DNA from: a virus
Length of the DNA: 46,538 bases
Direction: 5' to 3' (one strand)
Virus record (IMG/VR): IMGVR_UViG_3300045988_137997
Span: 1-46,538 of that record
This document shows positions 1 through 46,538 of the stretch, in pieces. Within the stretch, counting starts at the first letter, position 1. Every line of letters begins with the position of its first letter. Below the pieces are notes generated by a model. It did not search any database. It worked only from the letters and a program-made list of their open reading frames with translations, and was not told the origin of the DNA. Position numbers and translations under genes: made by a program.

Positions 1-901
1 CTGGTTGAAAGCGGTAGAAGCTCGTGAGCGTGTAGCGGGCTGGAAGAATGATGATCAAGGCGAGCAATGGCGGCAATCGATTCGAGATCATGCCTTACCC
101 CACCTTGCGAATTTGGATGTAGCAGAGATCACCCGCCGAGATGTTTTGGAGGCTCTGTTGCCCATTTGGGAGACTAAGAGCATTACAGCAATGGCCGTGC
201 GTCAAAGGCTCGAAATGATCTTCGACTGGTGCATCCGTGAAGGGCTGCGTGTAAAAGAGAATCCAGCTAGATGGAAGGGAGGCTTAGCCTTCGATCTTCC
301 GTCAAAGAATTACCTTCTAAAGCAGAACCACCATGAAGCTCCGACCTTTGACGAGTTGGTCAATGCCGCCCCTGCATTGATACTAACGGACGGAGGTCGA
401 TGCGCTCTTTTCGGAATCCTGACAGCCGGACGCGTAAGCGAGTTTCTAAAAGCCAAGTGGGAAGAAATCGATTTCGACGAGCGCGTTCTAACTATTCCGC
501 CAGAGCGACGTAAGGACAAAAAACCCTACCCTCATCGTGTCCCGCTTTCGAAGCAGGCGATCAAACTTTTGGAGATGATGCCACGAGATTCGGAATTTAT
601 TTTTAGAGGCCGCCGATCAAAAACATTGAGCTTGGATACCCCCAGAACGGCGCTCCGCTTCGCTGTCTGCAGACCTGTCACCATGCACGGATGCAGATCA
701 ACTTTTCGCGACTGGTGCTCTGAAAACGGCATTGATGAGATCGTGGCCGAAAAGTGTCTGCACGCTACCGGAAATGCCGTTGTGCAAGCCTATCAACGTT
801 CTGATCTCATAGAAAGACGCCGCTATGTAATGCAAAAGTGGGCTAACGCGATTTGCGTGCACTGTGAAGAGCTTCTAGCGCAATCGACTCCATCGCCTTG
901 A
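1..901 (+). CDS. int: Tyrosine integrase, P4/DUF4102 type, C-terminal part (ORF starts at 46176 and continues across the circular junction)
   Basis: In-frame continuation of the 46176..46538 ORF through the 55-bp terminal overlap. Catalytic signature present: R (GRVSEF), HxxR (HGCRSTFRDW), H...Y (LHATGNAVVQAYQRSD). Confidence 0.85.
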   Translation, partial: WLKAVEARERVAGWKNDDQGEQWRQSIRDHALPHLANLDVAEITRRDVLEALLPIWETKSITAMAVRQRLEMIFDWCIREGLRVKENPARWKGGLAFDLPSKNYLLKQNHHEAPTFDELVNAAPALILTDGGRCALFGILTAGRVSEFLKAKWEEIDFDERVLTIPPERRKDKKPYPHRVPLSKQAIKLLEMMPRDSEFIFRGRRSKTLSLDTPRTALRFAVCRPVTMHGCRSTFRDWCSENGIDEIVAEKCLHATGNAVVQAYQRSDLIERRRYVMQKWANAICVHCEELLAQSTPSP

Positions 902-1037
902 CGCGCTGAAAATAAAGCCGCCGCCAGCGGTAGAAGGCCTCTCGGCTCACACCGTGCCGGCGGCAAAGGTCTTCAACGCAGACTCCTCGCGCGAAATCGC
1001 GCAGAATTTTCTGTCCAATTTCGTCTGTGATCTTCAT
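843..1037 (-). pseudogene. Small HTH ORF resembling the N-terminus of IS3-family OrfA transposase (probable remnant)
   Basis: KILRDFARGVCVEDLCRRHGVSREAFYRWRRLY matches the IS3 OrfA HTH pattern. The C-terminal third is antisense to the int 3' end and looks non-coding. Confidence 0.3.
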
Positions 1038-1043
1038 GGCTTG

Positions 1044-1088
1044 AAAAACGAAGCCCGGGCGCGTGTATGCGTGTCCGGGCTTTTTTTA
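1044..1088. terminator. Bidirectional intrinsic terminator
   Basis: GC hairpin AAGCCCGG...CCGGGCTT is flanked by an A5 run upstream and a T7 run downstream. It closes the minus-strand lysis operon and plus-strand int transcription. Confidence 0.7.
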
Positions 1089-1556
1089 TTTGTGCAGTCT
1101 GGCTAGGGCGTCGTGCTTTCCTGCGACTCTCTGAGAAAGGCTTGCACCTTCAGAAGATAAGCCTGCACCCTCTTCGAGAAGTCCGACACAGAGGTCGAGT
1201 CGCTCTGCAAAATGCTTGCAGGAACTTGCACCGGCTGCGGACAATCGCTTGCGATAACTGTCGGACTCGACGCGCACCCGCTCAAGCTCAATGCGCAGAG
1301 AGCCGCTATCGGCACGGCTTTCAGCCAGTTCAGCCTTGCGCTTTTCGATCTCTTCCCATGCTTGGGAAAGTGCTTCAGTTTGCTTGCGCTCATTTGCACG
1401 ATGCTCCTTTTCTTTGTCAGCCAAGGCCAGCGCATGAGCGGCTTTAAGCTCATCGATGTCGGCCTGATACAAGGCCGCCGCGAAGCGGTAGCCTCCGAAA
1501 AAAAGAGCGGCTGCCGCGATGGCAACCGCCCCGATCTTGATCCAAGTACTCATCAC
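1086..1556 (-). CDS. Rz: i-spanin (Rz-like)
   Basis: N-terminal TM helix (WIKIGAVAIAAAALFFGGY) followed by a long charged coiled-coil. Lies directly downstream of the endolysin with overlapping stop/start. Confidence 0.7.
   Translation of the reverse strand: MMSTWIKIGAVAIAAAALFFGGYRFAAALYQADIDELKAAHALALADKEKEHRANERKQTEALSQAWEEIEKRKAELAESRADSGSLRIELERVRVESDSYRKRLSAAGASSCKHFAERLDLCVGLLEEGAGLSSEGASLSQRVAGKHDALARLHK
1103..1393 (-). CDS. Rz1: o-spanin lipoprotein (Rz1-like) embedded in Rz in another frame
   Basis: ATG at 1393, lipobox LSLSG|C, and a Pro/Ser-rich mature part (CASSPTVIASDCPQPVQVP). Confidence 0.6.
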   Translation of the reverse strand: MSASKLKHFPKHGKRSKSARLNWLKAVPIAALCALSLSGCASSPTVIASDCPQPVQVPASILQSDSTSVSDFSKRVQAYLLKVQAFLRESQESTTP

Positions 1557-2017
1557 TGCTCCTCACCGATGCACCGTCGATACTCAGCTGCACGTCTGTC
1601 GACGAGCCCCTTGAGGCTCTTTCCGCTGGCAAAGTGCCAGCGTTTGATCTCTTCACACGCGCCGCGATAATCGCCGGCGTTCAGCTTTTTGACCAGCGTC
1701 GATCCACAAAAGTTTGAGCGGCCGATGTTGTAGGCAAGGCTCACATAGGCGTCGAACTCATAGGGCATCAGCGGCACCGTCACGCAAGACCTCACAGCAT
1801 CCTCAGCCACTCGAACGTCAGCCTCCAAGCGGTTCAAAGCATCGGGCACGCTAATCGTGTCCCCCAGCTTGACGCCTTCAGTCGATCCGAAGCCGATCGT
1901 CGGCACGTCCCCCGGCACGGGGATGTAGGCTTCCTCTTTGAAGCCCTCCCAAGTCGCAATGCTGATCAAACCGGCGGCCGTCAGAGACAAACCGCCGACG
2001 ACCATCCGCTTAAGCAT
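1553..2017 (-). CDS. Endolysin, GH24 lysozyme with SAR-like N-terminus
   Basis: T4-lysozyme-type motif EEAYIPVPGDVPTIGFGST. Weakly hydrophobic Gly/Ala-rich N-terminus (VVGGLSLTAAGLISIA). ATG at 2017 with an AAGGAG SD; the track ORF over-extends to 2155. Confidence 0.85.
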   Translation of the reverse strand: MLKRMVVGGLSLTAAGLISIATWEGFKEEAYIPVPGDVPTIGFGSTEGVKLGDTISVPDALNRLEADVRVAEDAVRSCVTVPLMPYEFDAYVSLAYNIGRSNFCGSTLVKKLNAGDYRGACEEIKRWHFASGKSLKGLVDRRAAEYRRCIGEEQ

Positions 2018-2333
2018 CTCGATCTCCTTTGGCCTTCTCGATCCTCTTGGCCACAGCGTCATCCGACACCTGACAGACAAGCTCTTCAATCTTGCGTGGC
2101 TTCCAAAGTCGGTAGAAAAAACGGCACGTCTCGACGATCTTAGGTAACGCCCCAACGATCATGATCAAGATGTAGACCAAAGTCAGGATCGTGACCCACG
2201 ATTCGAGCGGCACGCCTGCGATGCTCAGAGCTGACACACCAATTGCCGGTGCTGCCTTTACTGTGCCACTGGCAGACCCCGAAAAGATCGGGGTCAAGAT
2301 TCTTTTCAACACGCTGTCCTCCTCGCACATCAC
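2010..2333 (-). CDS. Holin (putative)
   Basis: 107-aa protein with two hydrophobic helices (AAPAIGVSALSIAGV; WVTILTLVYILIMIVGAL) and a charged C-terminus. Lies immediately upstream of the endolysin. Confidence 0.55.
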   Translation of the reverse strand: MMCEEDSVLKRILTPIFSGSASGTVKAAPAIGVSALSIAGVPLESWVTILTLVYILIMIVGALPKIVETCRFFYRLWKPRKIEELVCQVSDDAVAKRIEKAKGDRDA

Positions 2334-2896
2334 TTATCCTCTTCCAAACCAGATCCCTTCATGGGATGGAAATAGAGCCAATGCGGGCAGTATGGATCGG
2401 CTTCAATCTCAGCTTGAGTGTCGCCCCAAATCTTCCAGCCAGCCCCGAAGCGCACGCACTTCCAGTGGCCGAAAATCCGGTAATGCTTGACGTAGTACAC
2501 CTGCCAGCCAATCAGCTTGCCGTCTCGCTCGAGGTACCACTTACAAAGCCCACTTACGCCACTCAAATCACCTACTTTCGGATCGCCTTCAAACCACCAC
2601 AAATCACCAGGCTGGTAGTGGAGACCGAGCACAAAGTAGTTAAATCCGTAAGCCGAATTCCGGAAGAGCCACGCGCAACGGCGCATCCATGTCCAAAAGA
2701 CACCGTCACGAGGCCAACGCAGTTTGTGCTTGCGGTCACCATCACAAGTGTTGTCGGGCGTCTGGAACATCCAGAGCCACTTCGGAAGCCAGCCGTCGTC
2801 TTGGACGAAGCAGGCCAAAACTGGAGACAAAAGCTTGGCGAAAAGTTCGAACGGGACTCCGATTAATAAAAAAAGAAACCACTTAAAGTAGGCCAT
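2330..2896 (-). CDS. Hypothetical Trp-rich membrane-anchored protein
   Basis: ATG at 2896 with an AAGGAG SD. N-terminal TM segment (FKWFLFLLIGVPFELFAKLL) followed by a W/G/Y-rich domain. No family recognised. Confidence 0.5.
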   Translation of the reverse strand: MAYFKWFLFLLIGVPFELFAKLLSPVLACFVQDDGWLPKWLWMFQTPDNTCDGDRKHKLRWPRDGVFWTWMRRCAWLFRNSAYGFNYFVLGLHYQPGDLWWFEGDPKVGDLSGVSGLCKWYLERDGKLIGWQVYYVKHYRIFGHWKCVRFGAGWKIWGDTQAEIEADPYCPHWLYFHPMKGSGLEEDK

Positions 2897-2919
2897 AGCG
2901 GACAACTCCTTCAAAAATT

Positions 2920-2949
2920 AAGGCTCCCAGACACACGTCAAGGAGCCTT
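2920..2949 (+). promoter_or_regulatory. Hairpin that can sequester the SD of the second recombinase gene
   Basis: AAGGCTCC (2920..2927) is a perfect complement of GGAGCCTT (2942..2949). The second arm contains the AGGAG SD of the ATG at 2953. Confidence 0.35.
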
Positions 2950-2952
2950 GCG

Positions 2953-4095
2953 ATGACACTCACTACAAAACAAATTCAAGCTTTAAAACCGCGCGAATCG
3001 CGCTACTCAATCGCCGACGGCAACGGTCTGACCCTGCGCGTTCAGCCGTCCGGATCTAAGTCCTGGGTCTTCAGGTCGCACCATTCCGGCCGCATCACAG
3101 ACGAGACCATCGGCCACTGGCCTGAGATGAGCCTCAAGCAAGCCCGGATGATCGTCCGCCGGCGTCGCAAAGATGCAGGCCTTAAGCCGCCATCCGGGTA
3201 CGTGCTCAACGACGCCTTCAGGCTGTGGTGCGGCCTGAAAAAAGGTCGAATCGCTTCGTACAAAGAAGAACGACGTCGCCTCGAAAATCACGTCATCAGA
3301 GCCTTAGGACGCAAGCAAATCGACGAGATCACCGCGCCACTGATCATCAGCCACGTCCTTCCTATCGAGAGAGCCGGCAATCAGGCCACACTCAAAAGAA
3401 TTCTCATGCGTATGCGCGAGATCATGAATCTCGCTGTTTGTGCTGGCTACCTCCAGCACAACCCACTTGAACGCGTTTCGATGGTTTTCGCACCACCTGA
3501 GGTCGAGCCGATGCCGTCCGTGCACTGGTCTCGGATGATCGATGTCTGCCGCTGCTTTCTCGATGCTCCAGTCCGCACGCAGATCCTCTTTTGCTTTTCA
3601 GCGTGTTCGATGCTCAGACCGTCCGAAAACGCAAAGTTGCGTTGGTCCTGGATCGAAAATGACATCCTCACGATTCCTGCCGAAGAGATGAAGAAGCGCA
3701 AGGCCTTCCGTGTGCCACTTACACCCTTCATGCAGCAGATACTGGACGCCGCTAAACGACACTCTCGGCATCCACGATCTGACTATGTTTTTCCCGGGCG
3801 AACATCTGGCACGCACGTCAGCTCGCAATGTCTGGCCAAATACCTCCACACCACCGAGCTTTCCGGCAAGCTTGTCGCACATGGCTTGCGCTCCATGGCC
3901 CGAAGTTTCCTTGCCGATCGGCAAGCCCCCTTCGAAGCCGCCGAAATGTGCCTGTCTCACACCGTTGGCACAAGCGTCTCTCGGGCATATCAAAGAAGCG
4001 ACTACCTGGACGTTCGGCGCGATCTCATGGCCGCATGGAGTGACTATTTTTCAGGTTGTGCCGACAGTGCCGGCTTGAATCTCGATTTTCCATAA
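2953..4095 (+). CDS. Second tyrosine recombinase (P4/DUF4102 type); candidate tail-fibre shufflon invertase
   Basis: Arm-domain motif GLTLRVQPSGSKSWVFR. Catalytic R (MLRPSEN), HxxR (AHGLRSMARSF), H...Y (LSHTVGTSVSRAYQRSD). Lies directly beside the fibre cassettes. Confidence 0.85.
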   Translation: MTLTTKQIQALKPRESRYSIADGNGLTLRVQPSGSKSWVFRSHHSGRITDETIGHWPEMSLKQARMIVRRRRKDAGLKPPSGYVLNDAFRLWCGLKKGRIASYKEERRRLENHVIRALGRKQIDEITAPLIISHVLPIERAGNQATLKRILMRMREIMNLAVCAGYLQHNPLERVSMVFAPPEVEPMPSVHWSRMIDVCRCFLDAPVRTQILFCFSACSMLRPSENAKLRWSWIENDILTIPAEEMKKRKAFRVPLTPFMQQILDAAKRHSRHPRSDYVFPGRTSGTHVSSQCLAKYLHTTELSGKLVAHGLRSMARSFLADRQAPFEAAEMCLSHTVGTSVSRAYQRSDYLDVRRDLMAAWSDYFSGCADSAGLNLDFP

Positions 4096-5422
4096 GCCAC
4101 GGGCTTTTTCTCGCACATGAAGAGCTGCAGCCCTTGTGCCAAGCGCAGGGGCTTCGCACCTCGCTAGAGACTGACTTTCGAGGCGATTTCGACCTCAAAA
4201 AATGACTGCTCGTAACTGGACCTTTAGTCAGCTGTGCGTAGAAACTGGCATCAGCTGCAAACCCCCATTTGAGTCCGTGAAAGACTTCTCCATCAACATA
4301 TGGGTTACGCACATACATGTTGTATTCACGGCGGCCATCGTTTCGTGATGCGAGCTGTATGTATGCAATTCGATCGCCGTTTTCAGCGTAAACGGAATGT
4401 CCGTTAAATCTAGAGACATCGGGAATTGAATCATTCGAATCAACGGTTTGAGTCGATTCGATGACGGGAGCATGCGGGCCAAGCTTCAAATTGGCAGCCA
4501 TGCTGGTGCTGCCGTCCAATGCTAGGAATTTTGAACGGGTCCAAGCCGCTGTCACAGCTTCATCACTTGAGGCCTCTGCCAGTGGCCTGGGAACAAAGAA
4601 GGCCCTGTTTCCATTGGCTTTATATTCAAGAAACGCATGAGCATTGTTTTCGCTACCGCTTACGTTTTCGTACGAAAAAAACTCTAAGCGCGTCGATCCA
4701 TCTGTACCCGTTCGGAGAGTGATAACCCCGAGCCGCTCTTCAATGTCACTATCCCACCATTGAATTTGCCTATGGGAGACGTTTGATTTGTCCCCCTTAC
4801 TCACATAGCAAACTAACCCTAAATCGTTTTTAATGGATTTTTTACCAGTAACGAGTTCATTACCATCCAAGTGAACAACATTATTATCTTGAGCAATCTT
4901 GAACCACTCAGACCACTCACTCCCGTTTTTCACTCGGTAGAAAATGACGTTCGGCGTAGTTTGCTGAACACTCATTTGCCAAGCTACAGGACCGGCAGCA
5001 AATCTTCGATGTACGTGAATCAAAAGACCTGTGTAGTTCTGCGCCTGTTCACCTTTCGGTGAGTTTGCGACGTTGCTAGAGCATGTGTAGAAACCTGTGG
5101 CATCGACGTCATTCAAGTCCCTTGATGGGTAGGCATCAGACACATCTACAGCCGTATTAATACCCCCGGCAAGACCGTAACGACGAATCAACTTCCAGAC
5201 CCAAGAGGCAGGAACGATGTTCGAAGTGTTTACGTAATCTGCGGGCGTTTTGACCGTGCCGCCGCCATTCAAACTGGCTGCTCCAGTTACTTTCAGGCCC
5301 GAACTGAAAGTAACCGGAAAAGCCATAGTTGAGGACATCGCTATCCGCGGCAGTTCAACCGATTTCGCAGGGGATAGAGGGCAAATCGGCGATTGCCAAG
5401 ACGTCAATGACATTGACTTCAA
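4025..5422 (-). CDS. Silent tail-fibre cassette Sv3 (functional part about 4205..5296)
   Basis: Fibre-like sequence begins at the LKVTG site (5283..5296) and stops resembling fibre right after PVTSS (4205..4221). The remaining ORF to 4025 is low-complexity and antisense to the recombinase 3' end. The N-terminal extension to 5422 is antisense to Sv2. Confidence 0.6.
   Translation of the reverse strand: MKSMSLTSWQSPICPLSPAKSVELPRIAMSSTMAFPVTFSSGLKVTGAASLNGGGTVKTPADYVNTSNIVPASWVWKLIRRYGLAGGINTAVDVSDAYPSRDLNDVDATGFYTCSSNVANSPKGEQAQNYTGLLIHVHRRFAAGPVAWQMSVQQTTPNVIFYRVKNGSEWSEWFKIAQDNNVVHLDGNELVTGKKSIKNDLGLVCYVSKGDKSNVSHRQIQWWDSDIEERLGVITLRTGTDGSTRLEFFSYENVSGSENNAHAFLEYKANGNRAFFVPRPLAEASSDEAVTAAWTRSKFLALDGSTSMAANLKLGPHAPVIESTQTVDSNDSIPDVSRFNGHSVYAENGDRIAYIQLASRNDGRREYNMYVRNPYVDGEVFHGLKWGFAADASFYAQLTKGPVTSSHFLRSKSPRKSVSSEVRSPCAWHKGCSSSCARKSPWLMENRDSSRHCRHNLKNSHSMRP
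4205..4221. repeat. PVTSS-coding site, copy M1
   Basis: ACTGCTCGTAACTGGAC is identical over 17 bp to 8532..8548 and inverted relative to 6357..6371. Confidence 0.5.
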
Positions 5423-6728
5423 TGACTACACTCATTCTGGGGTTTGGAAGGTAGGAGGAACCTATCAAAATGCCGGAGCTTTTGGGAATGTCGGTGGTTT
5501 TTTGATCGTCCACAGCAATCGCGCCCATAACTACTTCTTTCAAATCTTCGAGAGAACACTGAATTCTGACCAGCTCCACATCAGAACCTACCACGGTTCT
5601 TCTGGCTGGCAGCCCTGGCGCAAGGTTATCTTGGAAACTGGCGGTGATTTGACGGGCGACCTCTCGACGACCGGCTCTTTCACGTCGTACAACATCCGCG
5701 GCTTTCGGCATCAGTACAGCGGCATTGACCGCGATGTAATTCCATCGTCGCAACAACAAATCTTTCCGTATGCCTTGCTCGATAAAAACGGCAAAACCGT
5801 TTCGATGTACAAGGTCATTCAAAACACCAGTGGAGGCATTGCCACTCAGATCGGCACGGTTCGGTCTGGTGATGACGGTGAGACTGAGTACGCACTGGTT
5901 GAGATTGGTTTCGATAGCGAGGGAGTCGCATACGCAAACGTCCCCAGCACGCCAAATGACGCTAACAACAATCGCGCTGCAACCTCAAAATTTGTCAACG
6001 ATCGGATCAGCGCACACGATGCGACATTGGTTCACACAACGGGATCTGAAACCATCAGCGGGTCAAAAACGTTCGAGAGCCCAGTTGTGAGCAAAGCGGT
6101 TTCGCTGATCCAAAGCACGAATTGGAGCGGGATTCGACTGAATGATACGAGTCGAACTAGTGATTCGACCAAGATGCTTGCTCAAATCCTTGATGCTGAT
6201 GGGAAGCGATGGATTGGGCTGGAAACCACGGCAAGCACTGATGGCAGTCGAACTGTGCAGTTAATTGGCCGCAATCGAGACGATACAGCCTGGCTCAATT
6301 TCATCAAGTTTTGGGAAAGAGCTGATGGAACGTACAACGTTTATTTGGCTCGAAATCCGGTTACGAGCAGTAACGACTCTAGTATCGCAACCACCAAGTG
6401 GGTCAACGATAAGTTGGCTGATTCGTCTATCACCGGCGAGGCAAAACTTGTCGAGACTTGGCACGACGGGGCCTCCTGGTATCGCATCTGGTCTGACGGC
6501 TTCATTGAACAAGGAGGCCAGTTTGAGTACGACACAAAGTTAAAAACCTACCACAAAGCTTACACATCCACCCCGAATGTTCAGATCAGTATGACTTTGA
6601 CAACATGGGGCTTAAATGACGATGGAGGTCTCTTCTTCCAATCGGGTCCTGACAAAAATGGGTTTTCTGTTAGAGGAAACGGGGACGCACTTGCCGGCAC
6701 GGTCTACTGGACCGCTAGAGGCTATTAG
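5250..6728 (+). CDS. Silent tail-fibre cassette Sv2 (functional part 5304..6728)
   Basis: Starts at the inverted LKVTG site. Contains fibre modules shared with Sv1 (NPVTSSNDSSIATTKWV). Ends ...GTVYWTARGY, like fibre 2 (YWMAIGY). Opposite strand to the expressed gene, with no credible own start. Confidence 0.65.
   Translation: MTVPPPFKLAAPVTFRPELKVTGKAIVEDIAIRGSSTDFAGDRGQIGDCQDVNDIDFNDYTHSGVWKVGGTYQNAGAFGNVGGFLIVHSNRAHNYFFQIFERTLNSDQLHIRTYHGSSGWQPWRKVILETGGDLTGDLSTTGSFTSYNIRGFRHQYSGIDRDVIPSSQQQIFPYALLDKNGKTVSMYKVIQNTSGGIATQIGTVRSGDDGETEYALVEIGFDSEGVAYANVPSTPNDANNNRAATSKFVNDRISAHDATLVHTTGSETISGSKTFESPVVSKAVSLIQSTNWSGIRLNDTSRTSDSTKMLAQILDADGKRWIGLETTASTDGSRTVQLIGRNRDDTAWLNFIKFWERADGTYNVYLARNPVTSSNDSSIATTKWVNDKLADSSITGEAKLVETWHDGASWYRIWSDGFIEQGGQFEYDTKLKTYHKAYTSTPNVQISMTLTTWGLNDDGGLFFQSGPDKNGFSVRGNGDALAGTVYWTARGY
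5283..5317. repeat. Head-to-head pair of LKVTG-coding sites (S1 5283..5296, S2 5304..5317)
   Basis: CCAGTTACTTTCAG-gcccgaa-CTGAAAGTAACCGG. S1 is identical to S3 (9643..9656). S2 is its inverted copy with 13/14 identity. Confidence 0.7.
6357..6371. repeat. PVTSS-coding site, copy M2 (inverted)
   Basis: CCGGTTACGAGCAGT is the reverse complement of the M1/M3 core with one mismatch. Confidence 0.45.
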
Positions 6729-6766
6729 CAGCGAAGGCCGCTTATTTGTTGAGCGGCCCCATTCGC

Positions 6767-7339
6767 TTACAAACACTCAGGCTTCTTTGGCCACATAACA
6801 TCAAGTGGGAAACCATCTTGCTGCGGCACATCGCGCAGCGCCTGGCGATAGACCTTTACGGCTTCGCGTTCTCCTTCAGACAGAGGATAGTCCGGCATGA
6901 CAAGATGGTCGGTCTCTGCCAGAAGCGCATCGCGCTGCGCCCGGACCTGTGCCGACGCTTCCGCCTTGACCTCTTCAGGCGTCTTTTCAGGGATCGCCTC
7001 GACGCTCCAGGACAGGTCTTTGCCTCGAGCCAGTCGATGCGTTTTGCTCCCGGCTGTGAGCGCCACAAAGAGCTTCTTCAATGTGTAGTCGTGAGGTGTT
7101 CTTGACTCATGTGCAACCACCATGCCAACGCACTCTTCAGGTGTAGTCGGGATCTTTTCTTCGAGCCACTTCTCGCCATCAAACCGGTAGAAGCAATCTT
7201 CCTTGCACGCCGGCGCAATTGTCGTGCAATTGTCCGGCATTGAAATAATTTCGCGCGTTACGTCATCAACTTGCGCGATAGTCGTTCCTGCGAAATAACC
7301 TTTTGAATCGTATTCATATACGTCAATTAAATTTTCCAT
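6767..7339 (-). CDS. Tail fibre assembly chaperone (Tfa)
   Basis: C-terminal motif DHLVMPDYPLSEGEREAVKVYRQALRDVPQQDGFPLDVMWPKKP is the classic Mu U / P2 G type. ATG at 7339. Confidence 0.8.
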   Translation of the reverse strand: MENLIDVYEYDSKGYFAGTTIAQVDDVTREIISMPDNCTTIAPACKEDCFYRFDGEKWLEEKIPTTPEECVGMVVAHESRTPHDYTLKKLFVALTAGSKTHRLARGKDLSWSVEAIPEKTPEEVKAEASAQVRAQRDALLAETDHLVMPDYPLSEGEREAVKVYRQALRDVPQQDGFPLDVMWPKKPECL

Positions 7340-7360
7340 TTTTAATTCCTTTATCAATAA

Positions 7361-7582
7361 CCGAACATCACTGGAGTTTGGTCTACAACTGGATATTCAA
7401 GAGATTCAATGCTGGCATACGGTGCTATATCTCACGAATATACTGGTCGTAAAAGTTCTGATGGACAAAACAACGTTGCTGGCGAACTAACTTTTGATGC
7501 TTCTCGTTGTAGTTCCGTTTTTGGTAAATCATCCGAAATCCAACCTCCCTCAGGCAAAGCCTTATGGATAATCAAGGTGTAA
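7361..7582 (+). CDS. Silent fibre-tip cassette A (73 aa, no start codon)
   Basis: Begins CCGAACATCAC (PNITG), is preceded by an in-frame TAA, and ends ...FDASRCSSVFGKSSEIQPPSGKALWIIKV*. Confidence 0.7.
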   Translation, partial: PNITGVWSTTGYSRDSMLAYGAISHEYTGRKSSDGQNNVAGELTFDASRCSSVFGKSSEIQPPSGKALWIIKV

Positions 7583-7801
7583 CCGAACATCACGGGTTAT
7601 ATCGGTGGCGGCGGACAGTCTGGCAACACAATTTATGGAGGCGCGTTCTACAACTATGGGCAAAATCAAAATACGGCAGATGACGGAAATTCGACCGTGC
7701 CGGTGATTGGTTTCGACGCAAGTCGTAGTTCTGCTGTGTATGGGGCCTCAGACGTTATTCAGCCTCCTTCTGGAAAAGCTTTATGGATCATCAAAACCTA
7801 A
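7583..7801 (+). CDS. Silent fibre-tip cassette B (72 aa, no start codon)
   Basis: Begins CCGAACATCACGGG directly after the TAA of cassette A. Ends ...FDASRSSAVYGASDVIQPPSGKALWIIKT*. Confidence 0.7.
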   Translation, partial: PNITGYIGGGGQSGNTIYGGAFYNYGQNQNTADDGNSTVPVIGFDASRSSAVYGASDVIQPPSGKALWIIKT

Positions 7802-7804
7802 TTT

Positions 7805-8014
7805 CCGAACATCATAGGCTCGTTCGTGGCTCACTACGGCAACAACCCTGTTTCCGGAGCTTTTTACAAGACCGGTACGGGCCGCTCAAAAAGCGGTACT
7901 GACAATGACGGCCAGGCGATTTCTTTCGATGCCTCATTGTGCAGCTCCGTATACGGTGCCGCAGACGTGATCCAGCCACCAGCCGGAAAGGCCTTGTGGA
8001 TCATCAAACTTTAA
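7805..8014 (+). CDS. Silent fibre-tip cassette C (69 aa)
   Basis: Begins CCGAACATCA (PNIIG) 3 nt after the TAA of cassette B. Ends ...FDASLCSSVYGAADVIQPPAGKALWIIKL*. Overlaps tail-to-tail with the expressed tip. Confidence 0.7.
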   Translation, partial: PNIIGSFVAHYGNNPVSGAFYKTGTGRSKSGTDNDGQAISFDASLCSSVYGAADVIQPPAGKALWIIKL

Positions 8015-10238
8015 TGATCCAAAGTGCTTTGCCTGCCGGTGGTTGGATGATGTCCGAAGAGCCATAGATAGGGTTACACAGAGAGGCATCGAACCCCATC
8101 TGGTAGACATTGGTATTGCCACCATCACCAGCGCCACCATTCTGTGTGTCCATACCGTAATACGCGCCTTCGGTGTTGTATCGATCGCCGTATTTGAACG
8201 CGTGGCCACCGTGTGTACCCGTGATGTTCGGTGCACCACTTTTGAGATAAGTGCCGACCTCTGATGCAGCGTTGGCTCCCATCACTGTGCGATTGCGCCA
8301 GTCAGGCAGTTTGAAGGTCGTGGAGCCATCGCCGGCACCCCAGGCCGTACCGATTGCCGCAAAAAGCTTGGCATACGTAGTGCGGCTGATCGTGCCCCCA
8401 TTGCAGGCCATAAAGCCCGATGGGACAGTCTTGCCCGCATATGGAAAGGCCACCCCAGATGGGATGGCCGAACCGAGACCTGCTTTAAAAAGTGCCCGTA
8501 CCCAGGCAGTCGTCGCAATCGAGTTGTCGTCACTGCTCGTAACTGGACTTTGACTCACCTTAAAGTAAGCGTTGCCGGCATTGTCTTCGGCGATTTGGAG
8601 AAAGTTTATCCAGCCAGAGTTATCCCGCCGTCTAGCAGTAACTTGAAATGTCCGACTTCCTTCGGTATTTGCCGTGCTCTCCAACCCCATGAACCGAAGT
8701 CCATCTTTGTCTATAACTTCGCAAATGGTTCGGTTAGCTGTTTTTGCACGAGAAGTGTCGGCAATGCTGACTCCTTCCCACGGAACGCTCTTTATGAACG
8801 TACTGGATGCGGATAGCAAAGATGAAGTGAATGTCTTGGCACCGTTGATTTTTTCAGCGTTGACAGTGTGAACTAACTGGGACTGCTCGGCATTCCAAAT
8901 ATAGGAACGAAGCCACCTTGTGGTGACAACTTCATAACCGTTCGATGTTTCTGCTGGGGAGTGATTGGCTCGAACATATCGAGTTCCATCTGCCCGATGA
9001 CCTATCTCCAGGCTGCTCCAGTCGCCATCTTCGTTATCAGCGTTGTAAAAATTGATATCGGACAGCACTACAGTGGTCTCACCTGATGCATATTGGAAGT
9101 GCTTGAGAAGCAATCCGCCTTTCCCGTTTTTGTCCCTATATCTGGCAAACCAAGTCTGCGTAGTGGTTTCGGGGACTTTCGTGAAATCTTGGTCTGGGCG
9201 TACCACTTCCAACCCAGTTGACGCATAGACATTGATCGGGCGATAAAATTTTTTCCACCCATTTATTTCTTCGTCACCAGTTAGGTGGACAAAAGCATTG
9301 TTTGCCCACTTGGCCGTGATCAGCGTATGGTCATTCACTGAAGCCGATGGGCTATCGGCAGCAATGATCCGGACTTCCTCGTTCGCGTATTCCTTGATTG
9401 TTAAGAACAGACGCCATGAAGTATTTGCTCGATTTCGACCATTGAAACGCAGGTCTCGGCTGCCGTCCTGGTTAAAGTAGGCTTCTTCAGAGATAAGTGC
9501 AGCACCATCTCTATCCGCAATTCTGTAAACAATGATGTTTTTCGAAGAATCCCGTTCAGTATCAGAAACGCTTACATCAGATCTACTGCCGAAAAGCCAT
9601 TGGTTTGTATTGAATGTGATTCGGTTCCCGTGTGCAGCTTGACCAGTTACTTTCAGTAACCCGCCGATGGTGGCATCACCGTTCGCCTGAAGAGCCTCAA
9701 GAGTGGTCTTGCCGTGGACGACCAAGTTTCCGGAAACATCTCCATTGCCGTTCAGGTCAAGCTCTGTGGCCGTGACTTTCTTGGCCGAAACTGCCTGCAA
9801 AGTGCTCGCGCCATTGACTTTCAGCGTGCCACTGGCCGAAATGTTCGTCGCATTGACGGCGGCCAAAGTGCTCGTTCCGGTCGCCGTGATGCTCGTGACA
9901 TTCAAACCACCTTGCGCATTCAAGGATCCCTTGATGGTGGCAGCTCCGCCCACCACAAAAGTCCCGGACACATCACCATTGCCATTGATGTCGAGATTCG
10001 TGCCAGTGACCTTGCCAAAGCTCACGTCGCCAAAGCGAGTCGCTGCGGTCAACCCCTGATCAACCGACTTCGGCGCGTTGCCGGACCCCGTCCGGATCAG
10101 CTTGCCGGCCACCTGATCAGCCATCAGTTGCTTGTATGCCTGATCCGCAACAGCCACTTTGTCGGACGGCATGGCGTCCGTTGACATAAGTTCGGACGAA
10201 AAAAAAGCGCGTTCGGACGCGCTGTAGTAGTAAGCCAT
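8004..10238 (-). CDS. Tail fibre 3 (expressed isoform: constant N-module + Sv1 + tip D)
   Basis: 744 aa. Contains G-x-L-x-V-x-G repeats, repeated ..SIATTAWV.. fibre modules, and a tail-collar-type domain (FPYAGKTVPSGFMACNGGTISRTTYAKLFAAIGTAWGAGDGSTTFKLPDWRNRT). Good SD. Confidence 0.85.
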   Translation of the reverse strand: MAYYYSASERAFFSSELMSTDAMPSDKVAVADQAYKQLMADQVAGKLIRTGSGNAPKSVDQGLTAATRFGDVSFGKVTGTNLDINGNGDVSGTFVVGGAATIKGSLNAQGGLNVTSITATGTSTLAAVNATNISASGTLKVNGASTLQAVSAKKVTATELDLNGNGDVSGNLVVHGKTTLEALQANGDATIGGLLKVTGQAAHGNRITFNTNQWLFGSRSDVSVSDTERDSSKNIIVYRIADRDGAALISEEAYFNQDGSRDLRFNGRNRANTSWRLFLTIKEYANEEVRIIAADSPSASVNDHTLITAKWANNAFVHLTGDEEINGWKKFYRPINVYASTGLEVVRPDQDFTKVPETTTQTWFARYRDKNGKGGLLLKHFQYASGETTVVLSDINFYNADNEDGDWSSLEIGHRADGTRYVRANHSPAETSNGYEVVTTRWLRSYIWNAEQSQLVHTVNAEKINGAKTFTSSLLSASSTFIKSVPWEGVSIADTSRAKTANRTICEVIDKDGLRFMGLESTANTEGSRTFQVTARRRDNSGWINFLQIAEDNAGNAYFKVSQSPVTSSDDNSIATTAWVRALFKAGLGSAIPSGVAFPYAGKTVPSGFMACNGGTISRTTYAKLFAAIGTAWGAGDGSTTFKLPDWRNRTVMGANAASEVGTYLKSGAPNITGTHGGHAFKYGDRYNTEGAYYGMDTQNGGAGDGGNTNVYQMGFDASLCNPIYGSSDIIQPPAGKALWIIKV
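8221..8235. repeat. PNITG-coding site D in the expressed gene (inverted relative to A/B/C)
   Basis: The reverse complement reads ACCGAACATCACGGG, identical over 15 bp to site B. Confidence 0.7.
8532..8548. repeat. PVTSS-coding site, copy M3
   Basis: 17-bp identity with M1, inside sequence that is otherwise only about two-thirds identical. Confidence 0.5.
9643..9656. repeat. LKVTG-coding site S3 at the constant/variable junction of the expressed fibre
   Basis: CCAGTTACTTTCAG is identical to S1 and in the same codon phase as S1 and S2. Confidence 0.7.
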
Positions 10239-10250
10239 ATCTATACCTCG

Positions 10251-11162
10251 TCAGTAGCCGATTGCCATCCAGTAGCTCGAAACGCCTCCATTGCCGTTGT
10301 GCTTGAAGGCTGCGTTGCCTCGCTTGAGCGTCGACAGCGCGAAAGTCGGCGCAAAGTTCCCTTTAGCCTCTGCGACTGCAAAAACGGCCTTGGTTGGAAA
10401 AGCCACCGGGAAAGCGATCACGCTGTTTCCGTTCGATGCCAGCGTCGCCTGCCCCCACTGCAGAATCAGGCCGTTCGGCAGCTTCTGCATCCCCCAGTCG
10501 CCATGCGCCTTCAAAAAGGCAGCCAGAAGGTTTGCCGGAGTCAAAGCCTTGGTCTGATCCTTGCCGGCCGCCACTTCGGAGGATGTCGCAATGCGGATCA
10601 AGCCGGTGCGCCCGGTCGTAGCTGTGCGAGCCGACAAGGATGCGCAGGTGACGACACGTGTGGCATCCGTGCCCGTGATGGTCTCTTCGTTCGTCGCCAG
10701 CTCGACCACGCCCAGCGTCGACGTCGTCGCCGGCGGGTTCAAAAGGTTGGCGTCACCAAAAATGACTTGGTCGGCACTGAAGTCCGTCACCGCGATGTCG
10801 ATGGCCAGCATCGAAATGGCCATCGCCGACTTTTGCAGAATCGGCGTGTTTTGCGAGTAGACAGCAAAGAGAGTGCCCTTGTCGGTATACAGCCCAACTT
10901 CGTAGACCGTATAGGCGTCATCCGTACTATCCTGCACCGTGCAGTGGATGATATTGTCGGCCACTGCACCGCCGGCGACCGTTGTCAGTCGCTTAAACTC
11001 GGCCTGGAGCTGAGTCTGCTCAGGTGTGGCCGTGTACTGTCCGGTCCCGTATCCGACTTCAGTAATCAAAACAGCATCTGTGCCGGCTTGCGACGCGGCC
11101 ACTACCTCATCGAGGCCGGCCTGCGTGATGATCATTTTGAGTTCGTTTGCAGTATCGGGCAT
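10251..11162 (-). CDS. Tail fibre 2 (P2 H-like collar N-domain, gp53-like C-terminus)
   Basis: N-terminus is paralogous to fibre 1 (IITQAGL...YTVYEVGLYTDKGTLFAVYS). GTD..A.TP fibre repeats. C-terminus LILQWGQ...FPVAFP...YWMAIGY. Confidence 0.8.
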   Translation of the reverse strand: MPDTANELKMIITQAGLDEVVAASQAGTDAVLITEVGYGTGQYTATPEQTQLQAEFKRLTTVAGGAVADNIIHCTVQDSTDDAYTVYEVGLYTDKGTLFAVYSQNTPILQKSAMAISMLAIDIAVTDFSADQVIFGDANLLNPPATTSTLGVVELATNEETITGTDATRVVTCASLSARTATTGRTGLIRIATSSEVAAGKDQTKALTPANLLAAFLKAHGDWGMQKLPNGLILQWGQATLASNGNSVIAFPVAFPTKAVFAVAEAKGNFAPTFALSTLKRGNAAFKHNGNGGVSSYWMAIGY

Positions 11163-11165
11163 CGT

Positions 11166-12302
11166 TTAGTCTCCCAATGGCTGAATCTGAGGGGCTTCAG
11201 ACTCCGAACCACCCTCAAGTTCTTCGACTCGTGCCGACAGCTCGGCAATTGTCTGATTCAAAGCATCGATCACGGTCTTTAAAGTGACCGGCGTCACAAA
11301 CTTGCTTTCCGACGTGCCGACAGAAACCTCTTCAGCACTTGCCGCTCGGTCATCCACAGCCGCCTTCAAATTGGCCGGAGAAACCGCCGTCGTGGCATCT
11401 GTGCCGGCCTTAACCTCGTCAGGTGTAGCCAGGCGCACCGTGCCCGCCTGCTCTTCCGTTGCAGAGGCAAAAGCATTGTCGAAAGCCGCCTTGACAGTGG
11501 ATGGCGTCATCACCTTGGTCGCATCAGTGCCGGCTTTTGCTTCGGCTTCTGTGGCCAGTTCCACAAGGCCTTTTTTGCCGGTTCCGGCCTCAATAGCCAG
11601 AACCGACTTCGGTGTCAGGAACGACGTCGTGGACGAACCACCTGCAGCCACATCGTCGCTGGCGGCCCGGGCATCGACTGCAGCCTTCAAAGCCGCTGGC
11701 GTGACAGCCTTTTCGGCGTCCGTGCCGGTCTTAGCCTCGTCTGCCGTGGCCGTTTTGATCAAGCCGGCACGCGTATCCGTCGCCAGAAGCTTTGCAAGAG
11801 TCGACGGCGTCACAGCGCGCTGCGAGTCAGTGCCGGCAAGCGTCTCGGCTTTCGTGGCCAATTCACAGATACCGGCGTTCTCAGTAGTGGCCGCAGCAAA
11901 GCTGTACGTCATGCCCTCAAACGTGATCGATGCCGAGTCAATCCCGTCAAACTTGATGTCTACCGACAGCAGAGCCTGCGACGTCGAGACCTTCTGCAAG
12001 ATCACCGACTGCTGAGAAGTCACCGCAAAGAGCGTGCCGTCAGCCAGATACAGACCGAACTCGTAGACCGCGTAGGAATCTTCGGAGTCGTCTCGAATCG
12101 CCACATGGATGGTGTTGTCTCCGGTGTCCCCACCCTCAATCACATCGATCTGCTTGAACTCGTTCTGCAAAGCGGTCTGAGTCTTGCTTGGCGTGTAGCG
12201 TCCGGATCCCAGTCCGATCTTTGTGATCTGGACAGCGGCCGTCCCAGTGGCCCCGGCGTTGACAATCGCCGCCAGGCCTGCATTCGTAATGATGATTTCC
12301 AT
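11166..12302 (-). CDS. Tail fibre 1 (P2 H-like collar N-domain with tandem fibre repeats)
   Basis: MEIIITNAGL...YAVYEFGLYLADGTLFAV, followed by at least 4 repeats of A..A.AGTD...A.TP..LKAAVD. Confidence 0.8.
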   Translation of the reverse strand: MEIIITNAGLAAIVNAGATGTAAVQITKIGLGSGRYTPSKTQTALQNEFKQIDVIEGGDTGDNTIHVAIRDDSEDSYAVYEFGLYLADGTLFAVTSQQSVILQKVSTSQALLSVDIKFDGIDSASITFEGMTYSFAAATTENAGICELATKAETLAGTDSQRAVTPSTLAKLLATDTRAGLIKTATADEAKTGTDAEKAVTPAALKAAVDARAASDDVAAGGSSTTSFLTPKSVLAIEAGTGKKGLVELATEAEAKAGTDATKVMTPSTVKAAFDNAFASATEEQAGTVRLATPDEVKAGTDATTAVSPANLKAAVDDRAASAEEVSVGTSESKFVTPVTLKTVIDALNQTIAELSARVEELEGGSESEAPQIQPLGD

Positions 12303-12311
12303 AGAAAGCCT

Positions 12312-12980
12312 TTAAGAAGCTGTTGCCACAAGGCAGCGCGACACAATGGCTCGCGCACCAGCGGCAAGACCGATGACTCCATCGGCATCAAGAGAAGTGA
12401 TGGATTCGGAACGGATCCGGGCGAAAGCGACAGGGCGAAGATAGGCACACATGCCCATGCCTCCGCCGACCTGCTGCTGGATCACAAAGGTGTAGTGGCT
12501 ACGCACAGGCTTGGCGTCATCGATGAGACGGATCAAGTCTTCCTGCATCTCAGCGTCAAGCACGCCCTCGATCTTCCCGAGCGTCGCATAGATCGTGAAA
12601 GTGTGCGGTGTCCCCTTCGGATCCGTCTCCCACCATTCCTTGATGGTTGCCGCCGACTGGATGGAAGCCAGCGCGTCGCGCACTGCCCTGACCGTCCCTT
12701 TTTTGCGCTTTTCCGTGACCACATTCTTGACCACCGAGCGTTTGAGCTCGATCGGCCAAGAGTCACGCCAGACCGACGCATCCCAGGCGTAAGCAAGATG
12801 GTCGAGCTGCTCGCTCGAAAGCCCGTCGATGCTCACGTAGATGCTCGGAAGATCCAGCGCTGCCGTCACCTCTTGAAGCAAAGGATCAAGCGCCTTGCCT
12901 GCGCTACTTACCGACTTGTCCCGTTTGATGGAGTCAGGAACAAGGTCAAGCAGAGAGGTTTGATCGAGTGTTTTACTCAT
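12312..12980 (-). CDS. Baseplate/tail protein I (P2 gpI-like)
   Basis: ATG at 12980. Motifs SLLDLVP...LDHLAYAWDASVWRDSWPIELKR..V......KKGT. Confidence 0.7.
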   Translation of the reverse strand: MSKTLDQTSLLDLVPDSIKRDKSVSSAGKALDPLLQEVTAALDLPSIYVSIDGLSSEQLDHLAYAWDASVWRDSWPIELKRSVVKNVVTEKRKKGTVRAVRDALASIQSAATIKEWWETDPKGTPHTFTIYATLGKIEGVLDAEMQEDLIRLIDDAKPVRSHYTFVIQQQVGGGMGMCAYLRPVAFARIRSESITSLDADGVIGLAAGARAIVSRCLVATAS

Positions 12981-14109
12981 CCTTGTACCCCTCATAGACG
13001 ACGCTGACCTTCGTGCACTGCGCCACCTGCGTCGCTTCGAGCTTCTTCCAGGTGGCAGGCTTTAGCTTCGAGTTGTCGACTCGTGAAGCACCGGCAGCAA
13101 AGACCAGCTGCAAAAGCTTGCCAGGCGTGATGTCGCGCCCGATCTTCGTTTGCTGCCAGAGGCGATACTGCTCAACAGCAGCCTCGACATCGGCCTGGAT
13201 CTGAGCGGCCTTGCTCGAATCCTCTTGACTGATCCAGTAGTGCAGCTCGATCTCGTAGTTCGAAGCCGTCGGCGCCTTGACCACCACGTAGTCGGTCAAA
13301 GGCCGGATATTTTCATCAGAAAGATGCTCTTCGATCTGCTCAAGCGTGTCCTCTGTGGGCAGAGTCCCGTCGGTCAGCAGAACATAAACGTCAACTTCGC
13401 CGGGCGTGGGCGAGTTGACTTTGACGTCGATGATCGCCGGCGACACACTCTTTGCGTGATAAACGTATGCCTTTTCAGGACCGGCCACCGAAAAAGAGTT
13501 CGGCGCCAAGCGTATTCGATCGGCAAAGTCCGGATCGCTTTCGGCGTCCGCGCCACCCGTCGTGATCGTGGTGTTCTGCGCACCGGACACAAAAGTCATC
13601 GGTGTCACAATCGTGCTGATCTGCCCTGCGAGGTAGTCATTGCCGACAGGCCCGGCGACCGTACAAGATGCCGACACCTCGCCTTTTGTCTGGCCAATCG
13701 GGATCAGCAAATCCTCATCGGTTTCAAAAGTCACGACGCCATTTGTGACCTGCGTCCCTGCCGGAATCGTGTAGACGGATCCGAGGGCCTGAGAAAGCGT
13801 GAACTCAAGCGTCGTCACAGCCTTACTTTCGGCCATACGCTCAACAGCCAAAAGTTGGCCAAGAGCATCCAGATAATTGCCTTGCGCGTAGCTCAAGAGG
13901 TTCTGCTGTGCCGCAAGATTGATAGCCGTGCGCTGCTGAATGATGACGTCGGCAATGGAGAGTAAAAAAAGGCGGCGGGGATCACCCGCCGCTAGTGTGT
14001 CTCCACTGGCTTTTTCAAAGCCTGTGATGATCTGAGATCGGATCGTCTCCGCGTCCGTCTCAAGGAAGTTGACCGGAGCCAACCCCCACCGTGGAATCGT
14101 CTCTGCCAT
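12973..14109 (-). CDS. Baseplate protein J
   Basis: Size, position between W and I, and Baseplate_J-like sequence. ATG at 14109. Confidence 0.75.
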   Translation of the reverse strand: MAETIPRWGLAPVNFLETDAETIRSQIITGFEKASGDTLAAGDPRRLFLLSIADVIIQQRTAINLAAQQNLLSYAQGNYLDALGQLLAVERMAESKAVTTLEFTLSQALGSVYTIPAGTQVTNGVVTFETDEDLLIPIGQTKGEVSASCTVAGPVGNDYLAGQISTIVTPMTFVSGAQNTTITTGGADAESDPDFADRIRLAPNSFSVAGPEKAYVYHAKSVSPAIIDVKVNSPTPGEVDVYVLLTDGTLPTEDTLEQIEEHLSDENIRPLTDYVVVKAPTASNYEIELHYWISQEDSSKAAQIQADVEAAVEQYRLWQQTKIGRDITPGKLLQLVFAAGASRVDNSKLKPATWKKLEATQVAQCTKVSVVYEGYKDE

Positions 14110-14113
14110 AAGG

Positions 14114-14431
14114 CTATTCTCCAATCGAAACCGTTACAATCGGCTTCAAAACGCCGTCCAAAGAGTCTTCTTGTGAGCCGTGAAAAGTCACTGATTCGAC
14201 TTTTGCTCGCGGCTCATACGTCTCAACTGCGTCCACGATTTCCGATCGCATCAGCATCTGAGCCACGGCAATCGGCTGGTCGACGTAGTCCCACGAAATG
14301 CCAAAGTCACGATCCAAAGGCACCGTTCCTTTGCGCGTGCCGATGATCGTCCGGACGTTTTGAAGGATCTCGACAACTTCGGTTTCCGGATCGAAATTCA
14401 CTTCGGATCCCAAACTCACGACGTAGTTCAT
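14114..14431 (-). CDS. Baseplate protein W (gp25-like)
   Basis: ILQNVRTIIGTRKGTVPLDRDFGISW...RSEIVDAVETYEPR is typical of the GPW/gp25 family. Confidence 0.75.
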   Translation of the reverse strand: MNYVVSLGSEVNFDPETEVVEILQNVRTIIGTRKGTVPLDRDFGISWDYVDQPIAVAQMLMRSEIVDAVETYEPRAKVESVTFHGSQEDSLDGVLKPIVTVSIGE

Positions 14432-14820
14432 GCCGCCTCCTTCAGCGTCACAGACACCTCGCAAAAGACGCACTGGCCGTAGTTGTTGTGGTGCTTTCGG
14501 CTTTCCGACATCGACTCGATGACGAACCGCCCTAAGTAGTCGGATCCGATCAAGAGCCGTTGCGGCTCGTGTGTCTCCATGACCTTCTGCAAAGCCTTGA
14601 GCGCAATCGGAGGCGATAAGCCAAGCGCTGCCGCCAGCTGCATCGAAAAGGTCACCTGCAAGAGTTGCGGACCGATGTACTCAAGCTTCGGCTTCTGGCC
14701 GATAACTTCATGCGTCGCCCATCGATCTGTCCGCTCGACCTGCAGGTCTTTAAAAGTCAGCGCCAGGCTGGCGCTACACACAAAAGGGATCGTCCCCAAA
14801 AGTCCTAAAGCACTTGCCAT
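14428..14820 (-). CDS. Tail protein, GpU-like
   Basis: 130 aa. The pattern LGLLGTIPF...RWATHEVIGQKPKLEYIGP...L.G.DYLGRFVIES resembles P2 gpU. Confidence 0.45.
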   Translation of the reverse strand: MASALGLLGTIPFVCSASLALTFKDLQVERTDRWATHEVIGQKPKLEYIGPQLLQVTFSMQLAAALGLSPPIALKALQKVMETHEPQRLLIGSDYLGRFVIESMSESRKHHNNYGQCVFCEVSVTLKEAA

Positions 14821-14834
14821 GCCGTCCCTCGGGA

Positions 14835-14880
14835 TAAAAAAAGCCCCGCCGATCGACGAAATCAGCGGGGTTCGTTTTTT
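14835..14880. terminator. Bidirectional-looking intrinsic terminator inside the tail operon
   Basis: Hairpin GCCCCGC...GCGGGG is flanked by an A8 run and a T6 run, between the V and U-like genes. Confidence 0.55.
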
Positions 14881-14892
14881 GAATCGAATTTA

Positions 14893-15567
14893 TTAGTGCG
14901 GTCCAGTTGTCTCACCATGAGGTGCCGTATGAGTGTGGCTGTTGAGGCTGATGCCGCTTGCCACTACGTCTCCGGTTGCCGTCAGCGTGCCGTTGAGCTT
15001 GATGTCGCAGTTGGCCACAACACCACCTCCGCCAGTCACCGTAAAGCCGCCTTGGCCAGTGATCAGACCGGCAACTGTGATGTTCCCAGTGAAGTAAGTG
15101 TTCGGCGAGTCAATCGTCACCGATTCAGAAGCCCGCACTAAAGCCGTTTTGCAGAACACCGAAGCCGACTCCGGCACCGTAATCGATCCTGTCTTTTGAT
15201 CAAAAACGATCACCGTACCTGCAATCGTCACCGTCAGCGTGTGCGAGGAACGGTCGTAGCAGATCCGGGTGCCATCTTTGAATACAACCGTCCGACGATC
15301 GGCCGTTGTCTCAGGCGGTTCAACATCACCGGCGTAAAACGAGCCGATGATCACGCCATCCTCAAAACCGTCGCCACGAAAAAGACACAGCACATCCTCT
15401 CCGACGTCAACCATCTGATAGTCGCGATTGCCAAAAGAGTTACGCTGCATGATGGGCAAGTCGTAGCTCACCATCGAGTTTTCGTCATCGAAAATGACTC
15501 GAGCCGTGCATTTGACCGGATTGATCGAGCTGACTTCGCCAATCTTGAAATTGTCAAACTGCATCAA
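14893..15567 (-). CDS. Baseplate spike (gpV-like)
   Basis: N-terminus FKIGEVSSINPVKCTARVIFDD is Phage_base_V-like. C-terminal tip motif SLNSHTHTAPHG. Confidence 0.8.
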   Translation of the reverse strand: MMQFDNFKIGEVSSINPVKCTARVIFDDENSMVSYDLPIMQRNSFGNRDYQMVDVGEDVLCLFRGDGFEDGVIIGSFYAGDVEPPETTADRRTVVFKDGTRICYDRSSHTLTVTIAGTVIVFDQKTGSITVPESASVFCKTALVRASESVTIDSPNTYFTGNITVAGLITGQGGFTVTGGGGVVANCDIKLNGTLTATGDVVASGISLNSHTHTAPHGETTGPH

Positions 15568-16685
15568 TATTCCCTGTTGACACGCCGCAGTTGCAGGCTT
15601 GTCGTGTAGCCCCCGCCGCCAACGTCGTGCGAAGATGATTCGATAATGAAATTGCCATCAAAGCTTCCAAAACCCTCGCAGGCGATCACGCATCCGGCCA
15701 AAAGCGACGGATCTCCAATCACCGTCAAGCTTCCGGTAACGCGCCGCAGATTGACTTTGCGAAGCGTCGCCTTGGCAAGACGTTCAGCTTCGGCCTTTGA
15801 AGTAACGCGCTTACGCACGCGGTACTCTTGACCGGAGGCATCCACGGTCGGATCCGTATAGCTGAAGTAGTTGACCGCGGGGTTCTTCTGCGCCCGGTAA
15901 TCAGGCGTTCGAAGCTTTTCAAGTTCTTCGTCGACCGTGCCGGGCTTCTCAGGCGTCTTGGAGAAGTCGTAGCCACCGGCCGAGTCCTTCGACTTCTTCT
16001 TCATGTCGCGCCAGGCCACCACACAAGTCCGATAAGTCTCGGATTGCTGCGAGCTGAAAGACCACGAAAGCACATCCGAAACGCCCAGCGTGATCGTCTT
16101 GATCGGCTCCTTTGTCTCGTAAGACCGTTGATCGAAGATCACGATCTTCTGGTCCGTGACTTTGATCGAAAAGCCTTCGTCTTCGCAAAGTCGCTGAAGA
16201 AAAGCCAAATTGCTCTCCTCTTTTTGATCTCTGCGGTCATACTGCGGGTCTTCCTCGACATCAAAAAAGAGTTGCAAGCCATTTTCGGCCGCAATCTCTT
16301 CCGCGATACCACGAAGCGTTTTGGACTCCCAAGCCTTGGTAATCGCTTTGCGTCGAATAGGCTGGCTCAAAGGTGTCGACACGGCCTGCATCTCAAAAGT
16401 ACGAGGCGCACCTGAAACACTCATGCTGTCGACGTAAAAACGGCCGCAATGAAGTTCGTCTGCGCCCTTTGATAGGTAGGCATCGACCACTTCTCCGCCA
16501 TCAGGCTTCCATGTCGCCGCCCACTTCCCCGTCTCATCTTTCAGAGTCAGGCGAAGTTCATCGGCCTCGCCCGTCTCTTTGTCTGAAAAGGTGAAAGACA
16601 ACAAATCGGGCAGAACGCTTTGCGAGACATCCTGCCCGGCAGCCGTGAAAAGTAAACGCAATTTCGTGCGAATCGGATTAGACAT
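15564..16685 (-). CDS. Tail protein D (late control D family)
   Basis: ATG at 16685. Size and position after X, with gpD-like sequence. Confidence 0.75.
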   Translation of the reverse strand: MSNPIRTKLRLLFTAAGQDVSQSVLPDLLSFTFSDKETGEADELRLTLKDETGKWAATWKPDGGEVVDAYLSKGADELHCGRFYVDSMSVSGAPRTFEMQAVSTPLSQPIRRKAITKAWESKTLRGIAEEIAAENGLQLFFDVEEDPQYDRRDQKEESNLAFLQRLCEDEGFSIKVTDQKIVIFDQRSYETKEPIKTITLGVSDVLSWSFSSQQSETYRTCVVAWRDMKKKSKDSAGGYDFSKTPEKPGTVDEELEKLRTPDYRAQKNPAVNYFSYTDPTVDASGQEYRVRKRVTSKAEAERLAKATLRKVNLRRVTGSLTVIGDPSLLAGCVIACEGFGSFDGNFIIESSSHDVGGGGYTTSLQLRRVNREY

Positions 16686-16899
16686 TGCTGTTCCTCTTCC
16701 AAGGCGGCAAGTTCTTTTCAAAATCTCTCGATGTCGTGTCGATTTCCGGCACATTCAAAATGACGCCGTCCGAAAAAAAGACCACCTTGCGGTGGTCCAG
16801 ATTGGCGGCGATCAAGCGGCCCATGAAAAGTTCGGATCCGTAGACATTCTTGGAAATGATGTCCCAAGTGTCTTGAGACTTAGTTGTGTACGTTCCCAC
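16678..16899 (-). CDS. Tail protein X (LysM-like)
   Basis: TWDIISKNVYGSELFMGRLIAANLDH...ILNVPEI matches the P2 gpX pattern. GTG start with a GAGGTG SD. Confidence 0.7.
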   Translation of the reverse strand: MGTYTTKSQDTWDIISKNVYGSELFMGRLIAANLDHRKVVFFSDGVILNVPEIDTTSRDFEKNLPPWKRNSNV

Positions 16900-16907
16900 T
16901 TTTCACC

Positions 16908-19424
16908 TCACACAAAAGAAAGCCGCTTCTGCTCGGTCATGAAGCGCTGCATATTGGCCCTGAATTTCTCATATCCGGACCCCAGACCTGTCTGTACCGC
17001 TCCGGCCACGTCCGAACCGCCCCCTTGGATATTGATCACGGGCGCAAAGTTGATCACTGTTCCGCCCGCGCCTTCTCCACCAGCAACAGGCATCGGCTGA
17101 AGCATCGTCGAGAGCTGAGAGAGCGGAATGACGGCTTCAGCCTCACCCGCCTCGGCAATGGTCGCCAAAGTAGGCTTCGTGGCGATACCGCCCTCGGCCA
17201 ACTGCGGAATCTTCGGCAGGCTCACACCGAACTTCTCGCCGCCCATCCCCGGCACCCAGCTGGGAACTTCGAAAGACATCCCGTTGACCGAGTCGATCAT
17301 GCGGTTGATGATCTCAATCACGGCATTGACAGGGCCTTTCATGATGGAAGCCAACGAATCGAAAGTGCTCGCAAAGAACCCCCGGATGGATGTCATCGCA
17401 TTGCCCCAAGCGTCCGAAATAGCCTGCGCGACGCTAATCGCCATTGCTTTGATTTCGTCCCAGTTTTTGTAGACGGCCACACCGGCTGCGACCAATGCAC
17501 CAAGGAACATCAAGATCGGATTCGCCATCAGGAACTTCATGGCGGCACCCAATGCCTTGACCGCCATCGACAGGCCGCCCATCACCGCTGCAGACGTCTT
17601 TGACGCCACTGCCGCAGCGACGGCGCTCACTCGGTAGGTCACGAAAGCCTTTTGCGCCACCGTGATCCACTTTGCGACCGTCGTAGCAACCTGCAAAGCC
17701 CCCAGAGCTATACGGAAACCGATAAACGCCTTAGCGGCAAAAATGGCCGCCGAAGCGATTGAATCGAAATTGTCCAGGATGTACTTCGCAGCAGTGGTCA
17801 CGCTCGTCAAAGCCGTGTTAGCCCACTGCGTCAACGTCGGAATGGCATCGACAAAGGCCTGTCCAAGCGCTTGAATTTGCGGCGAGATCGACGCGATGCT
17901 TGCCGAAATGCTCGGCATTTGATCGCGCAGAGCCGTTGCCGCTTCCTGCGAAGCCGGCAAAAGCAAGTCCGTGAACTGGCGAGCCACGACGGTGACCTGC
18001 GTGCCAAGTGTGGCCTGCATCGCGCTTGCCACGCTCTTCATGGTGCCGGACATCTTGGGCAGTTCGCCTTCGATCGCCAAGAAGCCATCAAGCGCTTTAG
18101 CCTCGAGGTCTTCGAACTGCGTGCCAAAAAGCGCCACGCCCGCGGCGTTACGCTTGACCGGGTCGTCGATCTCTTTGAGCCGCTTGACCACCTCGACAAA
18201 AGCAGTCTGCGCACGCTCTCCTCCCGCGGCGAACATTCGCGTCGCGGTTTCGCCACTCAGTCCAAGCTCGGCAAACGCCTCCATGCTCGACTTCGAGCCG
18301 TCTTTTGCCCTGATGTTGAACTCTTTGATCGCATCACCGACCTTGTCGATCGAGAAAGCACCATCTTCAGCGCCCCTCACCAAGTGTGCCGCAAACTGTT
18401 CGGCCGTGAAACCGAGCGCTTTGTACTGCACCGCATACTCATTGAAGGTATCGAGCAAGTCGCCATTCTTGTTCGCACCGTTCTGCGCCGCAAAAGCGAT
18501 TAAATCGAAGGCCTTTTCGCCATCGATGCCGAAGTTTTTCACCAGCGCCGAAGATGCGCGAGCGGTCTCGGCGACGTCCATGTCGAAAGTCTTGCCGAGG
18601 AGCATTGCGCTCTTCGTGACGTCTTCAAGCTCTTTGCCATTGAATCCACCAGTCTGCCGCATCGTCGCCATTGCGCGAGCAACTTCATCATAAGACTCGC
18701 CCATGCCGGACGTGTAAATCGCCCGGGCGGACTTCTCCATCTGCGCCATTTGCTCTGCGGTAGCTCCGGTAGACGCCTGAATTTGAGCCATCGACGCCTG
18801 AAAATCAGCCCCGGCCTTGAGCATTGCGCCACCGGCGGCCATGCCAATACCGGCACCGGCACTAGCTGCGCCTGCAGCCACACCTCCCACCTTGTCTACA
18901 GCACCTGCAACCGCACTGAGCTTGTCTTGCCCGCTCGAAAGCTTGTCAATGCGCTTTTGGAGCTTTTCCTGAAGCTCCTGGGCCTTCACAGCGGCCTTTG
19001 TAGCGTCCTCAAACTCCTTCTGGCGCTTGACCAGAGCCGACAAAGATGTCTGCGAGGTGCCGTACTCCTTATCGAGCGCCGCCATCGCATCGCGGTTTTT
19101 GTCCAGACTGATCTTCGACTTGTCGAGTGCATCTTTGGCCTTTTTGAAGGCCTGCTCCATCTCTTTCGTCGGATTTTCAGTCTGGCTGATCGCTCGTCCA
19201 AGCTCCGCAACACGTTCTCTCGCCTGCGCATAGGCTTTTGCGCTTTCGCCGACCGCCTTACGGGCTTTGACCACACCTGTGATTTCGGCAAAAGACGCAT
19301 TCATGCGCTCCATGTGCGCCTGAAGGCCTTCAACCGTCTGACCGGCATCCTTGAAAGACTTCGTAAAGGTGCCGCTCTTTTTGGCCGCCAAGTTGAATGC
19401 AATTTCGTACTGCTTTAATGCCAT
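16908..19424 (-). CDS. Tape measure protein
   Basis: 838 aa, Ala/Gly/Lys-rich and alpha-helical, with hydrophobic central segments. Lies downstream of the frameshift chaperone. Confidence 0.85.
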   Translation of the reverse strand: MALKQYEIAFNLAAKKSGTFTKSFKDAGQTVEGLQAHMERMNASFAEITGVVKARKAVGESAKAYAQARERVAELGRAISQTENPTKEMEQAFKKAKDALDKSKISLDKNRDAMAALDKEYGTSQTSLSALVKRQKEFEDATKAAVKAQELQEKLQKRIDKLSSGQDKLSAVAGAVDKVGGVAAGAASAGAGIGMAAGGAMLKAGADFQASMAQIQASTGATAEQMAQMEKSARAIYTSGMGESYDEVARAMATMRQTGGFNGKELEDVTKSAMLLGKTFDMDVAETARASSALVKNFGIDGEKAFDLIAFAAQNGANKNGDLLDTFNEYAVQYKALGFTAEQFAAHLVRGAEDGAFSIDKVGDAIKEFNIRAKDGSKSSMEAFAELGLSGETATRMFAAGGERAQTAFVEVVKRLKEIDDPVKRNAAGVALFGTQFEDLEAKALDGFLAIEGELPKMSGTMKSVASAMQATLGTQVTVVARQFTDLLLPASQEAATALRDQMPSISASIASISPQIQALGQAFVDAIPTLTQWANTALTSVTTAAKYILDNFDSIASAAIFAAKAFIGFRIALGALQVATTVAKWITVAQKAFVTYRVSAVAAAVASKTSAAVMGGLSMAVKALGAAMKFLMANPILMFLGALVAAGVAVYKNWDEIKAMAISVAQAISDAWGNAMTSIRGFFASTFDSLASIMKGPVNAVIEIINRMIDSVNGMSFEVPSWVPGMGGEKFGVSLPKIPQLAEGGIATKPTLATIAEAGEAEAVIPLSQLSTMLQPMPVAGGEGAGGTVINFAPVINIQGGGSDVAGAVQTGLGSGYEKFRANMQRFMTEQKRLSFV

Positions 19425-19439
19425 GTCAGCACCTAACAC

Positions 19440-19885
19440 TTACTGCGAATTTCGCTTGCTCTTTTGCTCTGCCGCGATCGCGTCAGCCCAAAGATTTATC
19501 TCGGTCAAGGGCACGTCGGCCCACTGCAACGGACTGCTGAACGTAGCCAGACCGATGCGGACATACGCACGCTTCAGCCATGCGTCCGGATCAGAACTTT
19601 TCGGCAGTCCTAGAGCATCAAAAAATTGCTCACCTCCTGGGCAAGCTTGCAGTATTCCTTCGCCGGCATCTGCTCGACCCACTCATACGGCTTTTTTGCC
19701 GCACGAGCGGCGATAAACGCGCAAAAGTCGATGTCAGTCGTCGCGAGCGCAGAGAAATTGCCCTTGCGAGTCCACTCGCGCTTGACCGCCGAAATGTCAG
19801 TGCCTGTCAGGCTTTCCAGATCAAGCTCAACTTCTTTGTACTCAGTGCCTTCGAATGTGTAAGGAGTGCCAAAAACGAATTTCAT
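19440..19885 (-). CDS. Tail assembly chaperone, -1 frameshift product (E+E'-like)
   Basis: The frame 0 ORF 19610..19885 joins the -1 ORF 19440..19682 at T_TTT_TTG. The junction reads ...EVSNFF DALGLPKSSDPDAW. Confidence 0.7.
19610..19885 (-). CDS. Tail assembly chaperone (gpE-like)
   Basis: 91-aa ORF between the tube and tape measure genes. Confidence 0.75.
   Translation of the reverse strand: MKFVFGTPYTFEGTEYKEVELDLESLTGTDISAVKREWTRKGNFSALATTDIDFCAFIAARAAKKPYEWVEQMPAKEYCKLAQEVSNFLML
19619..19625 (-). promoter_or_regulatory. Programmed -1 ribosomal frameshift slippery heptamer
   Basis: The minus strand reads AAT TTT TTG, that is T_TTT_TTG in the zero frame, 3 codons before the stop of the short chaperone. 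Confidence 0.7.
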
Positions 19886-19905
19886 GTCGTCCTCAAAAAT
19901 AGGAA

Positions 19906-19933
19906 CCCCGGAAAGCGGCTATGCCTTCCGGGG
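19906..19933 (-). terminator. Hairpin/attenuator between tube and chaperone genes
   Basis: CCCCGGAA...TTCCGGGG stem. On the minus strand the T-run follows after 5 nt. Confidence 0.4.
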
Positions 19934-19939
19934 CGGTTG

Positions 19940-20461
19940 TTATGCCAAGCCCAAAGCCTTGCGGACTTCAGACAGGTAGTCGGTGCCATCAACCTTGTAC
20001 AGGTAGTTGTACTTGTCGATTTCCACGACTTCCTTGCCGTCGATCACAAGCTTCAGGTAAGTGGTTTCGATGGTCGTCGAACTGCCCGTTGCCTGTCCCT
20101 TCGTGAAGGTGCCGAGGTTCGTCTCCTTCGTTTGCCCCTCGATGTAAAGGCGCACCGGCACAATGGCCACTTCGCCTGCGCCCGTGTCGTAGTGCTGCAT
20201 GGCACCGCGGATGTCAAGCGAATGCTTGCCGGGTGCGGCCAGTGAGGCGACCTTATCCGTGACCGCGTTCCAGTTGATGACCGTCGTCATCGAGCCGACA
20301 TGCCCTAGCACCACCGAGTCGATTTCGCCCGCGAAACCCGCACCGGAAATCGTTTCGGTCATTGCCGTAATCGTGGGCGTCGTCACGTCTGCGATGCCCA
20401 TCATGTCCTGACTTTCGGAGTCGTAGACACGGAAGTCATTCAGTCTTTCAGGAATCTTCAT
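19940..20461 (-). CDS. Tail tube protein (FII-like)
   Basis: 173 aa, immediately after the sheath gene. MKIPERLNDFRVY... is tube-like. Confidence 0.8.
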   Translation of the reverse strand: MKIPERLNDFRVYDSESQDMMGIADVTTPTITAMTETISGAGFAGEIDSVVLGHVGSMTTVINWNAVTDKVASLAAPGKHSLDIRGAMQHYDTGAGEVAIVPVRLYIEGQTKETNLGTFTKGQATGSSTTIETTYLKLVIDGKEVVEIDKYNYLYKVDGTDYLSEVRKALGLA

Positions 20462-20474
20462 AGGTCTTCACTCC

Positions 20475-21953
20475 TTATTCAAAAAGCACGCTCTGGCCAT
20501 TGACGTCGTACTCCATGATGAACTCGATGTCACGAGCCGGAGACGGCGGACAGACAAACAGACGGAAGCGCAAGATGCCATCCATGAGATCGGTCGTTGG
20601 GTTGTCGCTTTCGCGGAACTCCAGTCGACCGGTCAGGATGTACTGACTTGCGGCAAGGCCGTTCAGCCACACGTTCACGCTTGCCACAATCGTGTCGATC
20701 AGGCGGCGATTGGTGGGCGCGTCGACCTTCTGCAAGTAGGTCGTAATGATCGTGTTCGCAATCCAGTTCATCATGCGACGGATTGGAATGAAGGCATCCT
20801 TTACGTCCGTCGTGCCCGGATAGCAAGCCGTTCGATTGCCCCAGAACTTCCAGCCCGAAACCTCGTTCAGAGCCGTGCAAACGCCCTGACCGTTGAGGTA
20901 ATTGGCCTGCGTCATGTCCATCCACACTTCGGCGCCACTTGCGAGAACCGCAGCGGTCATCTGGAGGTTGTGATTGGAGGGGCTGACATACGGCGTGTTG
21001 CCGTTTTCACCATCCACCTGCCCCATCAGAGCCGGCAGCTGGCTGGACAAGTGGTAACGCGTGCCGGACAGCGACACCATCGGCCAGCAGGCGATCTGAT
21101 AGGCATCCGTGATGTTGTTCTGGCTCTTCCAAGCCGACACTCCCGTGTAATCCGTGACCGTGTCAGTCGGAACATCGATGACCGAAATGGCCTTGAATCG
21201 GCCGCTGATGTCGACGGACTTTGCAGCCATGACAGCCGCCACAGCCGGGTCACTGGAGTAGCCGGGTGCCGAAATCGTGCAGGGCACGAGACGGAAACGC
21301 GGATAAATCTCGGAGATCAGCTCCAGGCCGCTCTTTTCTCCAGAAACGCTGACGCCGCCGATCACATCTTCAGATTCCACAGCAGACGGATCCAGCTTGT
21401 CAGCCGCAAAAGTGATGCTCGAACCAACGAGACATTTGAAACCGTCATCGTCCGACAAAGAAGTCACCACGAGGTTACCGTCATCGTCGAAAGACAGCTC
21501 GAAATCCGTGCCAAGCACGTAAGGCGAGTCGACATTCGTGAGCGTCACCGAGCTTAAAATGATGCCCGGCTCTTCCACAACTGCCGAACCGGTCTTCGAG
21601 TCAAGCGTGACAGACACAGTGTCTGCCGTCTTTTTGTGCGTCTCAGGATCGAGAACGTTGACAAAGACCACAGGTGCCACACCAAAGAGCGAGAACTGCG
21701 CTTGTGCGGCCTCGCACAAGGTGTAGTCAAAGACCTTCAGCCCGCTGGCCGAGTCATCTGCGGCCGGCACGAAACCGAAAGCCGCTACGAATTCCTCATA
21801 TGTGTTGCACAAAACCGGTCGGTTGACGTTCGTCACGTCGGCCATGTTGACCGGAGCCGTACCAAAAAAAACCGGCATCCCGGATTCGACCGTGGTTGCC
21901 GGCAAAAGCGAAGTCGGTACTTCGCTCACATAGACGCCATGCTTGTAAGGCAT
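20475..21953 (-). CDS. Tail sheath protein (FI-like)
   Basis: 492 aa. N-terminus MPYKHGVYVSEVPTS is typical of contractile sheath proteins. Confidence 0.85.
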   Translation of the reverse strand: MPYKHGVYVSEVPTSLLPATTVESGMPVFFGTAPVNMADVTNVNRPVLCNTYEEFVAAFGFVPAADDSASGLKVFDYTLCEAAQAQFSLFGVAPVVFVNVLDPETHKKTADTVSVTLDSKTGSAVVEEPGIILSSVTLTNVDSPYVLGTDFELSFDDDGNLVVTSLSDDDGFKCLVGSSITFAADKLDPSAVESEDVIGGVSVSGEKSGLELISEIYPRFRLVPCTISAPGYSSDPAVAAVMAAKSVDISGRFKAISVIDVPTDTVTDYTGVSAWKSQNNITDAYQIACWPMVSLSGTRYHLSSQLPALMGQVDGENGNTPYVSPSNHNLQMTAAVLASGAEVWMDMTQANYLNGQGVCTALNEVSGWKFWGNRTACYPGTTDVKDAFIPIRRMMNWIANTIITTYLQKVDAPTNRRLIDTIVASVNVWLNGLAASQYILTGRLEFRESDNPTTDLMDGILRFRLFVCPPSPARDIEFIMEYDVNGQSVLFE

Positions 21954-21955
21954 GC

Positions 21956-22222
21956 TTAACCTCCTAATTCCTTTTGAATGCGGGACACAAAGGTGTTCAA
22001 GAGATCACCTTTCGTGCGCACACGTCGCCGGGCCTCAGTCAAAGACTCGACCGGTAAAAAAAGACCCCGCACTGCGGGGCTTTTGTCTCTGAGCTCTTGA
22101 ATGCTCGCCGGATACTCACCGTCCCAAAAGACGGCGTACTGCCGAAGCAGACCTCGCTTTAGCGTGGGTCCGACGTACACCACCTTGCGCGGCGGCTTTT
22201 TCTTGATGACTTTTTTGGCCAT
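21956..22222 (-). CDS. Hypothetical protein
   Basis: 88-aa basic ORF tightly packed between neighbours. Contains a terminator-like hairpin (22056..22080). Confidence 0.4.
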   Translation of the reverse strand: MAKKVIKKKPPRKVVYVGPTLKRGLLRQYAVFWDGEYPASIQELRDKSPAVRGLFLPVESLTEARRRVRTKGDLLNTFVSRIQKELGG

Positions 22223-22231
22223 CGAATCCTC

Positions 22232-22711
22232 CTAGTACTCTGGATTTGTCGGAATCACAGTCCTCAATCGCCAGACGGTCTTAAGGTCAACTTGCCAGTA
22301 GGCATCGAGGTGATCCGGGTAGTTCTGCCATGAAAGTTCACGCTCAAGGATGTATCGCTTTGCCAGTACGCCGTAAGGAATCGACAGCAAAGCGGTTCGA
22401 ACTACGGTCAGCATGTTCATGCAGTGCTCGTAGCCGTCATCGGTCTTCGAGTACGCGCCGAAGATGATGCTCACCTCGACTCGTGTCTCTTCATCAGCGG
22501 TTGTGCCCGCGTCGGGACGGATCATGATGAAGGGAATGTCATCCTCTTTTTGAGAGCGCTTCGGAGGCAGGTAACCGTTGACGATCTTCGGCACCTTGTG
22601 CGCAAAGTACTCGTCACCACCGTCGTTCTTGACCTGAACCGGAAGCTCCAAGTCTTTGACGGCATGAGCCACGAACTCGCGGATTGCCTTGCAAAGCTCA
22701 ATCTCGACCAT
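22232..22711 (-). CDS. Putative tail completion / head-tail joining protein
   Basis: ATG at 22711 with an AAGGAGG SD. The call rests on its position between the Z-like and sheath genes. Confidence 0.45.
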   Translation of the reverse strand: MVEIELCKAIREFVAHAVKDLELPVQVKNDGGDEYFAHKVPKIVNGYLPPKRSQKEDDIPFIMIRPDAGTTADEETRVEVSIIFGAYSKTDDGYEHCMNMLTVVRTALLSIPYGVLAKRYILERELSWQNYPDHLDAYWQVDLKTVWRLRTVIPTNPEY

Positions 22712-23327
22712 GAATCTTTCCTCCTTTTTGCCAGTGATTGGCAAGTGCTCCGGACCGCAGAACTTCAACGATCTCGTGGTCCAAGCGTTTCAAGAACATC
22801 GCCCTCATGGCAGTCTCGATCTCCGATGTCACGGAGGCATTGCCGACCATCGAAGGCGCCGACGGACCGGTCATATCGATCAACGGCGTCGATGTCGTAC
22901 CCGTGCGTTGTAAGATGCGACCTTTGTAGACAAAGGCGTTCTTAATCGGCTTCGGTGCTACACCTCGCTTCACAGCGACCTTGACAGGCTTGCGAGCGCC
23001 GCCTGTCGTGTCACTCTTCGGCGTGAACTTGAAGTGTTCCAGTGCAAGGCGCGTTGATCGCACCGTGAGCATGGTTTCAAGTGACTCATAGGTCGCTTTT
23101 TCTTCAAGACGGATTGCCTGGCGCACTGGCTTTGCTTTGACCGTGTACTTTCGACGTGTCGCCTTGACGATTTCAGAGCGCCCTGTGATCGCCGAGCGAT
23201 TAAGCGCTCGCATAACCGCCGTTTCGTAGCCCCACTTGACGCCCGCAAGGGTCTGCCTGGCCTTTTCAAGCTCCTGCTTGATGCCCTTCGATCCATCTCC
23301 AAGGAAGACCTCAAAGTCCTTTCTCAT
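22698..23327 (-). CDS. Minor tail protein Z-like
   Basis: Basic 209-aa protein with layout and size similar to lambda gpZ. Confidence 0.45.
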   Translation of the reverse strand: MRKDFEVFLGDGSKGIKQELEKARQTLAGVKWGYETAVMRALNRSAITGRSEIVKATRRKYTVKAKPVRQAIRLEEKATYESLETMLTVRSTRLALEHFKFTPKSDTTGGARKPVKVAVKRGVAPKPIKNAFVYKGRILQRTGTTSTPLIDMTGPSAPSMVGNASVTSEIETAMRAMFLKRLDHEIVEVLRSGALANHWQKGGKIHGRD

Positions 23328-23635
23328 TGATCGTACCTGCGCGCTTCGATGACAAGCATGCCCATCTCACGACTGACCTTTTTGACCGTAAACGTCCAGT
23401 CATCCACGAGGATTTCCTCGTTTTCTACAGGCGTCGTGATGATGCCCTCGGCCATGTGGATGCGGATGTCAGTTGCAAAGACGCCGTACCGATCAGAAGA
23501 GCCGGACTCCTGCGTCTCGATCGTATCGATCACGCACTTCACAGTCTCGCCTTGAACGATGTGCTCGTCGGCAAACTCCTGAAGGTTCAAAAAGACCCGG
23601 TCAATATCCGATCTGACTACGTCTTTGAACCCCAT
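23324..23635 (-). CDS. Head-tail joining / head completion protein (FII-position)
   Basis: 103 aa. The call rests on synteny with the lambda head module. Confidence 0.45.
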   Translation of the reverse strand: MGFKDVVRSDIDRVFLNLQEFADEHIVQGETVKCVIDTIETQESGSSDRYGVFATDIRIHMAEGIITTPVENEEILVDDWTFTVKKVSREMGMLVIEARRYDQ

Positions 23636-23636
23636 C

Positions 23637-23909
23637 TCAGTCCTCCGCTTCCGGCAAGTTGAAAGCGCCTTCCGGTACGCCTTCTTCCTCTGCGACCTTA
23701 GCCTGATCGGCCTTAGCGCCGCGCTTGGAACTGGTCTTTTTGGCAGCCTTTACAGTCGTCTTCACGTCACGCTTGACTTCCTGATCAACTACCTCGACCA
23801 ATCCTTCTGCGATCAGCACTTTGGCCTTCGCATCATCGATCTCGAACTCGCGTCCGCAGACGATGCGACGAGAGTCGTGCAAAAGACTAACCTTAGCTCG
23901 TACTTTCAT
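23637..23909 (-). CDS. Hypothetical protein (after the major capsid gene)
   Basis: 90-aa ORF with a Lys/Ala-rich C-terminus. Confidence 0.45.
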   Translation of the reverse strand: MKVRAKVSLLHDSRRIVCGREFEIDDAKAKVLIAEGLVEVVDQEVKRDVKTTVKAAKKTSSKRGAKADQAKVAEEEGVPEGAFNLPEAED

Positions 23910-23920
23910 GCTGAAACTCC

Positions 23921-23950
23921 GAAAAAAAAGGAGCGGGGAAACCGCTCCTT
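23921..23950 (-). terminator. Intrinsic terminator after the major capsid gene
   Basis: On the minus strand, AAGGAGCGG-tttcc-CCGCTCCTT is followed by T8. Confidence 0.75.
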
Positions 23951-23955
23951 CTTGA

Positions 23956-25011
23956 TTAAGCCGTCAGAGGATTGACGACGTGGAAGCCGAGAACCTGCTG
24001 AATGATCGGCAGCGGGCGGCTCTTGATCTGCACGACGCGACCAGCCGGAGAAGTGCGCTGCACCCAAGAATCAGGGATACGCGTGCCTTCGACCACGGAA
24101 ACCGTGTCGGAGCCGATGAGGCCGCAAGCGCCGTAAGCGACAACCGTACGAACACTCGGAGAAGCAAGCAAGGCCTTGTCTTCGGGCACCATTGGCACTT
24201 CGGCATCCGTTTCTTCGTCGTAATACCAATTGTCGTAGCTGTAAAGATCAAGACCGCTATCCTTCAGGCGACCCCAGTAGGTCACGCCCTGCGGCAGGTG
24301 CTGCGGGTCGATCGCGCCCATGTCGACGCGGCGCATGTCAAGCATTGCCGCATCCTGAAGCTTGTCAAGCACGGTGTTGCACACCTTCTGGCCCATGATC
24401 AGCTCGGTCGGCGTAAAACCGCTCGACTGGATCATGGCAAGACGAAGATCGCGCAAATCTTTCGCGATCTGCTTGGCGGTCGTGCTGGAAGCGTCCCACT
24501 TCGTGGTGAGCGAGGTCTCAGGCTTGTCATCTCCCAGCTCCTTCCAGTAGTCGATCACTTCGTCATAGCCATCGCCCTTCACAGTGATCTTGCCGGTGAA
24601 GAGTGCTTCAGCGCACATGACTTCTTCGCGTCGCGTGATGATCTCGTCGAGCTTAGCCAAATCCTGGCCTAGCTGTTCGGCAGCACGTTCGGCCGGAGAG
24701 CGAAGCGAGTAAGGATTCTCACCCGGCATACGATTCATAAGGTCTTCTGCCGTTGTGATCATCAACGGAGAAACTTCCGGAGCCTCGTAGGAAACCGTGC
24801 GGAAGCCCTGGCGGTTCACAGCCTTGCCGCCGGCTCGCGGGTTAACAAAAGGAGCGATCTTGCGATCCCCCTTACCAACGATGTCGAACTCGACAATCCG
24901 GGAGTTAAAAGTGATGCGGTTTGCAAAGTAACGGTCGCGCAGCCAGGCATAGTTGGAGAGATTGCCCTCCGTGATCATCTGGAGCATGCGACGAGTGGTA
25001 AAAATATCCAT
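23956..25011 (-). CDS. Major capsid protein (lambda gpE family)
   Basis: 351 aa. MDIFTTRRMLQMI...YFANR is typical of Phage_cap_E. Follows the decoration gene. Confidence 0.85.
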   Translation of the reverse strand: MDIFTTRRMLQMITEGNLSNYAWLRDRYFANRITFNSRIVEFDIVGKGDRKIAPFVNPRAGGKAVNRQGFRTVSYEAPEVSPLMITTAEDLMNRMPGENPYSLRSPAERAAEQLGQDLAKLDEIITRREEVMCAEALFTGKITVKGDGYDEVIDYWKELGDDKPETSLTTKWDASSTTAKQIAKDLRDLRLAMIQSSGFTPTELIMGQKVCNTVLDKLQDAAMLDMRRVDMGAIDPQHLPQGVTYWGRLKDSGLDLYSYDNWYYDEETDAEVPMVPEDKALLASPSVRTVVAYGACGLIGSDTVSVVEGTRIPDSWVQRTSPAGRVVQIKSRPLPIIQQVLGFHVVNPLTA

Positions 25012-25029
25012 CTGTATCTCTCCTAAAAG

Positions 25030-25428
25030 TTAGATGTTCGTGCGGAAGAAGATGCCGACCTTGCGAGCGCTCACCATGAAGTCGCGAGGCTTGGCCGAGT
25101 TAGCCGTGTCAAAGATCAATGCATCCTGATTAAAGTCACCCGTGAAGTACACCGGGGCAGTGACTGCGCCACCCGTGCCAGTATCGATGTCGTCTGCGAG
25201 GATGCAGTAAACATCATCAACGGTTTCAGTTGCGCCCTCGCCATCAAGTTCGCCTTCCTCCGTCACAGTTTTGGCGCACTTCTTGCCCGCTTCACTAATC
25301 AGCGTGCCGCGCTTGAGAACGCCCTGGTTGGGCTGAATCTGCCAAGTGCCGGTCACAACCGGCATGAGCTGCAAAGCGGCAAACAGGTTGTCTCGAGTCA
25401 GCGTTTCAGTAGGTTTCTGAAGAGCCAT
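25030..25428 (-). CDS. Head decoration protein (gpD-like)
   Basis: ATG at 25428 with a GGAGG SD. ...VYFTGDFNQDALIF... is gpD-like. Confidence 0.7.
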   Translation of the reverse strand: MALQKPTETLTRDNLFAALQLMPVVTGTWQIQPNQGVLKRGTLISEAGKKCAKTVTEEGELDGEGATETVDDVYCILADDIDTGTGGAVTAPVYFTGDFNQDALIFDTANSAKPRDFMVSARKVGIFFRTNI

Positions 25429-25441
25429 AGTTACCTCCAAA

Positions 25442-26527
25442 TTACTTGCGATTGTGGAAGCCGCGCTTGCCGGCTTCGATCACTGCGGCCATCTCGGCCT
25501 CGTTTTCAACTTCCTGCTGTTCCTGAAGGCCTTGATTGCCATCTTGCAGAACAGTTTCAAGACCCTTGGCGTCATCCGCCGCATCATCAGCGGACTTCTT
25601 CTGCAAAGCCTTCTGCGCCTTAACCATCTTCACGGCAAAGGCTTCAGGCGTGATGCTCGAGTCGGCTTTTGCCTCGGACAGCAGGCTTGCGAAGCCCGGC
25701 ATCGCAAGGTCCTCAAGCGCATTAATGCGTTCGCGTTCGGCTTTACGGCCTTCTTCTATCGCTTCCTGGCGGATCTGCTGCACCAGATCAGGGTGCTCCG
25801 CCTTCAATTTTTCAAGATCCATAGGATCCTCCTTCGATTGAATCGCGGCGGGCACCTTCGGCGCAGCCGCAAAAAAACGGCTCGGAACTTTCGCAAGCAT
25901 CCCCTGCGGAATTTCCAAGCCGTTTACCATCGTCACGCCGCCTTCTCGCGAGTTCGTGACAGTAACCGCCTCATCCACTTCATCGGCCAGGCCAAACTCC
26001 ACAGCCTCTTGAGCCGTGAGCCATGTCTCGGCTTCAACCGCCTTGCGGATTTCTTTTTCGTCGCGCCCTGTTTTCTTGGCATAAATGTCGATTAGCTGGT
26101 CTTCGATCTTTTGCGTGATCTCTGCTTCTTTCTTGATCTCATCGGCATTGCCGACAGCTCCGGACGACACGCGATGAATCATCATGATCGAACCGAGCGG
26201 CATCACTACATGAGCATTGGGCAAAGACGTAATGATCGTGGCCGCCGACATCGCCACGCCGTTGACACGAATGGTGATCGGAGCCGGATGCGCCGACAAG
26301 ATCGAGTAGATCGACAAGGCCGTGTAGACCAAGCCACCGGTGGAGTTGATCGTCAAGTCGATCGGTGCATCAACCGGAATTTGTCGAAACTCATCAAGGA
26401 ACTCATTCTCATTGAATCCCTCTACCAGCCAGCCGTCTTTTGAGCCACCGACATAGCCGAAAAGATCGATCAGGTATCGGCCCGTCGCAGAACGCGACAC
26501 ATTCCAAAATTTCTTAACTGGATCCAT
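25442..26527 (-). CDS. Prohead protease (ClpP/S49 type) fused to a scaffold-like C-terminal domain
   Basis: INSTGGLVYTALSIYSIL and MSAATIITS are protease motifs. The C-terminal half is helical and charged. Confidence 0.8.
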   Translation of the reverse strand: MDPVKKFWNVSRSATGRYLIDLFGYVGGSKDGWLVEGFNENEFLDEFRQIPVDAPIDLTINSTGGLVYTALSIYSILSAHPAPITIRVNGVAMSAATIITSLPNAHVVMPLGSIMMIHRVSSGAVGNADEIKKEAEITQKIEDQLIDIYAKKTGRDEKEIRKAVEAETWLTAQEAVEFGLADEVDEAVTVTNSREGGVTMVNGLEIPQGMLAKVPSRFFAAAPKVPAAIQSKEDPMDLEKLKAEHPDLVQQIRQEAIEEGRKAERERINALEDLAMPGFASLLSEAKADSSITPEAFAVKMVKAQKALQKKSADDAADDAKGLETVLQDGNQGLQEQQEVENEAEMAAVIEAGKRGFHNRK

Positions 26528-28139
26528 TGTTTCCTTCCTCTTCACCTTCTGCCGGAGCTGCTTCCGGCGCAGGTGCTTCAGCGCCGGCTTTCAAACCGGC
26601 CTCTCTCAACAAAGCCTCTTCGCGACGGCGCGTCTCAACGATGCGGTCAAAGCGCATGCCGGTCATTTCCGCCGCCTCGCGTGTCAAGGTAGACAAGCCA
26701 GCCGCCACACGTTCCTTAGCGGCCTGCACTTCCTTAAGCGGATCAAGCTGTCCCTGCGCATCACCGGCCCACTCCGCGCCGCTCCAAGCCGCACGAATAG
26801 CCGGGTCACTGAAAAAGCCCGGAGCTTCAACTCGGCCCTTGCGCACCGCTTCTGCAAGCCACTCTTCGTAAACCGGCTGGCAGAAAGAACTCACCAGCCA
26901 GTCGCGGCGCATGCGGAATGTCTTCCACGCCTCGAGAAGCGCGGCACGACTTGCCGAGTAGCTGGAGTTGAAGGTCTTCAAAAGCAGCTCATAGGGAAGC
27001 TCAAGAGCCGCCCCGATGTACTTCGACAGACTTGTGACGTATGCCTCGAAGGAGGAGTTCGGTCGCTTCGGGTCGGCAAAGGTCACATCCTCGTCAGGGT
27101 CAAGCGCGACGATTGCGCCATTACCAAGCTCATAAGCTTTCGGATCCGGATCAACTCGCATTTGATCCGGCAGCATTTGGCCAAGACCACCAAGCGGCCC
27201 CTCGTCAGGCGTCTTCGTCTTGACAAAAACAGTGAAGAAGGAACTGACCACAGCGCCCATCAGCTCGGCATCCGTGTATCGCTTCAGCTGCTTGAGTTCT
27301 TCGATCACAGGCGCAAGGAACGGCACGCCTCGGCGCTGTGCCGGGCGCTCGACGTCCGTCATCACGTGCAGGATGTTGCGGCGTCCAGTCTTTTCGCCAA
27401 AGGCTGGGATGCGCGTCCACTTCGTGACGTAGGTTTCTGGTGCGCGAGGTGTCGCATAAGGGTTGCGGTTGGCCACGTAGACCGCCCGCATATCACCGTA
27501 AGGCCCGACCTCGATGCCGCCCAAGATGTTCTTCTTCGGGTCCTTGCCCATCGGGTCGCAAACTCGATCGGCCTCGATGATTCCCACACGCAGGTCGTAA
27601 GGAATGCCGGCACGTGGCGTCAAAGGCAGGACGATAAAGGCGTCGCCATTCATCAGTGCCGAAAGGCAGACCAAGCTTTGAAGCTGATAGAAGTTCTGCC
27701 GACGCTCGGCATCGCACGCCGTTGTCTCGGCCCACAAACGCCATTCGCGCTCAGTGTTCGCTTCCCACTCCTGAGCCTCTTCATCCGAAAGACCGAGGAA
27801 GCGCGCATCAATGCGGGCATTCAAGGCCAAGCCACTGCCCACGACATTCGTGCGCACGGTTTTCAAAGCGCCCGTTGCCAACGGCGACGTCATGTAAAGC
27901 GAGCGGGACCGACTTCGCAGTGTCTCGATGTTCTCTACGATGTCGTCGTCGGCATCGCCAAGTCCTGAAAGCCATCCGATGACGGACTTCTTTGCGTAAC
28001 TGGCTCCACCCTGTGAATATCCGGAATTCAGCACAGCCTTCTGCAGGCGCAAAAAAGCCTGCTGAATCTCACTTCCAGCAGGCTGCTTGTTTTTGTCCGA
28101 CTTTTTTGACTTTACAGGTCTCTTGGTACTGCGCGCCAT
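26514..28139 (-). CDS. Portal protein (lambda gpB family)
   Basis: 541 aa, between gpW and the protease. Confidence 0.85.
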   Translation of the reverse strand: MARSTKRPVKSKKSDKNKQPAGSEIQQAFLRLQKAVLNSGYSQGGASYAKKSVIGWLSGLGDADDDIVENIETLRSRSRSLYMTSPLATGALKTVRTNVVGSGLALNARIDARFLGLSDEEAQEWEANTEREWRLWAETTACDAERRQNFYQLQSLVCLSALMNGDAFIVLPLTPRAGIPYDLRVGIIEADRVCDPMGKDPKKNILGGIEVGPYGDMRAVYVANRNPYATPRAPETYVTKWTRIPAFGEKTGRRNILHVMTDVERPAQRRGVPFLAPVIEELKQLKRYTDAELMGAVVSSFFTVFVKTKTPDEGPLGGLGQMLPDQMRVDPDPKAYELGNGAIVALDPDEDVTFADPKRPNSSFEAYVTSLSKYIGAALELPYELLLKTFNSSYSASRAALLEAWKTFRMRRDWLVSSFCQPVYEEWLAEAVRKGRVEAPGFFSDPAIRAAWSGAEWAGDAQGQLDPLKEVQAAKERVAAGLSTLTREAAEMTGMRFDRIVETRRREEALLREAGLKAGAEAPAPEAAPAEGEEEGNNGSS

Positions 28140-28345
28140 ACGCGTCTCCGTGAATTGTTTCCGTTTTCAAGATTGGCTACAACGCCGCGCCAGTACGTGA
28201 TGCGTTCTGCAATTTCGGCCAAGTTGACACGCGACAATGAGAGCGAGCCAATGGTGTAGGACTGGCCGCCAGCGCAAATCTCTTTTTCGGCAGCGAGCCA
28301 CATCTTGAGGTTTTCGCGAGCCTCGTCAATCGTTATCCAAGCCAT
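28112..28345 (-). CDS. Head-tail joining protein W
   Basis: 77 aa. A..NL..WL.AE..I..GGQSYTIGSLSLSRVNLAEI is gpW-like. Confidence 0.7.
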   Translation of the reverse strand: MAWITIDEARENLKMWLAAEKEICAGGQSYTIGSLSLSRVNLAEIAERITYWRGVVANLENGNNSRRRVWRAVPRDL

Positions 28346-28455
28346 AAGTCACCAAACCAGTCGATATAGCAATGTGCTACGAATCCAACAAGAAGAAGCA
28401 CTAAAGCCCAGTGCGCCACTCGTGCTGTCAACGGAAGATCGTTATCTTTTTCCAT
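28333..28455 (-). CDS. Small membrane protein (40 aa)
   Basis: My own translation: MEKDNDLPLTARVAHWALVLLLVGFVAHCYIDWFGDLWLG. Fills the TerL-gpW gap. Confidence 0.35.
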   Translation of the reverse strand: MEKDNDLPLTARVAHWALVLLLVGFVAHCYIDWFGDLWLG

Positions 28456-28475
28456 CGTGTATCACCTAATCCAAT

Positions 28476-30341
28476 CTAGATTGACACGCCTCGAGAAAGC
28501 GTTCCTCGGCGTCTTTGAGGTGTAGCAACCGACGCCGGTTGCGACGCCCTCTCGTAGTACGACTTCAAAATGTCAAAGTTCGGCGTCAAAGCTTCGGCTG
28601 CCGCTGTGGCATACACAAAGCAGTCAAGCGCCTCGTTTCGCTCTCGGATCTTGACCCACTCCATCCGCTTGACGCCCTTTTCGAACTTCGTCTCAAGCAC
28701 TTCAGCCGTGAGTTGCTTGAAAAAAACCTCATCAAAGCCGGCACTCGAGTTCTCATCGAAGTGGACGTACCCGGGGCCCGGCTGCGTGTTGTCTAAACGG
28801 TCTGCCACGATTTGCTTGCCTGAGTCCACACCCAGCACAAACAGCGTCGCCTTCTCCACACCGGCCTTCGACGGCCTTCCGGTCAGTGGCAAACCTGCGC
28901 CGGCACGACCTTTGATCGAAAAAACACGACGTCTTTCGCGTAGCTTCGTGTACCGATAGACCTCATTCGTAACCGTGCCGTCGCCAGAGTCGATAAAGGC
29001 ACAGCTGATGATCATTTTTTGTCCGCTCGAATGCGTCCAAACCGTGCCCAAGACTTCGTCAAGCTGAGTCTGCGTAGCTTTGTCCCGGATGTGTCCAGGT
29101 ATGACGTAGTGCCGGATGCCCCAGCATTCCCATCCGATGCCCCACCCGTAGACGGAGCACTCGACGCGGTCGTGCTGGATGTCGATGCCGGCCGTGAGCA
29201 TCAAAACGCCTGCCGGCAAAGTCTCTTTCGGATACGTTTCGCGTCGCTCAAAGAGTGGTTGCCACTCACCGGCGTTCGGATCGCGCATGATCCACGGCTC
29301 GCCGAGCTTGAGGTTCACGAATTCCATCAGACCGTGCTTGTCCTGATTCTCTGAGCACTCCAAAAACTCGTGCACAAGGTCGTGAAGATTGACCCAAGGC
29401 GAGTAAAGCGCATTGCAGTGGTAGCCGCGCACTTTCGCACCCGGGTTCTCTGCGATCCATCGCCCGCTTTCAAGTATCTGCGGGTTCGGTTTATAAGCAC
29501 CGCGCTCCTGCGCCCCGCACTCAGGGCAGTACATTGCCGCGGTCATCGGATCCGGCTTGCCGTCTTCTCCAGTAGCCCACAAGACGTTCTTCCATTCAAG
29601 CTTGTGCTCGTGGCCGCAATGCGGACATTTCACGTAGTAGTAACGCTTGTCCGATCGCTCAAACCAATCGTCGATCTTAGAAACGCCTTTAACCGTCGGC
29701 GTCGATACCAAAACGATCTTGCGGTTCGCAAAGTTCTGTGTGCGCTGAATGGCGAGCTTCAAAGGGTCGCCTTCTTTTGTCGTCCCATAACGGTCCACTT
29801 CGTCGCAAAGCAGTACGCGAATCGGACGCGAGGCCAGACCTGCAGGAGAGTTCGCACCAACAAGCGCCAGATAGCCGCCCGGGTAGTGCTTCATGCGGAT
29901 AGTGGTCGAAGACTTCTTCGCACTCCCGCGCCCGTCTTTACCCTCCTCAAGCTTCCCGACCAAACCGGGCGACGCCTGAAACATCGGCTCGATACGCTCT
30001 TTCGAAAAAGCTTCGGCCATTTCAACGGTCGGCTGAAGCATGAGCTGTGGTGCCGGCTCTTGGTCGGCAAAGTAACCGATCACGTTCAGCAAAGCTTCGG
30101 ACTTGCCAAGCTGGGAGCTGAACTCCATCACCACGATCTCGGTCTGCCGATCAGTCGCCGCGTCGACAGGCTCTTTGAGATAAGGCGTGCGACTTGTGCG
30201 CCACGGTCCGGGTTCGGGAGACGTACCTGCGGGCACCACACGGCACTTATCCGCCCACTCGCTACCCGTCAGATCAGACGGAGGCAGGGTGTACTTTTCA
30301 AGAGCTTTCCTCCAAATGAAGTTTGAAGTCATCGTCGTCAA
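28476..30341 (-). CDS. terL: Terminase large subunit (GpA family)
   Basis: 621 aa. Walker-like region and the zinc-ribbon motif YYVKCPHCGHEHKLEW...MYCPECG are typical of lambda gpA. Confidence 0.9.
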   Translation of the reverse strand: MTTMTSNFIWRKALEKYTLPPSDLTGSEWADKCRVVPAGTSPEPGPWRTSRTPYLKEPVDAATDRQTEIVVMEFSSQLGKSEALLNVIGYFADQEPAPQLMLQPTVEMAEAFSKERIEPMFQASPGLVGKLEEGKDGRGSAKKSSTTIRMKHYPGGYLALVGANSPAGLASRPIRVLLCDEVDRYGTTKEGDPLKLAIQRTQNFANRKIVLVSTPTVKGVSKIDDWFERSDKRYYYVKCPHCGHEHKLEWKNVLWATGEDGKPDPMTAAMYCPECGAQERGAYKPNPQILESGRWIAENPGAKVRGYHCNALYSPWVNLHDLVHEFLECSENQDKHGLMEFVNLKLGEPWIMRDPNAGEWQPLFERRETYPKETLPAGVLMLTAGIDIQHDRVECSVYGWGIGWECWGIRHYVIPGHIRDKATQTQLDEVLGTVWTHSSGQKMIISCAFIDSGDGTVTNEVYRYTKLRERRRVFSIKGRAGAGLPLTGRPSKAGVEKATLFVLGVDSGKQIVADRLDNTQPGPGYVHFDENSSAGFDEVFFKQLTAEVLETKFEKGVKRMEWVKIRERNEALDCFVYATAAAEALTPNFDILKSYYERASQPASVATPQRRRGTLSRGVSI

Positions 30342-30810
30342 AGAAGCGCCCGTCGTGGATGCTGATCAAAAGTTCGCTGAAAAGCTTGCGCAAAACCGCC
30401 TCACACTCGCGCTGCGAGCGCCCCTCAAGCAAGCCAGAAAAACGCGTCGGAGCCGACATGCAAAATGCCCGAAGCTTAGCGGCGACCTGCATGGCGTCCA
30501 CCTCGACCTCTTCGACAGCAACAAGCTCGCCGCTCTTCTGCTTGAACTCGAGATCGCGCAGTTTGGCAGTGGCCACTTGCGTCGCCAGCTGGGCCTTTTT
30601 CAATGCCTCCGAGAGATTGGCTGACGATTTCAAATCTGGAAACTTTGCCCCTTTGGCTCTTTCATGTTCGTAAAAAGCCTCGAGTGCCTTTTCGTGATTC
30701 AAGGAGCCGTCGGCATTCTTTTCGAACACCCCCTCTGAGATTTTCCCCTGCACCCACGCACGAGACCGGCCGATCTCTTTGGCGAATTCTCGCTGGCTAA
30801 TCGAAGACAT
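30298..30810 (-). CDS. terS: Terminase small subunit (Nu1-like HTH)
   Basis: ATG at 30810 with a GGAGGG SD. N-terminal HTH SQREFAKEIGRSRAWVQGKI. Overlaps terL. Confidence 0.65.
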   Translation of the reverse strand: MSSISQREFAKEIGRSRAWVQGKISEGVFEKNADGSLNHEKALEAFYEHERAKGAKFPDLKSSANLSEALKKAQLATQVATAKLRDLEFKQKSGELVAVEEVEVDAMQVAAKLRAFCMSAPTRFSGLLEGRSQRECEAVLRKLFSELLISIHDGRFFDDDDFKLHLEESS

Positions 30811-30894
30811 GTACCCTCCAAAGTGGCCACCTCCACAGCTTCGCTGTGACCGCACTACTTCTGCTGGACTGGCCACCCTTTTGAAAACTTGTAG

Positions 30895-31125
30895 CTAGAC
30901 GAACTGTGGGCTAGCTGGGACCCGCATCGCTTTTTTATCGCTGGGAGGACCCGCGGTCCTGTCCTTGGCCGCCAACTCTTTGTGCTGTCGCTTCATGAAG
31001 TTCTTTTCCGACGCTCGGATGAGCTTCTCTCGAACGTTCTCAGCTACCTTGCTCTTACGGTTCTTGATGGCATAGAAGATCAAGCGAGCCTCGTTCCCAG
31101 TCAGTTCGATAGTGAGGTTGTTCAT
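30895..31125 (-). CDS. Hypothetical protein
   Basis: 76-aa ORF overlapping the methylase stop. Confidence 0.4.
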   Translation of the reverse strand: MNNLTIELTGNEARLIFYAIKNRKSKVAENVREKLIRASEKNFMKRQHKELAAKDRTAGPPSDKKAMRVPASPQFV

Positions 31126-31871
31126 ACCGCAACCTCCAGCTCATCGAAGCAGACTGAGTCAGACTCGCGGATTGCTTTTTGTCCTGTGAAGTTTTGCCAG
31201 CGCTCGATGATCACATCGCAGTAGGCAGGATCAAGTTCAATAAGTCGAGCTTTGCGACCTATGTCCTCGCAAGCGATCAAAGTTGTTCCGGATCCGCCAA
31301 AGCTATCCAGTACGATTTGCCCTTTGCGTGTGGAATTCCCAATCAGATAGCGGAACAGCTCCACAGGCTTCATGGTCGGGTGTTCGCCATTACGGCTTGG
31401 GCGAGCAAACTCTAGAACAGTCGACTGGCTTCTATCTGAGTACCAGTTATGCGAAGCGCCTTCTTTCCAGCCATATAAGCATGGTTCATGTTTCCACTGG
31501 TAATCCTGACGCCCCATGACAAAAGCATTCTTGACCCAAATGAGGCATTCACGAACCTTCCACCCTATGTCTCGACAAGCCCCACGGAAGTTGAACCCTT
31601 CTGAGTCAGCATGCCAGATATAGAAGGCGGCACCATCTTTCAAAACCGAATCGGCAGCAAAGTAAGCAGATACTAAAAAACGACGGAAGGATTCGTCGTC
31701 CATCTCGTCGTTTTGAATTGTGAGCGAGTCTTTCGTCTTGCCTGTGTACGAGACATTGTAAGGCGGGTCTGTCAGCCACAGGTCGGCTCGATCATCTCCC
31801 ATCAGGCGAGCCACGTCTTCTTGTGAAGTTGAGTCGCCGCACAAAAGTCGGTGATTGCCAAGAATCCACAA
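31122..31871 (-). CDS. DNA methyltransferase domain (beta-class N6A/N4C), out of frame with the upstream ParB domain
   Basis: DPPY motif IV precedes FGGSGTT motif I. The frame stays open upstream to about 32034 but has no ATG. It joins the ParB frame if the G10 tract loses 1 nt. Confidence 0.8.
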   Translation of the reverse strand: MWILGNHRLLCGDSTSQEDVARLMGDDRADLWLTDPPYNVSYTGKTKDSLTIQNDEMDDESFRRFLVSAYFAADSVLKDGAAFYIWHADSEGFNFRGACRDIGWKVRECLIWVKNAFVMGRQDYQWKHEPCLYGWKEGASHNWYSDRSQSTVLEFARPSRNGEHPTMKPVELFRYLIGNSTRKGQIVLDSFGGSGTTLIACEDIGRKARLIELDPAYCDVIIERWQNFTGQKAIRESDSVCFDELEVAV

Positions 31872-31959
31872 GTCGCCGGGCTTGCTTTTAGGCTCCTGCG
31901 GAGGTTCCGGAAGCTCTTCTTCCTCGACCTCAGCGGACTCATCAAAGTCATCTAAGAGA

Positions 31960-32352
31960 TCATCGATTTCGTCTTGCGAGAAGCCCGTGATGAGGCCTTC
32001 GATTCCCCCCCCCCACCAGATCGGCGAGTTCGAGCTTCAGCATTTCCTCGTCCCAAGAGGCGTTCAAAGCCATCTTGTTGTCCGCAAGGATAAGCGCACG
32101 CTTCTGGGTGTCTGTGAGGCCGATGATGTCGATGGTGGGCACCTCAACCATGCCGAGCTTTCGTGCAGCCATCAAGCGGCCGTGGCCGGCGATGATGCCG
32201 TTCTCGCCGTCCGTAAGGATCGGATTCGTCCATCCGTACTCTTTGATGCTGGCGGCGATTTCCGCCACCTGCGCGTCGCTATGCGTGCGGGCGTTGCGGG
32301 CGTAAGGAATAAGGTCTTCGACCTTTCGATAGACAACTTTTAGATGTGTCAT
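31960..32352 (-). CDS. ParB-like nuclease domain ORF (truncated by a frameshift at G10)
   Basis: ATG at 32352. LIPYARNARTHSDAQVAEIAASIKEYGWTNPIL...IIAGHGRLMAA is a ParB/Srx motif. Confidence 0.75.
   Translation of the reverse strand: MTHLKVVYRKVEDLIPYARNARTHSDAQVAEIAASIKEYGWTNPILTDGENGIIAGHGRLMAARKLGMVEVPTIDIIGLTDTQKRALILADNKMALNASWDEEMLKLELADLVGGGNRRPHHGLLARRNR
32005..32014. repeat. Homopolymeric C10/G10 tract at the ParB-methylase junction
   Basis: Ten consecutive C on the plus strand. This is the longest G/C homopolymer I noticed in the window. Confidence 0.9.
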
Positions 32353-32356
32353 GGGC

Positions 32357-32386
32357 AAAAAAAAGAGGCCGCATCGAAATGCGACC
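32357..32386 (-). terminator. Intrinsic terminator T2 of the late leader
   Basis: On the minus strand, GGTCGCAT-ttcg-ATGCGGCC is followed by CTCTTTTTTTT, just upstream of the ParB ATG. Confidence 0.6.
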
Positions 32387-32402
32387 TGAAAGTGTGTGTT
32401 AG

Positions 32403-32435
32403 AAAAAAGCCCCAGAGTCACGAGAACTTTGGGGC
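32403..32435 (-). terminator. Intrinsic terminator T1 of the late leader
   Basis: On the minus strand, GCCCCA...TGGGGC is followed by T6. Confidence 0.6.
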
Positions 32436-32522
32436 TTTCTACTTCTTCCGGGCATGGCAAGGGAGCCATCAGGCTCCCAAATACATGCAACTGATCACAC
32501 AGGCTTCGAATTTTCTTGGTTC

Positions 32523-32551
32523 AATTATGACCTTTTAAAAAATTTTGTCAA
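32523..32551 (-). promoter_or_regulatory. Late promoter (PR'-like)
   Basis: On the minus strand, TTGACA, 16-17 nt spacer, then CATAAT/ATAATT, overlapping the Q-like stop codon. Confidence 0.55.
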
Positions 32552-32952
32552 GAGGAGTGAGCTGCTAAATTTTTTGCAGCATGTTGATCGAGGCGGTTGT
32601 AGATCATGTAATGCGCTAGCCTAAGCAGGTCTTCATACTCTCTCTTCCGGATGTGCATGTACTGGCAAAATCGAAAAACAGACAGCCGAGGATAAGCGTA
32701 GTGGGCAGCCAGCACCCACTTGGCAACAAGGTAACGTCGTGGCGTTTGAGGAAGTCCCTTCCATGCACGTTCGACCAGCAAGGCATCGGCAAGATCGACC
32801 TTCGTACCATCATCATCTGACAGCTTGATCTCACCAGATAAGAGCATCAAGCGATAGATCATGTCCGTGGCACTGTGCTGGCTATCAGCGGCCCACCGCC
32901 CCCAGTTCCGGAGGCGGTCTGTCAGAATTTCCTCATCGTTCTTTGAAAGCAT
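32548..32952 (-). CDS. Antitermination protein Q-like (QuuD/phage-82 type)
   Basis: LRNWGRWAA resembles LERWGAWAA of QuuD as I recall it. 134 aa. Followed by a promoter and tandem terminators. Confidence 0.55.
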   Translation of the reverse strand: MLSKNDEEILTDRLRNWGRWAADSQHSATDMIYRLMLLSGEIKLSDDDGTKVDLADALLVERAWKGLPQTPRRYLVAKWVLAAHYAYPRLSVFRFCQYMHIRKREYEDLLRLAHYMIYNRLDQHAAKNLAAHSS

Positions 32953-32961
32953 CTCGCCTCC

Positions 32962-33327
32962 TCAATACTGCATTTCTTCCCAGCCGCCACCGTCTTTTTT
33001 CTTGCGCGGCCAAACGACCTTGACAGGAAATGGATACATGTCCGCGCAGACCTTCGCTTTGACCTTGGCATCTTCTTGGAAGATGCGCAGGCTGCCCTTG
33101 ACCTCGTGCAGCTCGATCACGCCATCTGCACGCATCACCATAAAGTCTGGCGTGTATCCGCAGGCGTTGTCGGCGATCTTGAGCTTGATGTGCTCGAACC
33201 AAAACTCCAAGATGCGCCCGGCTCTCTTCTCGGCTTCCAAGTGGTCGCGGTATGCGGCCTCGGTGCGGTTCATCTCGCCAGTCTTTAGTCGCCCTTTTGC
33301 GTAGAGTCCTGTTTTTGCTGTGTACAT
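32962..33327 (-). CDS. DUF1064-like PD-(D/E)xK nuclease
   Basis: YTPDF...IELHEVKG is a D...E-x-K motif. 121 aa. Confidence 0.55.
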   Translation of the reverse strand: MYTAKTGLYAKGRLKTGEMNRTEAAYRDHLEAEKRAGRILEFWFEHIKLKIADNACGYTPDFMVMRADGVIELHEVKGSLRIFQEDAKVKAKVCADMYPFPVKVVWPRKKKDGGGWEEMQY

Positions 33328-33497
33328 TCCCTTCTTGCCTCTCGTTCCCGGTTGATCTCGATCGTTCCCTTGTAATACCCGGCCTCAAAAGCCATGCGCT
33401 CATCTCTTGTGTGATAGAGGTGCATCGACTTGGACTCACCTGCTCGGGCGGCTCTGTATCCTTCTTCCCCGATTTGTCTGAGCCGATCATTTTTCAT
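33285..33497 (-). CDS. Hypothetical protein
   Basis: 70-aa ORF in the operon. Confidence 0.4.
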   Translation of the reverse strand: MKNDRLRQIGEEGYRAARAGESKSMHLYHTRDERMAFEAGYYKGTIEINREREARRECTQQKQDSTQKGD

Positions 33498-33724
33498 CGG
33501 GCACCTCCGAAGATCTCGCGCAGATAGTTCACGGCCTGCGCATCCGTCATCGGCTTTTCAGGACTGGCAGGCTTAGCTTGATTTGCGAGGTTTGCGAAAA
33601 AGGCTTCGCGCTGTGCGTACATCTGATCTCTGACCTTGACTGCCAGTTGAGCAGAGCCGGCGTTTTCCAAAAGGCTGATGATGGTCAGCAGATCATCCCC
33701 ATTCAATTGAATTTCGTAGTTCAT
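33494..33724 (-). CDS. Hypothetical protein
   Basis: 76-aa ORF with overlapping stop/start. Confidence 0.45.
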   Translation of the reverse strand: MNYEIQLNGDDLLTIISLLENAGSAQLAVKVRDQMYAQREAFFANLANQAKPASPEKPMTDAQAVNYLREIFGGAR

Positions 33725-33727
33725 AGC

Positions 33728-33928
33728 TCAGTCCTTGAATTGGTCATAAAAGAAGTACGTAATTACGGCTGTAATACCGACAAAAAGAAGAATCCCCGCA
33801 ACCATTTCAATGCCTTTTCTCCAGACCTCAGGCGGCACCAGCGGAAAAACCCCGAAGATAAAAATCGCGCATGCGGTATACGTCGCCAAGGTGCCAACAG
33901 CCGTTTTCAGTAGACGTTTTTTGCTCAT
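33728..33928 (-). CDS. Small membrane protein
   Basis: 66 aa with two hydrophobic helices. Confidence 0.45.
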   Translation of the reverse strand: MSKKRLLKTAVGTLATYTACAIFIFGVFPLVPPEVWRKGIEMVAGILLFVGITAVITYFFYDQFKD

Positions 33929-34098
33929 CGTTTCAGCTCTTCCAAGGCGTTAAAAGCGAAATAAAGGACCGTCGTCAGTACGCCAAATCCCATGACAATG
34001 GAAAAGACAATGGGCGGAAAAAGAAAAATCGAAGCAAGAACCACGAGAATGAAACCGGCCGAGCAGAATGCCGCCTTGCCCAAAATGTTCCAGTTCAT
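33925..34098 (-). CDS. Small membrane protein (57 aa)
   Basis: My own translation: MNWNILGKAAFCSAGFILVVLASIFLFPPIVFSIVMGFGVLTTVLYFAFNALEELKR. Strong AAGGAGG SD and an ATGA overlap with the next gene. Confidence 0.5.
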   Translation of the reverse strand: MNWNILGKAAFCSAGFILVVLASIFLFPPIVFSIVMGFGVLTTVLYFAFNALEELKR

Positions 34099-34108
34099 AT
34101 AAACCTCC

Positions 34109-34420
34109 TTAAATGTCTCCGTAATCCCATGCTTCTGGCGGAAAAAGCCTCATGAATTCCTTAAATGCGCCTCTCGAACTCGCGTAAACCCGCTCGTTGA
34201 AATTGCCCCAAACTGCGGCACCGTCTGAAAGTCGAACAGCACAAAAATTGCTAACCCACTCGTAATAGTCTTCGAGCACCCGAGTATGAAAAATCCACCC
34301 GTGCTCTTTGGCCTTCTCGATGTATTCCGGGTTGAGCGTGTAGGCCAAGTCCCCGATGTATCTACCTGCGAGCTTTGCTTCCATTTCCTTAGTCATCTCA
34401 AAAACGAGTTTCATGCTCAT
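34109..34420 (-). CDS. Hypothetical protein
   Basis: ATG at 34420, just after the helicase stop. Confidence 0.45.
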   Translation of the reverse strand: MSMKLVFEMTKEMEAKLAGRYIGDLAYTLNPEYIEKAKEHGWIFHTRVLEDYYEWVSNFCAVRLSDGAAVWGNFNERVYASSRGAFKEFMRLFPPEAWDYGDI

Positions 34421-34422
34421 GC

Positions 34423-35340
34423 CTAGATCTCCCACGGTGTCTTGCAGTCCGGGTTATCACAAAAGGCCGCGGCTTTGCGGTTGAACCACAGCGCCCGGTT
34501 GCCTTCGTAGTCGCCATTACGCTGTTTGACGATTCTCAGAATCGAATCGCCTTCGGAGTGATCGTCTGCCGGCGTTAAAATGCCGTCCTCCCGGCGCTTT
34601 TCTTTCGATCGGTTACGCTGGATCAGAATGAGGTTGTCGGCTTGGTCGATAATCGATCCGGAGCCTTTAAAGCTGAACTTTCCGATCTCCTCGTTCTCGT
34701 CTTTGCCCTTGCGAACGTGATGCACGAGGTGGATGTGGATGCCGAGGCGGCGTGCGATAGCGCACAACTCCTGCACGAAGTCCTTCTGCGAGTTGTAATC
34801 GTCTTCGCCAGACACGCATCGCATGAGGTTGTCGATAAAGATGTGACGGCAAAAGCGCTGCTGGGCTGCTACCACTATTGCGCCGAAGATGATGGACTGA
34901 TCGAGAGCGCCGACATAATCGAAAAGCAAGATGCTCTCGTTGTAACGGGCAAGGAAACGCTTCACCTCGTCGTACGTCTGCGGGTAATGGCCGAGCCACT
35001 GGCGGCACATGCGGAAAAGCGTGCGCTTCGGCTCCATCTCAAGAGACATAATGCAGGACTTGTGACCTGCGTCCGCCAGCTGCAAAGCGAGCTGCCCTGT
35101 GAGCAAGCTTTTTCCGTGGCCATTTATGCCGCCCCAGATCGTCACTTCTCCGTCGCGGAAAGCTAGGCGGTTTTCAAGCGGAAAGGCGTCCCCCTTGAAG
35201 CGCCCCTCAAGGATGCAGCACATTCCGTCTTCGAAGGCTTCAGGCTTGCGCAGGCAAGTCTGGATCTGAAGCTGATCGTAAGCGTCACGGTAGTCTTGAG
35301 GGTCGTCGAAATTCACGATTTCAGGTTGCGGGTAAGTCAT
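34423..35340 (-). CDS. Replicative helicase, DnaB C-terminal/RecA-like ATPase domain
   Basis: Walker A GINGHGKS, Walker B HIFIDNL, and ...HLVHHVRKG..., typical of DnaB_C. Confidence 0.75.
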   Translation of the reverse strand: MTYPQPEIVNFDDPQDYRDAYDQLQIQTCLRKPEAFEDGMCCILEGRFKGDAFPLENRLAFRDGEVTIWGGINGHGKSLLTGQLALQLADAGHKSCIMSLEMEPKRTLFRMCRQWLGHYPQTYDEVKRFLARYNESILLFDYVGALDQSIIFGAIVVAAQQRFCRHIFIDNLMRCVSGEDDYNSQKDFVQELCAIARRLGIHIHLVHHVRKGKDENEEIGKFSFKGSGSIIDQADNLILIQRNRSKEKRREDGILTPADDHSEGDSILRIVKQRNGDYEGNRALWFNRKAAAFCDNPDCKTPWEI

Positions 35341-35686
35341 AGAAATTCGTCCTTTTGTTCGTCATGAAGTCGTACATGAGCAGGCCATGCTCGTCATGCG
35401 TGTAAATCGCAGACGGGCGGTTTTCGATCTTTTGAAGCTCCTTCCATAAGAGGCGTGCTCGTCGGTAGTCGATAGGCTTGGCGTCGATCCATACCGTGCG
35501 CCCTTGGCAAAAAGAGAAGTCAGCTCCGACAATCTCGTCGCGCGATTCCAAAAGCACTGTGAGTCGTTCGCCCGTGCAAGGATGTTTGACCTCGTGAAAT
35601 CGTTCGGAGGCACGATCCACAAAGTCGAAGGCCACCGTGTGAACTCGCCAGTAGTCAGAGCCAAGTGTTTTGAGACTTGGGATCAT
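35321..35686 (-). CDS. Hypothetical protein
   Basis: 121-aa ORF between the initiator and helicase genes. Confidence 0.45.
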   Translation of the reverse strand: MIPSLKTLGSDYWRVHTVAFDFVDRASERFHEVKHPCTGERLTVLLESRDEIVGADFSFCQGRTVWIDAKPIDYRRARLLWKELQKIENRPSAIYTHDEHGLLMYDFMTNKRTNFYDLPAT

Positions 35687-36754
35687 TCACACCTCCCCGC
35701 TCAGGACGCGCTCGAAAAGGTCAAAAGAACGCTCGGCCTCCAGCTCCTCCTCGGTCTTCTGACGAGGCGGACAGTTCTGCGGCGTGACCTTGAAGGGGTT
35801 CACAGGCTCGGGCTTCACCATGAACTGCGCGCGCCCGGGCTCATAGCCGACACGTTCAAGGTCTCTGGCGTTGATGCGCCGGCACCAGTTCCGCCATGTA
35901 GCAGTCCAGTCGGACTTGCGGCCTTTTGCCCCCGGCTGTGCGATCCAGTGGTCACGAAACTCTTCGAAAACTTTTGCTGGGTCAGCCTTGGGCTGAATGC
36001 GCCTACACTCTTCTCGCCATTCGTCAGAAAGCTCTTCCAAGGTAAAGCGAGTTCCTCGCGGTTCTTCCTTCGCGGCTTTCTTTACAGAGGTCCGGGCCGG
36101 AGTATCGGCACCCTCGTTTTCTTTTTGAATCAACGACTTAGATGCTATTTCGTTCGCTGAATCGGCAGGACTTGGGACCATCAAGGGCGCACCCCTATTT
36201 TCCTTTTGAATCAAAGAGTTGCGCTGCGTTTTTTCGGTTTTAGCCGCACCCCTATTTGCCTTCTGGTCCGAATCGTCAAAAAGATCGCGAGAGTAGTTAC
36301 TGTTCTCTTCTTGTTCTTTTAGTTGTTCTATTCGGGTACAGGATTCCGTACCCGTCCCCCCAATCTTCCTGTACCCGTCTACTACAGGTTCCTGTAGGGG
36401 TACGGAATTGTTTAGGGGTACAGGTTCCTGTAGGGGTACGGAATAATTACCCCCTATGCGAGGACACGAAAAGATTCGACCAACGTCAACAAAGAAGTAG
36501 CGCCTTTTGCCACTTTCTTGCTCCGTGCGAATCCACTTTTTTTCTTCCAAGCTTTTGATCTGCAGCGGAACAGTGTTCTTATGCAAACGGCTTTCCTTGG
36601 CAAGCAACGACGTGCTGGGGAAGCAGTCGCCCCCGGTGTCGTCATTGGCGTGCTTGCAGATGGCGCAAAAAACTCGCCATTCGCTATCTGTCATACCTTC
36701 AAAGGTACGGTCGTAGCATTCAAACAAAAGCCTCCGCATTGCAATCTCCATCAC
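35687..36754 (-). CDS. Replication initiator (lambda O-like, winged-helix N-terminus)
   Basis: N-terminal wHTH-like region. Peptide repeats (NSVPLQEPV x2; SLIQKENxGA x2) reflect DNA iterons inside the gene. Confidence 0.6.
   Translation of the reverse strand: MMEIAMRRLLFECYDRTFEGMTDSEWRVFCAICKHANDDTGGDCFPSTSLLAKESRLHKNTVPLQIKSLEEKKWIRTEQESGKRRYFFVDVGRIFSCPRIGGNYSVPLQEPVPLNNSVPLQEPVVDGYRKIGGTGTESCTRIEQLKEQEENSNYSRDLFDDSDQKANRGAAKTEKTQRNSLIQKENRGAPLMVPSPADSANEIASKSLIQKENEGADTPARTSVKKAAKEEPRGTRFTLEELSDEWREECRRIQPKADPAKVFEEFRDHWIAQPGAKGRKSDWTATWRNWCRRINARDLERVGYEPGRAQFMVKPEPVNPFKVTPQNCPPRQKTEEELEAERSFDLFERVLSGEV
36105..36450. repeat. Putative origin: two iteron families flanking an AT-rich spacer
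   Basis: Family 1: at least 5 GGGTAC-containing elements, including ACAGGTTCCTGTAGGGGTACGGAAT twice (36384..36408 and 36420..36444). Family 2: three copies of GCACCC(C)T.(T)TTT.C(C)TT.TG..TC.A between 36105 and 36275. Confidence 0.55.
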
Positions 36755-36993
36755 GCTTTGGCTTTTGGCGCGGCTTGAACCTCAAGAGGAGCCGGGATGT
36801 AAGGATTGAGAATGTGAGCGGGTAGGCCTGTTACTTCCACAGCCTTGCGCAGGTGCTTTTGCGTCACGTATCCGCGAGCTCGCCAACTCGTAACGACCGC
36901 AGGTGTGACCCCGATCATTCGCGCGAGCTGGGATTGCGTGCCACCAATAGCCTGCAATGCCGCATCAATAGGATTGATTTTCGGTTGTTTCAT
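36751..36993 (-). CDS. Cro/YdaS-like HTH regulator
   Basis: ATG at 36993. GGTQSQLARMIGVTPAVVTSWRARGYV is the HTH. Divergent from the repressor gene. Confidence 0.7.
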   Translation of the reverse strand: MKQPKINPIDAALQAIGGTQSQLARMIGVTPAVVTSWRARGYVTQKHLRKAVEVTGLPAHILNPYIPAPLEVQAAPKAKA

Positions 36994-37022
36994 TTTTGCA
37001 CTCGTTGTCAAAGTTGCAATAG

Positions 37023-37052
37023 ATACTACTAGCATTCTAGCTATTTTGTCAA
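37023..37052 (-). promoter_or_regulatory. PR-like early promoter
   Basis: On the minus strand, TTGACA, 18 nt spacer, then TAGTAT. Overlaps TTGACAA operator-like motifs. Confidence 0.45.
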
Positions 37053-37126
37053 CAGATCCTAAATAATTATGTCGGGCAGATTTTGGTTTTTGTTGCTACT
37101 ATCCTAGTGACAAAAGGAGTTAACCC

Positions 37127-37822
37127 ATGACACTAGCTGATCGACTTAATTGGCTTTTGGCGCAAAGGCACATGACTCATGTGGAACTCGCGCAAGCCAT
37201 CGGTGTATCTCGCCAGGCCGTCCAAAAATGGGCTTCCGGGCAATCCGAACCCAAGGGCACTAATCTCGCAAAAATCTGCCGTTTTTTTGGTGTTACAACC
37301 GAGTGGATGGTTCACGGTGATGTCGATTCTCAACAAAATCCAAAAGGTGAACCTGTAGGGGCCTATCACGAGGACGACCCCGTGCCAGAAGGATATGTTT
37401 CTAGCCCTGAATATCGCATCACGTTCGGTGCTGGCTCATGCGAGCCACCCACTATCGAAGAAGAGAAAAACGCTCGCAAAGCCCTTTATCGCCAAGATTT
37501 CTTTGATGCGCACAACGTCAAAGCCGAAGATTGCAAGCGGTACAAAGTAAGCGGCGACTCGATGGAGCCGACACTTTGTGACGGGGATACTGTACTGGTA
37601 GCTGGAAATACAGATCGAATCATTGACGGTGATGTGTATGTGTTCTCCGTCAGGAACGAAATGATGATCAAGCGTCTTTACCGAAGAGCTAACGGTACGA
37701 TTGTCATCCATTCGGACAATGGGGACGGTCGATACATCGACGAAGAATTGACTCCAGAAGATCAGGAACGAGAATACTTCCGAATGTATGGACACGCTAT
37801 CGAAAGAAGCGGTCCTCTGTAA
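37127..37822 (+). CDS. CI-like repressor (XRE HTH + S24 LexA-type peptidase)
   Basis: HTH MTHVELAQAIGVSRQAVQKWASG. Ser/Lys dyad motifs GDSMEPTL and MIKRL. Confidence 0.9.
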   Translation: MTLADRLNWLLAQRHMTHVELAQAIGVSRQAVQKWASGQSEPKGTNLAKICRFFGVTTEWMVHGDVDSQQNPKGEPVGAYHEDDPVPEGYVSSPEYRITFGAGSCEPPTIEEEKNARKALYRQDFFDAHNVKAEDCKRYKVSGDSMEPTLCDGDTVLVAGNTDRIIDGDVYVFSVRNEMMIKRLYRRANGTIVIHSDNGDGRYIDEELTPEDQEREYFRMYGHAIERSGPL

Positions 37823-37850
37823 GTCTTAGAAAAGAGTCTGCCCTATACGA

Positions 37851-37878
37851 AAGCCACCCAAACGGGTGGCTTTTTTTT
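37851..37878 (+). terminator. Intrinsic terminator after the repressor gene
   Basis: AAGCCACCC-aaac-GGGTGGCTT followed by T8. Confidence 0.8.
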
Positions 37879-37931
37879 GCGCAAATTTGCAAACTTTTGA
37901 TAAAAATCAACGAAGCGAAATTTAACTTTTG

Positions 37932-37960
37932 TTGACAACATTAACTAATAAAGTTAATAT
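37932..37960 (+). promoter_or_regulatory. Near-consensus sigma70 promoter (PL-like)
   Basis: TTGACA, 17 nt spacer, then TAATAT. The -35 lies inside GTTGACAAC, an operator-like palindrome. Confidence 0.6.
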
Positions 37961-37966
37961 GGCTTC

Positions 37967-38247
37967 AACAACGAAAGCAACAGTTGCTTCTCAAAAACAA
38001 CTTTTGCGGTTGAAGCAAGCGTCACCGAAGGCGCGTGCAAAGCGGGTGCAAGTCCCGTGGTGCCTGAGTGGGGATGACGACCTGACCTAACGGCCCAAGC
38101 AAGCGCACAGTCAACACGCGCAACCTGATTTGATGCCCGAGTGTGGGCTACATGGCGGAGTGATACCTCCGCTCACTTCAGGGAAAAGGCCAATTGAAGC
38201 CAGTTCTTCGGATTTTCCGAAAAACTGGCTTCCGTGGGTCTTTTTCA
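37967..38247 (+). ncRNA. Structured ORF-free leader or ncRNA
   Basis: GC-rich, with no credible ORF and multiple hairpins (38154..38173; 38196..38232, a 16-bp interrupted stem followed by a T5 run). No known RNA family recognised. Confidence 0.3.
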
Positions 38248-38409
38248 ATGGAGAACAAAGTGAAAATCACCAAAAACGAATGCGCTTCGCTAATCGACAA
38301 CCTCCTCTGCGCCATCCAAAAGACAAAAAAAGACCCGCTCAAGGTCACTAAACGCTACATCAAAGCGCTCAAGTACCTCAAGCGAGTTTCTAAGTCCAAG
38401 GAGCTTTAG
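38248..38409 (+). CDS. Small basic protein
   Basis: MENKVKITKNECASLIDNLLCAIQKTKKDPLKVTKRYIKALKYLKRVSKSKEL. An alternative GTG at 38260 has a GGAG SD. Confidence 0.4.
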   Translation: MENKVKITKNECASLIDNLLCAIQKTKKDPLKVTKRYIKALKYLKRVSKSKEL

Positions 38410-38582
38410 AGCACCTTTTCAACGGCTTCAATCATCGCCTTAATCCTCTTGGCTCGATCTTGCATGTCTTGCAAGGTCGAATCCTTGATAGGCGTTGAAG
38501 AACAAGCCACTCCGGGTATTACCAACAAACCGGACTGAAGCATTGCCAGAACGATCTTTTCTGCAAGTTCACGTTTTTCCAT
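38406..38582 (-). CDS. Small hypothetical protein (58 aa)
   Basis: ATG at 38582 with a GGAGG SD. Convergent with the small basic ORF. Confidence 0.45.
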   Translation of the reverse strand: MEKRELAEKIVLAMLQSGLLVIPGVACSSTPIKDSTLQDMQDRAKRIKAMIEAVEKVL

Positions 38583-38662
38583 TTTTACCTCCGTGAGTTG
38601 GTTAGAGAACGTCGGTTTTCTGACCTCTTCCGACTCTCTAATCATCTCACGGACTACCAGCT

Positions 38663-38932
38663 ATGTGCTTTATCACCTATCGACCGGGCTTCCACATGAA
38701 GCCCGATGACAACGACTTCTTCCCCGATCGTCCAGACCCTTTCCGAGATGCTCAAGAAAAGCTCGAGGAGATGGTTGACGAAGGCATCTTCGACGAGGTC
38801 GATGCCGACACCGCCGCCGAGATCGTCGAGCAGGTCGCGACAAGCGACGAGTTCGATTTCGACTTCGACAAAACCGTTCAGCTCTGGGAATGGTTCGAAG
38901 ACACATACGACTTTACGGAGGCATCGGCATGA
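38663..38932 (+). CDS. Strongly acidic small protein (possible DNA mimic)
   Basis: 27 Asp/Glu versus 5 Lys/Arg in the 78 aa counted from the internal Met at 38696 (hand count). First gene of the early plus-strand block. Confidence 0.5.
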   Translation: MCFITYRPGFHMKPDDNDFFPDRPDPFRDAQEKLEEMVDEGIFDEVDADTAAEIVEQVATSDEFDFDFDKTVQLWEWFEDTYDFTEASA

Positions 38933-39318
38933 CCACCAAAAAGTACTTCAAGGCCATCGACTGGCAGGTAGAACCCTGCGACCTCACTCGCGGCGGCGAG
39001 AACTTGATCAACCTCCGCTGCTTGGACGGTGCACACGTCGATCTGTGCATAACCGGATCCTGCACGATCTTCATCTTCGGCATACGGATCGACGAGTTCA
39101 AGGCATCGATCAGCGGTCTTGCCAAGAGCCTTCGAAAGCCAGACCTCGACAACTCGCTAGGCGTCATCCAATGGTGCGCATACGAAGGCTTGACGATCGC
39201 AAAAAGCAACGTATTGGCTCGCTTTGGCACTGACAAAGCTCACGTACAAGGTCTGATCGACTACGCCCGCGACTTCCTACGGCAAGTAAAGGAGCACCAA
39301 GATGCGCAAGCTGCTTAA
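38929..39318 (+). CDS. Hypothetical protein
   Basis: ATGA overlap with the upstream gene. 129 aa. Confidence 0.5.
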   Translation: MTTKKYFKAIDWQVEPCDLTRGGENLINLRCLDGAHVDLCITGSCTIFIFGIRIDEFKASISGLAKSLRKPDLDNSLGVIQWCAYEGLTIAKSNVLARFGTDKAHVQGLIDYARDFLRQVKEHQDAQAA

Positions 39319-39433
39319 GACCTTTTGGACACCTGATGAGCACGGCGAACGTCCCGCCGTGCTTTTTTTGACCGCCGCGGCTGGCTTCGGCTCGATCCTG
39401 AGCCTGCCGTGGATCATCTACCTCCTCCAGTGA
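39302..39433 (+). CDS. Small membrane protein (43 aa)
   Basis: AAGGAG SD. My own translation: MRKLLKTFWTPDEHGERPAVLFLTAAAGFGSILSLPWIIYLLQ. Confidence 0.5.
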   Translation: MRKLLKTFWTPDEHGERPAVLFLTAAAGFGSILSLPWIIYLLQ

Positions 39434-39538
39434 CTCTTTCAGAAGGCGAGTCCTTCTGCCTGCGGCCTGGCTCCCGTCGTCTGGCTCCTTGGCGACGCAG
39501 ACCGCAGACAGAAGATCTCAAAACCTCAAGGAGCCGAA

Positions 39539-39721
39539 ATGAAAAGAGACATCTACTTTGATCCGATTGTTTACGACGCTTGTTGGAAGGCATATCGCAA
39601 ACGCGTTTGGCGAGAACGGCTTGACTTCTGCAAGAAACATTGGTCGCTGCTTGCGATCGGCGCACTGGCCGTCACTGGTGCAGTCGCACTCGTCTTTTGG
39701 AGGCTGTCATGGATGAACTGA
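39539..39721 (+). CDS. Small C-terminally anchored membrane protein
   Basis: AAGGAG SD. C-terminal TM segment WSLLAIGALAVTGAVALVFW. Confidence 0.5.
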   Translation: MKRDIYFDPIVYDACWKAYRKRVWRERLDFCKKHWSLLAIGALAVTGAVALVFWRLSWMN

Positions 39722-39855
39722 CACGCGAAGAGATGGTCGAGTACATCGACTATCTGGACTCAAGGCTTGAGGCTTTGTATGCCGAGAGCGACGAGGAACC
39801 GGACACGAAAAAGGCCGAAGGAGCTGACGACTCCGACGGCCCGATCCCTTTCTGA
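39709..39855 (+). CDS. 48-aa acidic peptide with an SSB-like C-terminal tip
   Basis: MDELTREEMVEYIDYLDSRLEALYAESDEEPDTKKAEGADDSDGPIPF ends in D-rich...IPF, like the E. coli SSB tail (DDDIPF). Confidence 0.45.
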   Translation: MDELTREEMVEYIDYLDSRLEALYAESDEEPDTKKAEGADDSDGPIPF

Positions 39856-39903
39856 AAACCTATAAAAAGGGGCGTTCGTTGATGAACGCCCAAAGGATAC
39901 CAC

Positions 39904-40554
39904 ATGAGCTACGCCACTTTGATACTTGGCGAGAGCGGAACCGGAAAAACCTGCTCGCTTCGCAATCTCGATCCTGCCAAAACCCTGCTAATCCAGCCAG
40001 TCCGTAAGCCTCTCCCCTTCCGCGCTCACGAATGGCGCGAGGGCAAAGGCGGCAATATTTACGTGCAAGCGGATCCCGAAAAGATCGTGGCCTGCATGAA
40101 ACGCGCACCGCACGACATCATCGTCGTCGACGACTGGCAGTACATCCTTGCCTTGATGTTCATGAACCGTCGGAAAGAAACCGGATACCAAAAGTTCTCG
40201 GACATCGGCGGCGCAGGTTTCGACATTGCCAAGACGGCAGCCGAACTCGACCAGGACAAGCGCGTTTACGTACTGGCGCACACGTCCACCGACGACTTCG
40301 GAAACGTCCGGATCAAGACGCTGGGCAAGATGCTCGATGACAAGATCGTTGTCGAAGGGATGTTCACGACAGTGCTCCGGACGCACGTCGAGAACGGCAA
40401 GTACACCTTCCTCACAAAGAACAACGGCCAGGACACGGTCAAATCGCCTCTTGGACTTTTTGACGCCGGCGAGATCGAGAACGACCTCGCAGCAGTCGAT
40501 GCTGCCATCTGTGACTACTACGGAATTTCACCTCAAAAGGAAACTGACAAATGA
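39904..40554 (+). CDS. AAA_24/Sak4-like recombination ATPase
   Basis: Walker A LILGESGTGKT, Walker B IIVVDD. 216 aa. Confidence 0.7.
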   Translation: MSYATLILGESGTGKTCSLRNLDPAKTLLIQPVRKPLPFRAHEWREGKGGNIYVQADPEKIVACMKRAPHDIIVVDDWQYILALMFMNRRKETGYQKFSDIGGAGFDIAKTAAELDQDKRVYVLAHTSTDDFGNVRIKTLGKMLDDKIVVEGMFTTVLRTHVENGKYTFLTKNNGQDTVKSPLGLFDAGEIENDLAAVDAAICDYYGISPQKETDK

Positions 40555-41189
40555 CTTCCATGATTATGAGCTTCACCAGAAACGACGCCGCCGCAAAGTC
40601 CCTTGACGGCGGCACTCATATCTCCCAGTCCGGAGCATACACAGGGCAGATCACTCAGGCAGCTATGTTCATGAGCGACAAAGGTTCGCAATATCTTCAC
40701 ATCACTTTTAAAGCTGATGACGGCCGCGTATGCACAACTCCGCTTTTTCTGACAAAGACAACTGGAGAAGAAAGCTTCGGACGCAAGATCCTTGATGCGC
40801 TTCTAGTGGTGTGCGGTGCACAAAGCGCATCCGTCACTGAAGGCAAGGTGTATATCCGCGACCGTAATGCTCCTGGAGGAATGCGAGTCGATCTTGGGTA
40901 TCGACTTCTGGCAGTAGAGCGTAAGCACATAGGTCTTGTCCTCCAGCGAGTGAATAAGAAGAATCGGGACGGTTCTGACGGATACGACATGATGCTTCTA
41001 ACGCCGTTCGATGCTACGACCCGAAAAGTAGCCCGCGAAATTTTGGACAATGCCACCGAGGCAAAACTGCTTGATCAGCGTCTAAAGAACCTAAAAGACA
41101 GGGATGCGAAGCCTGCCGATTCCTCCAGTCAGCCGCCGGCGAACCACCCGGCAGTCGCCGCTCCGATGGATGACGATCCGCCTTTTTGA
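40551..41189 (+). CDS. Phage ssDNA-binding protein (DUF669-like) with an acidic SSB-type tail
   Basis: SGAYTGQITQA...GSQYLHITFKADDGR is a DUF669-like pattern. C-terminus PMDDDPPF. Follows the Sak4-like gene. Confidence 0.5.
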   Translation: MTSMIMSFTRNDAAAKSLDGGTHISQSGAYTGQITQAAMFMSDKGSQYLHITFKADDGRVCTTPLFLTKTTGEESFGRKILDALLVVCGAQSASVTEGKVYIRDRNAPGGMRVDLGYRLLAVERKHIGLVLQRVNKKNRDGSDGYDMMLLTPFDATTRKVAREILDNATEAKLLDQRLKNLKDRDAKPADSSSQPPANHPAVAAPMDDDPPF

Positions 41190-41246
41190 TACCGTCCCAG
41201 CCCTGAAACTTTACGTATAGGCCGCCACTGAGCGGCCTTTTTTCTT

Positions 41247-41555
41247 ATGACATTCGAAGAACTTTTGGAAAAGGTCAAAGCCGCTAAGAACTTGCGCAGA
41301 GTGATCCAAGACAGCGGCGCGACATACATCGGTGAAAGCTTTGCTTCGGACGAACTGCTTTTTTGCTGGATATTCCAACATCCCGCAAAAGATTTTGAAC
41401 GGAAAGACCGCGGAATCGGTGCCTGTGTAACAAAAGCCAATGACATCAGTTGCGTTGAATACGTTTCGCTAAGCCCGAAACAGCTGTGTCAGTTCCGTGA
41501 GGCGTTGGCAATGAATGCCGACTTTTATGACGAAAATGATGAGGTGCAACCGTGA
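41247..41555 (+). CDS. Hypothetical protein
   Basis: 102-aa ORF. Confidence 0.45.
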   Translation: MTFEELLEKVKAAKNLRRVIQDSGATYIGESFASDELLFCWIFQHPAKDFERKDRGIGACVTKANDISCVEYVSLSPKQLCQFREALAMNADFYDENDEVQP

Positions 41556-41665
41556 AAGACCTTCTCTACTTGCTCGGAGCGCTCGGATTCGTCGCTTTTC
41601 TGATGATCGTGATGATCGGCGTTGTCGGAGCCAGCTTCAAGTTCTGGATAGATCTTTTTAGCTAG
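41552..41665 (+). CDS. Small membrane protein (37 aa)
   Basis: GTG overlaps the upstream stop. My own translation: VKDLLYLLGALGFVAFLMIVMIGVVGASFKFWIDLFS. Confidence 0.35.
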   Translation: MKDLLYLLGALGFVAFLMIVMIGVVGASFKFWIDLFS

Positions 41666-41675
41666 TGAGGAGCAG

Positions 41676-41963
41676 ATGAGTTTTGCAGAGGAGTTTGTCA
41701 AGCACGGCACAAAAGAACGGCAAGAGCGTTTCGCGCAGTTGTTTATCGGGTTGCTCACCAGGCCAGGGATGCCGCAGCTTGATTCGGTATCGATCTTCAG
41801 ACTTCTGTCTGTGCACGCTCTTGAATGGCCTGGAGAGGAAAACGAGTGCTGGAAAGAGATCGTCGGGCTCGCAGTCTATTTCTACGTTCAAGCCGTTCAA
41901 TCCGGAGAGATCGACATGAAGGCCCTTTTTGAGCAACTCAAAAACAGGATGGGTAACGCATGA
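41676..41963 (+). CDS. Hypothetical protein
   Basis: 95-aa ORF with a GAGGAG SD. Confidence 0.5.
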   Translation: MSFAEEFVKHGTKERQERFAQLFIGLLTRPGMPQLDSVSIFRLLSVHALEWPGEENECWKEIVGLAVYFYVQAVQSGEIDMKALFEQLKNRMGNA

Positions 41964-42409
41964 GCAAGTACAGACTCAAAAACGCTGAACTCCAGCGTCA
42001 TCTTGACGCCATCAGCGATGGTGACTTTTCCCGTCAGATTGAAGGCCACCTTCAAAACATCAAAGGCCGTGGGACGACTGACGCAGACTACAGGCTCTTT
42101 TTTGGCGAACTGCCTGGTCGATACGAAATCGTAAATCGGTTCTCGATGCTTCTTTACGAGCACGAAATCGAAGTCTTCGAAGAGTACGACCCGAATGACT
42201 GGAACGTATATCCGGACGTCACGCCTCCGGAAGGCGTAATGATGCGGTGCATTATCAAGACGCCTGGCAGAAATCTGGATGGACCTGAGCCTGAGCTTCC
42301 GAAGATTTGCGCACGCACTTCAGGAGTTTGGGATGGTCGACGCTGGCATTTCTTTGGGCATGGAGACCTTCGTGAGGGATGCACAGTTGAGTTCCGCACA
42401 TGGGAGTGA
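41960..42409 (+). CDS. Hypothetical protein with a DUF551-like C-terminal part
   Basis: WNVYPDVTPPEGVMMRC resembles the DUF551 motif. Confidence 0.45.
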   Translation: MSKYRLKNAELQRHLDAISDGDFSRQIEGHLQNIKGRGTTDADYRLFFGELPGRYEIVNRFSMLLYEHEIEVFEEYDPNDWNVYPDVTPPEGVMMRCIIKTPGRNLDGPEPELPKICARTSGVWDGRRWHFFGHGDLREGCTVEFRTWE

Positions 42410-42412
42410 CCA

Positions 42413-42739
42413 ATGCTGCGATTCCCCGAAAAATACGATCGCGTGCAGTTCCTAAGCGGGCGTTTGTACCGAATCCCCTTTAATGGCATAAAGCTCACCG
42501 TCATAGCGACGATGGACACGGATGACAAGGGCATAACGTGGGAGCACGTAAGCGTTTCGCTCAAGAACCGCTTACCGACTTGGCAAGAGCTGAAGTTCAT
42601 CAAGATGCTCTTCTGGGATCCGGAAGACGAAGTGCTCCAGTTCTTTCCGCCTCAGTCGGAGTACATCGACTTTCACAAAAACTGCCTGCACCTATGGAGG
42701 CCGATCAACGTTGATCTTCCTTGGAGGAAAAAGTTATGA
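42413..42739 (+). CDS. Hypothetical phage protein
   Basis: 108 aa. WEHVSVSLKNRLPTWQELKFIK..F...E.V.QF.P is a conserved phage pattern of unknown function. Confidence 0.5.
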   Translation: MLRFPEKYDRVQFLSGRLYRIPFNGIKLTVIATMDTDDKGITWEHVSVSLKNRLPTWQELKFIKMLFWDPEDEVLQFFPPQSEYIDFHKNCLHLWRPINVDLPWRKKL

Positions 42740-42957
42740 GAAAGACCGAAGCCGTGTGGCACAAGTTCCCCGAAGAAACTCCGCCAGAAGGCGTTCAGAT
42801 CTTGGTGACTTGGAAGGGCGAAAACAACAGCTTCGAAGTGACTTTGGGCTTCTGGAAGTTCGACAAGTTCACAGGTGGAACGTTTTCGCATCCGTATGAC
42901 TGGGTGGCAACACCAATCGCCTGGGCCGAGCTCCCAGAACCGTACAAACCCGACTAA
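42736..42957 (+). CDS. DUF551-like protein
   Basis: ATG at 42736 with a GGAGG SD. WHKFPEETPPEGVQILV. Confidence 0.5.
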   Translation: MRKTEAVWHKFPEETPPEGVQILVTWKGENNSFEVTLGFWKFDKFTGGTFSHPYDWVATPIAWAELPEPYKPD

Positions 42958-43055
42958 CCCTCTTAGGCCGCCGCCCGTGATGTGTGCAAAGCGTCGAGAG
43001 ACTGCAACTGCGAAGGGTACTGCGCGGGCGGTGGCCATTTTTGGAGAACAAAAAA

Positions 43056-43289
43056 ATGGACAATGACGTTCTGATTGCGCGCTTTCAAATGTTAATCGAC
43101 ATGATCAATAAGGAACTGGAGAAACCGATAGACATCTCGGACATTCCTGATGAAACCTACACGGAAGATGATCTCGCAAAAATGATCTCTGCAAATGTGT
43201 CCCTTCTGAACGCCGTTAAGCAGCGCCATACGGTAATCGAGCTTGTCGCAGACCGAGTCAGAGCTCGAAACAAGGGAACCCAAGCATGA
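43056..43289 (+). CDS. Hypothetical protein
   Basis: ATG at 43056. 77 aa. Confidence 0.45.
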   Translation: MDNDVLIARFQMLIDMINKELEKPIDISDIPDETYTEDDLAKMISANVSLLNAVKQRHTVIELVADRVRARNKGTQA

Positions 43290-43292
43290 AGA

Positions 43293-43316
43293 GCCGCCTC
43301 CGGGCGGCATTTTTAT
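43293..43316 (+). terminator. Short hairpin plus T-run inside the early operon
   Basis: GCCGCC-tccg-GGCGGC followed by ATTTTTA. Confidence 0.35.
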
Positions 43317-43698
43317 GGACGCAAAAATGACTGAATTCGATCCAGTAAACCGACCGAGGCACTACGTTGAGCAGGCCGTTCGCTTCGAACCTATCGACAT
43401 CTTGCGGTGGGCTCCTTTTGATCTTGGGAATGCGTTGAAGTACCTGATCAGAGCCGGACATAAAAACGATGCTCTGGAGGACTTGCGCAAAGCGGAGTGG
43501 TATCTCAAGTGCGCCCGAGAAAGCGCTCGAATCTCCTGCTACCCATACTCCAGCTTTATGAAGCAGTACAAGCTCATGCTGTCAAAGTTCGGCGGCATCC
43601 CCGCAGGCTTGGCTGATGCTGATGACTGGGCGGAATGCCTACAAAAATTCGTCACGGCAAGAATCGAACTTCTCAAATCCGAACAGCCCTCCGAGTGA
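43315..43698 (+). CDS. DUF3310-like protein
   Basis: RPRHYVEQAVRFEPIDIL...GNALKYLIRAGHK...DLRKAEWYL matches the DUF3310 pattern. Confidence 0.6.
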   Translation: MDAKMTEFDPVNRPRHYVEQAVRFEPIDILRWAPFDLGNALKYLIRAGHKNDALEDLRKAEWYLKCARESARISCYPYSSFMKQYKLMLSKFGGIPAGLADADDWAECLQKFVTARIELLKSEQPSE

Positions 43699-43817
43699 GG
43701 GTTTTTTCATAGGCACAAAAAACCCCGTGCCATCGTGGAGAAGCGTAACTCGGCAATTTGCCGTGCTACAGGTTTGCAGAAACACCTCCACAGCACAGGG
43801 TAGGAAAAGGATAGCAC

Positions 43818-44348
43818 ATGAACGTCATAACCGAATCCCTGAACCCCATCAAGAACCCTTCGCTTTTTTCGCTCACGCAGGCCACCGCCGCCGCGCTCAT
43901 GCAGATCGAGCCGGATCCTGAGACTGGTGAGCTGATCGGCATCGACCGCTTCGATGCCTTGGCGCTCGATACGCAGGAGAAGCTGATCGACTGCGCCTGT
44001 GCCGTGGCCAACTTCGAGGGCTTGGTGGCACAACTCGAAGAGCAAGAGCGTCAGATCGCACGCCGCAAAAAGTTCGTCAAGAACCTCATCGATCACATCA
44101 AAGGCCGATGCGTCGATGCGATGGAGCTGCTGGAGATCAAGAGCATCAAGGCTGCGCCGGTTCAGATGCGATTGCATCCATCCGAAAGCGTCGATGTTTT
44201 TGACTTGCCGTCGATCCCCGGCGAGTTCTTTTATATGCCCCCGGTGAAGCCAAAGGTCAGCAAAAAGATGATTGAGGACGCTATCAAGTCCGGACGTGAA
44301 GTGCCGGGGGCTCGCATCATCAAGCGTCTCAATCTTGTGGTGAAATGA
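43818..44348 (+). CDS. Siphovirus Gp157-like protein
   Basis: Coiled-coil centre, with general layout and sequence reminiscent of the Gp157 family. Confidence 0.45.
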   Translation: MNVITESLNPIKNPSLFSLTQATAAALMQIEPDPETGELIGIDRFDALALDTQEKLIDCACAVANFEGLVAQLEEQERQIARRKKFVKNLIDHIKGRCVDAMELLEIKSIKAAPVQMRLHPSESVDVFDLPSIPGEFFYMPPVKPKVSKKMIEDAIKSGREVPGARIIKRLNLVVK

Positions 44349-44349
44349 G

Positions 44350-44889
44350 ATGCCGAAGACCAAAAAGCCGCGCAAGGCATTCGACCCGGGCCGCTGGAGA
44401 AAGATGCCGCGCATGATGCCGCTTGCTGATCTCCAAGAGATCAAGGCCGCATATCGCGATGTCGAGCTGGCCGTGGAGCTTCGGCTCCACACTGGAGCCT
44501 TCACAAAGGAAGACCTGCTCAACCTCGGCTCGATGATCCTGCTCGGGACCTTCGTGATGTACCGAGGTTATGGCCTTGAGCACGAGTACTGCATTCTCAC
44601 TTACGGAGAAGAGTGGGTTGCGATGCAGACAGCTTTCAAGACTTACAAAGAACGGGCGCTTCGCACAGGATCTTTTGCGGTAACTGGTGACGAGCTGAAG
44701 GCGCTCCGGAACGGCGTTGAAATCGCCGGCACGCTCATACAGAAGGCACTCGATGCGGATCCGATCCGGGTGGCAGAGCTTTGGATTGCCACAGAGATGT
44801 CAGCCGACATGCCGGAAAAAGCCTCCGAAGGGCTCAAGTGGCTGGATCGAAAGCTTCAAGAAATTCACAGGTATAGGAGACCGAGATGA
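44350..44889 (+). CDS. Hypothetical protein
   Basis: 179-aa ORF, translationally coupled to its neighbours. Confidence 0.5.
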   Translation: MPKTKKPRKAFDPGRWRKMPRMMPLADLQEIKAAYRDVELAVELRLHTGAFTKEDLLNLGSMILLGTFVMYRGYGLEHEYCILTYGEEWVAMQTAFKTYKERALRTGSFAVTGDELKALRNGVEIAGTLIQKALDADPIRVAELWIATEMSADMPEKASEGLKWLDRKLQEIHRYRRPR

Positions 44890-45203
44890 TTGACGCGATT
44901 TTTGCAAGCCGAGAACTCCAGCACAAGATCGATGAGATCGCTACGGCGCACTCTTACGGCGGACAAAAAGAAAAGCTTATCGAAGAGATGTGCGAGCTGG
45001 CAGTTGCCATCAAGCACGAGGACAAGCCGGACGTACTGCCGCAGGTCAAGCGCATGGAGTTCCACTCTGAGCTTGCAGATGTGCTGATCCTGATCTGGCA
45101 GATCCTAGATATTTACATGACGACGGACGATCGCTTTGATCTGGCAAATGCTGTCAAAAAGAAGATCGACCGAGAAATTAAAAGAATTCGCTCAAAAAAA
45201 TAA
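44886..45203 (+). CDS. MazG-like nucleotide pyrophosphohydrolase
   Basis: KLIEEMCELAVAI...ELADVLILIWQI is the EExxE...D helix pair. Confidence 0.6.
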   Translation: MIDAIFASRELQHKIDEIATAHSYGGQKEKLIEEMCELAVAIKHEDKPDVLPQVKRMEFHSELADVLILIWQILDIYMTTDDRFDLANAVKKKIDREIKRIRSKK

Positions 45204-45214
45204 GGAGATAAAAA

Positions 45215-45676
45215 ATGGAAGAAGAAGTCAAGGCTGTGGATGTCAAAGACATTGCTGCGGAAGAAATGGGCAAGAAGCTGCTTGAGTCGATGATCGGCGT
45301 AGTGCAAAGCATCAAGCGCCCGTGGGACGAGATGACGCAGTCCGAGCAGGACGATGCAATCGGAAAGATGCGCTTCGCAGTCAAGGTGGCCACGACTCAG
45401 GCCGTGCGTCTGATCGGGTCGAACGGCGCAACTCATGTTGTTGGCACCCTCGATCAGATCACGATCAAGGACGGAGTAAAAGCTGTCGTTCAGATCGGCA
45501 AGAACGCTGAAAACCTGCCGGGGCTTTTCGAAGCTCAGGGCGGCGAAGTGTTGATTGTCTGCTCCAGACAAGACTATCTGGATGGCATCACTGAAGTGAA
45601 AGGCGAGCCCGATCAGGGTTCCTTCGAGATGGATGAGCCGGCGCAAGAATATCCGGCGCTGGAGGGTAAGGCATGA
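45215..45676 (+). CDS. Hypothetical protein
   Basis: 153-aa ORF with an AAGGAG SD. Confidence 0.5.
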   Translation: MEEEVKAVDVKDIAAEEMGKKLLESMIGVVQSIKRPWDEMTQSEQDDAIGKMRFAVKVATTQAVRLIGSNGATHVVGTLDQITIKDGVKAVVQIGKNAENLPGLFEAQGGEVLIVCSRQDYLDGITEVKGEPDQGSFEMDEPAQEYPALEGKA

Positions 45677-45981
45677 ATAGCCAGAAGATGGCACCACTAA
45701 AGGTGCTGAGTACAGAAGAAGTCTGCGACCGGTATCAAATGAGTCGATTCTCTCTTTACGTAAAATTAAAGAGCGCAAGTTCCCGTCTCCAACCGGAAAG
45801 CGTCAGAATCGACGCATTTGGGACGTACGAGTGCTGGAGGATTACGATACAAAAATGCTCCAACTGGCAACCAAAAGCTGGGATCCTGCACTGGTTACCA
45901 CCTGAAAGTAGTGGTATCAAAAACGGTATCAAAACCGACACACCTCTTTCTATTCCACGCTATACGGCCTTATTCGACTGA
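45673..45981 (+). pseudogene. AlpA/excisionase-like HTH gene with a frame disruption near 45759
   Basis: Frame 1 gives LSTEEVCDRYQMSRFSLY. The -1 frame continues RKIKERKFPSPTGKRQNRRIWDVRVLEDY and stops at 45905. Together these are a near-perfect AlpA motif. The uninterrupted ORF loses the FP motif. Confidence 0.55.
45913..45936 (+). repeat. Arm-type site candidates (P arm): tandem GGTATCAAAA(A)C x2
   Basis: 12-bp direct repeats at 45913..45924 and 45925..45936. Confidence 0.5.
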
Positions 45982-46006
45982 CACCGCTCTCCGCCAAGAA
46001 TGCAAC

Positions 46007-46045
46007 CTCGCAGAACCATTGTTCTGCGGGGTTTTTCTTTTTCCT
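46007..46045 (+). terminator. Intrinsic terminator in the attP region
   Basis: CGCAGAAC-catt-GTTCTGCG followed by GGGTTTTTCTTTTT. Confidence 0.7.
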
Positions 46046-46119
46046 CCTAGAAAATCAAGGCTTTCCGGCTGTTTAGCCGCGTGCAGACGCGTTGTATCGT
46101 GTGCGCGTGCGTTGCAAAC

Positions 46120-46177
46120 TTGATACCATACAGCGGTATCAAAAATGGTATCCATGCAAAATCTAGGTGGTATCAAT
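46120..46177. repeat. Arm-type site candidates (P' arm): four GGTATC(A/C) copies
   Basis: TTGATACC (inverted, 46120..46127), GGTATCAAAAAT (46135..46146), GGTATCC (46147..46153), and GGTATCAAT overlapping the int ATG (46169..46177). Confidence 0.5.
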
Positions 46178-46538
46178 GGCCGGAACAAGCAAAAAGTTGA
46201 CACAGGCGGACGTGCGAAAACTCCCTGACGGAAATCACAATTTCGGGGGCGGTTTGTACCTTCGCGTGCGAGGAAGCTCGCGCACGTGGTCGGTTCGAAT
46301 TCAGGTGGAATCAAAACGGACTTTCCGAGGTTTGGGCAATGCGTTCGCAATTACCTTGAGTCAAGCCCGTATCGAATGCGAAAGGCAGAAGTCGGCGATG
46401 CGCTCTGGCGACCTCCAGACAAAGGCCGAGAAGGCTCGAGAAGAACGCAGAAAAAACTTACCCAAGACGACCTTTAAGTCTGTCTGGTTGAAAGCGGTAG
46501 AAGCTCGTGAGCGTGTAGCGGGCTGGAAGAATGATGAT
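46176..46538 (+). CDS. int: Tyrosine integrase, N-terminal arm-binding part (continues at position 56 after the overlap)
   Basis: My own translation: MAGTSKKLTQADVRKLPDGNHNFGGGLYLRVRGSSRTWSVRIQ... (DUF4102-type). It runs off the window end in frame with 5..901. Confidence 0.85.
   Translation, partial: MAGTSKKLTQADVRKLPDGNHNFGGGLYLRVRGSSRTWSVRIQVESKRTFRGLGNAFAITLSQARIECERQKSAMRSGDLQTKAEKAREERRKNLPKTTFKSVWLKAVEARERVAGWKNDD
46484..46538. repeat. 55-bp terminal overlap identical to positions 1..55 (circular-assembly signature)
   Basis: Exact identity checked base by base. The overlap lies inside the integrase ORF and preserves its frame. Confidence 0.9.

Follow-up and report, generated by a model that had tools for sequence, protein, structure and literature searches.

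The window, by which we mean the whole stretch of DNA analysed (46,538 nucleotides), is a circular contig whose last 55 bp are the same as its first 55 bp, which leaves 46,483 bp of unique sequence. Its source is a gut Sutterella-type prophage; the phage is a myovirus and its host a betaproteobacterium (Gram-negative). A tyrosine recombinase gene, rec#2, lies between minus-strand late genes on one side (lysozyme, 1553..2155; DUF7338, 2330..2896) and a tail-fibre gene with its cassettes on the other, and converges on the first silent cassette (4205..5297, minus strand). This map of the flanking genes agrees with an earlier account of the locus made from the letters alone (hereafter the sequence-only reading), in which the gene broke the run of minus-strand late genes and converged on a cassette. 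The features of the locus, followed by the start of a second recombinase gene, int#1, are listed below.

2920..2949, plus strand: hairpin in whose stem the AGGAG Shine-Dalgarno of rec#2 (2941-2945) is paired
2953..4095, plus strand: rec#2, ATG start, 380-aa three-domain tyrosine recombinase (P4/IntSXT type), proposed fibre-shufflon invertase
4129..4153, plus strand: conserved stem-loop with an 11-bp stem, GCCCTTGTGC CAA GCGCAGGGGC, lying after the stop codon of rec#2 and ahead of the first site
4205..4219, plus strand: site B1, ACTGCTCGTAACTGG, the outermost site, adjoining rec#2
4220..5282, minus strand: silent module M2, an open frame (LKVTG...PVTSS) when read in register with sites A and B
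5283..5297, minus strand: site A1, CCTGAAAGTAACTGG, head-to-head with A2
5303..5317, plus strand: site A2, ACTGAAAGTAACCGG
5318..6356, plus strand: silent module M3, open and in frame
6357..6371, minus strand: site B3, ACTGCTCGTAACCGG
6372..6728, plus strand: silent alternative C-terminal module T3, ending at a stop codon
6767..7357, minus strand: tail-fibre assembly chaperone (Pfam PF16778, 1.1e-23), inside the invertible region
7360..8015, plus strand: three silent fibre-tip cassettes, with a C site at each start (7360-7374, 7582-7596, 7804-7818) and the end ...LWIIK*
8004..8217, minus strand: expressed fibre tip (tip 4)
8218..8232, minus strand: site C4, ACCGAACATCACGGG, in the expressed fibre gene
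8233..8531, minus strand: expressed-fibre module T1, the collar-domain region
8532..8546, plus strand: site B2, in the expressed fibre gene
8547..9642, minus strand: expressed-fibre module M1; in related phages precisely the stretch bounded by the A and B sites is unrelated in sequence
9643..9657, minus strand: site A3, in the expressed fibre gene
9658..10238, minus strand: constant N-terminal part of the 744-aa tail fibre
46176..46538, plus strand: start of int#1, a 402-aa P4-type integrase, 46176..46483 being joined to 1..901 over the circular junction

Read in the frame that the sites impose, every cassette is open, and this holds for silent, promoterless cassettes in inverted orientation too. 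An end resembling T3 is expressed in two related loci (L005 and L016). The open reading frame at 4025..5422 (minus strand) was rejected as a real 465-aa gene: the site-frame cassette is open from A1 to B1 only, and the remaining 60 aa are nonsense running into the 3' end of rec#2.

Three Pfam domains were found in the rec#2 protein: Arm-DNA-bind_3 (PF13356, residues 3-74, 1.4e-15), Phage_int_M (PF22022, residues 104-175, 1.8e-12) and Phage_integrase (PF00589, residues 204-350, 6.9e-15). Residues R222, K247, H310, R313, H336 and Y346 were unchanged across 16 homologues and provide the R...H-x-x-R...H/W...Y motif plus lysine of the tyrosine recombinase superfamily, the catalytic lysine (K247) being assigned by position only. 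Profile matches in the PDB were 3JTZ (9.4e-16) and 2KKV. In the AF2 model (pLDDT 83), the N-terminal domain superposes on the arm domain of the HPI P4-like integrase (3JTZ) with a TM of 0.94 and an rmsd of 1.1 Å at 34% identity. The top full-length PDB match of the model was lambda Int (1Z1G), and the modelled fold also matched Xer and the Tn1549 Int. HMM and structure searches thus agree with the earlier assignment of this gene to the P4-type tyrosine recombinases. The protein has the architecture by which the P4-like/IntSXT subgroup is defined, an N-terminal DUF4102 (Arm-DNA-bind_3) domain with a central integrase domain (PMC8138268). Integrases of this subgroup stand at the end of the element, next to att, whereas rec#2 is internal to prophages, and the sole NCBIfam model found on it, PRK09692 (P4/CP4-57-type), scored 169 bits, below the cut-off of 434 bits. 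The CP4-57, HPI and SXT integrases share its three domains and the superposable arm domain (3JTZ); they act at att sites on islands, ICEs and phages, while rec#2 is linked to intragenic inverted sites. No binding sites were identified for the conserved arm domain. A tblastn search of INPHARED with rec#2 gave a best match of 31.5% identity; the matches were ordinary integrases, and none of these cultured-phage matches was an annotated precedent.

The sequence-only reading had counted two intact tyrosine recombinases, and both were recovered: rec#2, intact at 380 aa, and the 402-aa int#1 at the circular junction, 26% identical to it. Five copies of GGTATCA and one inverted copy lie directly upstream of int#1 (45731-46175), and a 64-aa HTH ORF is found at 843..1037 (minus strand). 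The order in integrated prophages is host genes, integrase-like gene or att end, lysis genes, rec#2, cassettes, fibre and baseplate, which places rec#2 inside the prophage; int#1 orthologues adjoin host DNA in three relatives (L008, L038, L044). This arrangement indicates that int#1 is the true integrase and would carry out integration, as had been supposed for the junction enzyme. The reported absence of a serine invertase of the Hin/Gin/Cin/Pin/Min type was confirmed by every search: Mu Gin gave a best E of 5.5 by tblastn against the circularised window and of 0.21 by phmmer --max against 941 six-frame ORFs of at least 30 aa, and Pfam scans of 30 ORFs revealed no Resolvase domain, so that none stands beside the invertible segment. 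The window encodes two recombinases only, neither of them a serine enzyme.

Ahead of rec#2, positions 2920-2927 are perfectly complementary to 2942-2949 (9 bp with a G-U), and the hairpin folds at -18.1 kcal/mol (z = -4.3), with 0/200 shuffles folding as well. The Shine-Dalgarno is paired in the window and in L004, L005, L008, L011, L047, L050 and L067-L071, by differing stem sequences. The hairpin noticed earlier is therefore real and recurs in relatives. The limited expression that had been read from it does not stand as the sole reading, because on the minus strand the palindrome is followed by TTAATTTTTG, just ahead of the DUF7338 gene and the lysis genes, and looks like an intrinsic terminator. 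When 2200-10400 was scanned for terminator and promoter consensus sequences, matches were no more numerous than in shuffles; the loop-length limit of the scan is such that the 2920-2949 hairpin is missed. The stem-loop at 4129..4153, present in one copy in the window, has two pairs with compensatory changes and G-U pairs that form on the plus strand only; its function might be that of an accessory site or of a structure at the 3' end of the transcript. The TTGTGCCAAGCGCA element was rejected as a repeated arm-type site, since it has a single copy in the window and its 3-mismatch matches are at chance level; it is predicted to behave as a plus-strand RNA hairpin.

Ten 15-bp sites of the form ACYG-NNN-RTMAC-NGG bound the in-frame fibre modules of the window and fall into three classes by their centre (A, AAA; B, CTC; C, C-A-A-C). 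Exact matches to this consensus, which was derived from the locus sites themselves, numbered nine in the window against 0.09 expected. Eight were within the locus; the lone match at 39664, with a unique central triplet and no partner, was treated as chance. The sites are short and asymmetric, without dyad symmetry; their left flank is unconserved and partners have an identical 8-9-bp core. In these respects they look like tyrosine-recombinase sites and not like gix or hix sites. The peptides that they encode (LKVTG, PVTSS, PNITG) are conserved, so that the conservation of the sites is partly at the protein level.

Rather than an integrase, rec#2 is in our view probably (about 0.8) a site-specific invertase dedicated to a multi-level shufflon of the tail fibre. 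The link between rec#2 and inversion is correlative, and we infer that rec#2 is the catalyst. The shufflon was already proposed in the sequence-only reading, and comparison with relatives bore it out through the linkage of gene and sites, the prophage-internal position of rec#2, the lack of a serine invertase and the type of site.

The rec#2 orthologues form a tight group (47-100% identity) in Sutterella, Duodenibacillus and Ca. Aphodousia, and the nearest relatives outside this group are at most 33% identical. A first 15-bp site and a cassette follow about 60-160 nt past the rec#2 stop codon in 26/26 related loci, and the orthologues are always found beside the fibre chaperone and the fibre tips. 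This linkage spans two phage architectures, as in a S. wadsworthensis prophage with a Mu-like baseplate; the two or three relatives without cassettes (L005, L006, L016) have rec#2 reduced to a 71-aa stub. A real shufflon might nevertheless owe its inversions to a recombinase acting in trans, whether int#1 or one belonging to the host or to a co-resident prophage; rec#2 would then be a relic, a helper in excision or an additional integrase. Action in trans is possible since Sutterellaceae genomes can carry several such prophages (three loci in Duodenibacillus massiliensis). Moreover, L072 and L073 are reciprocal isomers, cleanly inverted at C sites, yet rec#2 is truncated in both, although they still hold their cassettes; the inversion either predates the truncation or is supplied in trans. 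We regard a driver in trans as improbable, however, because the order of rec#2 first and then the sites holds throughout the 47-100% identity range and in both architectures, and because int#1-type genes vary or are swapped out where an identical rec#2 is kept. In addition, no consensus fibre sites were found near int#1 or near the GGTATCA repeats, and rec#2 was never seen bordering host DNA in integrated relatives.

Natural recombinants were found among the relatives. L008 and L009 encode an identical recombinase protein and differ by the inversion of a 1.15-kb module, with junctions within ACTGTCCGTAAC and CTGCAAGT. Modules of the window recur in other assemblies, 94-99.5% identical, in other slots or orientations and joined exactly at sites. 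The silent module M3 of the window has copies 99.4-99.5% identical in L075, where a B site joins it to T1, and in L067, where it lies beside rec; in L069, M3 is attached to a CAA-type A site. Tip 4, expressed in the window, is a silent cassette in L067, L071, L074 and L075 (94-97% identical). Where contigs encode the same rec#2 protein, their identity is at least 98.8% as far as B1 (window position 4220), past which they diverge, and five contigs (L083, L084, L085, L088, L018) end on a site boundary or at most 1 nt from it, suggesting heterogeneity within samples.

Three collapsed contigs of the order rec-B-M-A-const (L009, L080, L081) are without everything between two directly repeated sites, indicating either deletion between direct repeats, in which case the system would not be strictly inversion-only, or chimeric assembly. 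Such contigs would be expected if rec#2 mainly excised or captured cassettes as circles, in an integron-like manner, or locked the fibre by deletion, rather than acting as a reversible invertase. One endpoint of the L073 truncation lies exactly at site A, and rec#2 keeps the arm domain typical of integrases, which would also fit such an activity. We nevertheless find it very unlikely that this is what rec#2 mainly does: relatives differ mostly by inversions and slot swaps in which no part is lost, the collapsed contigs may have been assembled as chimeras from mixtures of isomers, and neither free cassette circles nor attC-like structures were seen.

Position 1 of the site goes with the sequence on its left and positions 10 and 13 with that on its right, which places the exchange within positions 2-9. 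The constant-region flank always joins an A-type triplet, and the T1 flank always joins a B-type triplet. The 8-bp core is the same among the 2-11 sites of one phage, and its variants between phages (CCGAATAT, CCGGACAT, CCTAATAT, CCTGACAT, CCGAACAT) differ at synonymous positions, a signature of homology-dependent strand exchange. That there is no programmed inversion at all, the modules differing through ordinary mosaic evolution (long-term recombination, homologous or illegitimate, at conserved motifs of the fibre) with rec#2 incidental, could be argued from evidence that is all comparative, between assemblies, from sites that coincide with conserved peptide motifs and from modules that cross between phages with different central triplets (M3 in L069), but is hardly credible given that breakpoints fall in the same 8 bp each time, reciprocal isomers included, that promoterless silent cassettes stay open and in frame even when inverted, that cores are identical at synonymous positions within and not between phages, that contigs end exactly at sites, that flanks 99-100% identical carry different modules, and that 8-15 bp of identity is too short for RecA-type exchange.

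As the invertase of a fibre shufflon, rec#2 would recognise short asymmetric AC[C/T]G-NNN-[A/G]T[A/C]AC-NGG sites within the fibre coding sequence and would exchange strands in the 8-bp stretch formed by site positions 2-9, with a predicted overlap of 6-8 bp inside CYGNNNRT. Partner sites would need identity over these positions and, since the classes differ centrally, recombination would take place only within a class. Inversion between oppositely oriented sites would bring a silent module into the expressed fibre gene, and three middle modules combined with either T3, or T1 and one of four tips, would give about 15 fibres from one gene. It is possible, although we would sooner doubt than assume it, that a heterobivalent integrase lineage of the P4/IntSXT type has become, by domestication, a multi-class invertase that combines three properties: one enzyme would serve three orthogonal site sets, partner choice being made only by the central bases of the 8-bp overlap; the retained conserved arm domain, possibly with the stem-loop after the gene, would give topological or directional control; and the enzyme may have a further activity, the excision or capture of cassettes as circles.

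Textbook phages flip their fibre ends with an enzyme class unrelated to tyrosine recombinases. Min (p15B), Gin (Mu), Cin (P1) and Pin (e14) are small serine recombinases that act at dyad-symmetric sites of about 26 bp, with a 2-bp crossover and a Fis-bound enhancer. As at the present locus, these systems provide alternative tail-fibre C-termini by inversion and have the chaperone gene within or adjoining the invertible DNA, and Min also has several crossover sites and shuffled internal fibre modules. They differ from it in having a serine enzyme and dyad sites, the window having no such enzyme and its sites no dyad symmetry. To our knowledge, only one other group of phages uses a tyrosine enzyme for fibre swapping. 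The earlier statement that phage fibre switches are serine-driven has to be corrected on this account, as it misses the Rin shufflon of Bifidobacterium prophages; Rin was reported in 2018 as the first phage-encoded tyrosine invertase (PMC6109161), and being tyrosine-driven is therefore not new in itself. The Rin shufflon was described in Bifidobacterium breve and B. longum prophages and noted in Eggerthella lenta prophages too, and its isomers were seen between prophage and virion DNA (PMC6109161; PMC8778435). As here, a phage tyrosine recombinase lies beside tandem promoterless C-terminal cassettes of a receptor-binding protein, with short asymmetric crossover sites (rix, 11 bp, TTCCCTAACCC). 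Compared by description and not by the Rin sequence, Rin is XerD-like, with two domains and no arm, whereas rec#2 is a three-domain enzyme of the P4/IntSXT type with the arm present and a site consensus that differs from rix. The Rin hosts are Actinobacteria and the phages siphoviruses, against a betaproteobacterium and a myovirus here, and Rin has one site class where the present locus has three, with combinatorial exchange of internal modules and tips.

The R64/IncI shufflon (Rci, sfx, pilV) likewise has a tyrosine recombinase gene that converges on a multi-segment shufflon, in which multiple inversions swap the C-terminal ends of an adhesin. The Rci/sfx sites are asymmetric, with a conserved core and one arm and without dyad symmetry (PMC11852207). 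The sites in the window are of the same kind (conserved core and one arm, variable other arm, inverted copies in an adhesin gene), which is a resemblance in working and not family membership. BLASTP between rec#2 and Rci, taken from the R64 sequence NC_005014, gave a marginal match of 22% over 175 aa (E 0.07), and Rci has PF00589 only, without the arm or Phage_int_M domain, against three domains in rec#2; rec#2 was for these reasons rejected as a member of the Rci family. The sfx core, GTGCCAA, is of a single class and serves a plasmid pilus gene, unlike the three classes and phage fibre described here. Topological or directional control is achieved by Rci via its C-terminal domain and by serine invertases via the enhancer. 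Rci belongs to the IntP2 group, without the AB domain (PMC8138268). The sequence-only reading had called an arm-bearing invertase unusual, and it remains so, since Rin and Rci both are without that domain (PMC6109161; PMC8138268). No Sutterella phage shufflon and no DUF4102-type invertase turned up in literature searches.

The new elements would thus be an arm-bearing P4-type invertase, three site classes distinguished by the central triplet and a myovirus of a Gram-negative host. In annotation, it would be wrong to count a second "integrase" within a prophage beside fibre genes as an integration module; in metagenomics, such loci break assemblies exactly at the sites. Among combinations of Rci homologues tested, no fully orthogonal pair was obtained (PMC11852207), and one enzyme serving three classes told apart only by their central triplets would amount to an orthogonal shufflon found in nature, of use in synthetic DNA shuffling. 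Were an integrase whose arm domain is intact to act as an invertase, the question would arise of what the arm targets and of how inversion outcompetes deletion. The rec#2 family is common in Sutterellaceae prophages, including those of the cultured type strains S. wadsworthensis DSM 14016 and D. massiliensis Marseille-P2968, which makes the system testable. With this family, tyrosine-driven shufflons of receptor-binding proteins would extend from siphophages of Actinobacteria to myophages of Gram-negative gut bacteria.

HMM and structure searches placed the 380-aa product of the ORF at 2953..4095 (+), rec#2, among P4-type integrases and apart from Rci, bearing out the sequence-only reading of an intact tyrosine recombinase. 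Three Pfam domains were detected: Arm-DNA-bind_3/DUF4102 (residues 3-74, 1.4e-15), Phage_int_M (104-175) and Phage_integrase (204-350). The sole NCBIfam match was the CP4-57/P4-type model PRK09692, at 169 bits, far under the 434-bit cut-off. When rec#2 was aligned with 16 homologues (59-87% identity to the query), the catalytic-type residues R222, H310, R313, H336 and Y346 and the lysine K247 were invariant, as were 16 positions among the first 75, so that the arm domain is about as conserved as the rest of the protein. The best match of the AlphaFold model (pLDDT 83) was lambda integrase, over its full length (1Z1G), and the N-terminal domain superposed on 3JTZ, the arm-binding domain of the P4-like HPI integrase (TM 0.94, rmsd 1.1 Å, 34% identity), which it also matched by sequence. 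The domains, invariant residues and model matches together identify rec#2 as an intact heterobivalent integrase-type enzyme. It descends from the P4/IntSXT integrases. No candidate arm-type sites for rec#2 were found.

As a contig the window is circular, its first 55 bp recurring as its last 55 bp. Across this junction runs int#1, a complete P4-type integrase of 402 aa (46176..46483 joined to 1..901; 26% identity to rec#2), with five copies of GGTATCA and one inverted copy just upstream, in agreement with the earlier claim. The adjacent 64-aa ORF at 843-1037 (-), previously called AlpA/Xis-like, matched HTH_Tnp_1, HTH_23 and HTH_28 (3e-08); it is a small HTH protein that could serve as an excisionase or RDF, and no AlpA-specific match supported the AlpA part of the claim. 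A CI-like repressor, a gpA-type terminase and a P2-like baseplate are encoded; the phage is a temperate myovirus and its host is Sutterella or a close relative. Phages with an identical rec#2 protein differ in their integration modules (L080, L082, L083, L085, L087 and L088 versus L079, L084 and L086), int#1 being swapped in some for an unrelated 399-aa integrase with two small ORFs; prophages with the latter adjoin the host rpsF-ssb-rpsR-rplI-dnaB cluster. The reported absence of a serine invertase held: Mu Gin gave no match by tblastn against the six-frame translation of the window (best E 5.5) or by phmmer --max against 941 ORFs of at least 30 aa (best E 0.21), and no Resolvase domain was present in 30 window ORFs scanned with Pfam.

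Repeats and frame analysis gave the following map of the fibre locus, in which A, B and C are three classes of 15-bp sites.

Features of the fibre locus (window positions)
2953..4095 (+), rec#2, heading the locus
4205, start of site B1, between rec#2 and M2
B1 to A1 (-), middle module M2
5283 and 5303, sites A1 and A2, head-to-head
A2 to B3 (+), middle module M3
6357, site B3, between M3 and T3
after B3 (+), module T3, stop codon 6728
6767-7357 (-), tail-fibre chaperone
7360, 7582 and 7804 (+), three tip cassettes, starting at C1, C2 and C3
tip cassettes to C4 (-), expressed tip
8218, site C4, followed by T1
C4 to B2, module T1
8532, site B2, between T1 and M1
B2 to A3, middle module M1
9643, site A3, between M1 and the constant N-terminus
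beyond A3, to 10238, constant fibre N-terminus

The consensus AC[C/T]G-NNN-[A/G]T[A/C]AC-NGG fits all ten sites (A1 and C3 are slightly degenerate), with class centres ACTG-AAA-GT (A), ACTG-CTC-GT (B) and ACCG-AAC-AT (C). The sites lack dyad symmetry, and conservation is limited to the core and the 3' arm. The frame that they impose is open through every cassette (peptides LKVTG, PVTSS and PNITG), and tip cassettes finish with ...LWIIK and a stop directly before the next site. Combining three middle modules with T3, or with T1 plus one of four tips, would allow about 15 fibres. The scaffold L079, which except for an N gap matches the window at 99.9-100% identity, has one more tip cassette, a fifth (CPNITGYITGGGQ...), at 15069-15427 (against window 8002-8021), encoded by the minus strand and placed immediately downstream of the tip that is expressed; one cassette may have been lost or collapsed in the window. 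A tail-to-tail repeat of 84 nt, 70% complementary, lies at 7925-8093. A lone consensus-like 15-mer, ACTGGCCGTCACTGG, at 39664-39678 (+) in the early region, also present in L079, has a unique central triplet and no partner, and is probably due to chance.

We put the probability that rec#2 is the fibre-shufflon invertase at roughly 80%, a case that rests on linkage. In integrated relatives rec#2 is internal, and the prophage edge next to host genes holds the other integrase or the att junction. A scan of 185,579 species genomes returned 18 loci with a rec#2 orthologue (47-62% identity), all in Sutterella, Duodenibacillus, Ca. Aphodousia or unclassified gut MAGs; beyond these, identity fell to 33% or less, in Ruegeria and rhizobia. 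At all loci with flanks, lysis genes and fibre chaperone precede the gene and fibre tips follow it, and in 26 of 26 loci a C-type site opens a silent tip about 60-160 nt past its stop codon. Site numbers vary, from a minimal switch with two sites (L045, L047) to arrays of 6-11 sites (L040 of S. wadsworthensis DSM 14016, L042 of D. massiliensis, L051, L044, L012). Since L012 has a Mu-like baseplate, the recombinase-plus-cassette unit moves between phage types. Relatives without cassettes (L005/L016, L006) keep only the first 71 rec#2 codons.

Comparison with other assemblies provided the evidence for recombination at the sites. Loci L008 and L009 encode the same recombinase protein (P0002) and differ by inversion of a 1.15-kb module, with junctions inside ACTGTCCGTAAC (B type) and CTGCAAGT (A type). 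Eleven metagenome contigs share the T1 flank. Among them, M3 (99.4-99.5% identity) is fused to T1 through a B site in L075 and adjoins the recombinase gene in L067; the window's expressed tip (94-97% identity) is a silent cassette in L067, L071, L074 and L075; and L072 and L073 form a pair of reciprocal isomers, inverted at C sites relative to each other. Contigs with the exact rec#2 protein of the window are 98.8-100% identical to it up to position 4220 (B1) and then enter different modules. Several contigs end at sites: L083 and L084 stop with the final base of an A site and L085 1 nt before it, L088 stops 1 nt past B1, and L018 with the final base of a C site, as expected of an assembly graph for a sample with several isomers.

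Tyrosine recombinases exchange strands over a 6-8-bp overlap. Across recombinant instances, the left flank brings its own base at site position 1 and the right flank its own at positions 10 and 13, which would place strand exchange within positions 2-9, consistent with such an overlap. Flanks never swap class: A-type centres alone are joined to the constant-region flank, and B-type centres alone to the T1 flank. The 8-bp core is uniform in all copies of one phage and differs between phages at synonymous positions (CCGAATAT, CCGGACAT, CCTAATAT, CCTGACAT, CCGAACAT); A and B centres likewise vary between phages (AAA/CAA; CTC/TCC/CCC). Concerted identity within a phage argues for homology-dependent exchange rather than protein constraint alone. 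Linkage and recombinant junctions thus lend strong comparative support to the shufflon driven by rec#2 that had been proposed.

Two loci provide counter-evidence. In L072 and L073 the recombinase is truncated, at about aa 134 and 64, yet the cassettes are kept and an inversion separates the two; either the inversions are older than the truncation or another recombinase copy acted in trans. Truncation recurs in relatives (L005/L016, L006, L072, L073, L001), at about aa 64-71, about 134 and 364, equivalent to window 3146-3158, 3355 and 4044. The deletion in L073 ends exactly at site A (window 5294); in L001 position 4044 is joined to 6386, M2 and most of M3 being gone. Such relatives may be 'frozen' shufflons. 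Three collapsed loci (L009, L080, L081) read recombinase-B-middle module-A-constant part and lack all between two direct repeats, which could reflect deletions between the repeats or assembly chimeras of isomer mixtures; they have neither chaperone, T modules nor tips, and a 605-609-aa fibre ORF enters the recombinase 3' end.

The chaperone gene (-) itself sits within invertible DNA, and some isomers, for example L067, have it antisense to the late operon, which suggests that T3-type fibre ends are independent of the chaperone or that it has its own promoter. A-site or B-site inversions would place it in this orientation.

Hairpins flank rec#2 on both sides. Upstream, 2920-2927 pairs with 2942-2949 and covers AGGAG (-18.1 kcal/mol, z = -4.3), as first noticed. 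Relatives form stems over the SD or AUG from different sequences (GUCUC/GGAGAC in L004, GGCUCUUU/AAAGGAGCC in L011; at the start codon in L002), and this conservation supports a function. Read on the minus strand, the 2920-2949 stem leads into UUAAUUUUUG, with the DUF7338/lysis SD immediately afterwards (window, L005, L008, L002), and the order palindrome, TTAATTTTTG, DUF7338 SD of window 2897-2952 is kept in these three relatives. Such an element, sited where the fibre region meets the lysis genes, is reminiscent of an intrinsic terminator or attenuator for the late transcript. The proposed limit on rec#2 expression therefore shares its stem with this second reading, the two not being exclusive. 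Downstream, a conserved 11-bp stem-loop at 4129-4153 (+) with apical TTGTGCCAAGCGCA, 30-60 nt past the recombinase stop codon, occupies the same place in L002, L004, L008, L023 and L067-L071, with compensatory changes in two pairs and G-U pairs possible only in plus-strand RNA; in more distant relatives its place is taken by a GTGCC..GGCAC-type palindrome.

Tyrosine-driven shufflons on record are Rci/sfx of IncI plasmids and Rin/rix of Bifidobacterium prophages. Rin, reported as the first tyrosine invertase encoded by a phage (PMC6109161) and later noted in Eggerthella prophages, is missing from the earlier statement that known phage fibre switches are driven by serine invertases. Rin and Rci lack an arm domain (PMC6109161; PMC8138268), whereas rec#2 has one. 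Its similarity to Rci (22% over 175 aa, E 0.07) does not make it a homologue in any useful sense; the likeness to Rci is one of mode of action: asymmetric sites, and an adhesin gene that undergoes several inversions. A full-text literature search of incomplete coverage turned up neither a shufflon described for a Sutterella phage nor any invertase of the DUF4102 type. A tyrosine-driven phage shufflon as such already has precedent; what is new here is a putative arm-bearing P4-type invertase with three site classes, in a family spread through Sutterellaceae prophages.

Follow-up and report, generated by a model that had tools for sequence, protein, structure and literature searches.

The region 4206-9656 of the window, by which we mean the whole 46,538-nucleotide stretch of viral DNA analysed here, is in our view a shufflon with three tiers. 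It belongs to a complete temperate phage, assembled as a circle, whose third tail-fibre gene it rebuilds; to this reading we would give a probability of roughly 0.8, and the fibre is probably re-assembled via DNA inversion. The host group of the phage is the gut Sutterellaceae; prophages of close relatives adjoin Duodenibacillus (Sutterellaceae) genes in human-gut metagenomes, and the phage itself carries P2-like baseplate genes where its relatives carry Mu-like ones. Along the operon, on the minus strand, the fibre is laid out as constant module, L site, mid module, P site and tip (Table 1), and there are two alternative kinds of tip: tip2, which is short, and a Collar-type tip in which tipbase1, an N site and a 74-aa cassette follow one another, with the chaperone next. 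Two tips and four cassettes are present in the window along with three mids, of which one is expressed, another is silent and head-to-head, and the third is parked next to the recombinase.

Table 1. Features of the tail-fibre locus, in window coordinates
Feature	Position	Strand	Remark
380-aa integrase-type tyrosine recombinase, putative shufflon recombinase	2953..4095	+	Pfam Arm-DNA-bind_3, Phage_int_M, Phage_integrase
Recombinase 3' flank without fibre coding ('junk')	4096..4205	.	right context of parked P site
P site CCAGTTACGAGCAG, PVTSS	4206-4219	-	distal end of parked mid module
mid3, mid module parked beside recombinase ('Sv3')	4220..5282	-	
L site a CCAGTTACTTTCAG, LKVTG	5283-5296	+	head of mid3
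Spacer GCCCGAA	5297..5303	.	7 bp between back-to-back L sites
L site b CCGGTTACTTTCAG, one mismatch, inverted	5304-5317	-	head of mid2
mid2, silent mid module	5318..6356	+	N-terminal part of 'Sv2'
P site CCGGTTACGAGCAG	6357-6370	+	between mid2 and tip2
tip2, short	6371..6728	+	ends YWTARGY; no chaperone in its orientation
tfa, tail-fibre assembly chaperone for Collar-type tip	6767..7357	-	Pfam Phage_tail_APC, PHROG tail fibre assembly families
Silent 74-aa tip cassettes c1-c3	7360..8012	+	222-bp period and sites
N sites heading c1-c3	7361-7374, 7583-7596, 7805-7818	-	
c0, expressed tip cassette	8004..8217	-	
N acceptor CCCGTGATGTTCGG, PNITG	8218-8231	+	in expressed fibre
tipbase1, base of tip 1	8232..8532	-	Pfam Collar
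P site	8533-8546	-	between mid1 and tip 1
mid1, mid module now expressed	8547..9642	-	
L site c CCAGTTACTTTCAG	9643-9656	+	end of constant module
Constant N-terminal fibre module	9657..10238	-	aa 1-193, then LKVTG

A sequence-only reading of this DNA had drawn attention to a 14-mer at 5283 and 9643 with an inverted copy 7 bp on, at 5304, and all three are present, the inverted copy with one mismatch. When up to two mismatches are allowed, the L core has four matches in the window against 0.19 expected, a number reached in 0 of 100 shuffles; the fourth (9811-9824, CCATTGACTTTCAG, coding LKVNG within the constant module) was rejected as a decoy and forms a junction in no related locus. In the 744-aa fibre (8004-10238, minus strand) GGLLKVTG occupies residues 191-198 and ends at 9642, which is exactly where, at 9642/9643, the homology of related loci with the window begins or ends. 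The two silent head-to-head frames read from the L pair as had been described, rightward from 5304 as LKVTGKAIVED... to a stop at 6728 and leftward from 5296 as LKVTGAASLNGGG..., and neither has a start of its own at the site. Homology among the three L copies is, as had also been noticed, nearly confined to the core, with arms that stretch to 21-22 nt at 86%. The 23 distinct L-site instances collected from related loci have 19 distinct flanks on the module side, which is uninformative; on the other side they have only three position-specific contexts, namely the constant module and the two orientations of the 7-bp spacer, which is turned relative to the recombinase 5 times one way and 4 times the other in other loci.

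Whole distal modules had been proposed as the units exchanged at L, and here we have to differ, since a second tier of P sites (CCRGTTACGAGCAG, coding PVTSS, at 4206, 6357 and 8533) divides each of them into a mid of about 350 aa and a tip, and mids and tips shuffle independently. A third tier of N sites (CCNRTGATGTTCGG, coding PNITG, at 7361, 7583, 7805 and 8218) exchanges the 74-aa tip cassettes. Sv3, put forward as an alternative fibre frame, stands as a mid module and as nothing longer: after the P site it runs into non-coding sequence and the antisense 3' end of the recombinase gene, and what it reads in 4096..4205 is non-fibre sequence. The supposed likeness of the end of Sv2 to fibre 2 holds for about 22 residues and is limited to these (BLASTP E = 0.28).

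All three tiers share the common arm CCNRTKAY followed by 6-7 nt specific to the tier, taking the form CC[AGC]GT[TG]AC-TTTCAG for L, CC[AG]GTTAC-GAGCAG for P and CC[CAT][GA]TGAT-GTTCGG for N. The generic pattern CCNGTKAYNNNSRG has 13 matches in the window against 1.1 expected, nine of them within 4206-9656, and the L, P and N sites are non-random. Immediately beyond the 14 nt, the 40 distinct N-site instances carry almost no information, and the polymorphic site positions 3, 4 and 6 always go with the module side. The arm common to P and L sites lies on opposite coding strands. Cores are the same throughout one genome and different between genomes, synonymous positions included, as exemplified by L ...ATTGAG and P ...GGGCAG in one related locus (L038), N ...ATATTCGG with Asn coded AAT in two others (L060 and L065), ...ATGTTGGG in L040 and ...CGGCGAG in L067. 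The constraint on the sites thus acts on the DNA and not on the protein alone.

What would inversion at these sites produce? In silico, the L x L inversion 5304-9656 gives an uninterrupted 668-aa fibre ending in YWTARGY, and, just as predicted for an exchange between 5304-5317 and 9643-9656, it brings Sv2 into frame behind the constant module, while Sv1, its tip cassettes and tfa come to face away from the operon. The fibre has 687 aa after a P x P inversion and 676 aa after P x P and then L x L; N x N gives 742, 741 and 738 aa, in frame, for cassettes c1 to c3. Because 5283 and 9643 are direct repeats, mid3 is barred from the constant module via L sites alone and reaches it only after a prior P x P inversion.

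In related metagenome contigs these modules recur (99%) in different combinations, with the joins exactly at the sites. The predicted L x L architecture occurs naturally in L012, where const+mid+tip2 is expressed (668 aa) and the Collar-type module, cassettes and tfa lie on the other strand. The 676-aa fibre of L015 is identical at 668/676 residues to the two-step P x P and L x L product, its DNA follows the rearranged window colinearly across 4439 bp, and mid3, at 99.3% identity, sits there between constant module and tip2. In L063 and L064 the Sv2 mid follows the constant module, with the join at the L site, and is linked to tip1; between L and P it is 99.4-99.7% identical to window mid2, within a backbone only 89% identical to the window. 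Elsewhere it is parked (L045) or joined to tipbase1 (L055). In L028 a 93%-identical copy of mid1 follows a distant constant module, tip2 is joined to at least six different mids, and the right flank tcattttttgagg of the parked P site to at least nine. Indeed, across 41 mid instances in 25 clusters, one mid can be parked, silent or expressed, with either tip, and cassettes too occupy differing positions among loci (c0 is in silent positions in L012, L016 and L020); tfa and tip2 are convergent in every case. Modules are swapped at the 14-mers in nature, which bears out the earlier view of these as site-specific exchange points and not homology stretches. The breakpoints are exact at the sites, and at no junction in the related loci examined does an L-type core stand in a P-type context, or a P-type core in an L-type one.

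On the window's own backbone, the exact const|mid2 junction was not found in IMG/VR, and the three assemblies with that exact backbone all have the window's arrangement, the exception being one extra cassette in L001. Much of the between-contig variation separates phage lineages with 6-11% backbone difference, so that exchange from genome to genome, as opposed to inversion inside a single one, also contributes to it. We suspect that inversions are frequent within a clone. In addition, 'collapsed' loci of the form const+mid+P+recombinase, with fibres of 605-609 aa (L002, L003, L004, L054, P0186, P0187, P0192), show deletion between direct sites, so the shufflon is not strictly inversion-only.

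The contig ends themselves are instructive. Of 32 true ends in the region, 15 fall at sites, 10 within 2 nt of one and 5 inside a site copy (L018, L020, L061, L065, L066), which points to mixed populations. In L019 the tip block is cut off at each of the two P sites, leaving an identical 2-nt overhang, and the k141 contigs L004 and L016 end 130 and 133 nt beyond an L site, so that the last common 141-mer begins within the site. Every comparison sequence is of course a metagenome contig, and short reads cannot phase a 1-kb module common to several contexts, so arrangements such as const+mid+junk could be mis-joins; yet we think it extremely unlikely that the alternative arrangements are chimeric paths in assembly graphs and not real molecules. 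Each junction needs k-mer support (31-141) far longer than the 14-bp site, so every type of junction must itself be real. The same types are met again in independent samples and with different assemblers (MEGAHIT, SPAdes, Logan, IMG/VR), and branching of an assembly graph at a 14-bp site presupposes real alternative junctions in the reads.

The adjacent recombinase invoked in the sequence-only reading is indeed there, at 2953-4095. Wherever a locus extends far enough it is full-length, 96-100% identical and one mid away from the L pair, as in 7/7 of such loci found by the L site alone, and its 3' flank is kept beside it in all loci, up to window 4220. This flank also holds a GC-rich inverted repeat, seen by eye in the alignment and kept in the window, L038 and L040. 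Homologues at 61-77% identity lie beside similar site arrays in other Sutterellaceae prophages (77% in L040, which has at least 15 N-type sites, 64% in L067 and 61-62% in L060, L061 and L065), with a homologue-to-first-site distance of 80-160 nt. Alignment A1 shows no variation at R222, H310, R313, H336 and Y346, which are, from motif position only, the probable catalytic residues. With the other integrase of the phage the protein shares only 26% identity. Its full integrase architecture, including the arm-binding domain, is unusual for an invertase, and the shufflon role is a predicted one; kinship with Rci was considered and rejected, the protein being a P4/CP4-57-type integrase paralogue with no Rci relation beyond the superfamily. 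In L023 and L041, where the recombinase is cut to aa 1-71, a fixed gene encodes a 709-aa fibre that lacks the P motif and has an altered Leu codon in LKVTG.

These last loci bear on the idea that we see evolutionary mosaicism only, with LKVTG, PVTSS and PNITG as conserved fibre peptides, general or phage recombination at short homologies, and no programmed switching. We consider this unlikely. The LKVTG peptide does persist in these shufflon-less relatives, but the DNA sites decay where the recombinase is truncated, and the recombinase is otherwise always adjacent. RecT-type and Sipho_Gp157 recombination genes are found in related phages, yet 14 bp is very short for homologous exchange, and dozens of independent junctions are exact while the near-copy at 9811 is never used. 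The opposite coding strands of the P and L arm are inexplicable by protein conservation, and the genome-by-genome uniformity of synonymous core positions likewise speaks against mosaicism. Many contig differences do lie between lineages (89-94% backbone identity), and the three exact-backbone assemblies include no same-clone isomers; against this stand the contig breaks at sites and silent modules that are promoterless, in frame and laid out as inverted pairs.

It is also very unlikely, in our judgement, that inversion is programmed by another enzyme (the 402-aa phage integrase, a host Xer-type or other tyrosine recombinase, or an undetected trans invertase) and that the 380-aa protein is an ordinary second integrase. 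Its P4/CP4-57-type domain set would suit such a role, and trans-acting invertases are known, for example Mpi of Bacteroides, cited in the Rin paper (PMC6109161). However, the prophage end in relatives is about 2.7 kb off, past the lysis genes, with a separate 399-402-aa integrase at the presumed att end, whereas the 380-aa gene keeps its short distance to the first site over homologues of 61-100% identity, two tail-gene backgrounds and differing site tiers, and its truncation coincides with a locked fibre. No serine invertase was found in the window.

We therefore favour the 380-aa recombinase as the likely catalyst of these events. It would bind the common arm CCNRTKAY and exchange strands within about 7 nt after it, cleavage positions that are proposed by analogy with other tyrosine recombinases. 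Tyrosine recombinases require matching overlap sequences, so L would pair with L only, P with P only and N with N only, the overlap differences presumably, by the same analogy, keeping the tiers apart through mutual incompatibility, and as a consequence the three junctions would shuffle independently with the frame always kept. Inversions between same-tier inverted sites would then yield 3 mids x (tip2 + 4 cassettes), or about 15 in-frame fibres from this genome.

How does this compare with known systems? The sites of the R64/IncI1 shufflon (Rci, sfx, pilV) are short and asymmetric, with one conserved arm and a core (PMC11852207), and so are those described here. In both, several invertible segments give alternative C-terminal parts to one constant N-terminal part, a tyrosine recombinase gene stands at one end of the array, and back-to-back inverted pairs lie between segments, as had been pointed out (sfx pairs 8 nt apart, here 7 nt). 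The differences are that our recombinase has 22% identity to Rci over the catalytic domain (E = 0.07), possesses arm-binding and middle domains and lacks Rci's C-terminal extension, that no sfx-like sequence occurs here, that the conserved arm is on the module side, that the target is a phage tail fibre and not a pilus adhesin, that it has three nested tiers, each with its own core, where R64 has one, and that deletion products are common here. Like the Gin/Cin/Pin/Min systems (Mu, P1, e14, p15B), with which the FRphi gin shufflon belongs (PMC13418256), this one would fuse a constant fibre part to alternative variable parts by inversion, with the chaperone gene inside the invertible segment and, presumably, a change of host range as the outcome. 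Serine invertases of the Gin type act at ~26-bp sites with an enhancer, whereas no serine recombinase is found here, and they serve one junction per fibre where we see three.

Two further comparisons are with the Rin shufflon of Bifidobacterium prophages, whose phage-encoded predicted tyrosine recombinase flanks promoterless variable receptor-binding/tail-fibre cassettes (PMC6109161), and with that of a BV01-like Phocaeicola phage, also with a phage-encoded recombinase flanking promoterless variable cassettes (PMC13596623). Both have short (10-11 bp), directional sites and isomers among genomes and reads; Rin itself is armless and XerD-like, with a single 11-bp rix site type, TTCCCTAACCC, in Gram-positive siphophages (PMC6109161), and the BV01 system has one tier with three cassettes and six isoforms (PMC13596623). 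Our locus likewise has a phage-encoded recombinase flanking promoterless variable modules with short directional sites; rix is absent from it, and it differs in its integrase-type enzyme with Arm-DNA-bind_3, its betaproteobacterial hosts, its P2-like baseplate genes and its three tiers on one arm.

Engineered heterospecific lox/FRT sites, used in recombinase-mediated cassette exchange, combine the same binding arm with incompatible spacers to give orthogonal reactions by one enzyme, and a module between two heterospecific sites can be swapped as a cassette; that is an artificial design, and the likeness of our sites to it is drawn from sequence. Type I R-M hsdS shufflons, such as the pneumococcal ivr/SpnD39III with CreX/PsrA and Mycoplasma pulmonis hsd with HvsR, use one tyrosine recombinase and several distinct inverted-repeat sets in one gene to recombine N- and C-terminal specificity modules independently; their repeats are mutually unrelated in sequence and of very different lengths, and their recombinases are small and armless. 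Combinatorial output from independently recombined modules is common to both, and the target there is a DNA-specificity subunit. PsrA-type invertases have been listed beside inversion targets (PMC9881135).

The locus is a multi-tier form of the phage tail-fibre shufflon, the new aspect being that there are several tiers, and a switch of fibre presumably alters the host range of the phage.

We read the fibre region of this phage as a three-tier, recombinase-driven fibre shufflon, and put the probability of that full model at about 0.8; that the sites coding LKVTG (L sites) are true exchange junctions is, in our view, surer still. The sequence-only reading, which had L sites joining one constant N-terminal fibre module (const) to alternative distal modules, was right in essence, if incomplete. 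The 14-mer on which it was built, CCAGTTACTTTCAG, does indeed occur twice, with an inverted, one-mismatch copy, and a search allowing up to two mismatches returns 4 matches where 0.19 would be expected by chance. The frames are as that reading had them too: the expressed 744-aa fibre reaches ...GGLLKVTG at the 9643 site, and two frames without a start run outwards from the close pair, LKVTGKAIVED... rightwards from 5304 and LKVTGAASLNGGG... leftwards from 5296. A near-copy within the constant module, CCATTGACTTTCAG, which has two mismatches and codes LKVNG, has unchanged flanks in all loci and is a junction in none, and so serves as a negative control.

Repeat analysis, together with comparison with related contigs, revealed two further sets of sites, P and N. 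Each ‘distal module’ is split at a P site into two parts, a tip and a mid of about 350 aa, and an N site stands at the head of each tip cassette, of which three (222 bp each) are silent and one is expressed. In order, the operon reads const, L, mid1, P, tipbase1 (with its Collar domain), N and cassette c0; then c3, c2 and c1, all inverted, the chaperone gene tfa (190 aa as called) and, inverted, tip2, P and mid2; and finally L, a 7-bp spacer, L, mid3, P, a non-coding flank and the recombinase. The silent cassettes code alternative 74-aa C-termini (...ALWIIKV/T/L), and their N sites point the opposite way from the acceptor (8218-8231); that of c3, CCTATGATGTTCGG, codes PNIIG and is found elsewhere in three contexts. 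The mids contain no informative Pfam domain, and a likeness proposed between tip2 and the C-terminus of fibre 2 did not hold up, the similarity not being significant. The module mid3 had been taken for a whole distal module; it is a mid parked without a tip, whose frame past its P site enters non-fibre sequence and then the antisense of the recombinase 3' end (the mechanically derived ORF overlaps that end by 71 bp). At the N-terminus of the shuffled fibre, residues 1-60 match the N-terminal part of phrog_188 (E = 2.6e-9), a family annotated as tail fibre assembly protein.

Features of the proposed fibre shufflon and of related loci (window coordinates unless a locus is named)
Feature	Position	Strand	Remark
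402-aa integrase	spans window ends; 3' part 5-901		adjoins early genes
DUF7338 protein	2330-2914		divergent neighbour of recombinase
380-aa recombinase	2953-4095		between lysis block and fibre region
Antisense overlap of mid3 ORF	4025-4095		
GC-rich inverted repeat	~4130-4155		placed by eye in alignment
P sites, CC[AG]GTTACGAGCAG	4206-4219; 6357-6370; 8533-8546	-; +; -	coding PVTSS
L sites	5283-5296; 9643-9656		coding LKVTG
L site, inverted copy	5304-5317		one mismatch
tfa	6767-7357		
Tip-cassette array	7360-8232		
N sites, CC[CAT][GA]TGATGTTCGG	7361; 7583; 7805; 8218	-; -; -; +	coding PNITG
744-aa fibre	8004-10238	-	
L-site near-copy	9811-9824		within constant module
Fibre aa 1-60	10059-10238		
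Collapsed locus	L002 11073-12890		
Collapsed locus	L003 3797-5626		
Collapsed loci	L004; L054		
Collapsed fibre proteins	P0186; P0187; P0192		
Locked relative	L023 8001-10130		same as L041
Extra silent cassette	L001 15070-15426		vs window 8002-8021; N site at L001 15412
DUF7338 protein, Sutterella prophage	L060 3036-3593		

The reading frame is preserved in every inversion that we carried out in silico. As predicted, L x L inversion (5304-9656) joins const to mid2 and tip2 in a 668-aa fibre and leaves tip 1, with its cassettes and tfa, facing away from the operon, while P x P inversion (6357-8546) yields a fibre of 687 aa and the N x N inversions yield fibres of 742, 741 and 738 aa. Since the copies at 5283 and 9643 are direct repeats, mid3 reaches const only after a P x P step (4206-6370), which followed by L x L gives 676-aa const+mid3+tip2. 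The coding capacity of the genome is 3 x (1 + 4) = 15 fibres, from 5.5 kb.

Related loci came from three sources: contigs coding for recombinase and tfa proteins identical to the window's, a scan of IMG/VR, and metagenome contigs in which a pattern search had located the L site in one of its three contexts. In all, about 40 independent loci were compared. One of them, L015, is a natural const+mid3+tip2 isomer: its 676-aa fibre matches the two-step in-silico product at 668 of 676 residues, and the L015 DNA and the rearranged window are colinear for 4.4 kb. In another, L012, the expressed fibre is a 668-aa const+mid+tip2, with a mid3-like module fused to a Collar tip on the opposite strand and a mid1-like module parked. 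The 41 mid instances fall into 25 clusters (at least 90% identity), and a given mid can be expressed in one locus and silent or parked in another, while the tip joined to it may be tip 1, tip 2 or one of a third type; tip cassettes likewise swap positions between loci, and the 7-bp spacer is found in both orientations relative to the recombinase. None of the junctions compared pairs an L-type core with a P-type context or a P-type core with an L-type one. With the const+mid2+tip2 protein made in silico as query, natural fibres of 723-725 aa also came up, 98% identical to it across const and mid2 but with the Collar tip after that. The exact predicted junction of const and mid2, TGGCTTTTCCGGTTACTTTCAGTAACCC (flank, site and flank: ...CAACTATGGCTTTT-CCGGTTACTTTCAG-TAACCCGCCGATGG), is absent from IMG/VR; contigs with the window's exact fibre-2 protein come from three assemblies, apparently of the same phage, all in the window's arrangement and with no same-backbone isomer among them, and looking for homologues of the constant module by itself yielded nothing but fragments cut off by contig ends.

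Indirect evidence that mixed populations exist comes from the way contigs break. Ten of 32 true contig ends in or beside the region lie no more than 2 nt from a site, and a further five are inside a site copy (in L018, L020, L061, L065 and L066). One contig, L019, consists of the tip block and stops at the P site on either side, each time with an identical 2-nt overhang, as expected if the block occurs in both orientations in the sample, and two k=141 contigs end 130 and 133 nt past the L site, meaning that the last shared 141-mer starts inside it. A 14-bp repeat cannot break a k 31-141 graph unless the reads hold alternative junctions. A separate observation concerns L001, an assembly of the same phage that is otherwise 99.9-100% identical to the window, where an extra silent cassette of 357 bp is either a real cassette gain or loss or an assembler collapse.

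All three tiers belong to one site family. Written in one orientation, their consensus sequences are CC N GT K AC TTTCAG (L), CC R GT T AC GAGCAG (P) and CC N RT G AT GTTCGG (N), and the degenerate pattern CCNGTKAYNNNSRG has 13 window matches, nine of them in the shufflon, against 1.1 expected. It might be argued that conserved protein motifs alone produce such repeats. However, the arm in P sites lies on the coding strand opposite to that in L sites, so that every mid is bracketed by inverted arms, and of these protein conservation cannot be the source. In addition, across 40 distinct N-site instances (25 left and 25 right flanks) the information is near zero directly outside the 14 nt and stays at background on either side, and CCNRTKA has no dyad partner. 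Polymorphic positions 3, 4 and 6 always travel with the module-side flank, wherever the module sits, which places exchange to the right of position 6. In the mechanism that we infer, the recombinase would bind CCNRTKA and exchange strands within the next ~7 nt, and a requirement for matching overlaps would make the tiers mutually incompatible and hold each of them in frame; as in the R64 site sfx, the other arm of the site would not be conserved.

As to the genome that carries this system, the window ends (1-55 and 46484-46538) share a 55-bp overlap, so the window represents a complete phage genome, closed into a circle of ~46.5 kb, with a CI-like repressor, replication genes, a methylase, lysis genes and P2-like baseplate genes followed by three fibre genes on the minus strand. 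Neither the GenBank phages nor complete E. coli genomes contained a Megablast match to 2900-10300. Species-representative genomes scanned with the constant module, and with the recombinase alignment, likewise gave no relative, and the host was therefore identified via a flanking ribosomal protein: close relatives are integrated beside rpsF-priB-rpsR-rplI-dnaB, and a Candidatus Duodenibacillus intestinavium MAG (Sutterellaceae) has a protein identical to the L9 at that position.

The window encodes two tyrosine recombinases, with a mutual identity of only 26%. The one beside the fibres has the domains Arm-DNA-bind_3, Phage_int_M and Phage_integrase, with a C-terminus extending 34 aa past Y346; R222, H310, R313, H336 and Y346 are invariant in its alignment and, judging from their motif positions, would be the catalytic residues. 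Its matches include arm domains of CP4-like integrases in the PDB (3jtz/3ju0) and the PHROG family phrog_1 (integrase), so that a P4/CP4-57-type architecture and conserved active-site residues are both present, with an NCBIfam PRK09692 score of 169 bits, below the cutoff of 434. One might suppose that such a protein integrates and excises the phage at att. However, in relatives its gene is ~2.7 kb inside the prophage, with a second integrase of 399-402 aa at the att end, a position that argues against that role. Full-length and 96-100% identical, it sits one mid from the L pair in every locus reaching far enough, including seven of seven loci found via the L site alone. Its divergent neighbour is a DUF7338 protein, which nothing seen here ties to the shufflon; the Sutterella prophage that has the 61%-identity homologue carries one nearby as well.

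More distant homologues keep similar company. In L038 (recombinase 94% identical) the L sites read ...ATTGAG and the P sites ...GGGCAG, and in L040 (77%) the gene flanks a 5.5-kb array with at least 15 N-type sites (CCNGTKATGTTGGG), tfa and a Collar fibre. L067 (64%) has a back-to-back pair ending ...CGGCGAG, the contigs of L065 and L066 end within the first site, and a Sutterella wadsworthensis MAG prophage (61%, with Mu-like baseplate genes) has N sites ...ATATTCGG in which Asn is AAT, the same module flank being joined to a different position in a second sample. Across the family, then, the arm is constant, whereas the cores are all alike inside any one genome but differ from genome to genome. 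A search for conserved accessory (arm-type) sites downstream of the recombinase gene turned up only a GC-rich inverted repeat that the closest relatives share, kept in the window, L038 and L040.

Tail-fibre switching by inversion is classical in phages. Like the Gin, Cin, Pin and Min systems, the window has a constant part and a variable part with its chaperone within an invertible segment; unlike them, it has no serine recombinase next to the segment. A serine invertase was rejected: there is no Resolvase-type domain in any scanned ORF or called gene, and tblastn with an approximate Gin query gave no significant match. The R64 shufflon is closer in design, since there too segments between short inverted sites give alternative 3' ends to one constant 5' part, the back-to-back layout held to be its hallmark is shared by the window and R64 itself, and its sfx site is similarly asymmetric, with a core, one conserved arm and a variable one (PMC11852207). 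The enzymes are nonetheless unrelated beyond the superfamily, and the target differs. Rci, the R64 enzyme, has only a Phage_integrase domain (aa 122-275 of 384), with a C-terminal extension and no arm domain; BLASTP against it gave 22% identity over 175 aa (E = 0.07), and membership of its family was rejected. The sfx sequence as read from R64 (GTGCCAATCCGGTNNNTGG) has no window match at up to three mismatches. The Rin shufflon of bifidoprophages, where an armless, XerD-like tyrosine recombinase acts at one 11-bp site type (PMC6109161), resembles ours in that a tyrosine recombinase flanks promoterless receptor-binding-protein cassettes opposite a constant part; it differs, going by its description, from our protein with its Arm-DNA-bind_3 domain, and its rix site TTCCCTAACCC is absent from the window. 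A shufflon of BV01-like phages is reported in PMC13596623, and it and Rin are the nearest published relatives in kind; hsdS shufflons share the multi-tier logic. A full-text literature search found no description of the present Sutterellaceae system or of an arm-domain integrase as a fibre invertase. The feature is real, and the multi-tier variant of the phage tail-fibre shufflon is new.

Shufflons of the R64 type invert and do not delete between direct sites; here inversion is probably not the sole outcome. In collapsed loci, which retain const, a mid, a P site and the recombinase, with no tip and no tfa, fibres of 605-609 aa run from const and one mid through the P site straight into the recombinase flank; the structure is frequent, and matches what is expected for deletion between direct L or P sites. 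A locked relative has its recombinase truncated to aa 1-71 and a single fixed 709-aa fibre gene followed by tfa, in which the PVTSS motif is absent and LKVTG is coded TTGAAAGTAACCGG (Leu as TTG); abundant 707-709-aa matches to the const+mid2+tip2 protein may represent this same locked form.

Modules also seem to move between genomes. The loci with 723-725-aa fibres, L063 and L064, carry the window's mid2 at 99.4-99.7% identity from L to P site (window 5303-6377) within a flanking backbone at 89%. Including L015 (window 4205-5296), mids are 99.3-99.7% identical across phages whose neighbouring backbones are 89-94% identical, the level of identity changes exactly at the sites, and modules are better conserved than the backbones around them, which suggests that phage lineages exchange modules at these same sites. 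A broader reading, to which we would give slightly less than even odds, is that one integrase-derived tyrosine recombinase family of Sutterellaceae phages, using one short arm (CCNRTKAY) with tier-specific heterospecific overlaps, drives up to three orthogonal inversion tiers in one gene, and that mids, being bracketed by L and P, undergo cassette exchange between co-resident phage genomes, maintaining a shared pool of at least 25 mids that move more freely than backbones.

What does this mean for the biology of these phages? In the nested three-tier design, the shaft-proximal, middle and tip parts of one fibre recombine independently to give some 15 in-frame fibres, and in all tiers the same short arm is used while the adjacent 6-7 nt differ. 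If one enzyme serves all tiers, this would be a natural equivalent of heterospecific lox/FRT sites and a ready toolkit of orthogonal 14-bp sites tolerated inside coding sequence; it would also be a case of an arm-binding-domain integrase turned invertase. Human-gut metagenomes commonly contain the system, carried by phages of the poorly cultured Sutterellaceae, and because assemblies are broken exactly at the sites, it matters for virome assembly and host-range prediction. Finally, near-identical modules in diverged backbones suggest that the sites drive the exchange of receptor-binding modules between phages.

Follow-up and report, generated by a model that had tools for sequence, protein, structure and literature searches.

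PVTSS-coding sequences as probable crossover sites in a three-tier tail-fibre shufflon of a temperate Sutterella myovirus prophage

Three PVTSS-coding sequences in the tail-fibre locus of a temperate Sutterella myovirus prophage are very probably crossover sites (probability about 0.85) and, judged from sequence comparison, would make up the middle one of three shufflon tiers. In public assemblies carrying an identical recombinase or chaperone, homology breaks exactly at these Tier 2 sites, which supports the second tier of crossover sites that a sequence-only reading had proposed. The window is the whole stretch of DNA analysed, 46,538 nt in length.

Sites and layout of the fibre locus

The 17-bp identity between 4205..4221 and 8532..8548, from which the proposal started, was confirmed as an exact 17-mer (ACTGCTCGTAACTGGAC). 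The inverted copy claimed at 6357-6371 was present as the quoted string CCGGTTACGAGCAGT, but only 14 of its 15 positions agree with the reverse-complemented 17-mer, CCG standing in place of CCA; extended to 6355-6371, the inverted 17-mer copy has 2 mismatches. No further match with up to 3 mismatches was found in 46.5 kb (0.05 expected), and none of 100 shuffled sequences gave 3 or more matches. The stretch common to all three Tier 2 copies is the 12 nt GTTACGAGCAGT. Sv1, Sv2 and Sv3 all encode PVTSS in frame, and in Sv1 and Sv2 it continues as (D/N)D.SIATT.WV, both as first described. The earlier estimate that the flanks are about two-thirds identical was too high, since over 60 nt on each side Sv1 and Sv2 share 47% upstream and 37% downstream. 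Within the 1.2-kb Sv1/Sv2 alignment, exact runs of 10 nt or more occurred only at PVTSS (12 nt) and LKVTG (11 nt). Comparable nucleotide identity at other conserved fibre motifs, which had been raised as an argument against crossover sites, was absent from this alignment: peptide motifs such as GLE(S/T)TA..GSRT and SIATT.WV had exact runs below 9 nt.

The features of the locus are as follows.

2953..4095, plus strand: tyrosine recombinase of 380 aa with Pfam domains, candidate shufflon invertase and sole recombinase at the locus
4096..4204, no strand: non-coding spacer from the recombinase stop to the first site, forming the 'junk' tail of the Sv3 ORF
4205..4221, plus strand: Tier 2 site a, recombinase-proximal, exact 17-mer with core CTGCTCGTAACTGG at 4206-4219, PVTSS on the minus strand
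4222..5282, minus strand: Sv3 middle module (m3), parked in slot 1; a 99% identical copy is fused in frame in L014
5283..5296, minus strand: Tier 1 site a, CTGAAAGTAACTGG, encoding LKVTG
5304..5317, plus strand: Tier 1 site b, CTGAAAGTAACCGG, separated from site a by a 7-nt spacer and head-to-head with it
5318..6356, plus strand: Sv2 middle module (m2), slot 2
6355..6371, minus strand: Tier 2 site b, reverse complement ACTGCTCGTAACCGGAT, PVTSS on the plus strand
6372..8531, no strand: central, putatively invertible segment with Pfam Phage_tail_APC and Collar; inverted in L012
6372-6728, plus strand: C2, the Sv2-type C-terminal domain, in the central segment
6767-7339, minus strand: tail-fibre chaperone, in the central segment
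7358-8015, plus strand: three parked tip cassettes, in the central segment
7361..7374, plus strand: Tier 3 site, CCGAACATCACTGG, encoding PNITG
7583-7596 (plus), 7805-7818 (plus, CATAGG variant) and 8218-8231 (minus): other Tier 3 copies
8531-8004, minus strand: C1, the Sv1-type C-terminal collar domain with tip, in the central segment
8532..8548, plus strand: Tier 2 site c, exact 17-mer, within the expressed fibre gene; L018 ends at 8548
8549..9642, minus strand: Sv1 middle module (m1), expressed, slot 3
9643..9656, minus strand: Tier 1 site c, at the junction of constant part and middle module
9657..10238, minus strand: constant N-terminal fibre part, about 198 aa

Ten sites in three classes and both orientations thus lie between 4205 and 9656. 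The order is recombinase, 110 nt of non-coding DNA, Tier 2 site, middle module, two Tier 1 sites head-to-head, middle module and Tier 2 site, followed by the central segment (C2, chaperone, tips, C1), Tier 2 site, middle module, Tier 1 site and constant N-terminus. The sites at 4205 and 8532 are direct repeats around the block 4222-8548.

The cores of Tier 1 (CTGAAAGTAACYGG), Tier 2 (CTGCTCGTAACYGG) and Tier 3 (CCGAACATCACNGG) have common outer bases and different centres, and all three have the same orientation relative to the recombinase gene. Tier 1 and Tier 2 cores differ at 3 central nt only, though Tier 2 is on the opposite coding strand. Matches to a degenerate core numbered 101 in 207 kb, and 98 belonged to exactly three classes, CTGAAAGT, CTGCTCGT and CCGAACAT, with no hybrid-class site among these 98. 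The limits of the strand-exchange region were deduced from which polymorphisms travel with which flank.

Rearrangements in public assemblies

The window and 20 loci gave 21 distinct junction sequences, which we compared at the 15-nt site CC(A/G)GTTACGAGCAGT. Flanks switched right at the site edges. Only three right-hand contexts were found, namely C1, C2 and the non-coding junk by the recombinase gene, and at least 11 middle modules on the left-hand side. Sv3 adjoined junk in the window, L001, L008 and L004, C2 in L014 and L020, and C1 in L012. X3 adjoined junk (L006, L007) and C2 (L017), and Sv1 adjoined C1 (window) and junk (L005); in both L005 and L012 the neighbour of the junk DNA and recombinase was an Sv1-like middle module. 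Protein motif conservation cannot explain the joint between a Tier 2 site and junk, because one flank is non-fibre DNA. Across loci, at least 8 different middle modules were joined to the constant N-terminal part; the population-wide pool of middle modules is at least 11.

Homology of the window to L002, L003, L006, L007, L009 and L010 stopped at 4220/4221, and L017, L018, L019 and L020 reached or ended at 6356/6357, in Tier 2 site b. The L018 contig spans exactly from one Tier 2 site to another, 2 nt past each. Contigs from five samples ended within 0-2 nt of a Tier 2 outer edge, and 16 of the 22 contigs with the chaperone gene were under 2 kb. Such contig breaks could come from strain mixtures rather than within-clone switching; the isomers compared come from different samples, with modules 95-99.9% identical.

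As had been noted from the sequence, Sv3 ends at PVTSS and then runs as junk (HFLRSKSPRK...) to a stop at 4025. The tail overlaps the recombinase 3' end by 70 nt in antisense. It is non-coding: a frameshift breaks its reading frame in L005, and in L012 the frame ends at another stop. At the DNA level the spacer 4096-4204 is 88-100% conserved across loci. It contains a palindrome (TGTGCCAAGCGCA) at 4135-4147, and several relatives have a TGTGC-N3-GCACA-like palindrome 59-73 nt before the recombinase-proximal site.

Inverting the DNA between 4205 and 6357 had been predicted to give Sv3 the Sv2 C-terminus, and such a fibre was found intact in L014, a 266-kb contig. Its in-frame 676-aa ORF agrees with the window at 194/199 residues of constant part, 361/364 of Sv3 middle module and 124/124 of Sv2 C-terminus, and its junction overlaps are 14 nt at the Tier 1 site and 16 nt at the Tier 2 site. 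The same junction of Sv3 to the Sv2 C-terminus occurs in L020. In L012, an Sv3-like middle is joined to the Sv1 C-terminus and the segment 6372-8531, from Tier 2 site to Tier 2 site, is inverted relative to the recombinase, which fits one of 12 simulated states. The simulated inversions gave these 12 states and all 6 middle-by-C-terminus fibres, and Sv3 was expressible only if the site at 4205 took part, in agreement with the suggestion that inversion is its route to expression. Since L014 carries the intact fibre, Sv3 is read as a parked cassette and not as a decayed remnant.

L002, L003 and L004 are simple loci with constant part, middle module, Tier 2 site and recombinase, as is L005 as far as its contig reaches. 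The fibres of L002-L004 have no C-terminal domain, so the observed rearrangement is partly destructive. These three loci look like deletion products; an ancestral state or an assembly path is a less probable origin.

Recombinase, proposed mechanism and alternatives

All three Pfam domains of the 380-aa recombinase, Arm-DNA-bind_3 (residues 3-74, E = 1.4e-15), Phage_int_M and Phage_integrase, scored above cut-off. Its arm domain matches the CP4-like integrase structures 3jtz and 3ju0; such a domain is typical of integrases and unusual for an invertase. The sole NCBIfam hit, to the general integrase model PRK09692, fell short of the cut-off, and Pfam/NCBIfam place the protein with P4/CP4-57-type integrases. 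Residues R222, H310, R313, H336 and Y346, invariant in 15 homologues, are candidate catalytic residues. The gene is internal, between lysis and fibre genes, in all relatives, whereas the prophage's own integrase, 26% identical, lies at the prophage end (5-901 in the window; 402 aa in L001). No second recombinase was found at the fibre locus, and no serine invertase was found in the window by tblastn with an approximate Gin/Hin-like query (best E = 5.3).

Inversion between oppositely oriented Tier 1 (LKVTG) sites would choose the middle module. Tier 2 (PVTSS) inversion would flip the central segment, so that either C1 plus chaperone or C2 is selected, or alternatively would swap the two parked middle modules, and Tier 3 (PNITG) inversion would choose the C1 tip. 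The Tier 2 site at 4205 would be the terminal site of the system, and the Sv3 'junk tail' would be mere read-through from a parked cassette, because non-coding DNA follows that site. The adjacent P4-integrase-like recombinase may catalyse all three tiers, an assignment based on adjacency and conserved site position. Homologues at 51-76% identity have a PNITG-type site at the corresponding place, 52-122 nt past the stop codon, and in the pairs L021/L022 and L223/L224, with identical recombinases within each pair, sequences diverge right at this site. Tyrosine recombinases need identical exchange regions, as seen with lox spacer variants. The tiers would be kept separate by the differing central bases of the presumed strand-exchange region in the 14-nt cores, and recombination between direct repeats probably also occurs and would yield the collapsed loci. 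We lean slightly towards a single integrase-derived tyrosine recombinase using three mutually incompatible site classes, with common recognition bases, a different exchange-region centre and one class antisense, for hierarchical fibre assembly. With 3 middle modules, 2 C-terminal domains and 4-5 tips to combine on a constant base, the locus would supply about 15-18 fibres.

The sites could be genuine while Tier 2 is served by a host Xer-type or other recombinase or by the prophage integrase 5-901, leaving the 380-aa protein to Tier 3 only. The homologues at 51-76% identity have only PNITG-type sites beside the gene; a Tier 2 site takes that position, here 110 nt 3' of the recombinase stop, only in the closest lineage (recombinases at least about 87% identical). 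Yet in this lineage the conserved recombinase-proximal site is Tier 2 and not Tier 3, the three cores agree in outer bases and in orientation to the recombinase gene, the locus encodes no further recombinase, and the second integrase is the distant one at the prophage end. We regard a separate Tier 2 enzyme as unlikely.

Still less probable is that PVTSS marks a conserved module boundary, with mosaics made over evolution by ordinary homologous or illegitimate recombination and Sv3 truncated by chance into a decayed remnant. Sv1 and Sv2 do both conserve PVTSS followed by (D/N)D.SIATT.WV as a fibre motif, and the isomers come from different samples and not from one clone. Against this, an identity of 12-15 nt is very short for homologous recombination, yet all breakpoints fall inside it; equally conserved peptide motifs have no runs of nucleotide identity; and the Tier 2 core equals the Tier 1 core bar 3 central nt despite the opposite coding strand. 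Moreover, the non-fibre flank lies at a fixed distance from the recombinase gene, where relatives have their site, a whole segment is inverted between opposite copies in L012, and Sv3 is intact and expressed, as an ORF, in L014 (361/364 residues). A similarly slim chance is given to Tier 2 mainly inserting or excising a circular cassette block between direct repeats, integron-like, with inversion secondary and the 4.3-kb block 4222-8548 an insertion. The direct repeats at 4205 and 8532 bracket that block, simple loci exist (L002, L003, L004, and L005 to its contig end), and the recombinase is integrase-like with an arm domain. But the simple loci have neither C-terminal domain nor chaperone and are more plausibly deletion end-products, inverted Tier 2 arrangements are directly seen in L012 and L014, and oppositely oriented sites fit inversion systems; cassette insertion is in any case compatible with the preferred reading, inversion at Tier 2 crossover sites, and not exclusive of it.

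Comparison with known systems and significance

Tyrosine-recombinase fibre shufflons are already known. In Bifidobacterium prophages, the Rin system has a tyrosine recombinase, receptor-binding-protein cassettes and the 11-bp rix site TTCCCTAACCC (Mavrich et al. 2018, PMC6109161). As in Rin, a phage tyrosine recombinase lies beside receptor-binding-protein cassettes with the constant N-terminus on the far side, short asymmetric in-gene sites allow inversions that would join this N-terminus to alternative C-termini, and a terminal site would be used only for rearranging parked cassettes (PMC6109161). Rin is XerD-like and armless, while the enzyme here is P4/CP4-57-integrase-like with an arm-binding domain; Rin has one site class and one level in a siphovirus receptor-binding protein, compared with three nested classes in one myovirus fibre gene. 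Unlike in Rin, the Tier 2 class is antisense to the coding strand.

The R64 shufflon (Rci/sfx) of IncI plasmids uses a tyrosine recombinase for multiple inversions among short asymmetric sites in an adhesin-tip gene. The sfx sites have a conserved exchange region and one conserved arm and are in frame with that gene (Gyohda et al. 2002, 2006, as cited in PMC11850598). Both systems have short asymmetric sites in both orientations that delimit in-frame cassettes beside a tyrosine recombinase gene. In R64 all sfx share one spacer and any inverted pair recombines, whereas three exchange-region classes are present here; R64 exchanges the C-terminal segment alone, its site asymmetry blocks deletion whereas apparent deletion products are common here (L002-L004), and its recombinase, apparently of different architecture, serves a pilus adhesin and not a phage fibre.

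Min (p15B) and Gin/Cin/Pin (Mu, P1, e14) are serine recombinases acting at equivalent sites of about 26 bp with a 2-bp exchange region and a Fis enhancer. As proposed for this locus, their inversion is programmed, lies within the tail-fibre gene of a myovirus and brings in an alternative C-terminus together with a co-oriented chaperone. The central segment between Tier 2 sites, where C2 is oriented opposite to chaperone and C1, resembles the Mu G segment in function only; here a tyrosine recombinase adjoins the segment, unlike in those systems, and the window search returned no serine recombinase. Min shuffles several in-frame segments with six sites, according to the summary in PMC6109161.

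The BV01-like Phocaeicola phage shufflon comprises three cassettes with six variants and only one class of 10-bp motif (2026 preprint, PMC13596623). It is likewise a recombinase-flanked multi-cassette fibre shufflon of a gut temperate phage with configurations that differ between samples, but it affects the 3' end alone, at the distal end of the fibre gene (PMC13596623). In Lacticaseibacillus rhamnosus, nested programmed inversions swap the middle part of PglX (Milman et al. 2023, PMC9881135). Two nested levels are required there to replace an internal segment between N- and C-termini that stay the same, as would occur here (PMC9881135); PglX is a host defence gene and not a phage fibre, and distinct site classes with common arms are not known from that system.

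In Mu, P1, Rin and BV01 variation is at the tip only, whereas in this gut prophage a single receptor-binding fibre appears to be varied in three successive regions, each independently of the others. Inter-phage modular recombination would thereby become a programmed process inside one genome. If true, the system would parallel in nature the engineered lox spacer variants, and it would give a first case of an arm-domain integrase turned into a multi-tier invertase. The AAA versus CTC difference in the core would give a direct handle on exchange-region identity as the basis of specificity, and a natural set of short, apparently orthogonal sites for one recombinase may be of use in synthetic inversion circuits. 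Metagenomic assemblies of such phages break up at precisely these sites or collapse there to truncated fibre genes, and a 'junk'-looking fibre ORF may be a parked cassette.

Short sites in the tail-fibre locus

The region belongs to a temperate myovirus and lies at one end of its genome; repeat analysis of the window sorted its short sites into three families (Tier 1 to Tier 3; T1, T2 and T3).

Gene order and proposed crossover sites (window coordinates, strand)
first in the gene order: lysis genes and a DUF7338 gene
2953-4095, +: tyrosine recombinase, 380 aa
next, -: ORF of fibre module Sv3
next, +: ORF of fibre module Sv2
between Sv2 ORF and tip cassettes, -: tail-fibre chaperone
between chaperone and 744-aa fibre gene, +: three short tip cassettes
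8004-10238, -: fibre gene, 744 aa
beyond the 744-aa gene: two further fibre genes and baseplate genes
5283 (-), 5304 (+), 9643 (-): T1, core CTGAAAGTAACYGG, coding for LKVTG
4206 (+), 6357 (-), 8533 (+): T2, core CTGCTCGTAACYGG, antisense to PVTSS
7361, 7583, 7805 (+), 8218 (-): T3, core CCGAACATCA(C/T)NGG, coding for PNITG

With m1 to m3 for the middle modules of Sv1 to Sv3, C1 and C2 for the Sv1- and Sv2-type C-terminal domains, and junk for the non-coding DNA between the recombinase stop and the first T2 site, these positions give the layout junk, T2, m3, T1, T1, m2, T2, [C2, chaperone, tips, C1], T2, m1, T1, constant N-terminal part. C1 and the chaperone share one orientation. By eye, C2 resembles the C-terminal head, self-contained and gp53-like, found in the neighbouring 303-aa fibre; a Pfam match on the 303-aa protein supports this likeness.

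The 17-mer ACTGCTCGTAACTGGAC at 4205-4221 was repeated exactly at 8532-8548, as the sequence-only reading had reported. The inverted copy it described was present at 6355-6371 with two mismatches to the 17-mer, but its supposed identity over 15 nt did not hold, since 14 of the 15 positions agreed (CCG for CCA) and the stretch common to all three copies was thus 12 nt. No further match with up to 3 mismatches was found in the 46.5-kb window (0.05 expected), and none of 100 shuffles contained three matches. All three copies encoded PVTSS in frame. Sv1 and Sv2 then continued with (D/N)D.SIATT.WV and a C-terminal domain. In Sv3 the frame went on as HFLRSKSPRK... and stopped at 4025, having entered the recombinase gene from its 3' end, on the antisense strand, by 70 nt. 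Both endings were as previously read. The flanks, thought to be two-thirds identical, were only about 47% (upstream) and 37% (downstream) identical between Sv1 and Sv2. Exact runs of at least 10 nt occurred in the whole 1.2-kb Sv1/Sv2 alignment only at T2, where the run was 12 nt long, and at LKVTG, where it was 11 nt. At the other conserved peptide motifs the exact runs were shorter than 9 nt, so that nucleotide identity at PVTSS exceeded that at those motifs, which argues against a simple conserved module boundary. Dyad symmetry at the sites, judged by eye, was partial and inconsistent (GTTAC...GTAAC at the K-side T1 and the C2-side T2), and we therefore do not claim a second binding arm.

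The head-to-head T1 pair (5283-5317) formed an almost perfect palindrome, its 14-nt arms separated by 7 nt (GCCCGAA). In the tip region (7358-8231) the three parked cassettes (+), about 72 aa each with the pattern PNITG...IQPPxGKALWIIK*, faced the expressed tip (8231-8004, -). One more tip cassette and an N gap were seen in this region of L001, a locus of the same phage (100% identity), and the expressed tip of L019 (99.9% identity) was flipped with respect to the chaperone. The flanks on the two sides of T3 were combinatorial across loci.

Combinatorial flanks at the sites in public assemblies

Loci encoding an identical recombinase (L001-L010) or an identical chaperone (L011-L020) were retrieved from public assemblies; the chaperone query was the 190-aa ATG-start product, the 196-aa TTG-start ORF having given no match. 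Six loci (L002, L003, L006, L007, L009 and L010) were homologous to the window over the lysis genes and the recombinase as far as 4220/4221, where the first T2 site has its outer edge; different middle modules lay beyond. When all T2 sites were tabulated in coding orientation, at least 11 different left-hand modules were joined to only three right-hand contexts, namely C2 (aacgactctag...), junk (cattttttgagg...) and C1 (gacgacaactc...), and the flanks switched right at the borders of CC(A/G)GTTACGAGCAGT. The T1 and T3 junction tables were as combinatorial.

Right-hand T2 contexts of three middle modules (X3, a further module seen in such loci)
Sv3: junk (window, L001, L008, L004); C2 (L014, L020); C1 (L012)
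X3: junk (L006, L007); C2 (L017)
Sv1: C1 (window); junk (L005)

The Sv3-C2 fibre that the sequence-only reading had predicted was found as an intact 676-aa ORF in L014 (266-kb contig). This ORF matched the window in 194/199 residues of the constant part, 361/364 of the Sv3 middle and 124/124 of the Sv2 C-terminus, and its junctions overlapped by 14 nt at T1 and 16 nt at T2. With the recombinase as reference, L012 had its T2-to-T2 segment inverted: an Sv3-like middle read into C1, an Sv1-like middle was parked beside the recombinase, and the expressed fibre consisted of the constant part, another middle module and C2. The junk tail of Sv3 was also considered as a genuine C-terminal extension; this was rejected, because its frame was shifted in L005 and its stop differed in L012, although the DNA was 88-100% conserved.

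A megablast search of the GenBank phage collection with 2900-10300 returned nothing. A scan of IMG/VR with the degenerate 15-nt site returned single chance matches only, and the specific junk-side and C2-side junction strings matched nothing there; the C1-side string hit 4 short partial loci, which added little.

Many contigs broke at the sites. Sixteen of the 22 contigs carrying the chaperone gene were shorter than 2 kb; ends lay 0-2 nt from a T2 edge in L010, L015, L018 (both ends) and L019, and exactly at the head-to-head T1 pair in L005, L006 and L007. L018 was a T2-to-T2 segment with just 'gt' past each site. Its ends would fit a segment lying between middles that end in ...aaggt and ...aaagt and flipping within the sample, and a mixture of strains would be expected to give the same picture. 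Furthermore, three collapsed loci (L002 11073-12890, L003 3797-5626 and L004 11073-12464) contained the constant part, T1, a middle module, T2, junk and the recombinase, and lacked a C-terminal domain, a chaperone and tip cassettes; L005 had the same middle-T2-junk join, its contig stopping at a T1 site. Chimeric assembly at the repeats was rejected for these joins, since repeats of 14-17 nt are shorter than the assembly k of 141 given in the MEGAHIT contig names (Logan contigs presumably use k = 31), which makes chimeras unlikely. Instead, L002-L004 look like the expected outcome when T1 or T2 copies in direct repeat recombine, and this suggests that deletion may be unsuppressed in this system, unlike in R64.

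Separate site classes and the inversions they would allow

Read in a common orientation, the cores were CTGAAAGT-AACYGG (T1), CTGCTCGT-AACYGG (T2) and CCGAACAT-CACNGG (T3). T1 and T2 differed in three central bases and nowhere else, even though T2 lies on the non-coding strand. Polymorphisms at T1 positions 9 and 12, at the Y position of T2 and at the last bases of T3 moved with the variable flank, which would place exchange within the first 8-12 bases of the core. The degenerate core had 101 matches in the 207 kb of related loci, and 98 of them belonged to exactly three classes (CCGAACAT, 42; CTGCTCGT, 32; CTGAAAGT, 24), with no hybrid cores. The window held 13 matches against 0.84 expected, 9 of them within 4.2-9.7 kb, an enrichment that is descriptive only because the pattern was derived from these very sites. 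Tyrosine recombinases need identical exchange regions, as lox spacer variants show, and we therefore infer that the tiers are site classes unable to recombine with each other.

With the window arrangement as the initial state, we simulated inversion between same-tier sites that face in opposite directions.

Fibre states reached in the simulation
T1 only: 2 states (m1-C1, m2-C2)
T1 and the two internal T2 sites: 4 states (m1 or m2, each with C1 or C2; m3 never)
all sites: 12 states (all six middle-by-C-terminus combinations)

The proposed inversion route to Sv3-C2 was borne out in the simulation with all sites, m3-C2 being reached after two inversions. The locus architecture was kept in every simulated state, and L012 and L014 matched predicted states.

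The recombinase, its relatives and comparable systems

The 380-aa protein contained arm-binding (Arm-DNA-bind_3), central and catalytic domains, the arm domain matching CP4-like integrase structures; NCBIfam gave a generic integrase model only, below cut-off. Its identity to the prophage's own integrase was 26%. A serine invertase, the enzyme type of the Min, Gin and Cin systems, was rejected, as tblastn with a Gin/Hin-like sequence found none in the window.

Relatives were found by an alignment-based scan of genome contigs (a single-protein scan found none). Homologues of at least 50% identity were confined to Sutterellaceae (Sutterella, Duodenibacillus and 'Candidatus Aphodousia'), those of Succinivibrio being about 38% identical. 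Where context was read (L021, L223/L224 and L225), the recombinase gene lay between lysis and tail-fibre genes. The relatives (51-76%; Succinivibrio about 39%; L025-L040 among the loci) had only a PNITG-type site, 52-122 nt past the recombinase stop; the window has a T2 site at the equivalent place, 110 nt past the stop. Pairs with identical recombinases split right after the site, L021 (6087-7452) and L022 after CCGAATAT, L223 and L224 after CCCAACATCA, and the downstream sequence of L022 was the reverse complement of a stretch of L021 about 500 nt further along. The equivalent distance marks 4205 as the conserved recombinase-proximal target position of the family, which is strong circumstantial evidence, short of proof, that the 380-aa recombinase acts there.

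A palindrome, TGTGCCAAGCGCA, was located at 4135-4147, 71 nt before the recombinase-proximal site, and TGTGC-N3-GCACA-like palindromes stood 59-73 nt before the equivalent site in L032, L034, L035, L036, L038 and L040. The palindrome at 4135-4147 could serve as a binding site of the accessory or arm type, or else be a terminator stem.

At the prophage end, the window and L001 carried the prophage integrase (5-901; 402 aa in L001) immediately upstream of the lysis genes, whereas in L002, L004, L005, L007, L009 and L010 the same lysis end adjoined the host genes rpsF-priB-rpsR-rplI-dnaB (window 1-1100 compared with L002/L004 6182-8101). The window may therefore represent an excised or circularly joined form of the phage, not the integrated one.

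R64 Rci/sfx, with asymmetric sites and one spacer class, shares its asymmetric-site logic with the present system and differs in that its spacer class is single; PMC11850598 lists references on it. Nearest in kind is Rin of Bifidobacterium prophages, reported as the first phage-encoded tyrosine invertase; Rin is armless and has one 11-bp site class and one level (PMC6109161), whereas here there are an arm domain and three classes. BV01-like phages have a fibre shufflon with a single site class (PMC13596623), and for PglX the swapping of an internal gene segment by nested inversions is described (PMC9881135). The literature consulted yielded no account of an inversion system in a Sutterella phage, nor of any fibre shufflon that combines several tiers with distinct site classes.

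Beside a 64%-identical recombinase, L225 (9082-10626) contained a parked middle-like module with a non-fibre tail, ending at another motif (...ADRDWVMEKH, then junk) and lacking PVTSS. T1 and T2 tiers seem to be restricted to the nearest lineage, in which the recombinases share at least about 87% identity, and other lineages may have further site classes. The system works like a shufflon, and with four tips (window) or five (L001) the locus could encode about 15-18 fibres.

Follow-up and report, generated by a model that had tools for sequence, protein, structure and literature searches.

The window considered here is the whole of a 46,538-nt stretch of viral DNA (IMGVR_UViG_3300045988_137997, positions 1 to 46,538); the contig is circular, with a 55-nt terminal overlap, and comes from a temperate P2-like myophage of Duodenibacillus, a human-gut betaproteobacterium. 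P0001 is identical to the product of its expressed tail-fibre gene (Table 1), for which 321 homologues were found. The Pfam Collar domain (PF07484) occupies residues 597-652 of the fibre, the constant part ends in ...YLKSGA, and the 10-nt core CCG AAC ATC A comes next; the protein closes with GAPNITGTHG...GKALWIIKV-stop, of which the tip makes up 75 aa. The structure PDB 8hqz_d aligns with this region as one domain, from GDGSTTF through APNITG to ...WVIR, in agreement with the proposal of a preliminary description that the tip would be the distal half of a collar-type domain.

Beyond the tip lie three silent cassettes, A, B, and C. Each begins with the codons CCG AAC ATC (P-N-I), none has a start codon, each has its own stop codon, and at the core the reading frame of all three matches that of the fibre. 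They share the ending ...FDAS..(Y/F)G....IQPP(A/S)GKALWIIK(V/T/L)-stop, with C-terminal ends that are 69-79% identical (67-76% over the last ~67 nt of DNA) and interiors that are only 20-37% identical. The cassettes had been reported as stop-flanked, start-less plus-strand fragments with a conserved core, conserved ends, and diverged interiors, and both this pattern and the coordinates of all three were confirmed. A 15-mer described as lying inverted in the fibre gene is indeed identical to site B, but its position is four bases away from the 8221-8235 originally given (Table 1).

Cassette C and tip D meet tail to tail, their 3' ends sharing 11 nt (8004-8014), and by coordinates the same 11-nt overlap is present in 10 relatives with an uninterrupted junction. 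At the other end of the array, the ribosome-binding site and start codon of the tail-fibre assembly gene tfa lie on the opposite strand, just outside cassette A. The tfa start is most likely the ATG at 7339, 22 nt outside site A, and the gene would therefore stay in place upon inversion, as had been suggested. No promoter-like or terminator-like sites were seen in 6600-8400, and tfa is probably co-transcribed through the silent cassettes.

Table 1. Features of the tail-fibre locus, in window coordinates
Feature	Position	Strand	Remarks
Candidate shufflon recombinase rec380, 380 aa	2953..4095	+	Pfam Arm-DNA-bind_3, Phage_int_M, Phage_integrase
Silent middle module M3, direct orientation	4205..5296	-	ORF 4025..5422
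Silent middle module M2 (5304-6371) and collar-less alternative C-terminal domain (6372-6728)	5304..6728	+	ORF 5250..6728
Tail-fibre assembly chaperone tfa	6767..7339	-	Pfam Phage_tail_APC, 1e-23; 190-aa orthologue in L007
Silent cassette A, 73 aa and stop	7361..7582	+	Core 7361-7370; directly after TAA
Silent cassette B, 72 aa and stop	7583..7801	+	Core 7583-7592; directly after TAA
Silent cassette C, 69 aa and stop	7805..8014	+	Core 7805-7814; after TAA plus one TTT codon
Expressed tail-fibre gene, 744 aa	8004..10238	-	ORF; constant N-terminus, middle module M1, collar domain, tip D
Expressed tip D, 75 codons and stop	8004..8231	-	Core to fibre gene end; D-type expressed and silent among relatives
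S3 crossover core CCGAACATCA in fibre gene	8222..8231	-	Codons P-N-I of GAPNITG; 15-mer identical to site B at 8217-8231
S2 core GTTACGAGCAGT in fibre gene	8532..8543	-	Codons PVTSS; middle module/collar boundary
S1 core CTGAAAGTAAC in fibre gene	9646..9656	-	Codons LKVTG; constant N-terminus/middle module boundary

The S3 core CCGAACATCA occurs exactly four times in the 46.5-kb window, three times on the plus strand and once on the minus strand, always at the predicted sites; 0.10 copies would be expected by chance, and none of 100 dinucleotide-preserving shuffles reached four. Its extended form is CCGAACATCA(Y)NGG, and the left flank is unconserved. For comparison, 24 related metagenome loci were used, providing 369 kb of related sequence and 21 arrays. 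All 27 distinct cassette sequences from 12 loci have CCG AAC ATC as their first three codons, whereas the peptide GKALWIIK, which is as conserved as the core peptide, is spelled with two to five different codons per position. Because the synonymous sites of the core are invariant where those of GKALWIIK vary, it follows that selection maintains the core as DNA.

Within the 369 kb there are 78 matches to the core, and 73 of them head intact cassettes of 60-80 aa; the other five are either cut by contig ends (three) or unrelated (two), and decayed cassettes number 0 of 78. Relatives carrying the fragments without conserved core sites would have spoken against the preliminary description, and none was found, the core being invariant in the 73 intact cassettes. 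Altogether, 32 distinct site contexts could be distinguished: the same cassette body stands behind up to three different left flanks (the fibre, the end of another cassette, or the tfa boundary), and conversely a single left flank stands ahead of several different bodies. Positions +10 to +14 stay with the cassette body when its left flank changes, and the exchange therefore lies within the 10-nt core. For the core site of a tyrosine recombinase, a conserved stretch of 10-14 nt is short, and this is a point against the shufflon explanation.

Comparison of relatives shows that exchanges do occur at the core. Two loci from different samples, L009 and L010, are 100% identical over the 12,013 nt upstream of their arrays and contain the same five cassettes in the orders B+ C+ Y- D- Q- and Q+ B+ C+ Y- D-, that is, two inversions apart. 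The arrays themselves are 100% identical but permuted, with an 871-nt block shifted and a 231-nt block inverted; all the breakpoints fall inside the 15-nt core, and where aligned blocks meet at the cores, 15-16 nt are common to both. Since the arrangement differs despite 100% identity over 12 kb, the rearrangement is recent relative to point mutation, and given the different sample origins the difference is one between samples, not within one population. Two other pairs, L004/L005 and L020/L021, are two inversions and one inversion apart, respectively.

Every one of the 21 arrays consists of a run of plus cassettes followed by a run of minus cassettes, a form that inversions at the 5' sites preserve, and where coordinates were checked there is one tail-to-tail junction per array. 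Silent cassettes are present in both direct and inverted orientation, and multi-site inversion is the sole process yielding such a mix. Tips B, C, D, L, Q, W, and Y are each expressed in some relatives and silent in others: L009, for example, expresses DNA identical to cassette B as its tip, L010 and L011 have that DNA as a silent cassette in direct orientation, and a C-type tip is expressed in L019 and L022. An exchange of the last 69-75 aa in frame by inversion, as originally predicted, is thus supported for B, C, and D. Cassette A is found in identical form in L007 and as an A-type cassette in L019, always in the tfa-adjacent slot, and it was not seen in the expressed slot among the relatives examined.

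Fibre clusters at 90% identity include up to five tip types each. The "four tips in a single fibre" of the preliminary description is true of the window contig, but relatives have two to five cassettes. Locus L007, which is otherwise 100% identical to the window and shares its D+ ... C- B- A- order, has five, the additional one being Y, and contains a 100-N scaffold gap. Where Y is missing from the window, the breakpoint is an 8-nt identity in the 3' ends, and this loss is one homology-driven event. Five of the 12 contigs retrieved through a fibre protein end inside the locus.

We consider it very probable, on this comparison of sequences, that the locus is a shufflon (multiple-inversion system) that changes the receptor-binding tip of the myophage tail fibre, most likely by swapping three spare tips into the expressed gene through DNA inversion at the 10-base site. 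The window's own array could be fixed, for the time being or for good. A shufflon as defined by Komano has at least three short specific repeats in both orientations, several arrangements of the same DNA through inversion of segments alone or in groups, alternative C-termini on a constant N-terminus, and a dedicated neighbouring recombinase that carries out the inversions, a part for which rec380 is the candidate; here there are four copies of CCGAACATCA, the pairs of relatives named earlier differ in arrangement, and the cassettes are in frame with their own stops. If the fibre core recombined with the core of an inverted cassette in a conservative, site-specific manner, the intervening DNA would be flipped, which would fuse a new tip in frame and park the old one as a silent cassette. 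Inversions between distant sites would leave some cassettes in direct orientation, which further inversions could reach, and tfa, outside the array, would serve whichever tip is expressed.

The tip array is, with strong support from comparison of relatives, the innermost of three tiers, in which S1 and S2 bracket the middle module and exchange it with two silent modules. The S2 site of the fibre has partners at 6360-6371 (+) and 4205-4216 (-), giving three matches in the window versus 0.18 expected, and the S1 site has partners at 5304-5314 (+) and 5286-5296 (-), placed head to head with a 7-nt spacer (three matches versus 0.40 expected; class consensus CTGAAAGTMAC). Among relatives, the same module bodies are found behind three left contexts, and an S2 crossover also separates the isogenic L009 and L010. 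Protein P0013 (from L001) combines the N-terminus with M2, the collar, and tip D; M3-like modules are expressed in P0032 and P0034 with the same S1 and S2 borders, and P0193 has M1 in the silent slot of M3. Past its S2 site, M3 continues as a non-fibre tail, and this tail and the end of the recombinase gene overlap.

That gene, rec380, most likely encodes the invertase, a candidacy based on its position, its co-occurrence with the array, and the finding of no alternative enzyme. Wherever the flank of a relative is long enough, the gene is found next to the locus, at 96-100% identity, and in L013 and L014, both of which are without cassettes and modules, it is cut to aa 1-71; this position, conservation, and stub make it the likely invertase. 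The arm domain is of the P4/CP4-57 type (Arm-DNA-bind_3, 1e-15; PDB 3jtz, 1.6e-8), and motif inspection found all of the catalytic residues (R222, H310, R313, H336, and Y346). By family rec380 is an integrase, with ~31% identity to phage integrases, and its distance to the nearest tip core is ~3.3 kb. A second tyrosine recombinase, a 402-aa integrase encoded across the ends of the circular contig, is 27% identical to it. No serine invertase was detected by tblastn of the whole window with Hin and Gin queries, which gave only noise at E values of 5 and above; no Resolvase domain came up among the ~30 ORFs scanned against Pfam, and about 20 further ORFs contained no other recombinase or reverse transcriptase. 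When rec380 was compared by tblastn with 72,556 plasmids (a set without R64), 503 integrase-like records were returned; none of the 40 matches listed of these 503 was annotated as Rci or shufflon, and one checked group of E. coli plasmid matches was an IncF integrase fragment.

It is unlikely that the inversions are real and site-specific but are performed by the 402-aa integrase or by a host recombinase in trans, with rec380 serving, for example, only the S1 and S2 tiers or integration at a second site. In favor of this reading, rec380 is by family an ordinary P4-type integrase, the S3 core is unlike S1 and S2, L020 and L021 are one inversion apart with rec380 decayed in both, and trans-acting invertases are found in the literature, e.g., Mpi (as cited in PMC6109161). 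What favors rec380 is its conserved place beside the array and its reduction to a stub exactly where cassettes and modules were lost, together with the finding of no further recombinase in the phage ORFs scanned, whereas the terminal integrase is variable and is not at this end in L003, L006, and L010. One might also suppose that the cassettes are fossils of past recombination and that the arrangement is now static in the phage, as the common order in the window and L007 and the frozen arrays with decayed recombinase in L020 and L021 would allow. We regard this as very improbable, with rec380 intact in the window, all catalytic motifs included, no cassette decayed in 369 kb, and arrangements differing between genomes that are identical over 12 kb.

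Exchange of cassettes by general homologous recombination or by gene conversion at their conserved ends, similar to pilE/pilS and requiring no dedicated system, could make use of the ~67-nt 3' ends, and the loss of Y relative to L007 has its breakpoint in just such an identity. As an explanation of the switching it is very improbable indeed: the exchanges involve inversion, are reciprocal, and conserve the DNA, since all five cassettes are still there afterwards; the breakpoints lie in a 10-15-nt core that is too short for efficient RecA recombination, while the longer 3' homologies are unused for switching; and invariant synonymous core sites are no requirement of gene conversion. It is scarcely credible that the arrangements are chimeric paths from assemblers misled by repeats, even if a number of contigs are broken within the locus and the scaffold gap of L007 lies there. 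The exact repeats are only 10-15 nt, far below the assembly k-mers to which the k141 contig names and the 55-nt terminal overlap point, so reads must span every junction, and each junction type recurs across independent samples and assemblers. At worst, a path might mix junctions of co-existing isomers, and this would in turn imply switching.

A shufflon at this locus has known relatives in kind, namely the Rin, R64, Min, and BV01-like shufflons. With no serine invertase in the window and a tyrosine recombinase as the candidate, the nearest analogues are Rin and R64. The Rin shufflon of Bifidobacterium (and Eggerthella) prophages (Mavrich et al. 2018, PMC6109161; PMC8778435) is likewise phage-encoded and has several small tandem cassettes that are alternative C-termini of a receptor-binding protein, a short asymmetric repeat (the 11-bp rix) heading each cassette on its 5' side, a tyrosine recombinase beside the array and distinct from the phage integrase, and arrangements that vary among related prophages. 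By its published description (PMC6109161), however, Rin is XerD-like without an arm-type domain, and it abuts its cassettes, whereas here tfa and two silent fibre modules intervene. The rix sequence, TTCCCTAACCC, is unrelated to the S3 core; Rin acts on a TP901-1-like receptor-binding protein of siphophages of an actinobacterium, not on a collar-domain fibre of a P2-like myophage; and no internal-module tiers are described for it. Because of the arm domain of rec380 and the unrelated core, we conclude that the locus operates in the manner of Rin without belonging to the Rin family.

The R64/IncI shufflon (Rci, sfx, pilV; Komano 1999, as cited in PMC13418256) also combines multiple inversion with an adjacent tyrosine recombinase; its sites are short and asymmetric with one side conserved, its segments invert singly or grouped with silent segments in both orientations, and it places alternative C-termini on the constant N-terminus of an adhesin that reads surface polysaccharide. 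Its target is a conjugative-pilus adhesin instead of a phage fibre, and it has one site class that changes C-termini only, whereas middle modules are involved here as well. The 19-bp sfx site, which has a core of 7 bp and is conserved in its right arm, is unlike CCGAACATCA(Y)NGG.

The preliminary description had likened the locus to the R64 shufflon, one of the two nearest analogues, and also to the Mu G, P1 C, and p15B Min systems, which are alike in function only. The invertases Gin, Cin, Pin, and Min are serine recombinases that use 26-bp sites and a Fis-dependent enhancer. Their systems (Mu G, P1 C, e14 P, and p15B Min) share with this locus a constant N-terminus, C-termini selected by inversion, and a switch of host range, and three or more isoforms are produced both by Min and by the gin shufflon of the FRphi phage (PMC13418256). 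The finding of no serine recombinase in the window rules against a Gin/Cin/Min-type system. The core conserved here measures 10-14 nt. The variable part of those systems is a whole C-terminal domain, usually with its own tfa, compared with ~70 aa and a single fixed tfa.

Phocaeicola vulgatus phages of the BV01-like group have a tail-fibre shufflon for which all configurations were detected in reads (preprint PMC13596623). It too belongs to a temperate gut phage, and its array of several cassettes, with directional 10-bp motifs and a flanking recombinase, occupies the distal end of a tail-fibre gene. It differs in its host phylum and motif (TGGGAGAACT) and in that its three cassettes lack homology to one another and, through different stop positions, yield six variants of unequal length, where the cassettes described here are homologous, equal-sized parts of one domain. 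A diversity-generating retroelement was also considered and rejected, there being no reverse transcriptase among the ORFs scanned and discrete cassettes in place of adenine-specific substitutions.

It is possible, at a little short of an even chance, that the three tiers form one hierarchical fibre shufflon driven by a single integrase-family tyrosine recombinase that retains its arm domain, with mutually incompatible S1, S2, and S3 sites; the three classes differ in sequence, which makes a single enzyme for all of them conjectural. If so, inversions would take place within one class only, and paired S1 and S2 inversions would replace an internal shaft module of ~370 aa while keeping the frame, much as heterospecific sites are used in recombinase-mediated cassette exchange, of which this would be a natural counterpart. 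S3 would then permute the last ~70 aa, and three middle modules, four tips, and the collar-less C-terminus would provide ~15 isoforms from ~6 kb. The locus would be a host-range switch of an already known kind in an unusually elaborate form, and its effect would presumably be population-level variation in host or receptor specificity.

The gap between the stop codon of the fibre gene and tfa is filled by three silent cassettes, A, B and C, which face the inverted copy of the tip crossover core (S3, a 10-nt site) in the expressed fibre. Each cassette is preceded by a stop codon (followed, for C, by one TTT) and ends in ...FDAS...IQPP(A/S)GKALWIIKx-stop; with no start codon and with stops on both sides, the cassettes are silent. 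Their cores are in frame with that of the fibre. The coordinates and motifs that the preliminary description gave for this arrangement held up, save that the 15-mer shared with site B lies four bases to the left of where it had been placed. The window has four copies of the S3 10-mer, all of them at these sites, against an expectation of 0.10, and 0/100 shuffles give four copies. Between cassette proteins, identity is 20-37% in the interiors and 69-79% over the last 29 residues.

Because of the tail-to-tail layout, the expressed tip can base-pair at its 3' end, within the minus-strand transcript, with antisense sequence from the convergent silent cassette. The 189-nt hairpin so formed (7915-8103; dG -88 kcal/mol, z -7.8) lies between the fibre stop codon and tfa and might lead to attenuation or stabilisation of the transcript. 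Two further fibre-like genes are found immediately upstream of the shufflon fibre, so the phage has three fibre-type proteins, one alone being variable.

Features of the fibre locus and the recombinase genes of the window
Feature	Position	Strand	Remarks
Fibre gene	8004-10238	-	744 aa; Pfam Collar at aa 597-652
tfa chaperone gene	6767-7339	-	Phage_tail_APC
Silent cassette A	7361-7582	+	starts CCG AAC ATC; no start codon
Silent cassette B	7583-7801	+	starts CCG AAC ATC; no start codon
Silent cassette C	7805-8014	+	starts CCG AAC ATC; no start codon
Inverted S3 core in fibre	8222-8231	-	15-mer common with site B, 8217-8231
S1 sites	9646-9656; 5304-5314; 5286-5296	-; +; -	
S2 sites	8532-8543; 6360-6371; 4205-4216	-; +; -	
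Silent module M2	5304-6371	+	followed by alternative collar-less C-terminus
Silent module M3	4205-5296	-	
Collar-less C-terminal domain after the S2 site of M2	6372-6728		complete; ...ADSSITGEAKLVETWHDG...TARGY-stop; converges on tfa
Fibre-like gene	within 10251-12302		303 aa; Phage_tail_fib N-terminus, gp53-like C-terminus
Fibre-like gene	within 10251-12302		378 aa; Phage_tail_fib N-terminus
rec380	2953-4095		380 aa; arm-type DNA-binding (P4/CP4-57 kind), central and catalytic domains
Canonical integrase	46176-46538 joined to 56-901		402 aa; spans contig ends

Related metagenome loci were collected as 12 contigs reached through fibre proteins and 10 through a DNA pattern of the tfa boundary plus the core. 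The first three codons, CCG AAC ATC, are the same in 27/27 distinct cassette sequences; PPAGKALWIIK, an equally conserved peptide, is written with two to five codons at most positions. Judged by this codon choice, the S3 core is kept at the DNA level. Across 32 distinct site contexts, the same cassette body can be found behind the constant part of the fibre, behind the end of another cassette or at the tfa boundary, and several bodies follow one same left flank. Bases +10 to +14 always move with the cassette body, and the crossover, as read from these contexts, maps to the S3 core.

The clearest comparison is between two loci from two samples of a single submission, L009 and L010, which are 100.000% identical across 12,013 nt upstream. 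Here A, B and C denote the silent tip types of the window, D its expressed tip, and Y, Q, L and W the tip types of relatives. The array reads B+ C+ Y- D- Q- in L009 and Q+ B+ C+ Y- D- in L010 and L011; the five cassettes are the same at 100% identity, the aligned blocks of L009 and L010 have 15-16 nt in common, precisely at the cores, and two inversions interconvert the two arrays. Two inversions likewise separate L004 (L+ Y- W-) from L005 (W+ L+ Y-), and one separates L020 (W+ L-) from L021 (L+ W-). Conservative, reciprocal exchange at the core is shown among these near-identical genomes by the arrangement of their sequences, and such permuted arrays of relatives support the in-frame tip exchange by inversion that had been proposed for the window, where it is probable.

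Inversions between a + site and a - site always yield arrays in which all + cassettes come first and all - cassettes after them, meeting at a single tail-to-tail junction, and 21/21 arrays have this form. As such inversions always preserve the junction, the pair that forms it is inseparable: C and Y lie tail to tail, in either order, in six loci (L001, L006, L007 and L009-L011). The 78 core occurrences in 369 kb comprise 73 intact cassettes of 60-80 aa, three cut by contig ends, two unrelated and none decayed; the cassettes, by this count, are maintained. Up to five tip types occur per fibre cluster (90% identity), and types B, C and D of the window are each seen in the expressed slot of some relative. 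A search for an expressed A-type tip found nothing beyond the ORF of the silent cassette and one 90-aa fragment, 69% identical; this absence says little, because the 90% clustering would mask such a fibre.

One relative, L007, matches the window at 100% identity along 10.9 and 8.0 kb and has one extra cassette, Y, in direct orientation. Tip D ends in ...IIKV in the window, as Y does, and in ...IIKT in L007, and the breakpoint (window 8004-8020, L007 10930-11300) falls at eight identical nucleotides (TGGATCAT) of the conserved 3' ends. The missing Y looks like a recent homology-driven deletion and not a site-specific one.

The system has three tiers, with the tip array innermost. The two outer site classes are S1 (CTGAAAGTAAC, coding LKVTG; three matches against 0.40 expected) and S2 (GTTACGAGCAGT, coding PVTSS; three against 0.18), and together they bracket the middle module of the fibre (M1 in its expressed form) and the two silent modules, M2 and M3. 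Across 24 loci the S1 and S2 cores show the behaviour of S3, in that one module body can follow three different left contexts, and an S2 crossover also separates the isogenic L009 and L010. Homologous fibre proteins carry the expected combinations: P0013 joins the N-terminus to M2, the collar and tip D, M3-like modules are present in P0032 and P0034, and P0193 has M1 in the silent slot beside the recombinase. P0181, P0006 and L008 combine M1 with a collar-less C-terminus, the collar and tips being parked inverted. An in-frame swap of the internal module would need one S1 inversion plus one S2 inversion.

In most relatives the slot after M2 holds merely a 29-aa junk tail, and in L008 it is taken by another collar-less domain, which brings a second tfa of its own. 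At 5275-5325 of the window, two head-to-head S1 sites with a 7-nt spacer (GCCCGAA) form a 51-nt near-palindrome from which the silent modules diverge, and the pair recurs in most related loci that cover the region. Although GTTAC-NNN-CAG is common to the reverse complement of S1 and to S2, a single motif for all three classes found no significant support: S3 and S1 differ at 4/13 informative positions, S3 has no significant similarity to either S1 or S2, and the background at three or fewer mismatches is 32 window matches.

As to the enzyme, the phage encodes two tyrosine recombinases, mutually 27% identical: a canonical integrase and rec380, which lies beside the locus. rec380 is an integrase by family (about 31% identity to phage integrases) and, on motif inspection, has R222, H310-x-x-R313, H336 and Y346. 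It adjoins the fibre modules in all relatives with enough flank, and across relatives it is 96-100% identical, the fibres being 71-92% identical. In L013 and L014, whose fibre is without collar, cassettes and silent modules, rec380 is cut to residues 1-71 (12679-12924 in both). It is also decayed in the two-cassette relatives L020 (4736-5160) and L021 (4341-4580), which are in opposite inversion states despite this. We infer that rec380 catalyses the inversions, because no serine invertase was found in the window, the adjacency is conserved and a stub remains where cassettes and modules are absent; its integrase kinship and the difference between L020 and L021 call for caution in this assignment. 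In the window, the read-through tail of M3 (PVTSS|HFLRSKS..., 4025-4216) runs, on the opposite strand, into the 3' end of the recombinase gene, whose stop codon is only about 110 nt away from the outermost S2 site. Among plasmid matches, one E. coli group, a possible rci, proved to be an IncF integrase fragment.

Other mechanisms are rejected. A serine invertase was not found in the window by tblastn with Hin and Gin queries, and Pfam scans of about 30 ORFs gave neither a Resolvase domain nor a reverse transcriptase; the lack of the latter in the scanned ORFs speaks against a DGR. Gene conversion is rejected because the exchanges are reciprocal and inverted with breakpoints at the core, and so is an assembly artefact, since no exact repeat comes near the k-mer lengths used in assembly. 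Five of the 12 protein-anchored contigs terminate within the locus; such ends are the usual mark of a mixed population and are only suggestive of one here.

Phage fibre shufflons are an already known kind of system. Mu G, P1 C and p15B Min are driven by serine invertases, as is the gin shufflon of FRphi (PMC13418256); in prophages of Bifidobacterium and Eggerthella, the Rin shufflon relies on a tyrosine recombinase acting with 11-bp rix sites (PMC6109161, PMC8778435); 10-bp motifs serve the shufflon of a BV01-like Phocaeicola phage (PMC13596623); and the targets of programmed inversion are generally enriched for tail fibres (PMC9881135). The present locus works like Rin and R64, the latter being one of the likenesses first suggested; the likeness to Mu G, P1 C and p15B Min is one of function only. 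A serine recombinase defines the Gin/Min family, and the locus, in which none was found, falls outside it. Rin proper does not fit either, because of the arm domain in the recombinase and a core that bears no relation to rix. What is distinctive is the use of homologous 70-aa sub-domain cassettes with a core in coding sequence, a single fixed tfa, a recombinase of integrase type, and two outer tiers that swap internal modules.

Alignment to an L-shaped tail fibre (PDB 8hqz_d) extends from GDGSTTF via APNITG and FDAS to ...WVIR, which puts the variable 35-45 residues between conserved elements of one domain and agrees with the earlier view of the exchanged segment as the distal, C-terminal half of a collar-type domain. 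This statement is based on the sequence alignment; the last 185 aa, modelled with AlphaFold2 (24-sequence alignment), had a pLDDT of 42.8, too poor to place the variable residues. With no promoter-like or terminator-like site in 6600-8400, tfa would be co-transcribed through the silent cassettes. In the proposed working, rec380 would perform the exchange, tfa would serve every tip, possibly via the conserved C-terminal strand of the tips, and the outcome would be a switch of host range or receptor.

The first 55 nt of the contig (1-55) are repeated at its end (46484-46538), and it is therefore circular, a complete phage genome of 46,483 bp, probably from excised or replicating DNA. Gene content (baseplate J/W/I, gpD, tape measure, lambda-type portal, terminase gpA, CI-like repressor, DnaB-like helicase) marks a temperate P2/Mu-like phage with a contractile tail. 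Related prophages adjoin ribosomal-protein genes, and NCBI lists the exact sequences of these genes under Candidatus Duodenibacillus intestinavium or Duodenibacillus sp.; the host genus, a gut-dwelling member of the Sutterellaceae, is assigned from MAG names alone. Metagenomes of the human gut often contain this family, with 553 member sequences in the recombinase cluster alone. Human gut metagenome is the label of several related contigs, and the fibre has 321 homologues among metagenome proteins. Megablast of 6700-10300 found no match among 50,697 phage records, a search with the fibre found no relative in GTDB representative genomes, and an IMG/VR scan for the fibre-core junction gave just one 1.4-kb stub. 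The searchable literature held no account of this phage family or of any tiered fibre shufflon.

Phage host choice is decided by tail-fibre tips. The locus would pre-store host-range variants in a fine-grained manner, each cassette encoding a 70-aa half of one collar-type domain and starting with the 10-nt site. Such fibres tolerate module swaps at the conserved seams PNITG, PVTSS and LKVTG, which can help in engineering receptor-binding proteins. If rec380 is the invertase, an integrase-type enzyme complete with its arm domain acts on minimal sites, which bears on how tyrosine recombinases control inversion versus deletion. At such loci assemblies break, or freeze one isomer arbitrarily, so that fibre 'alleles' in gut catalogues can be states of one genome.
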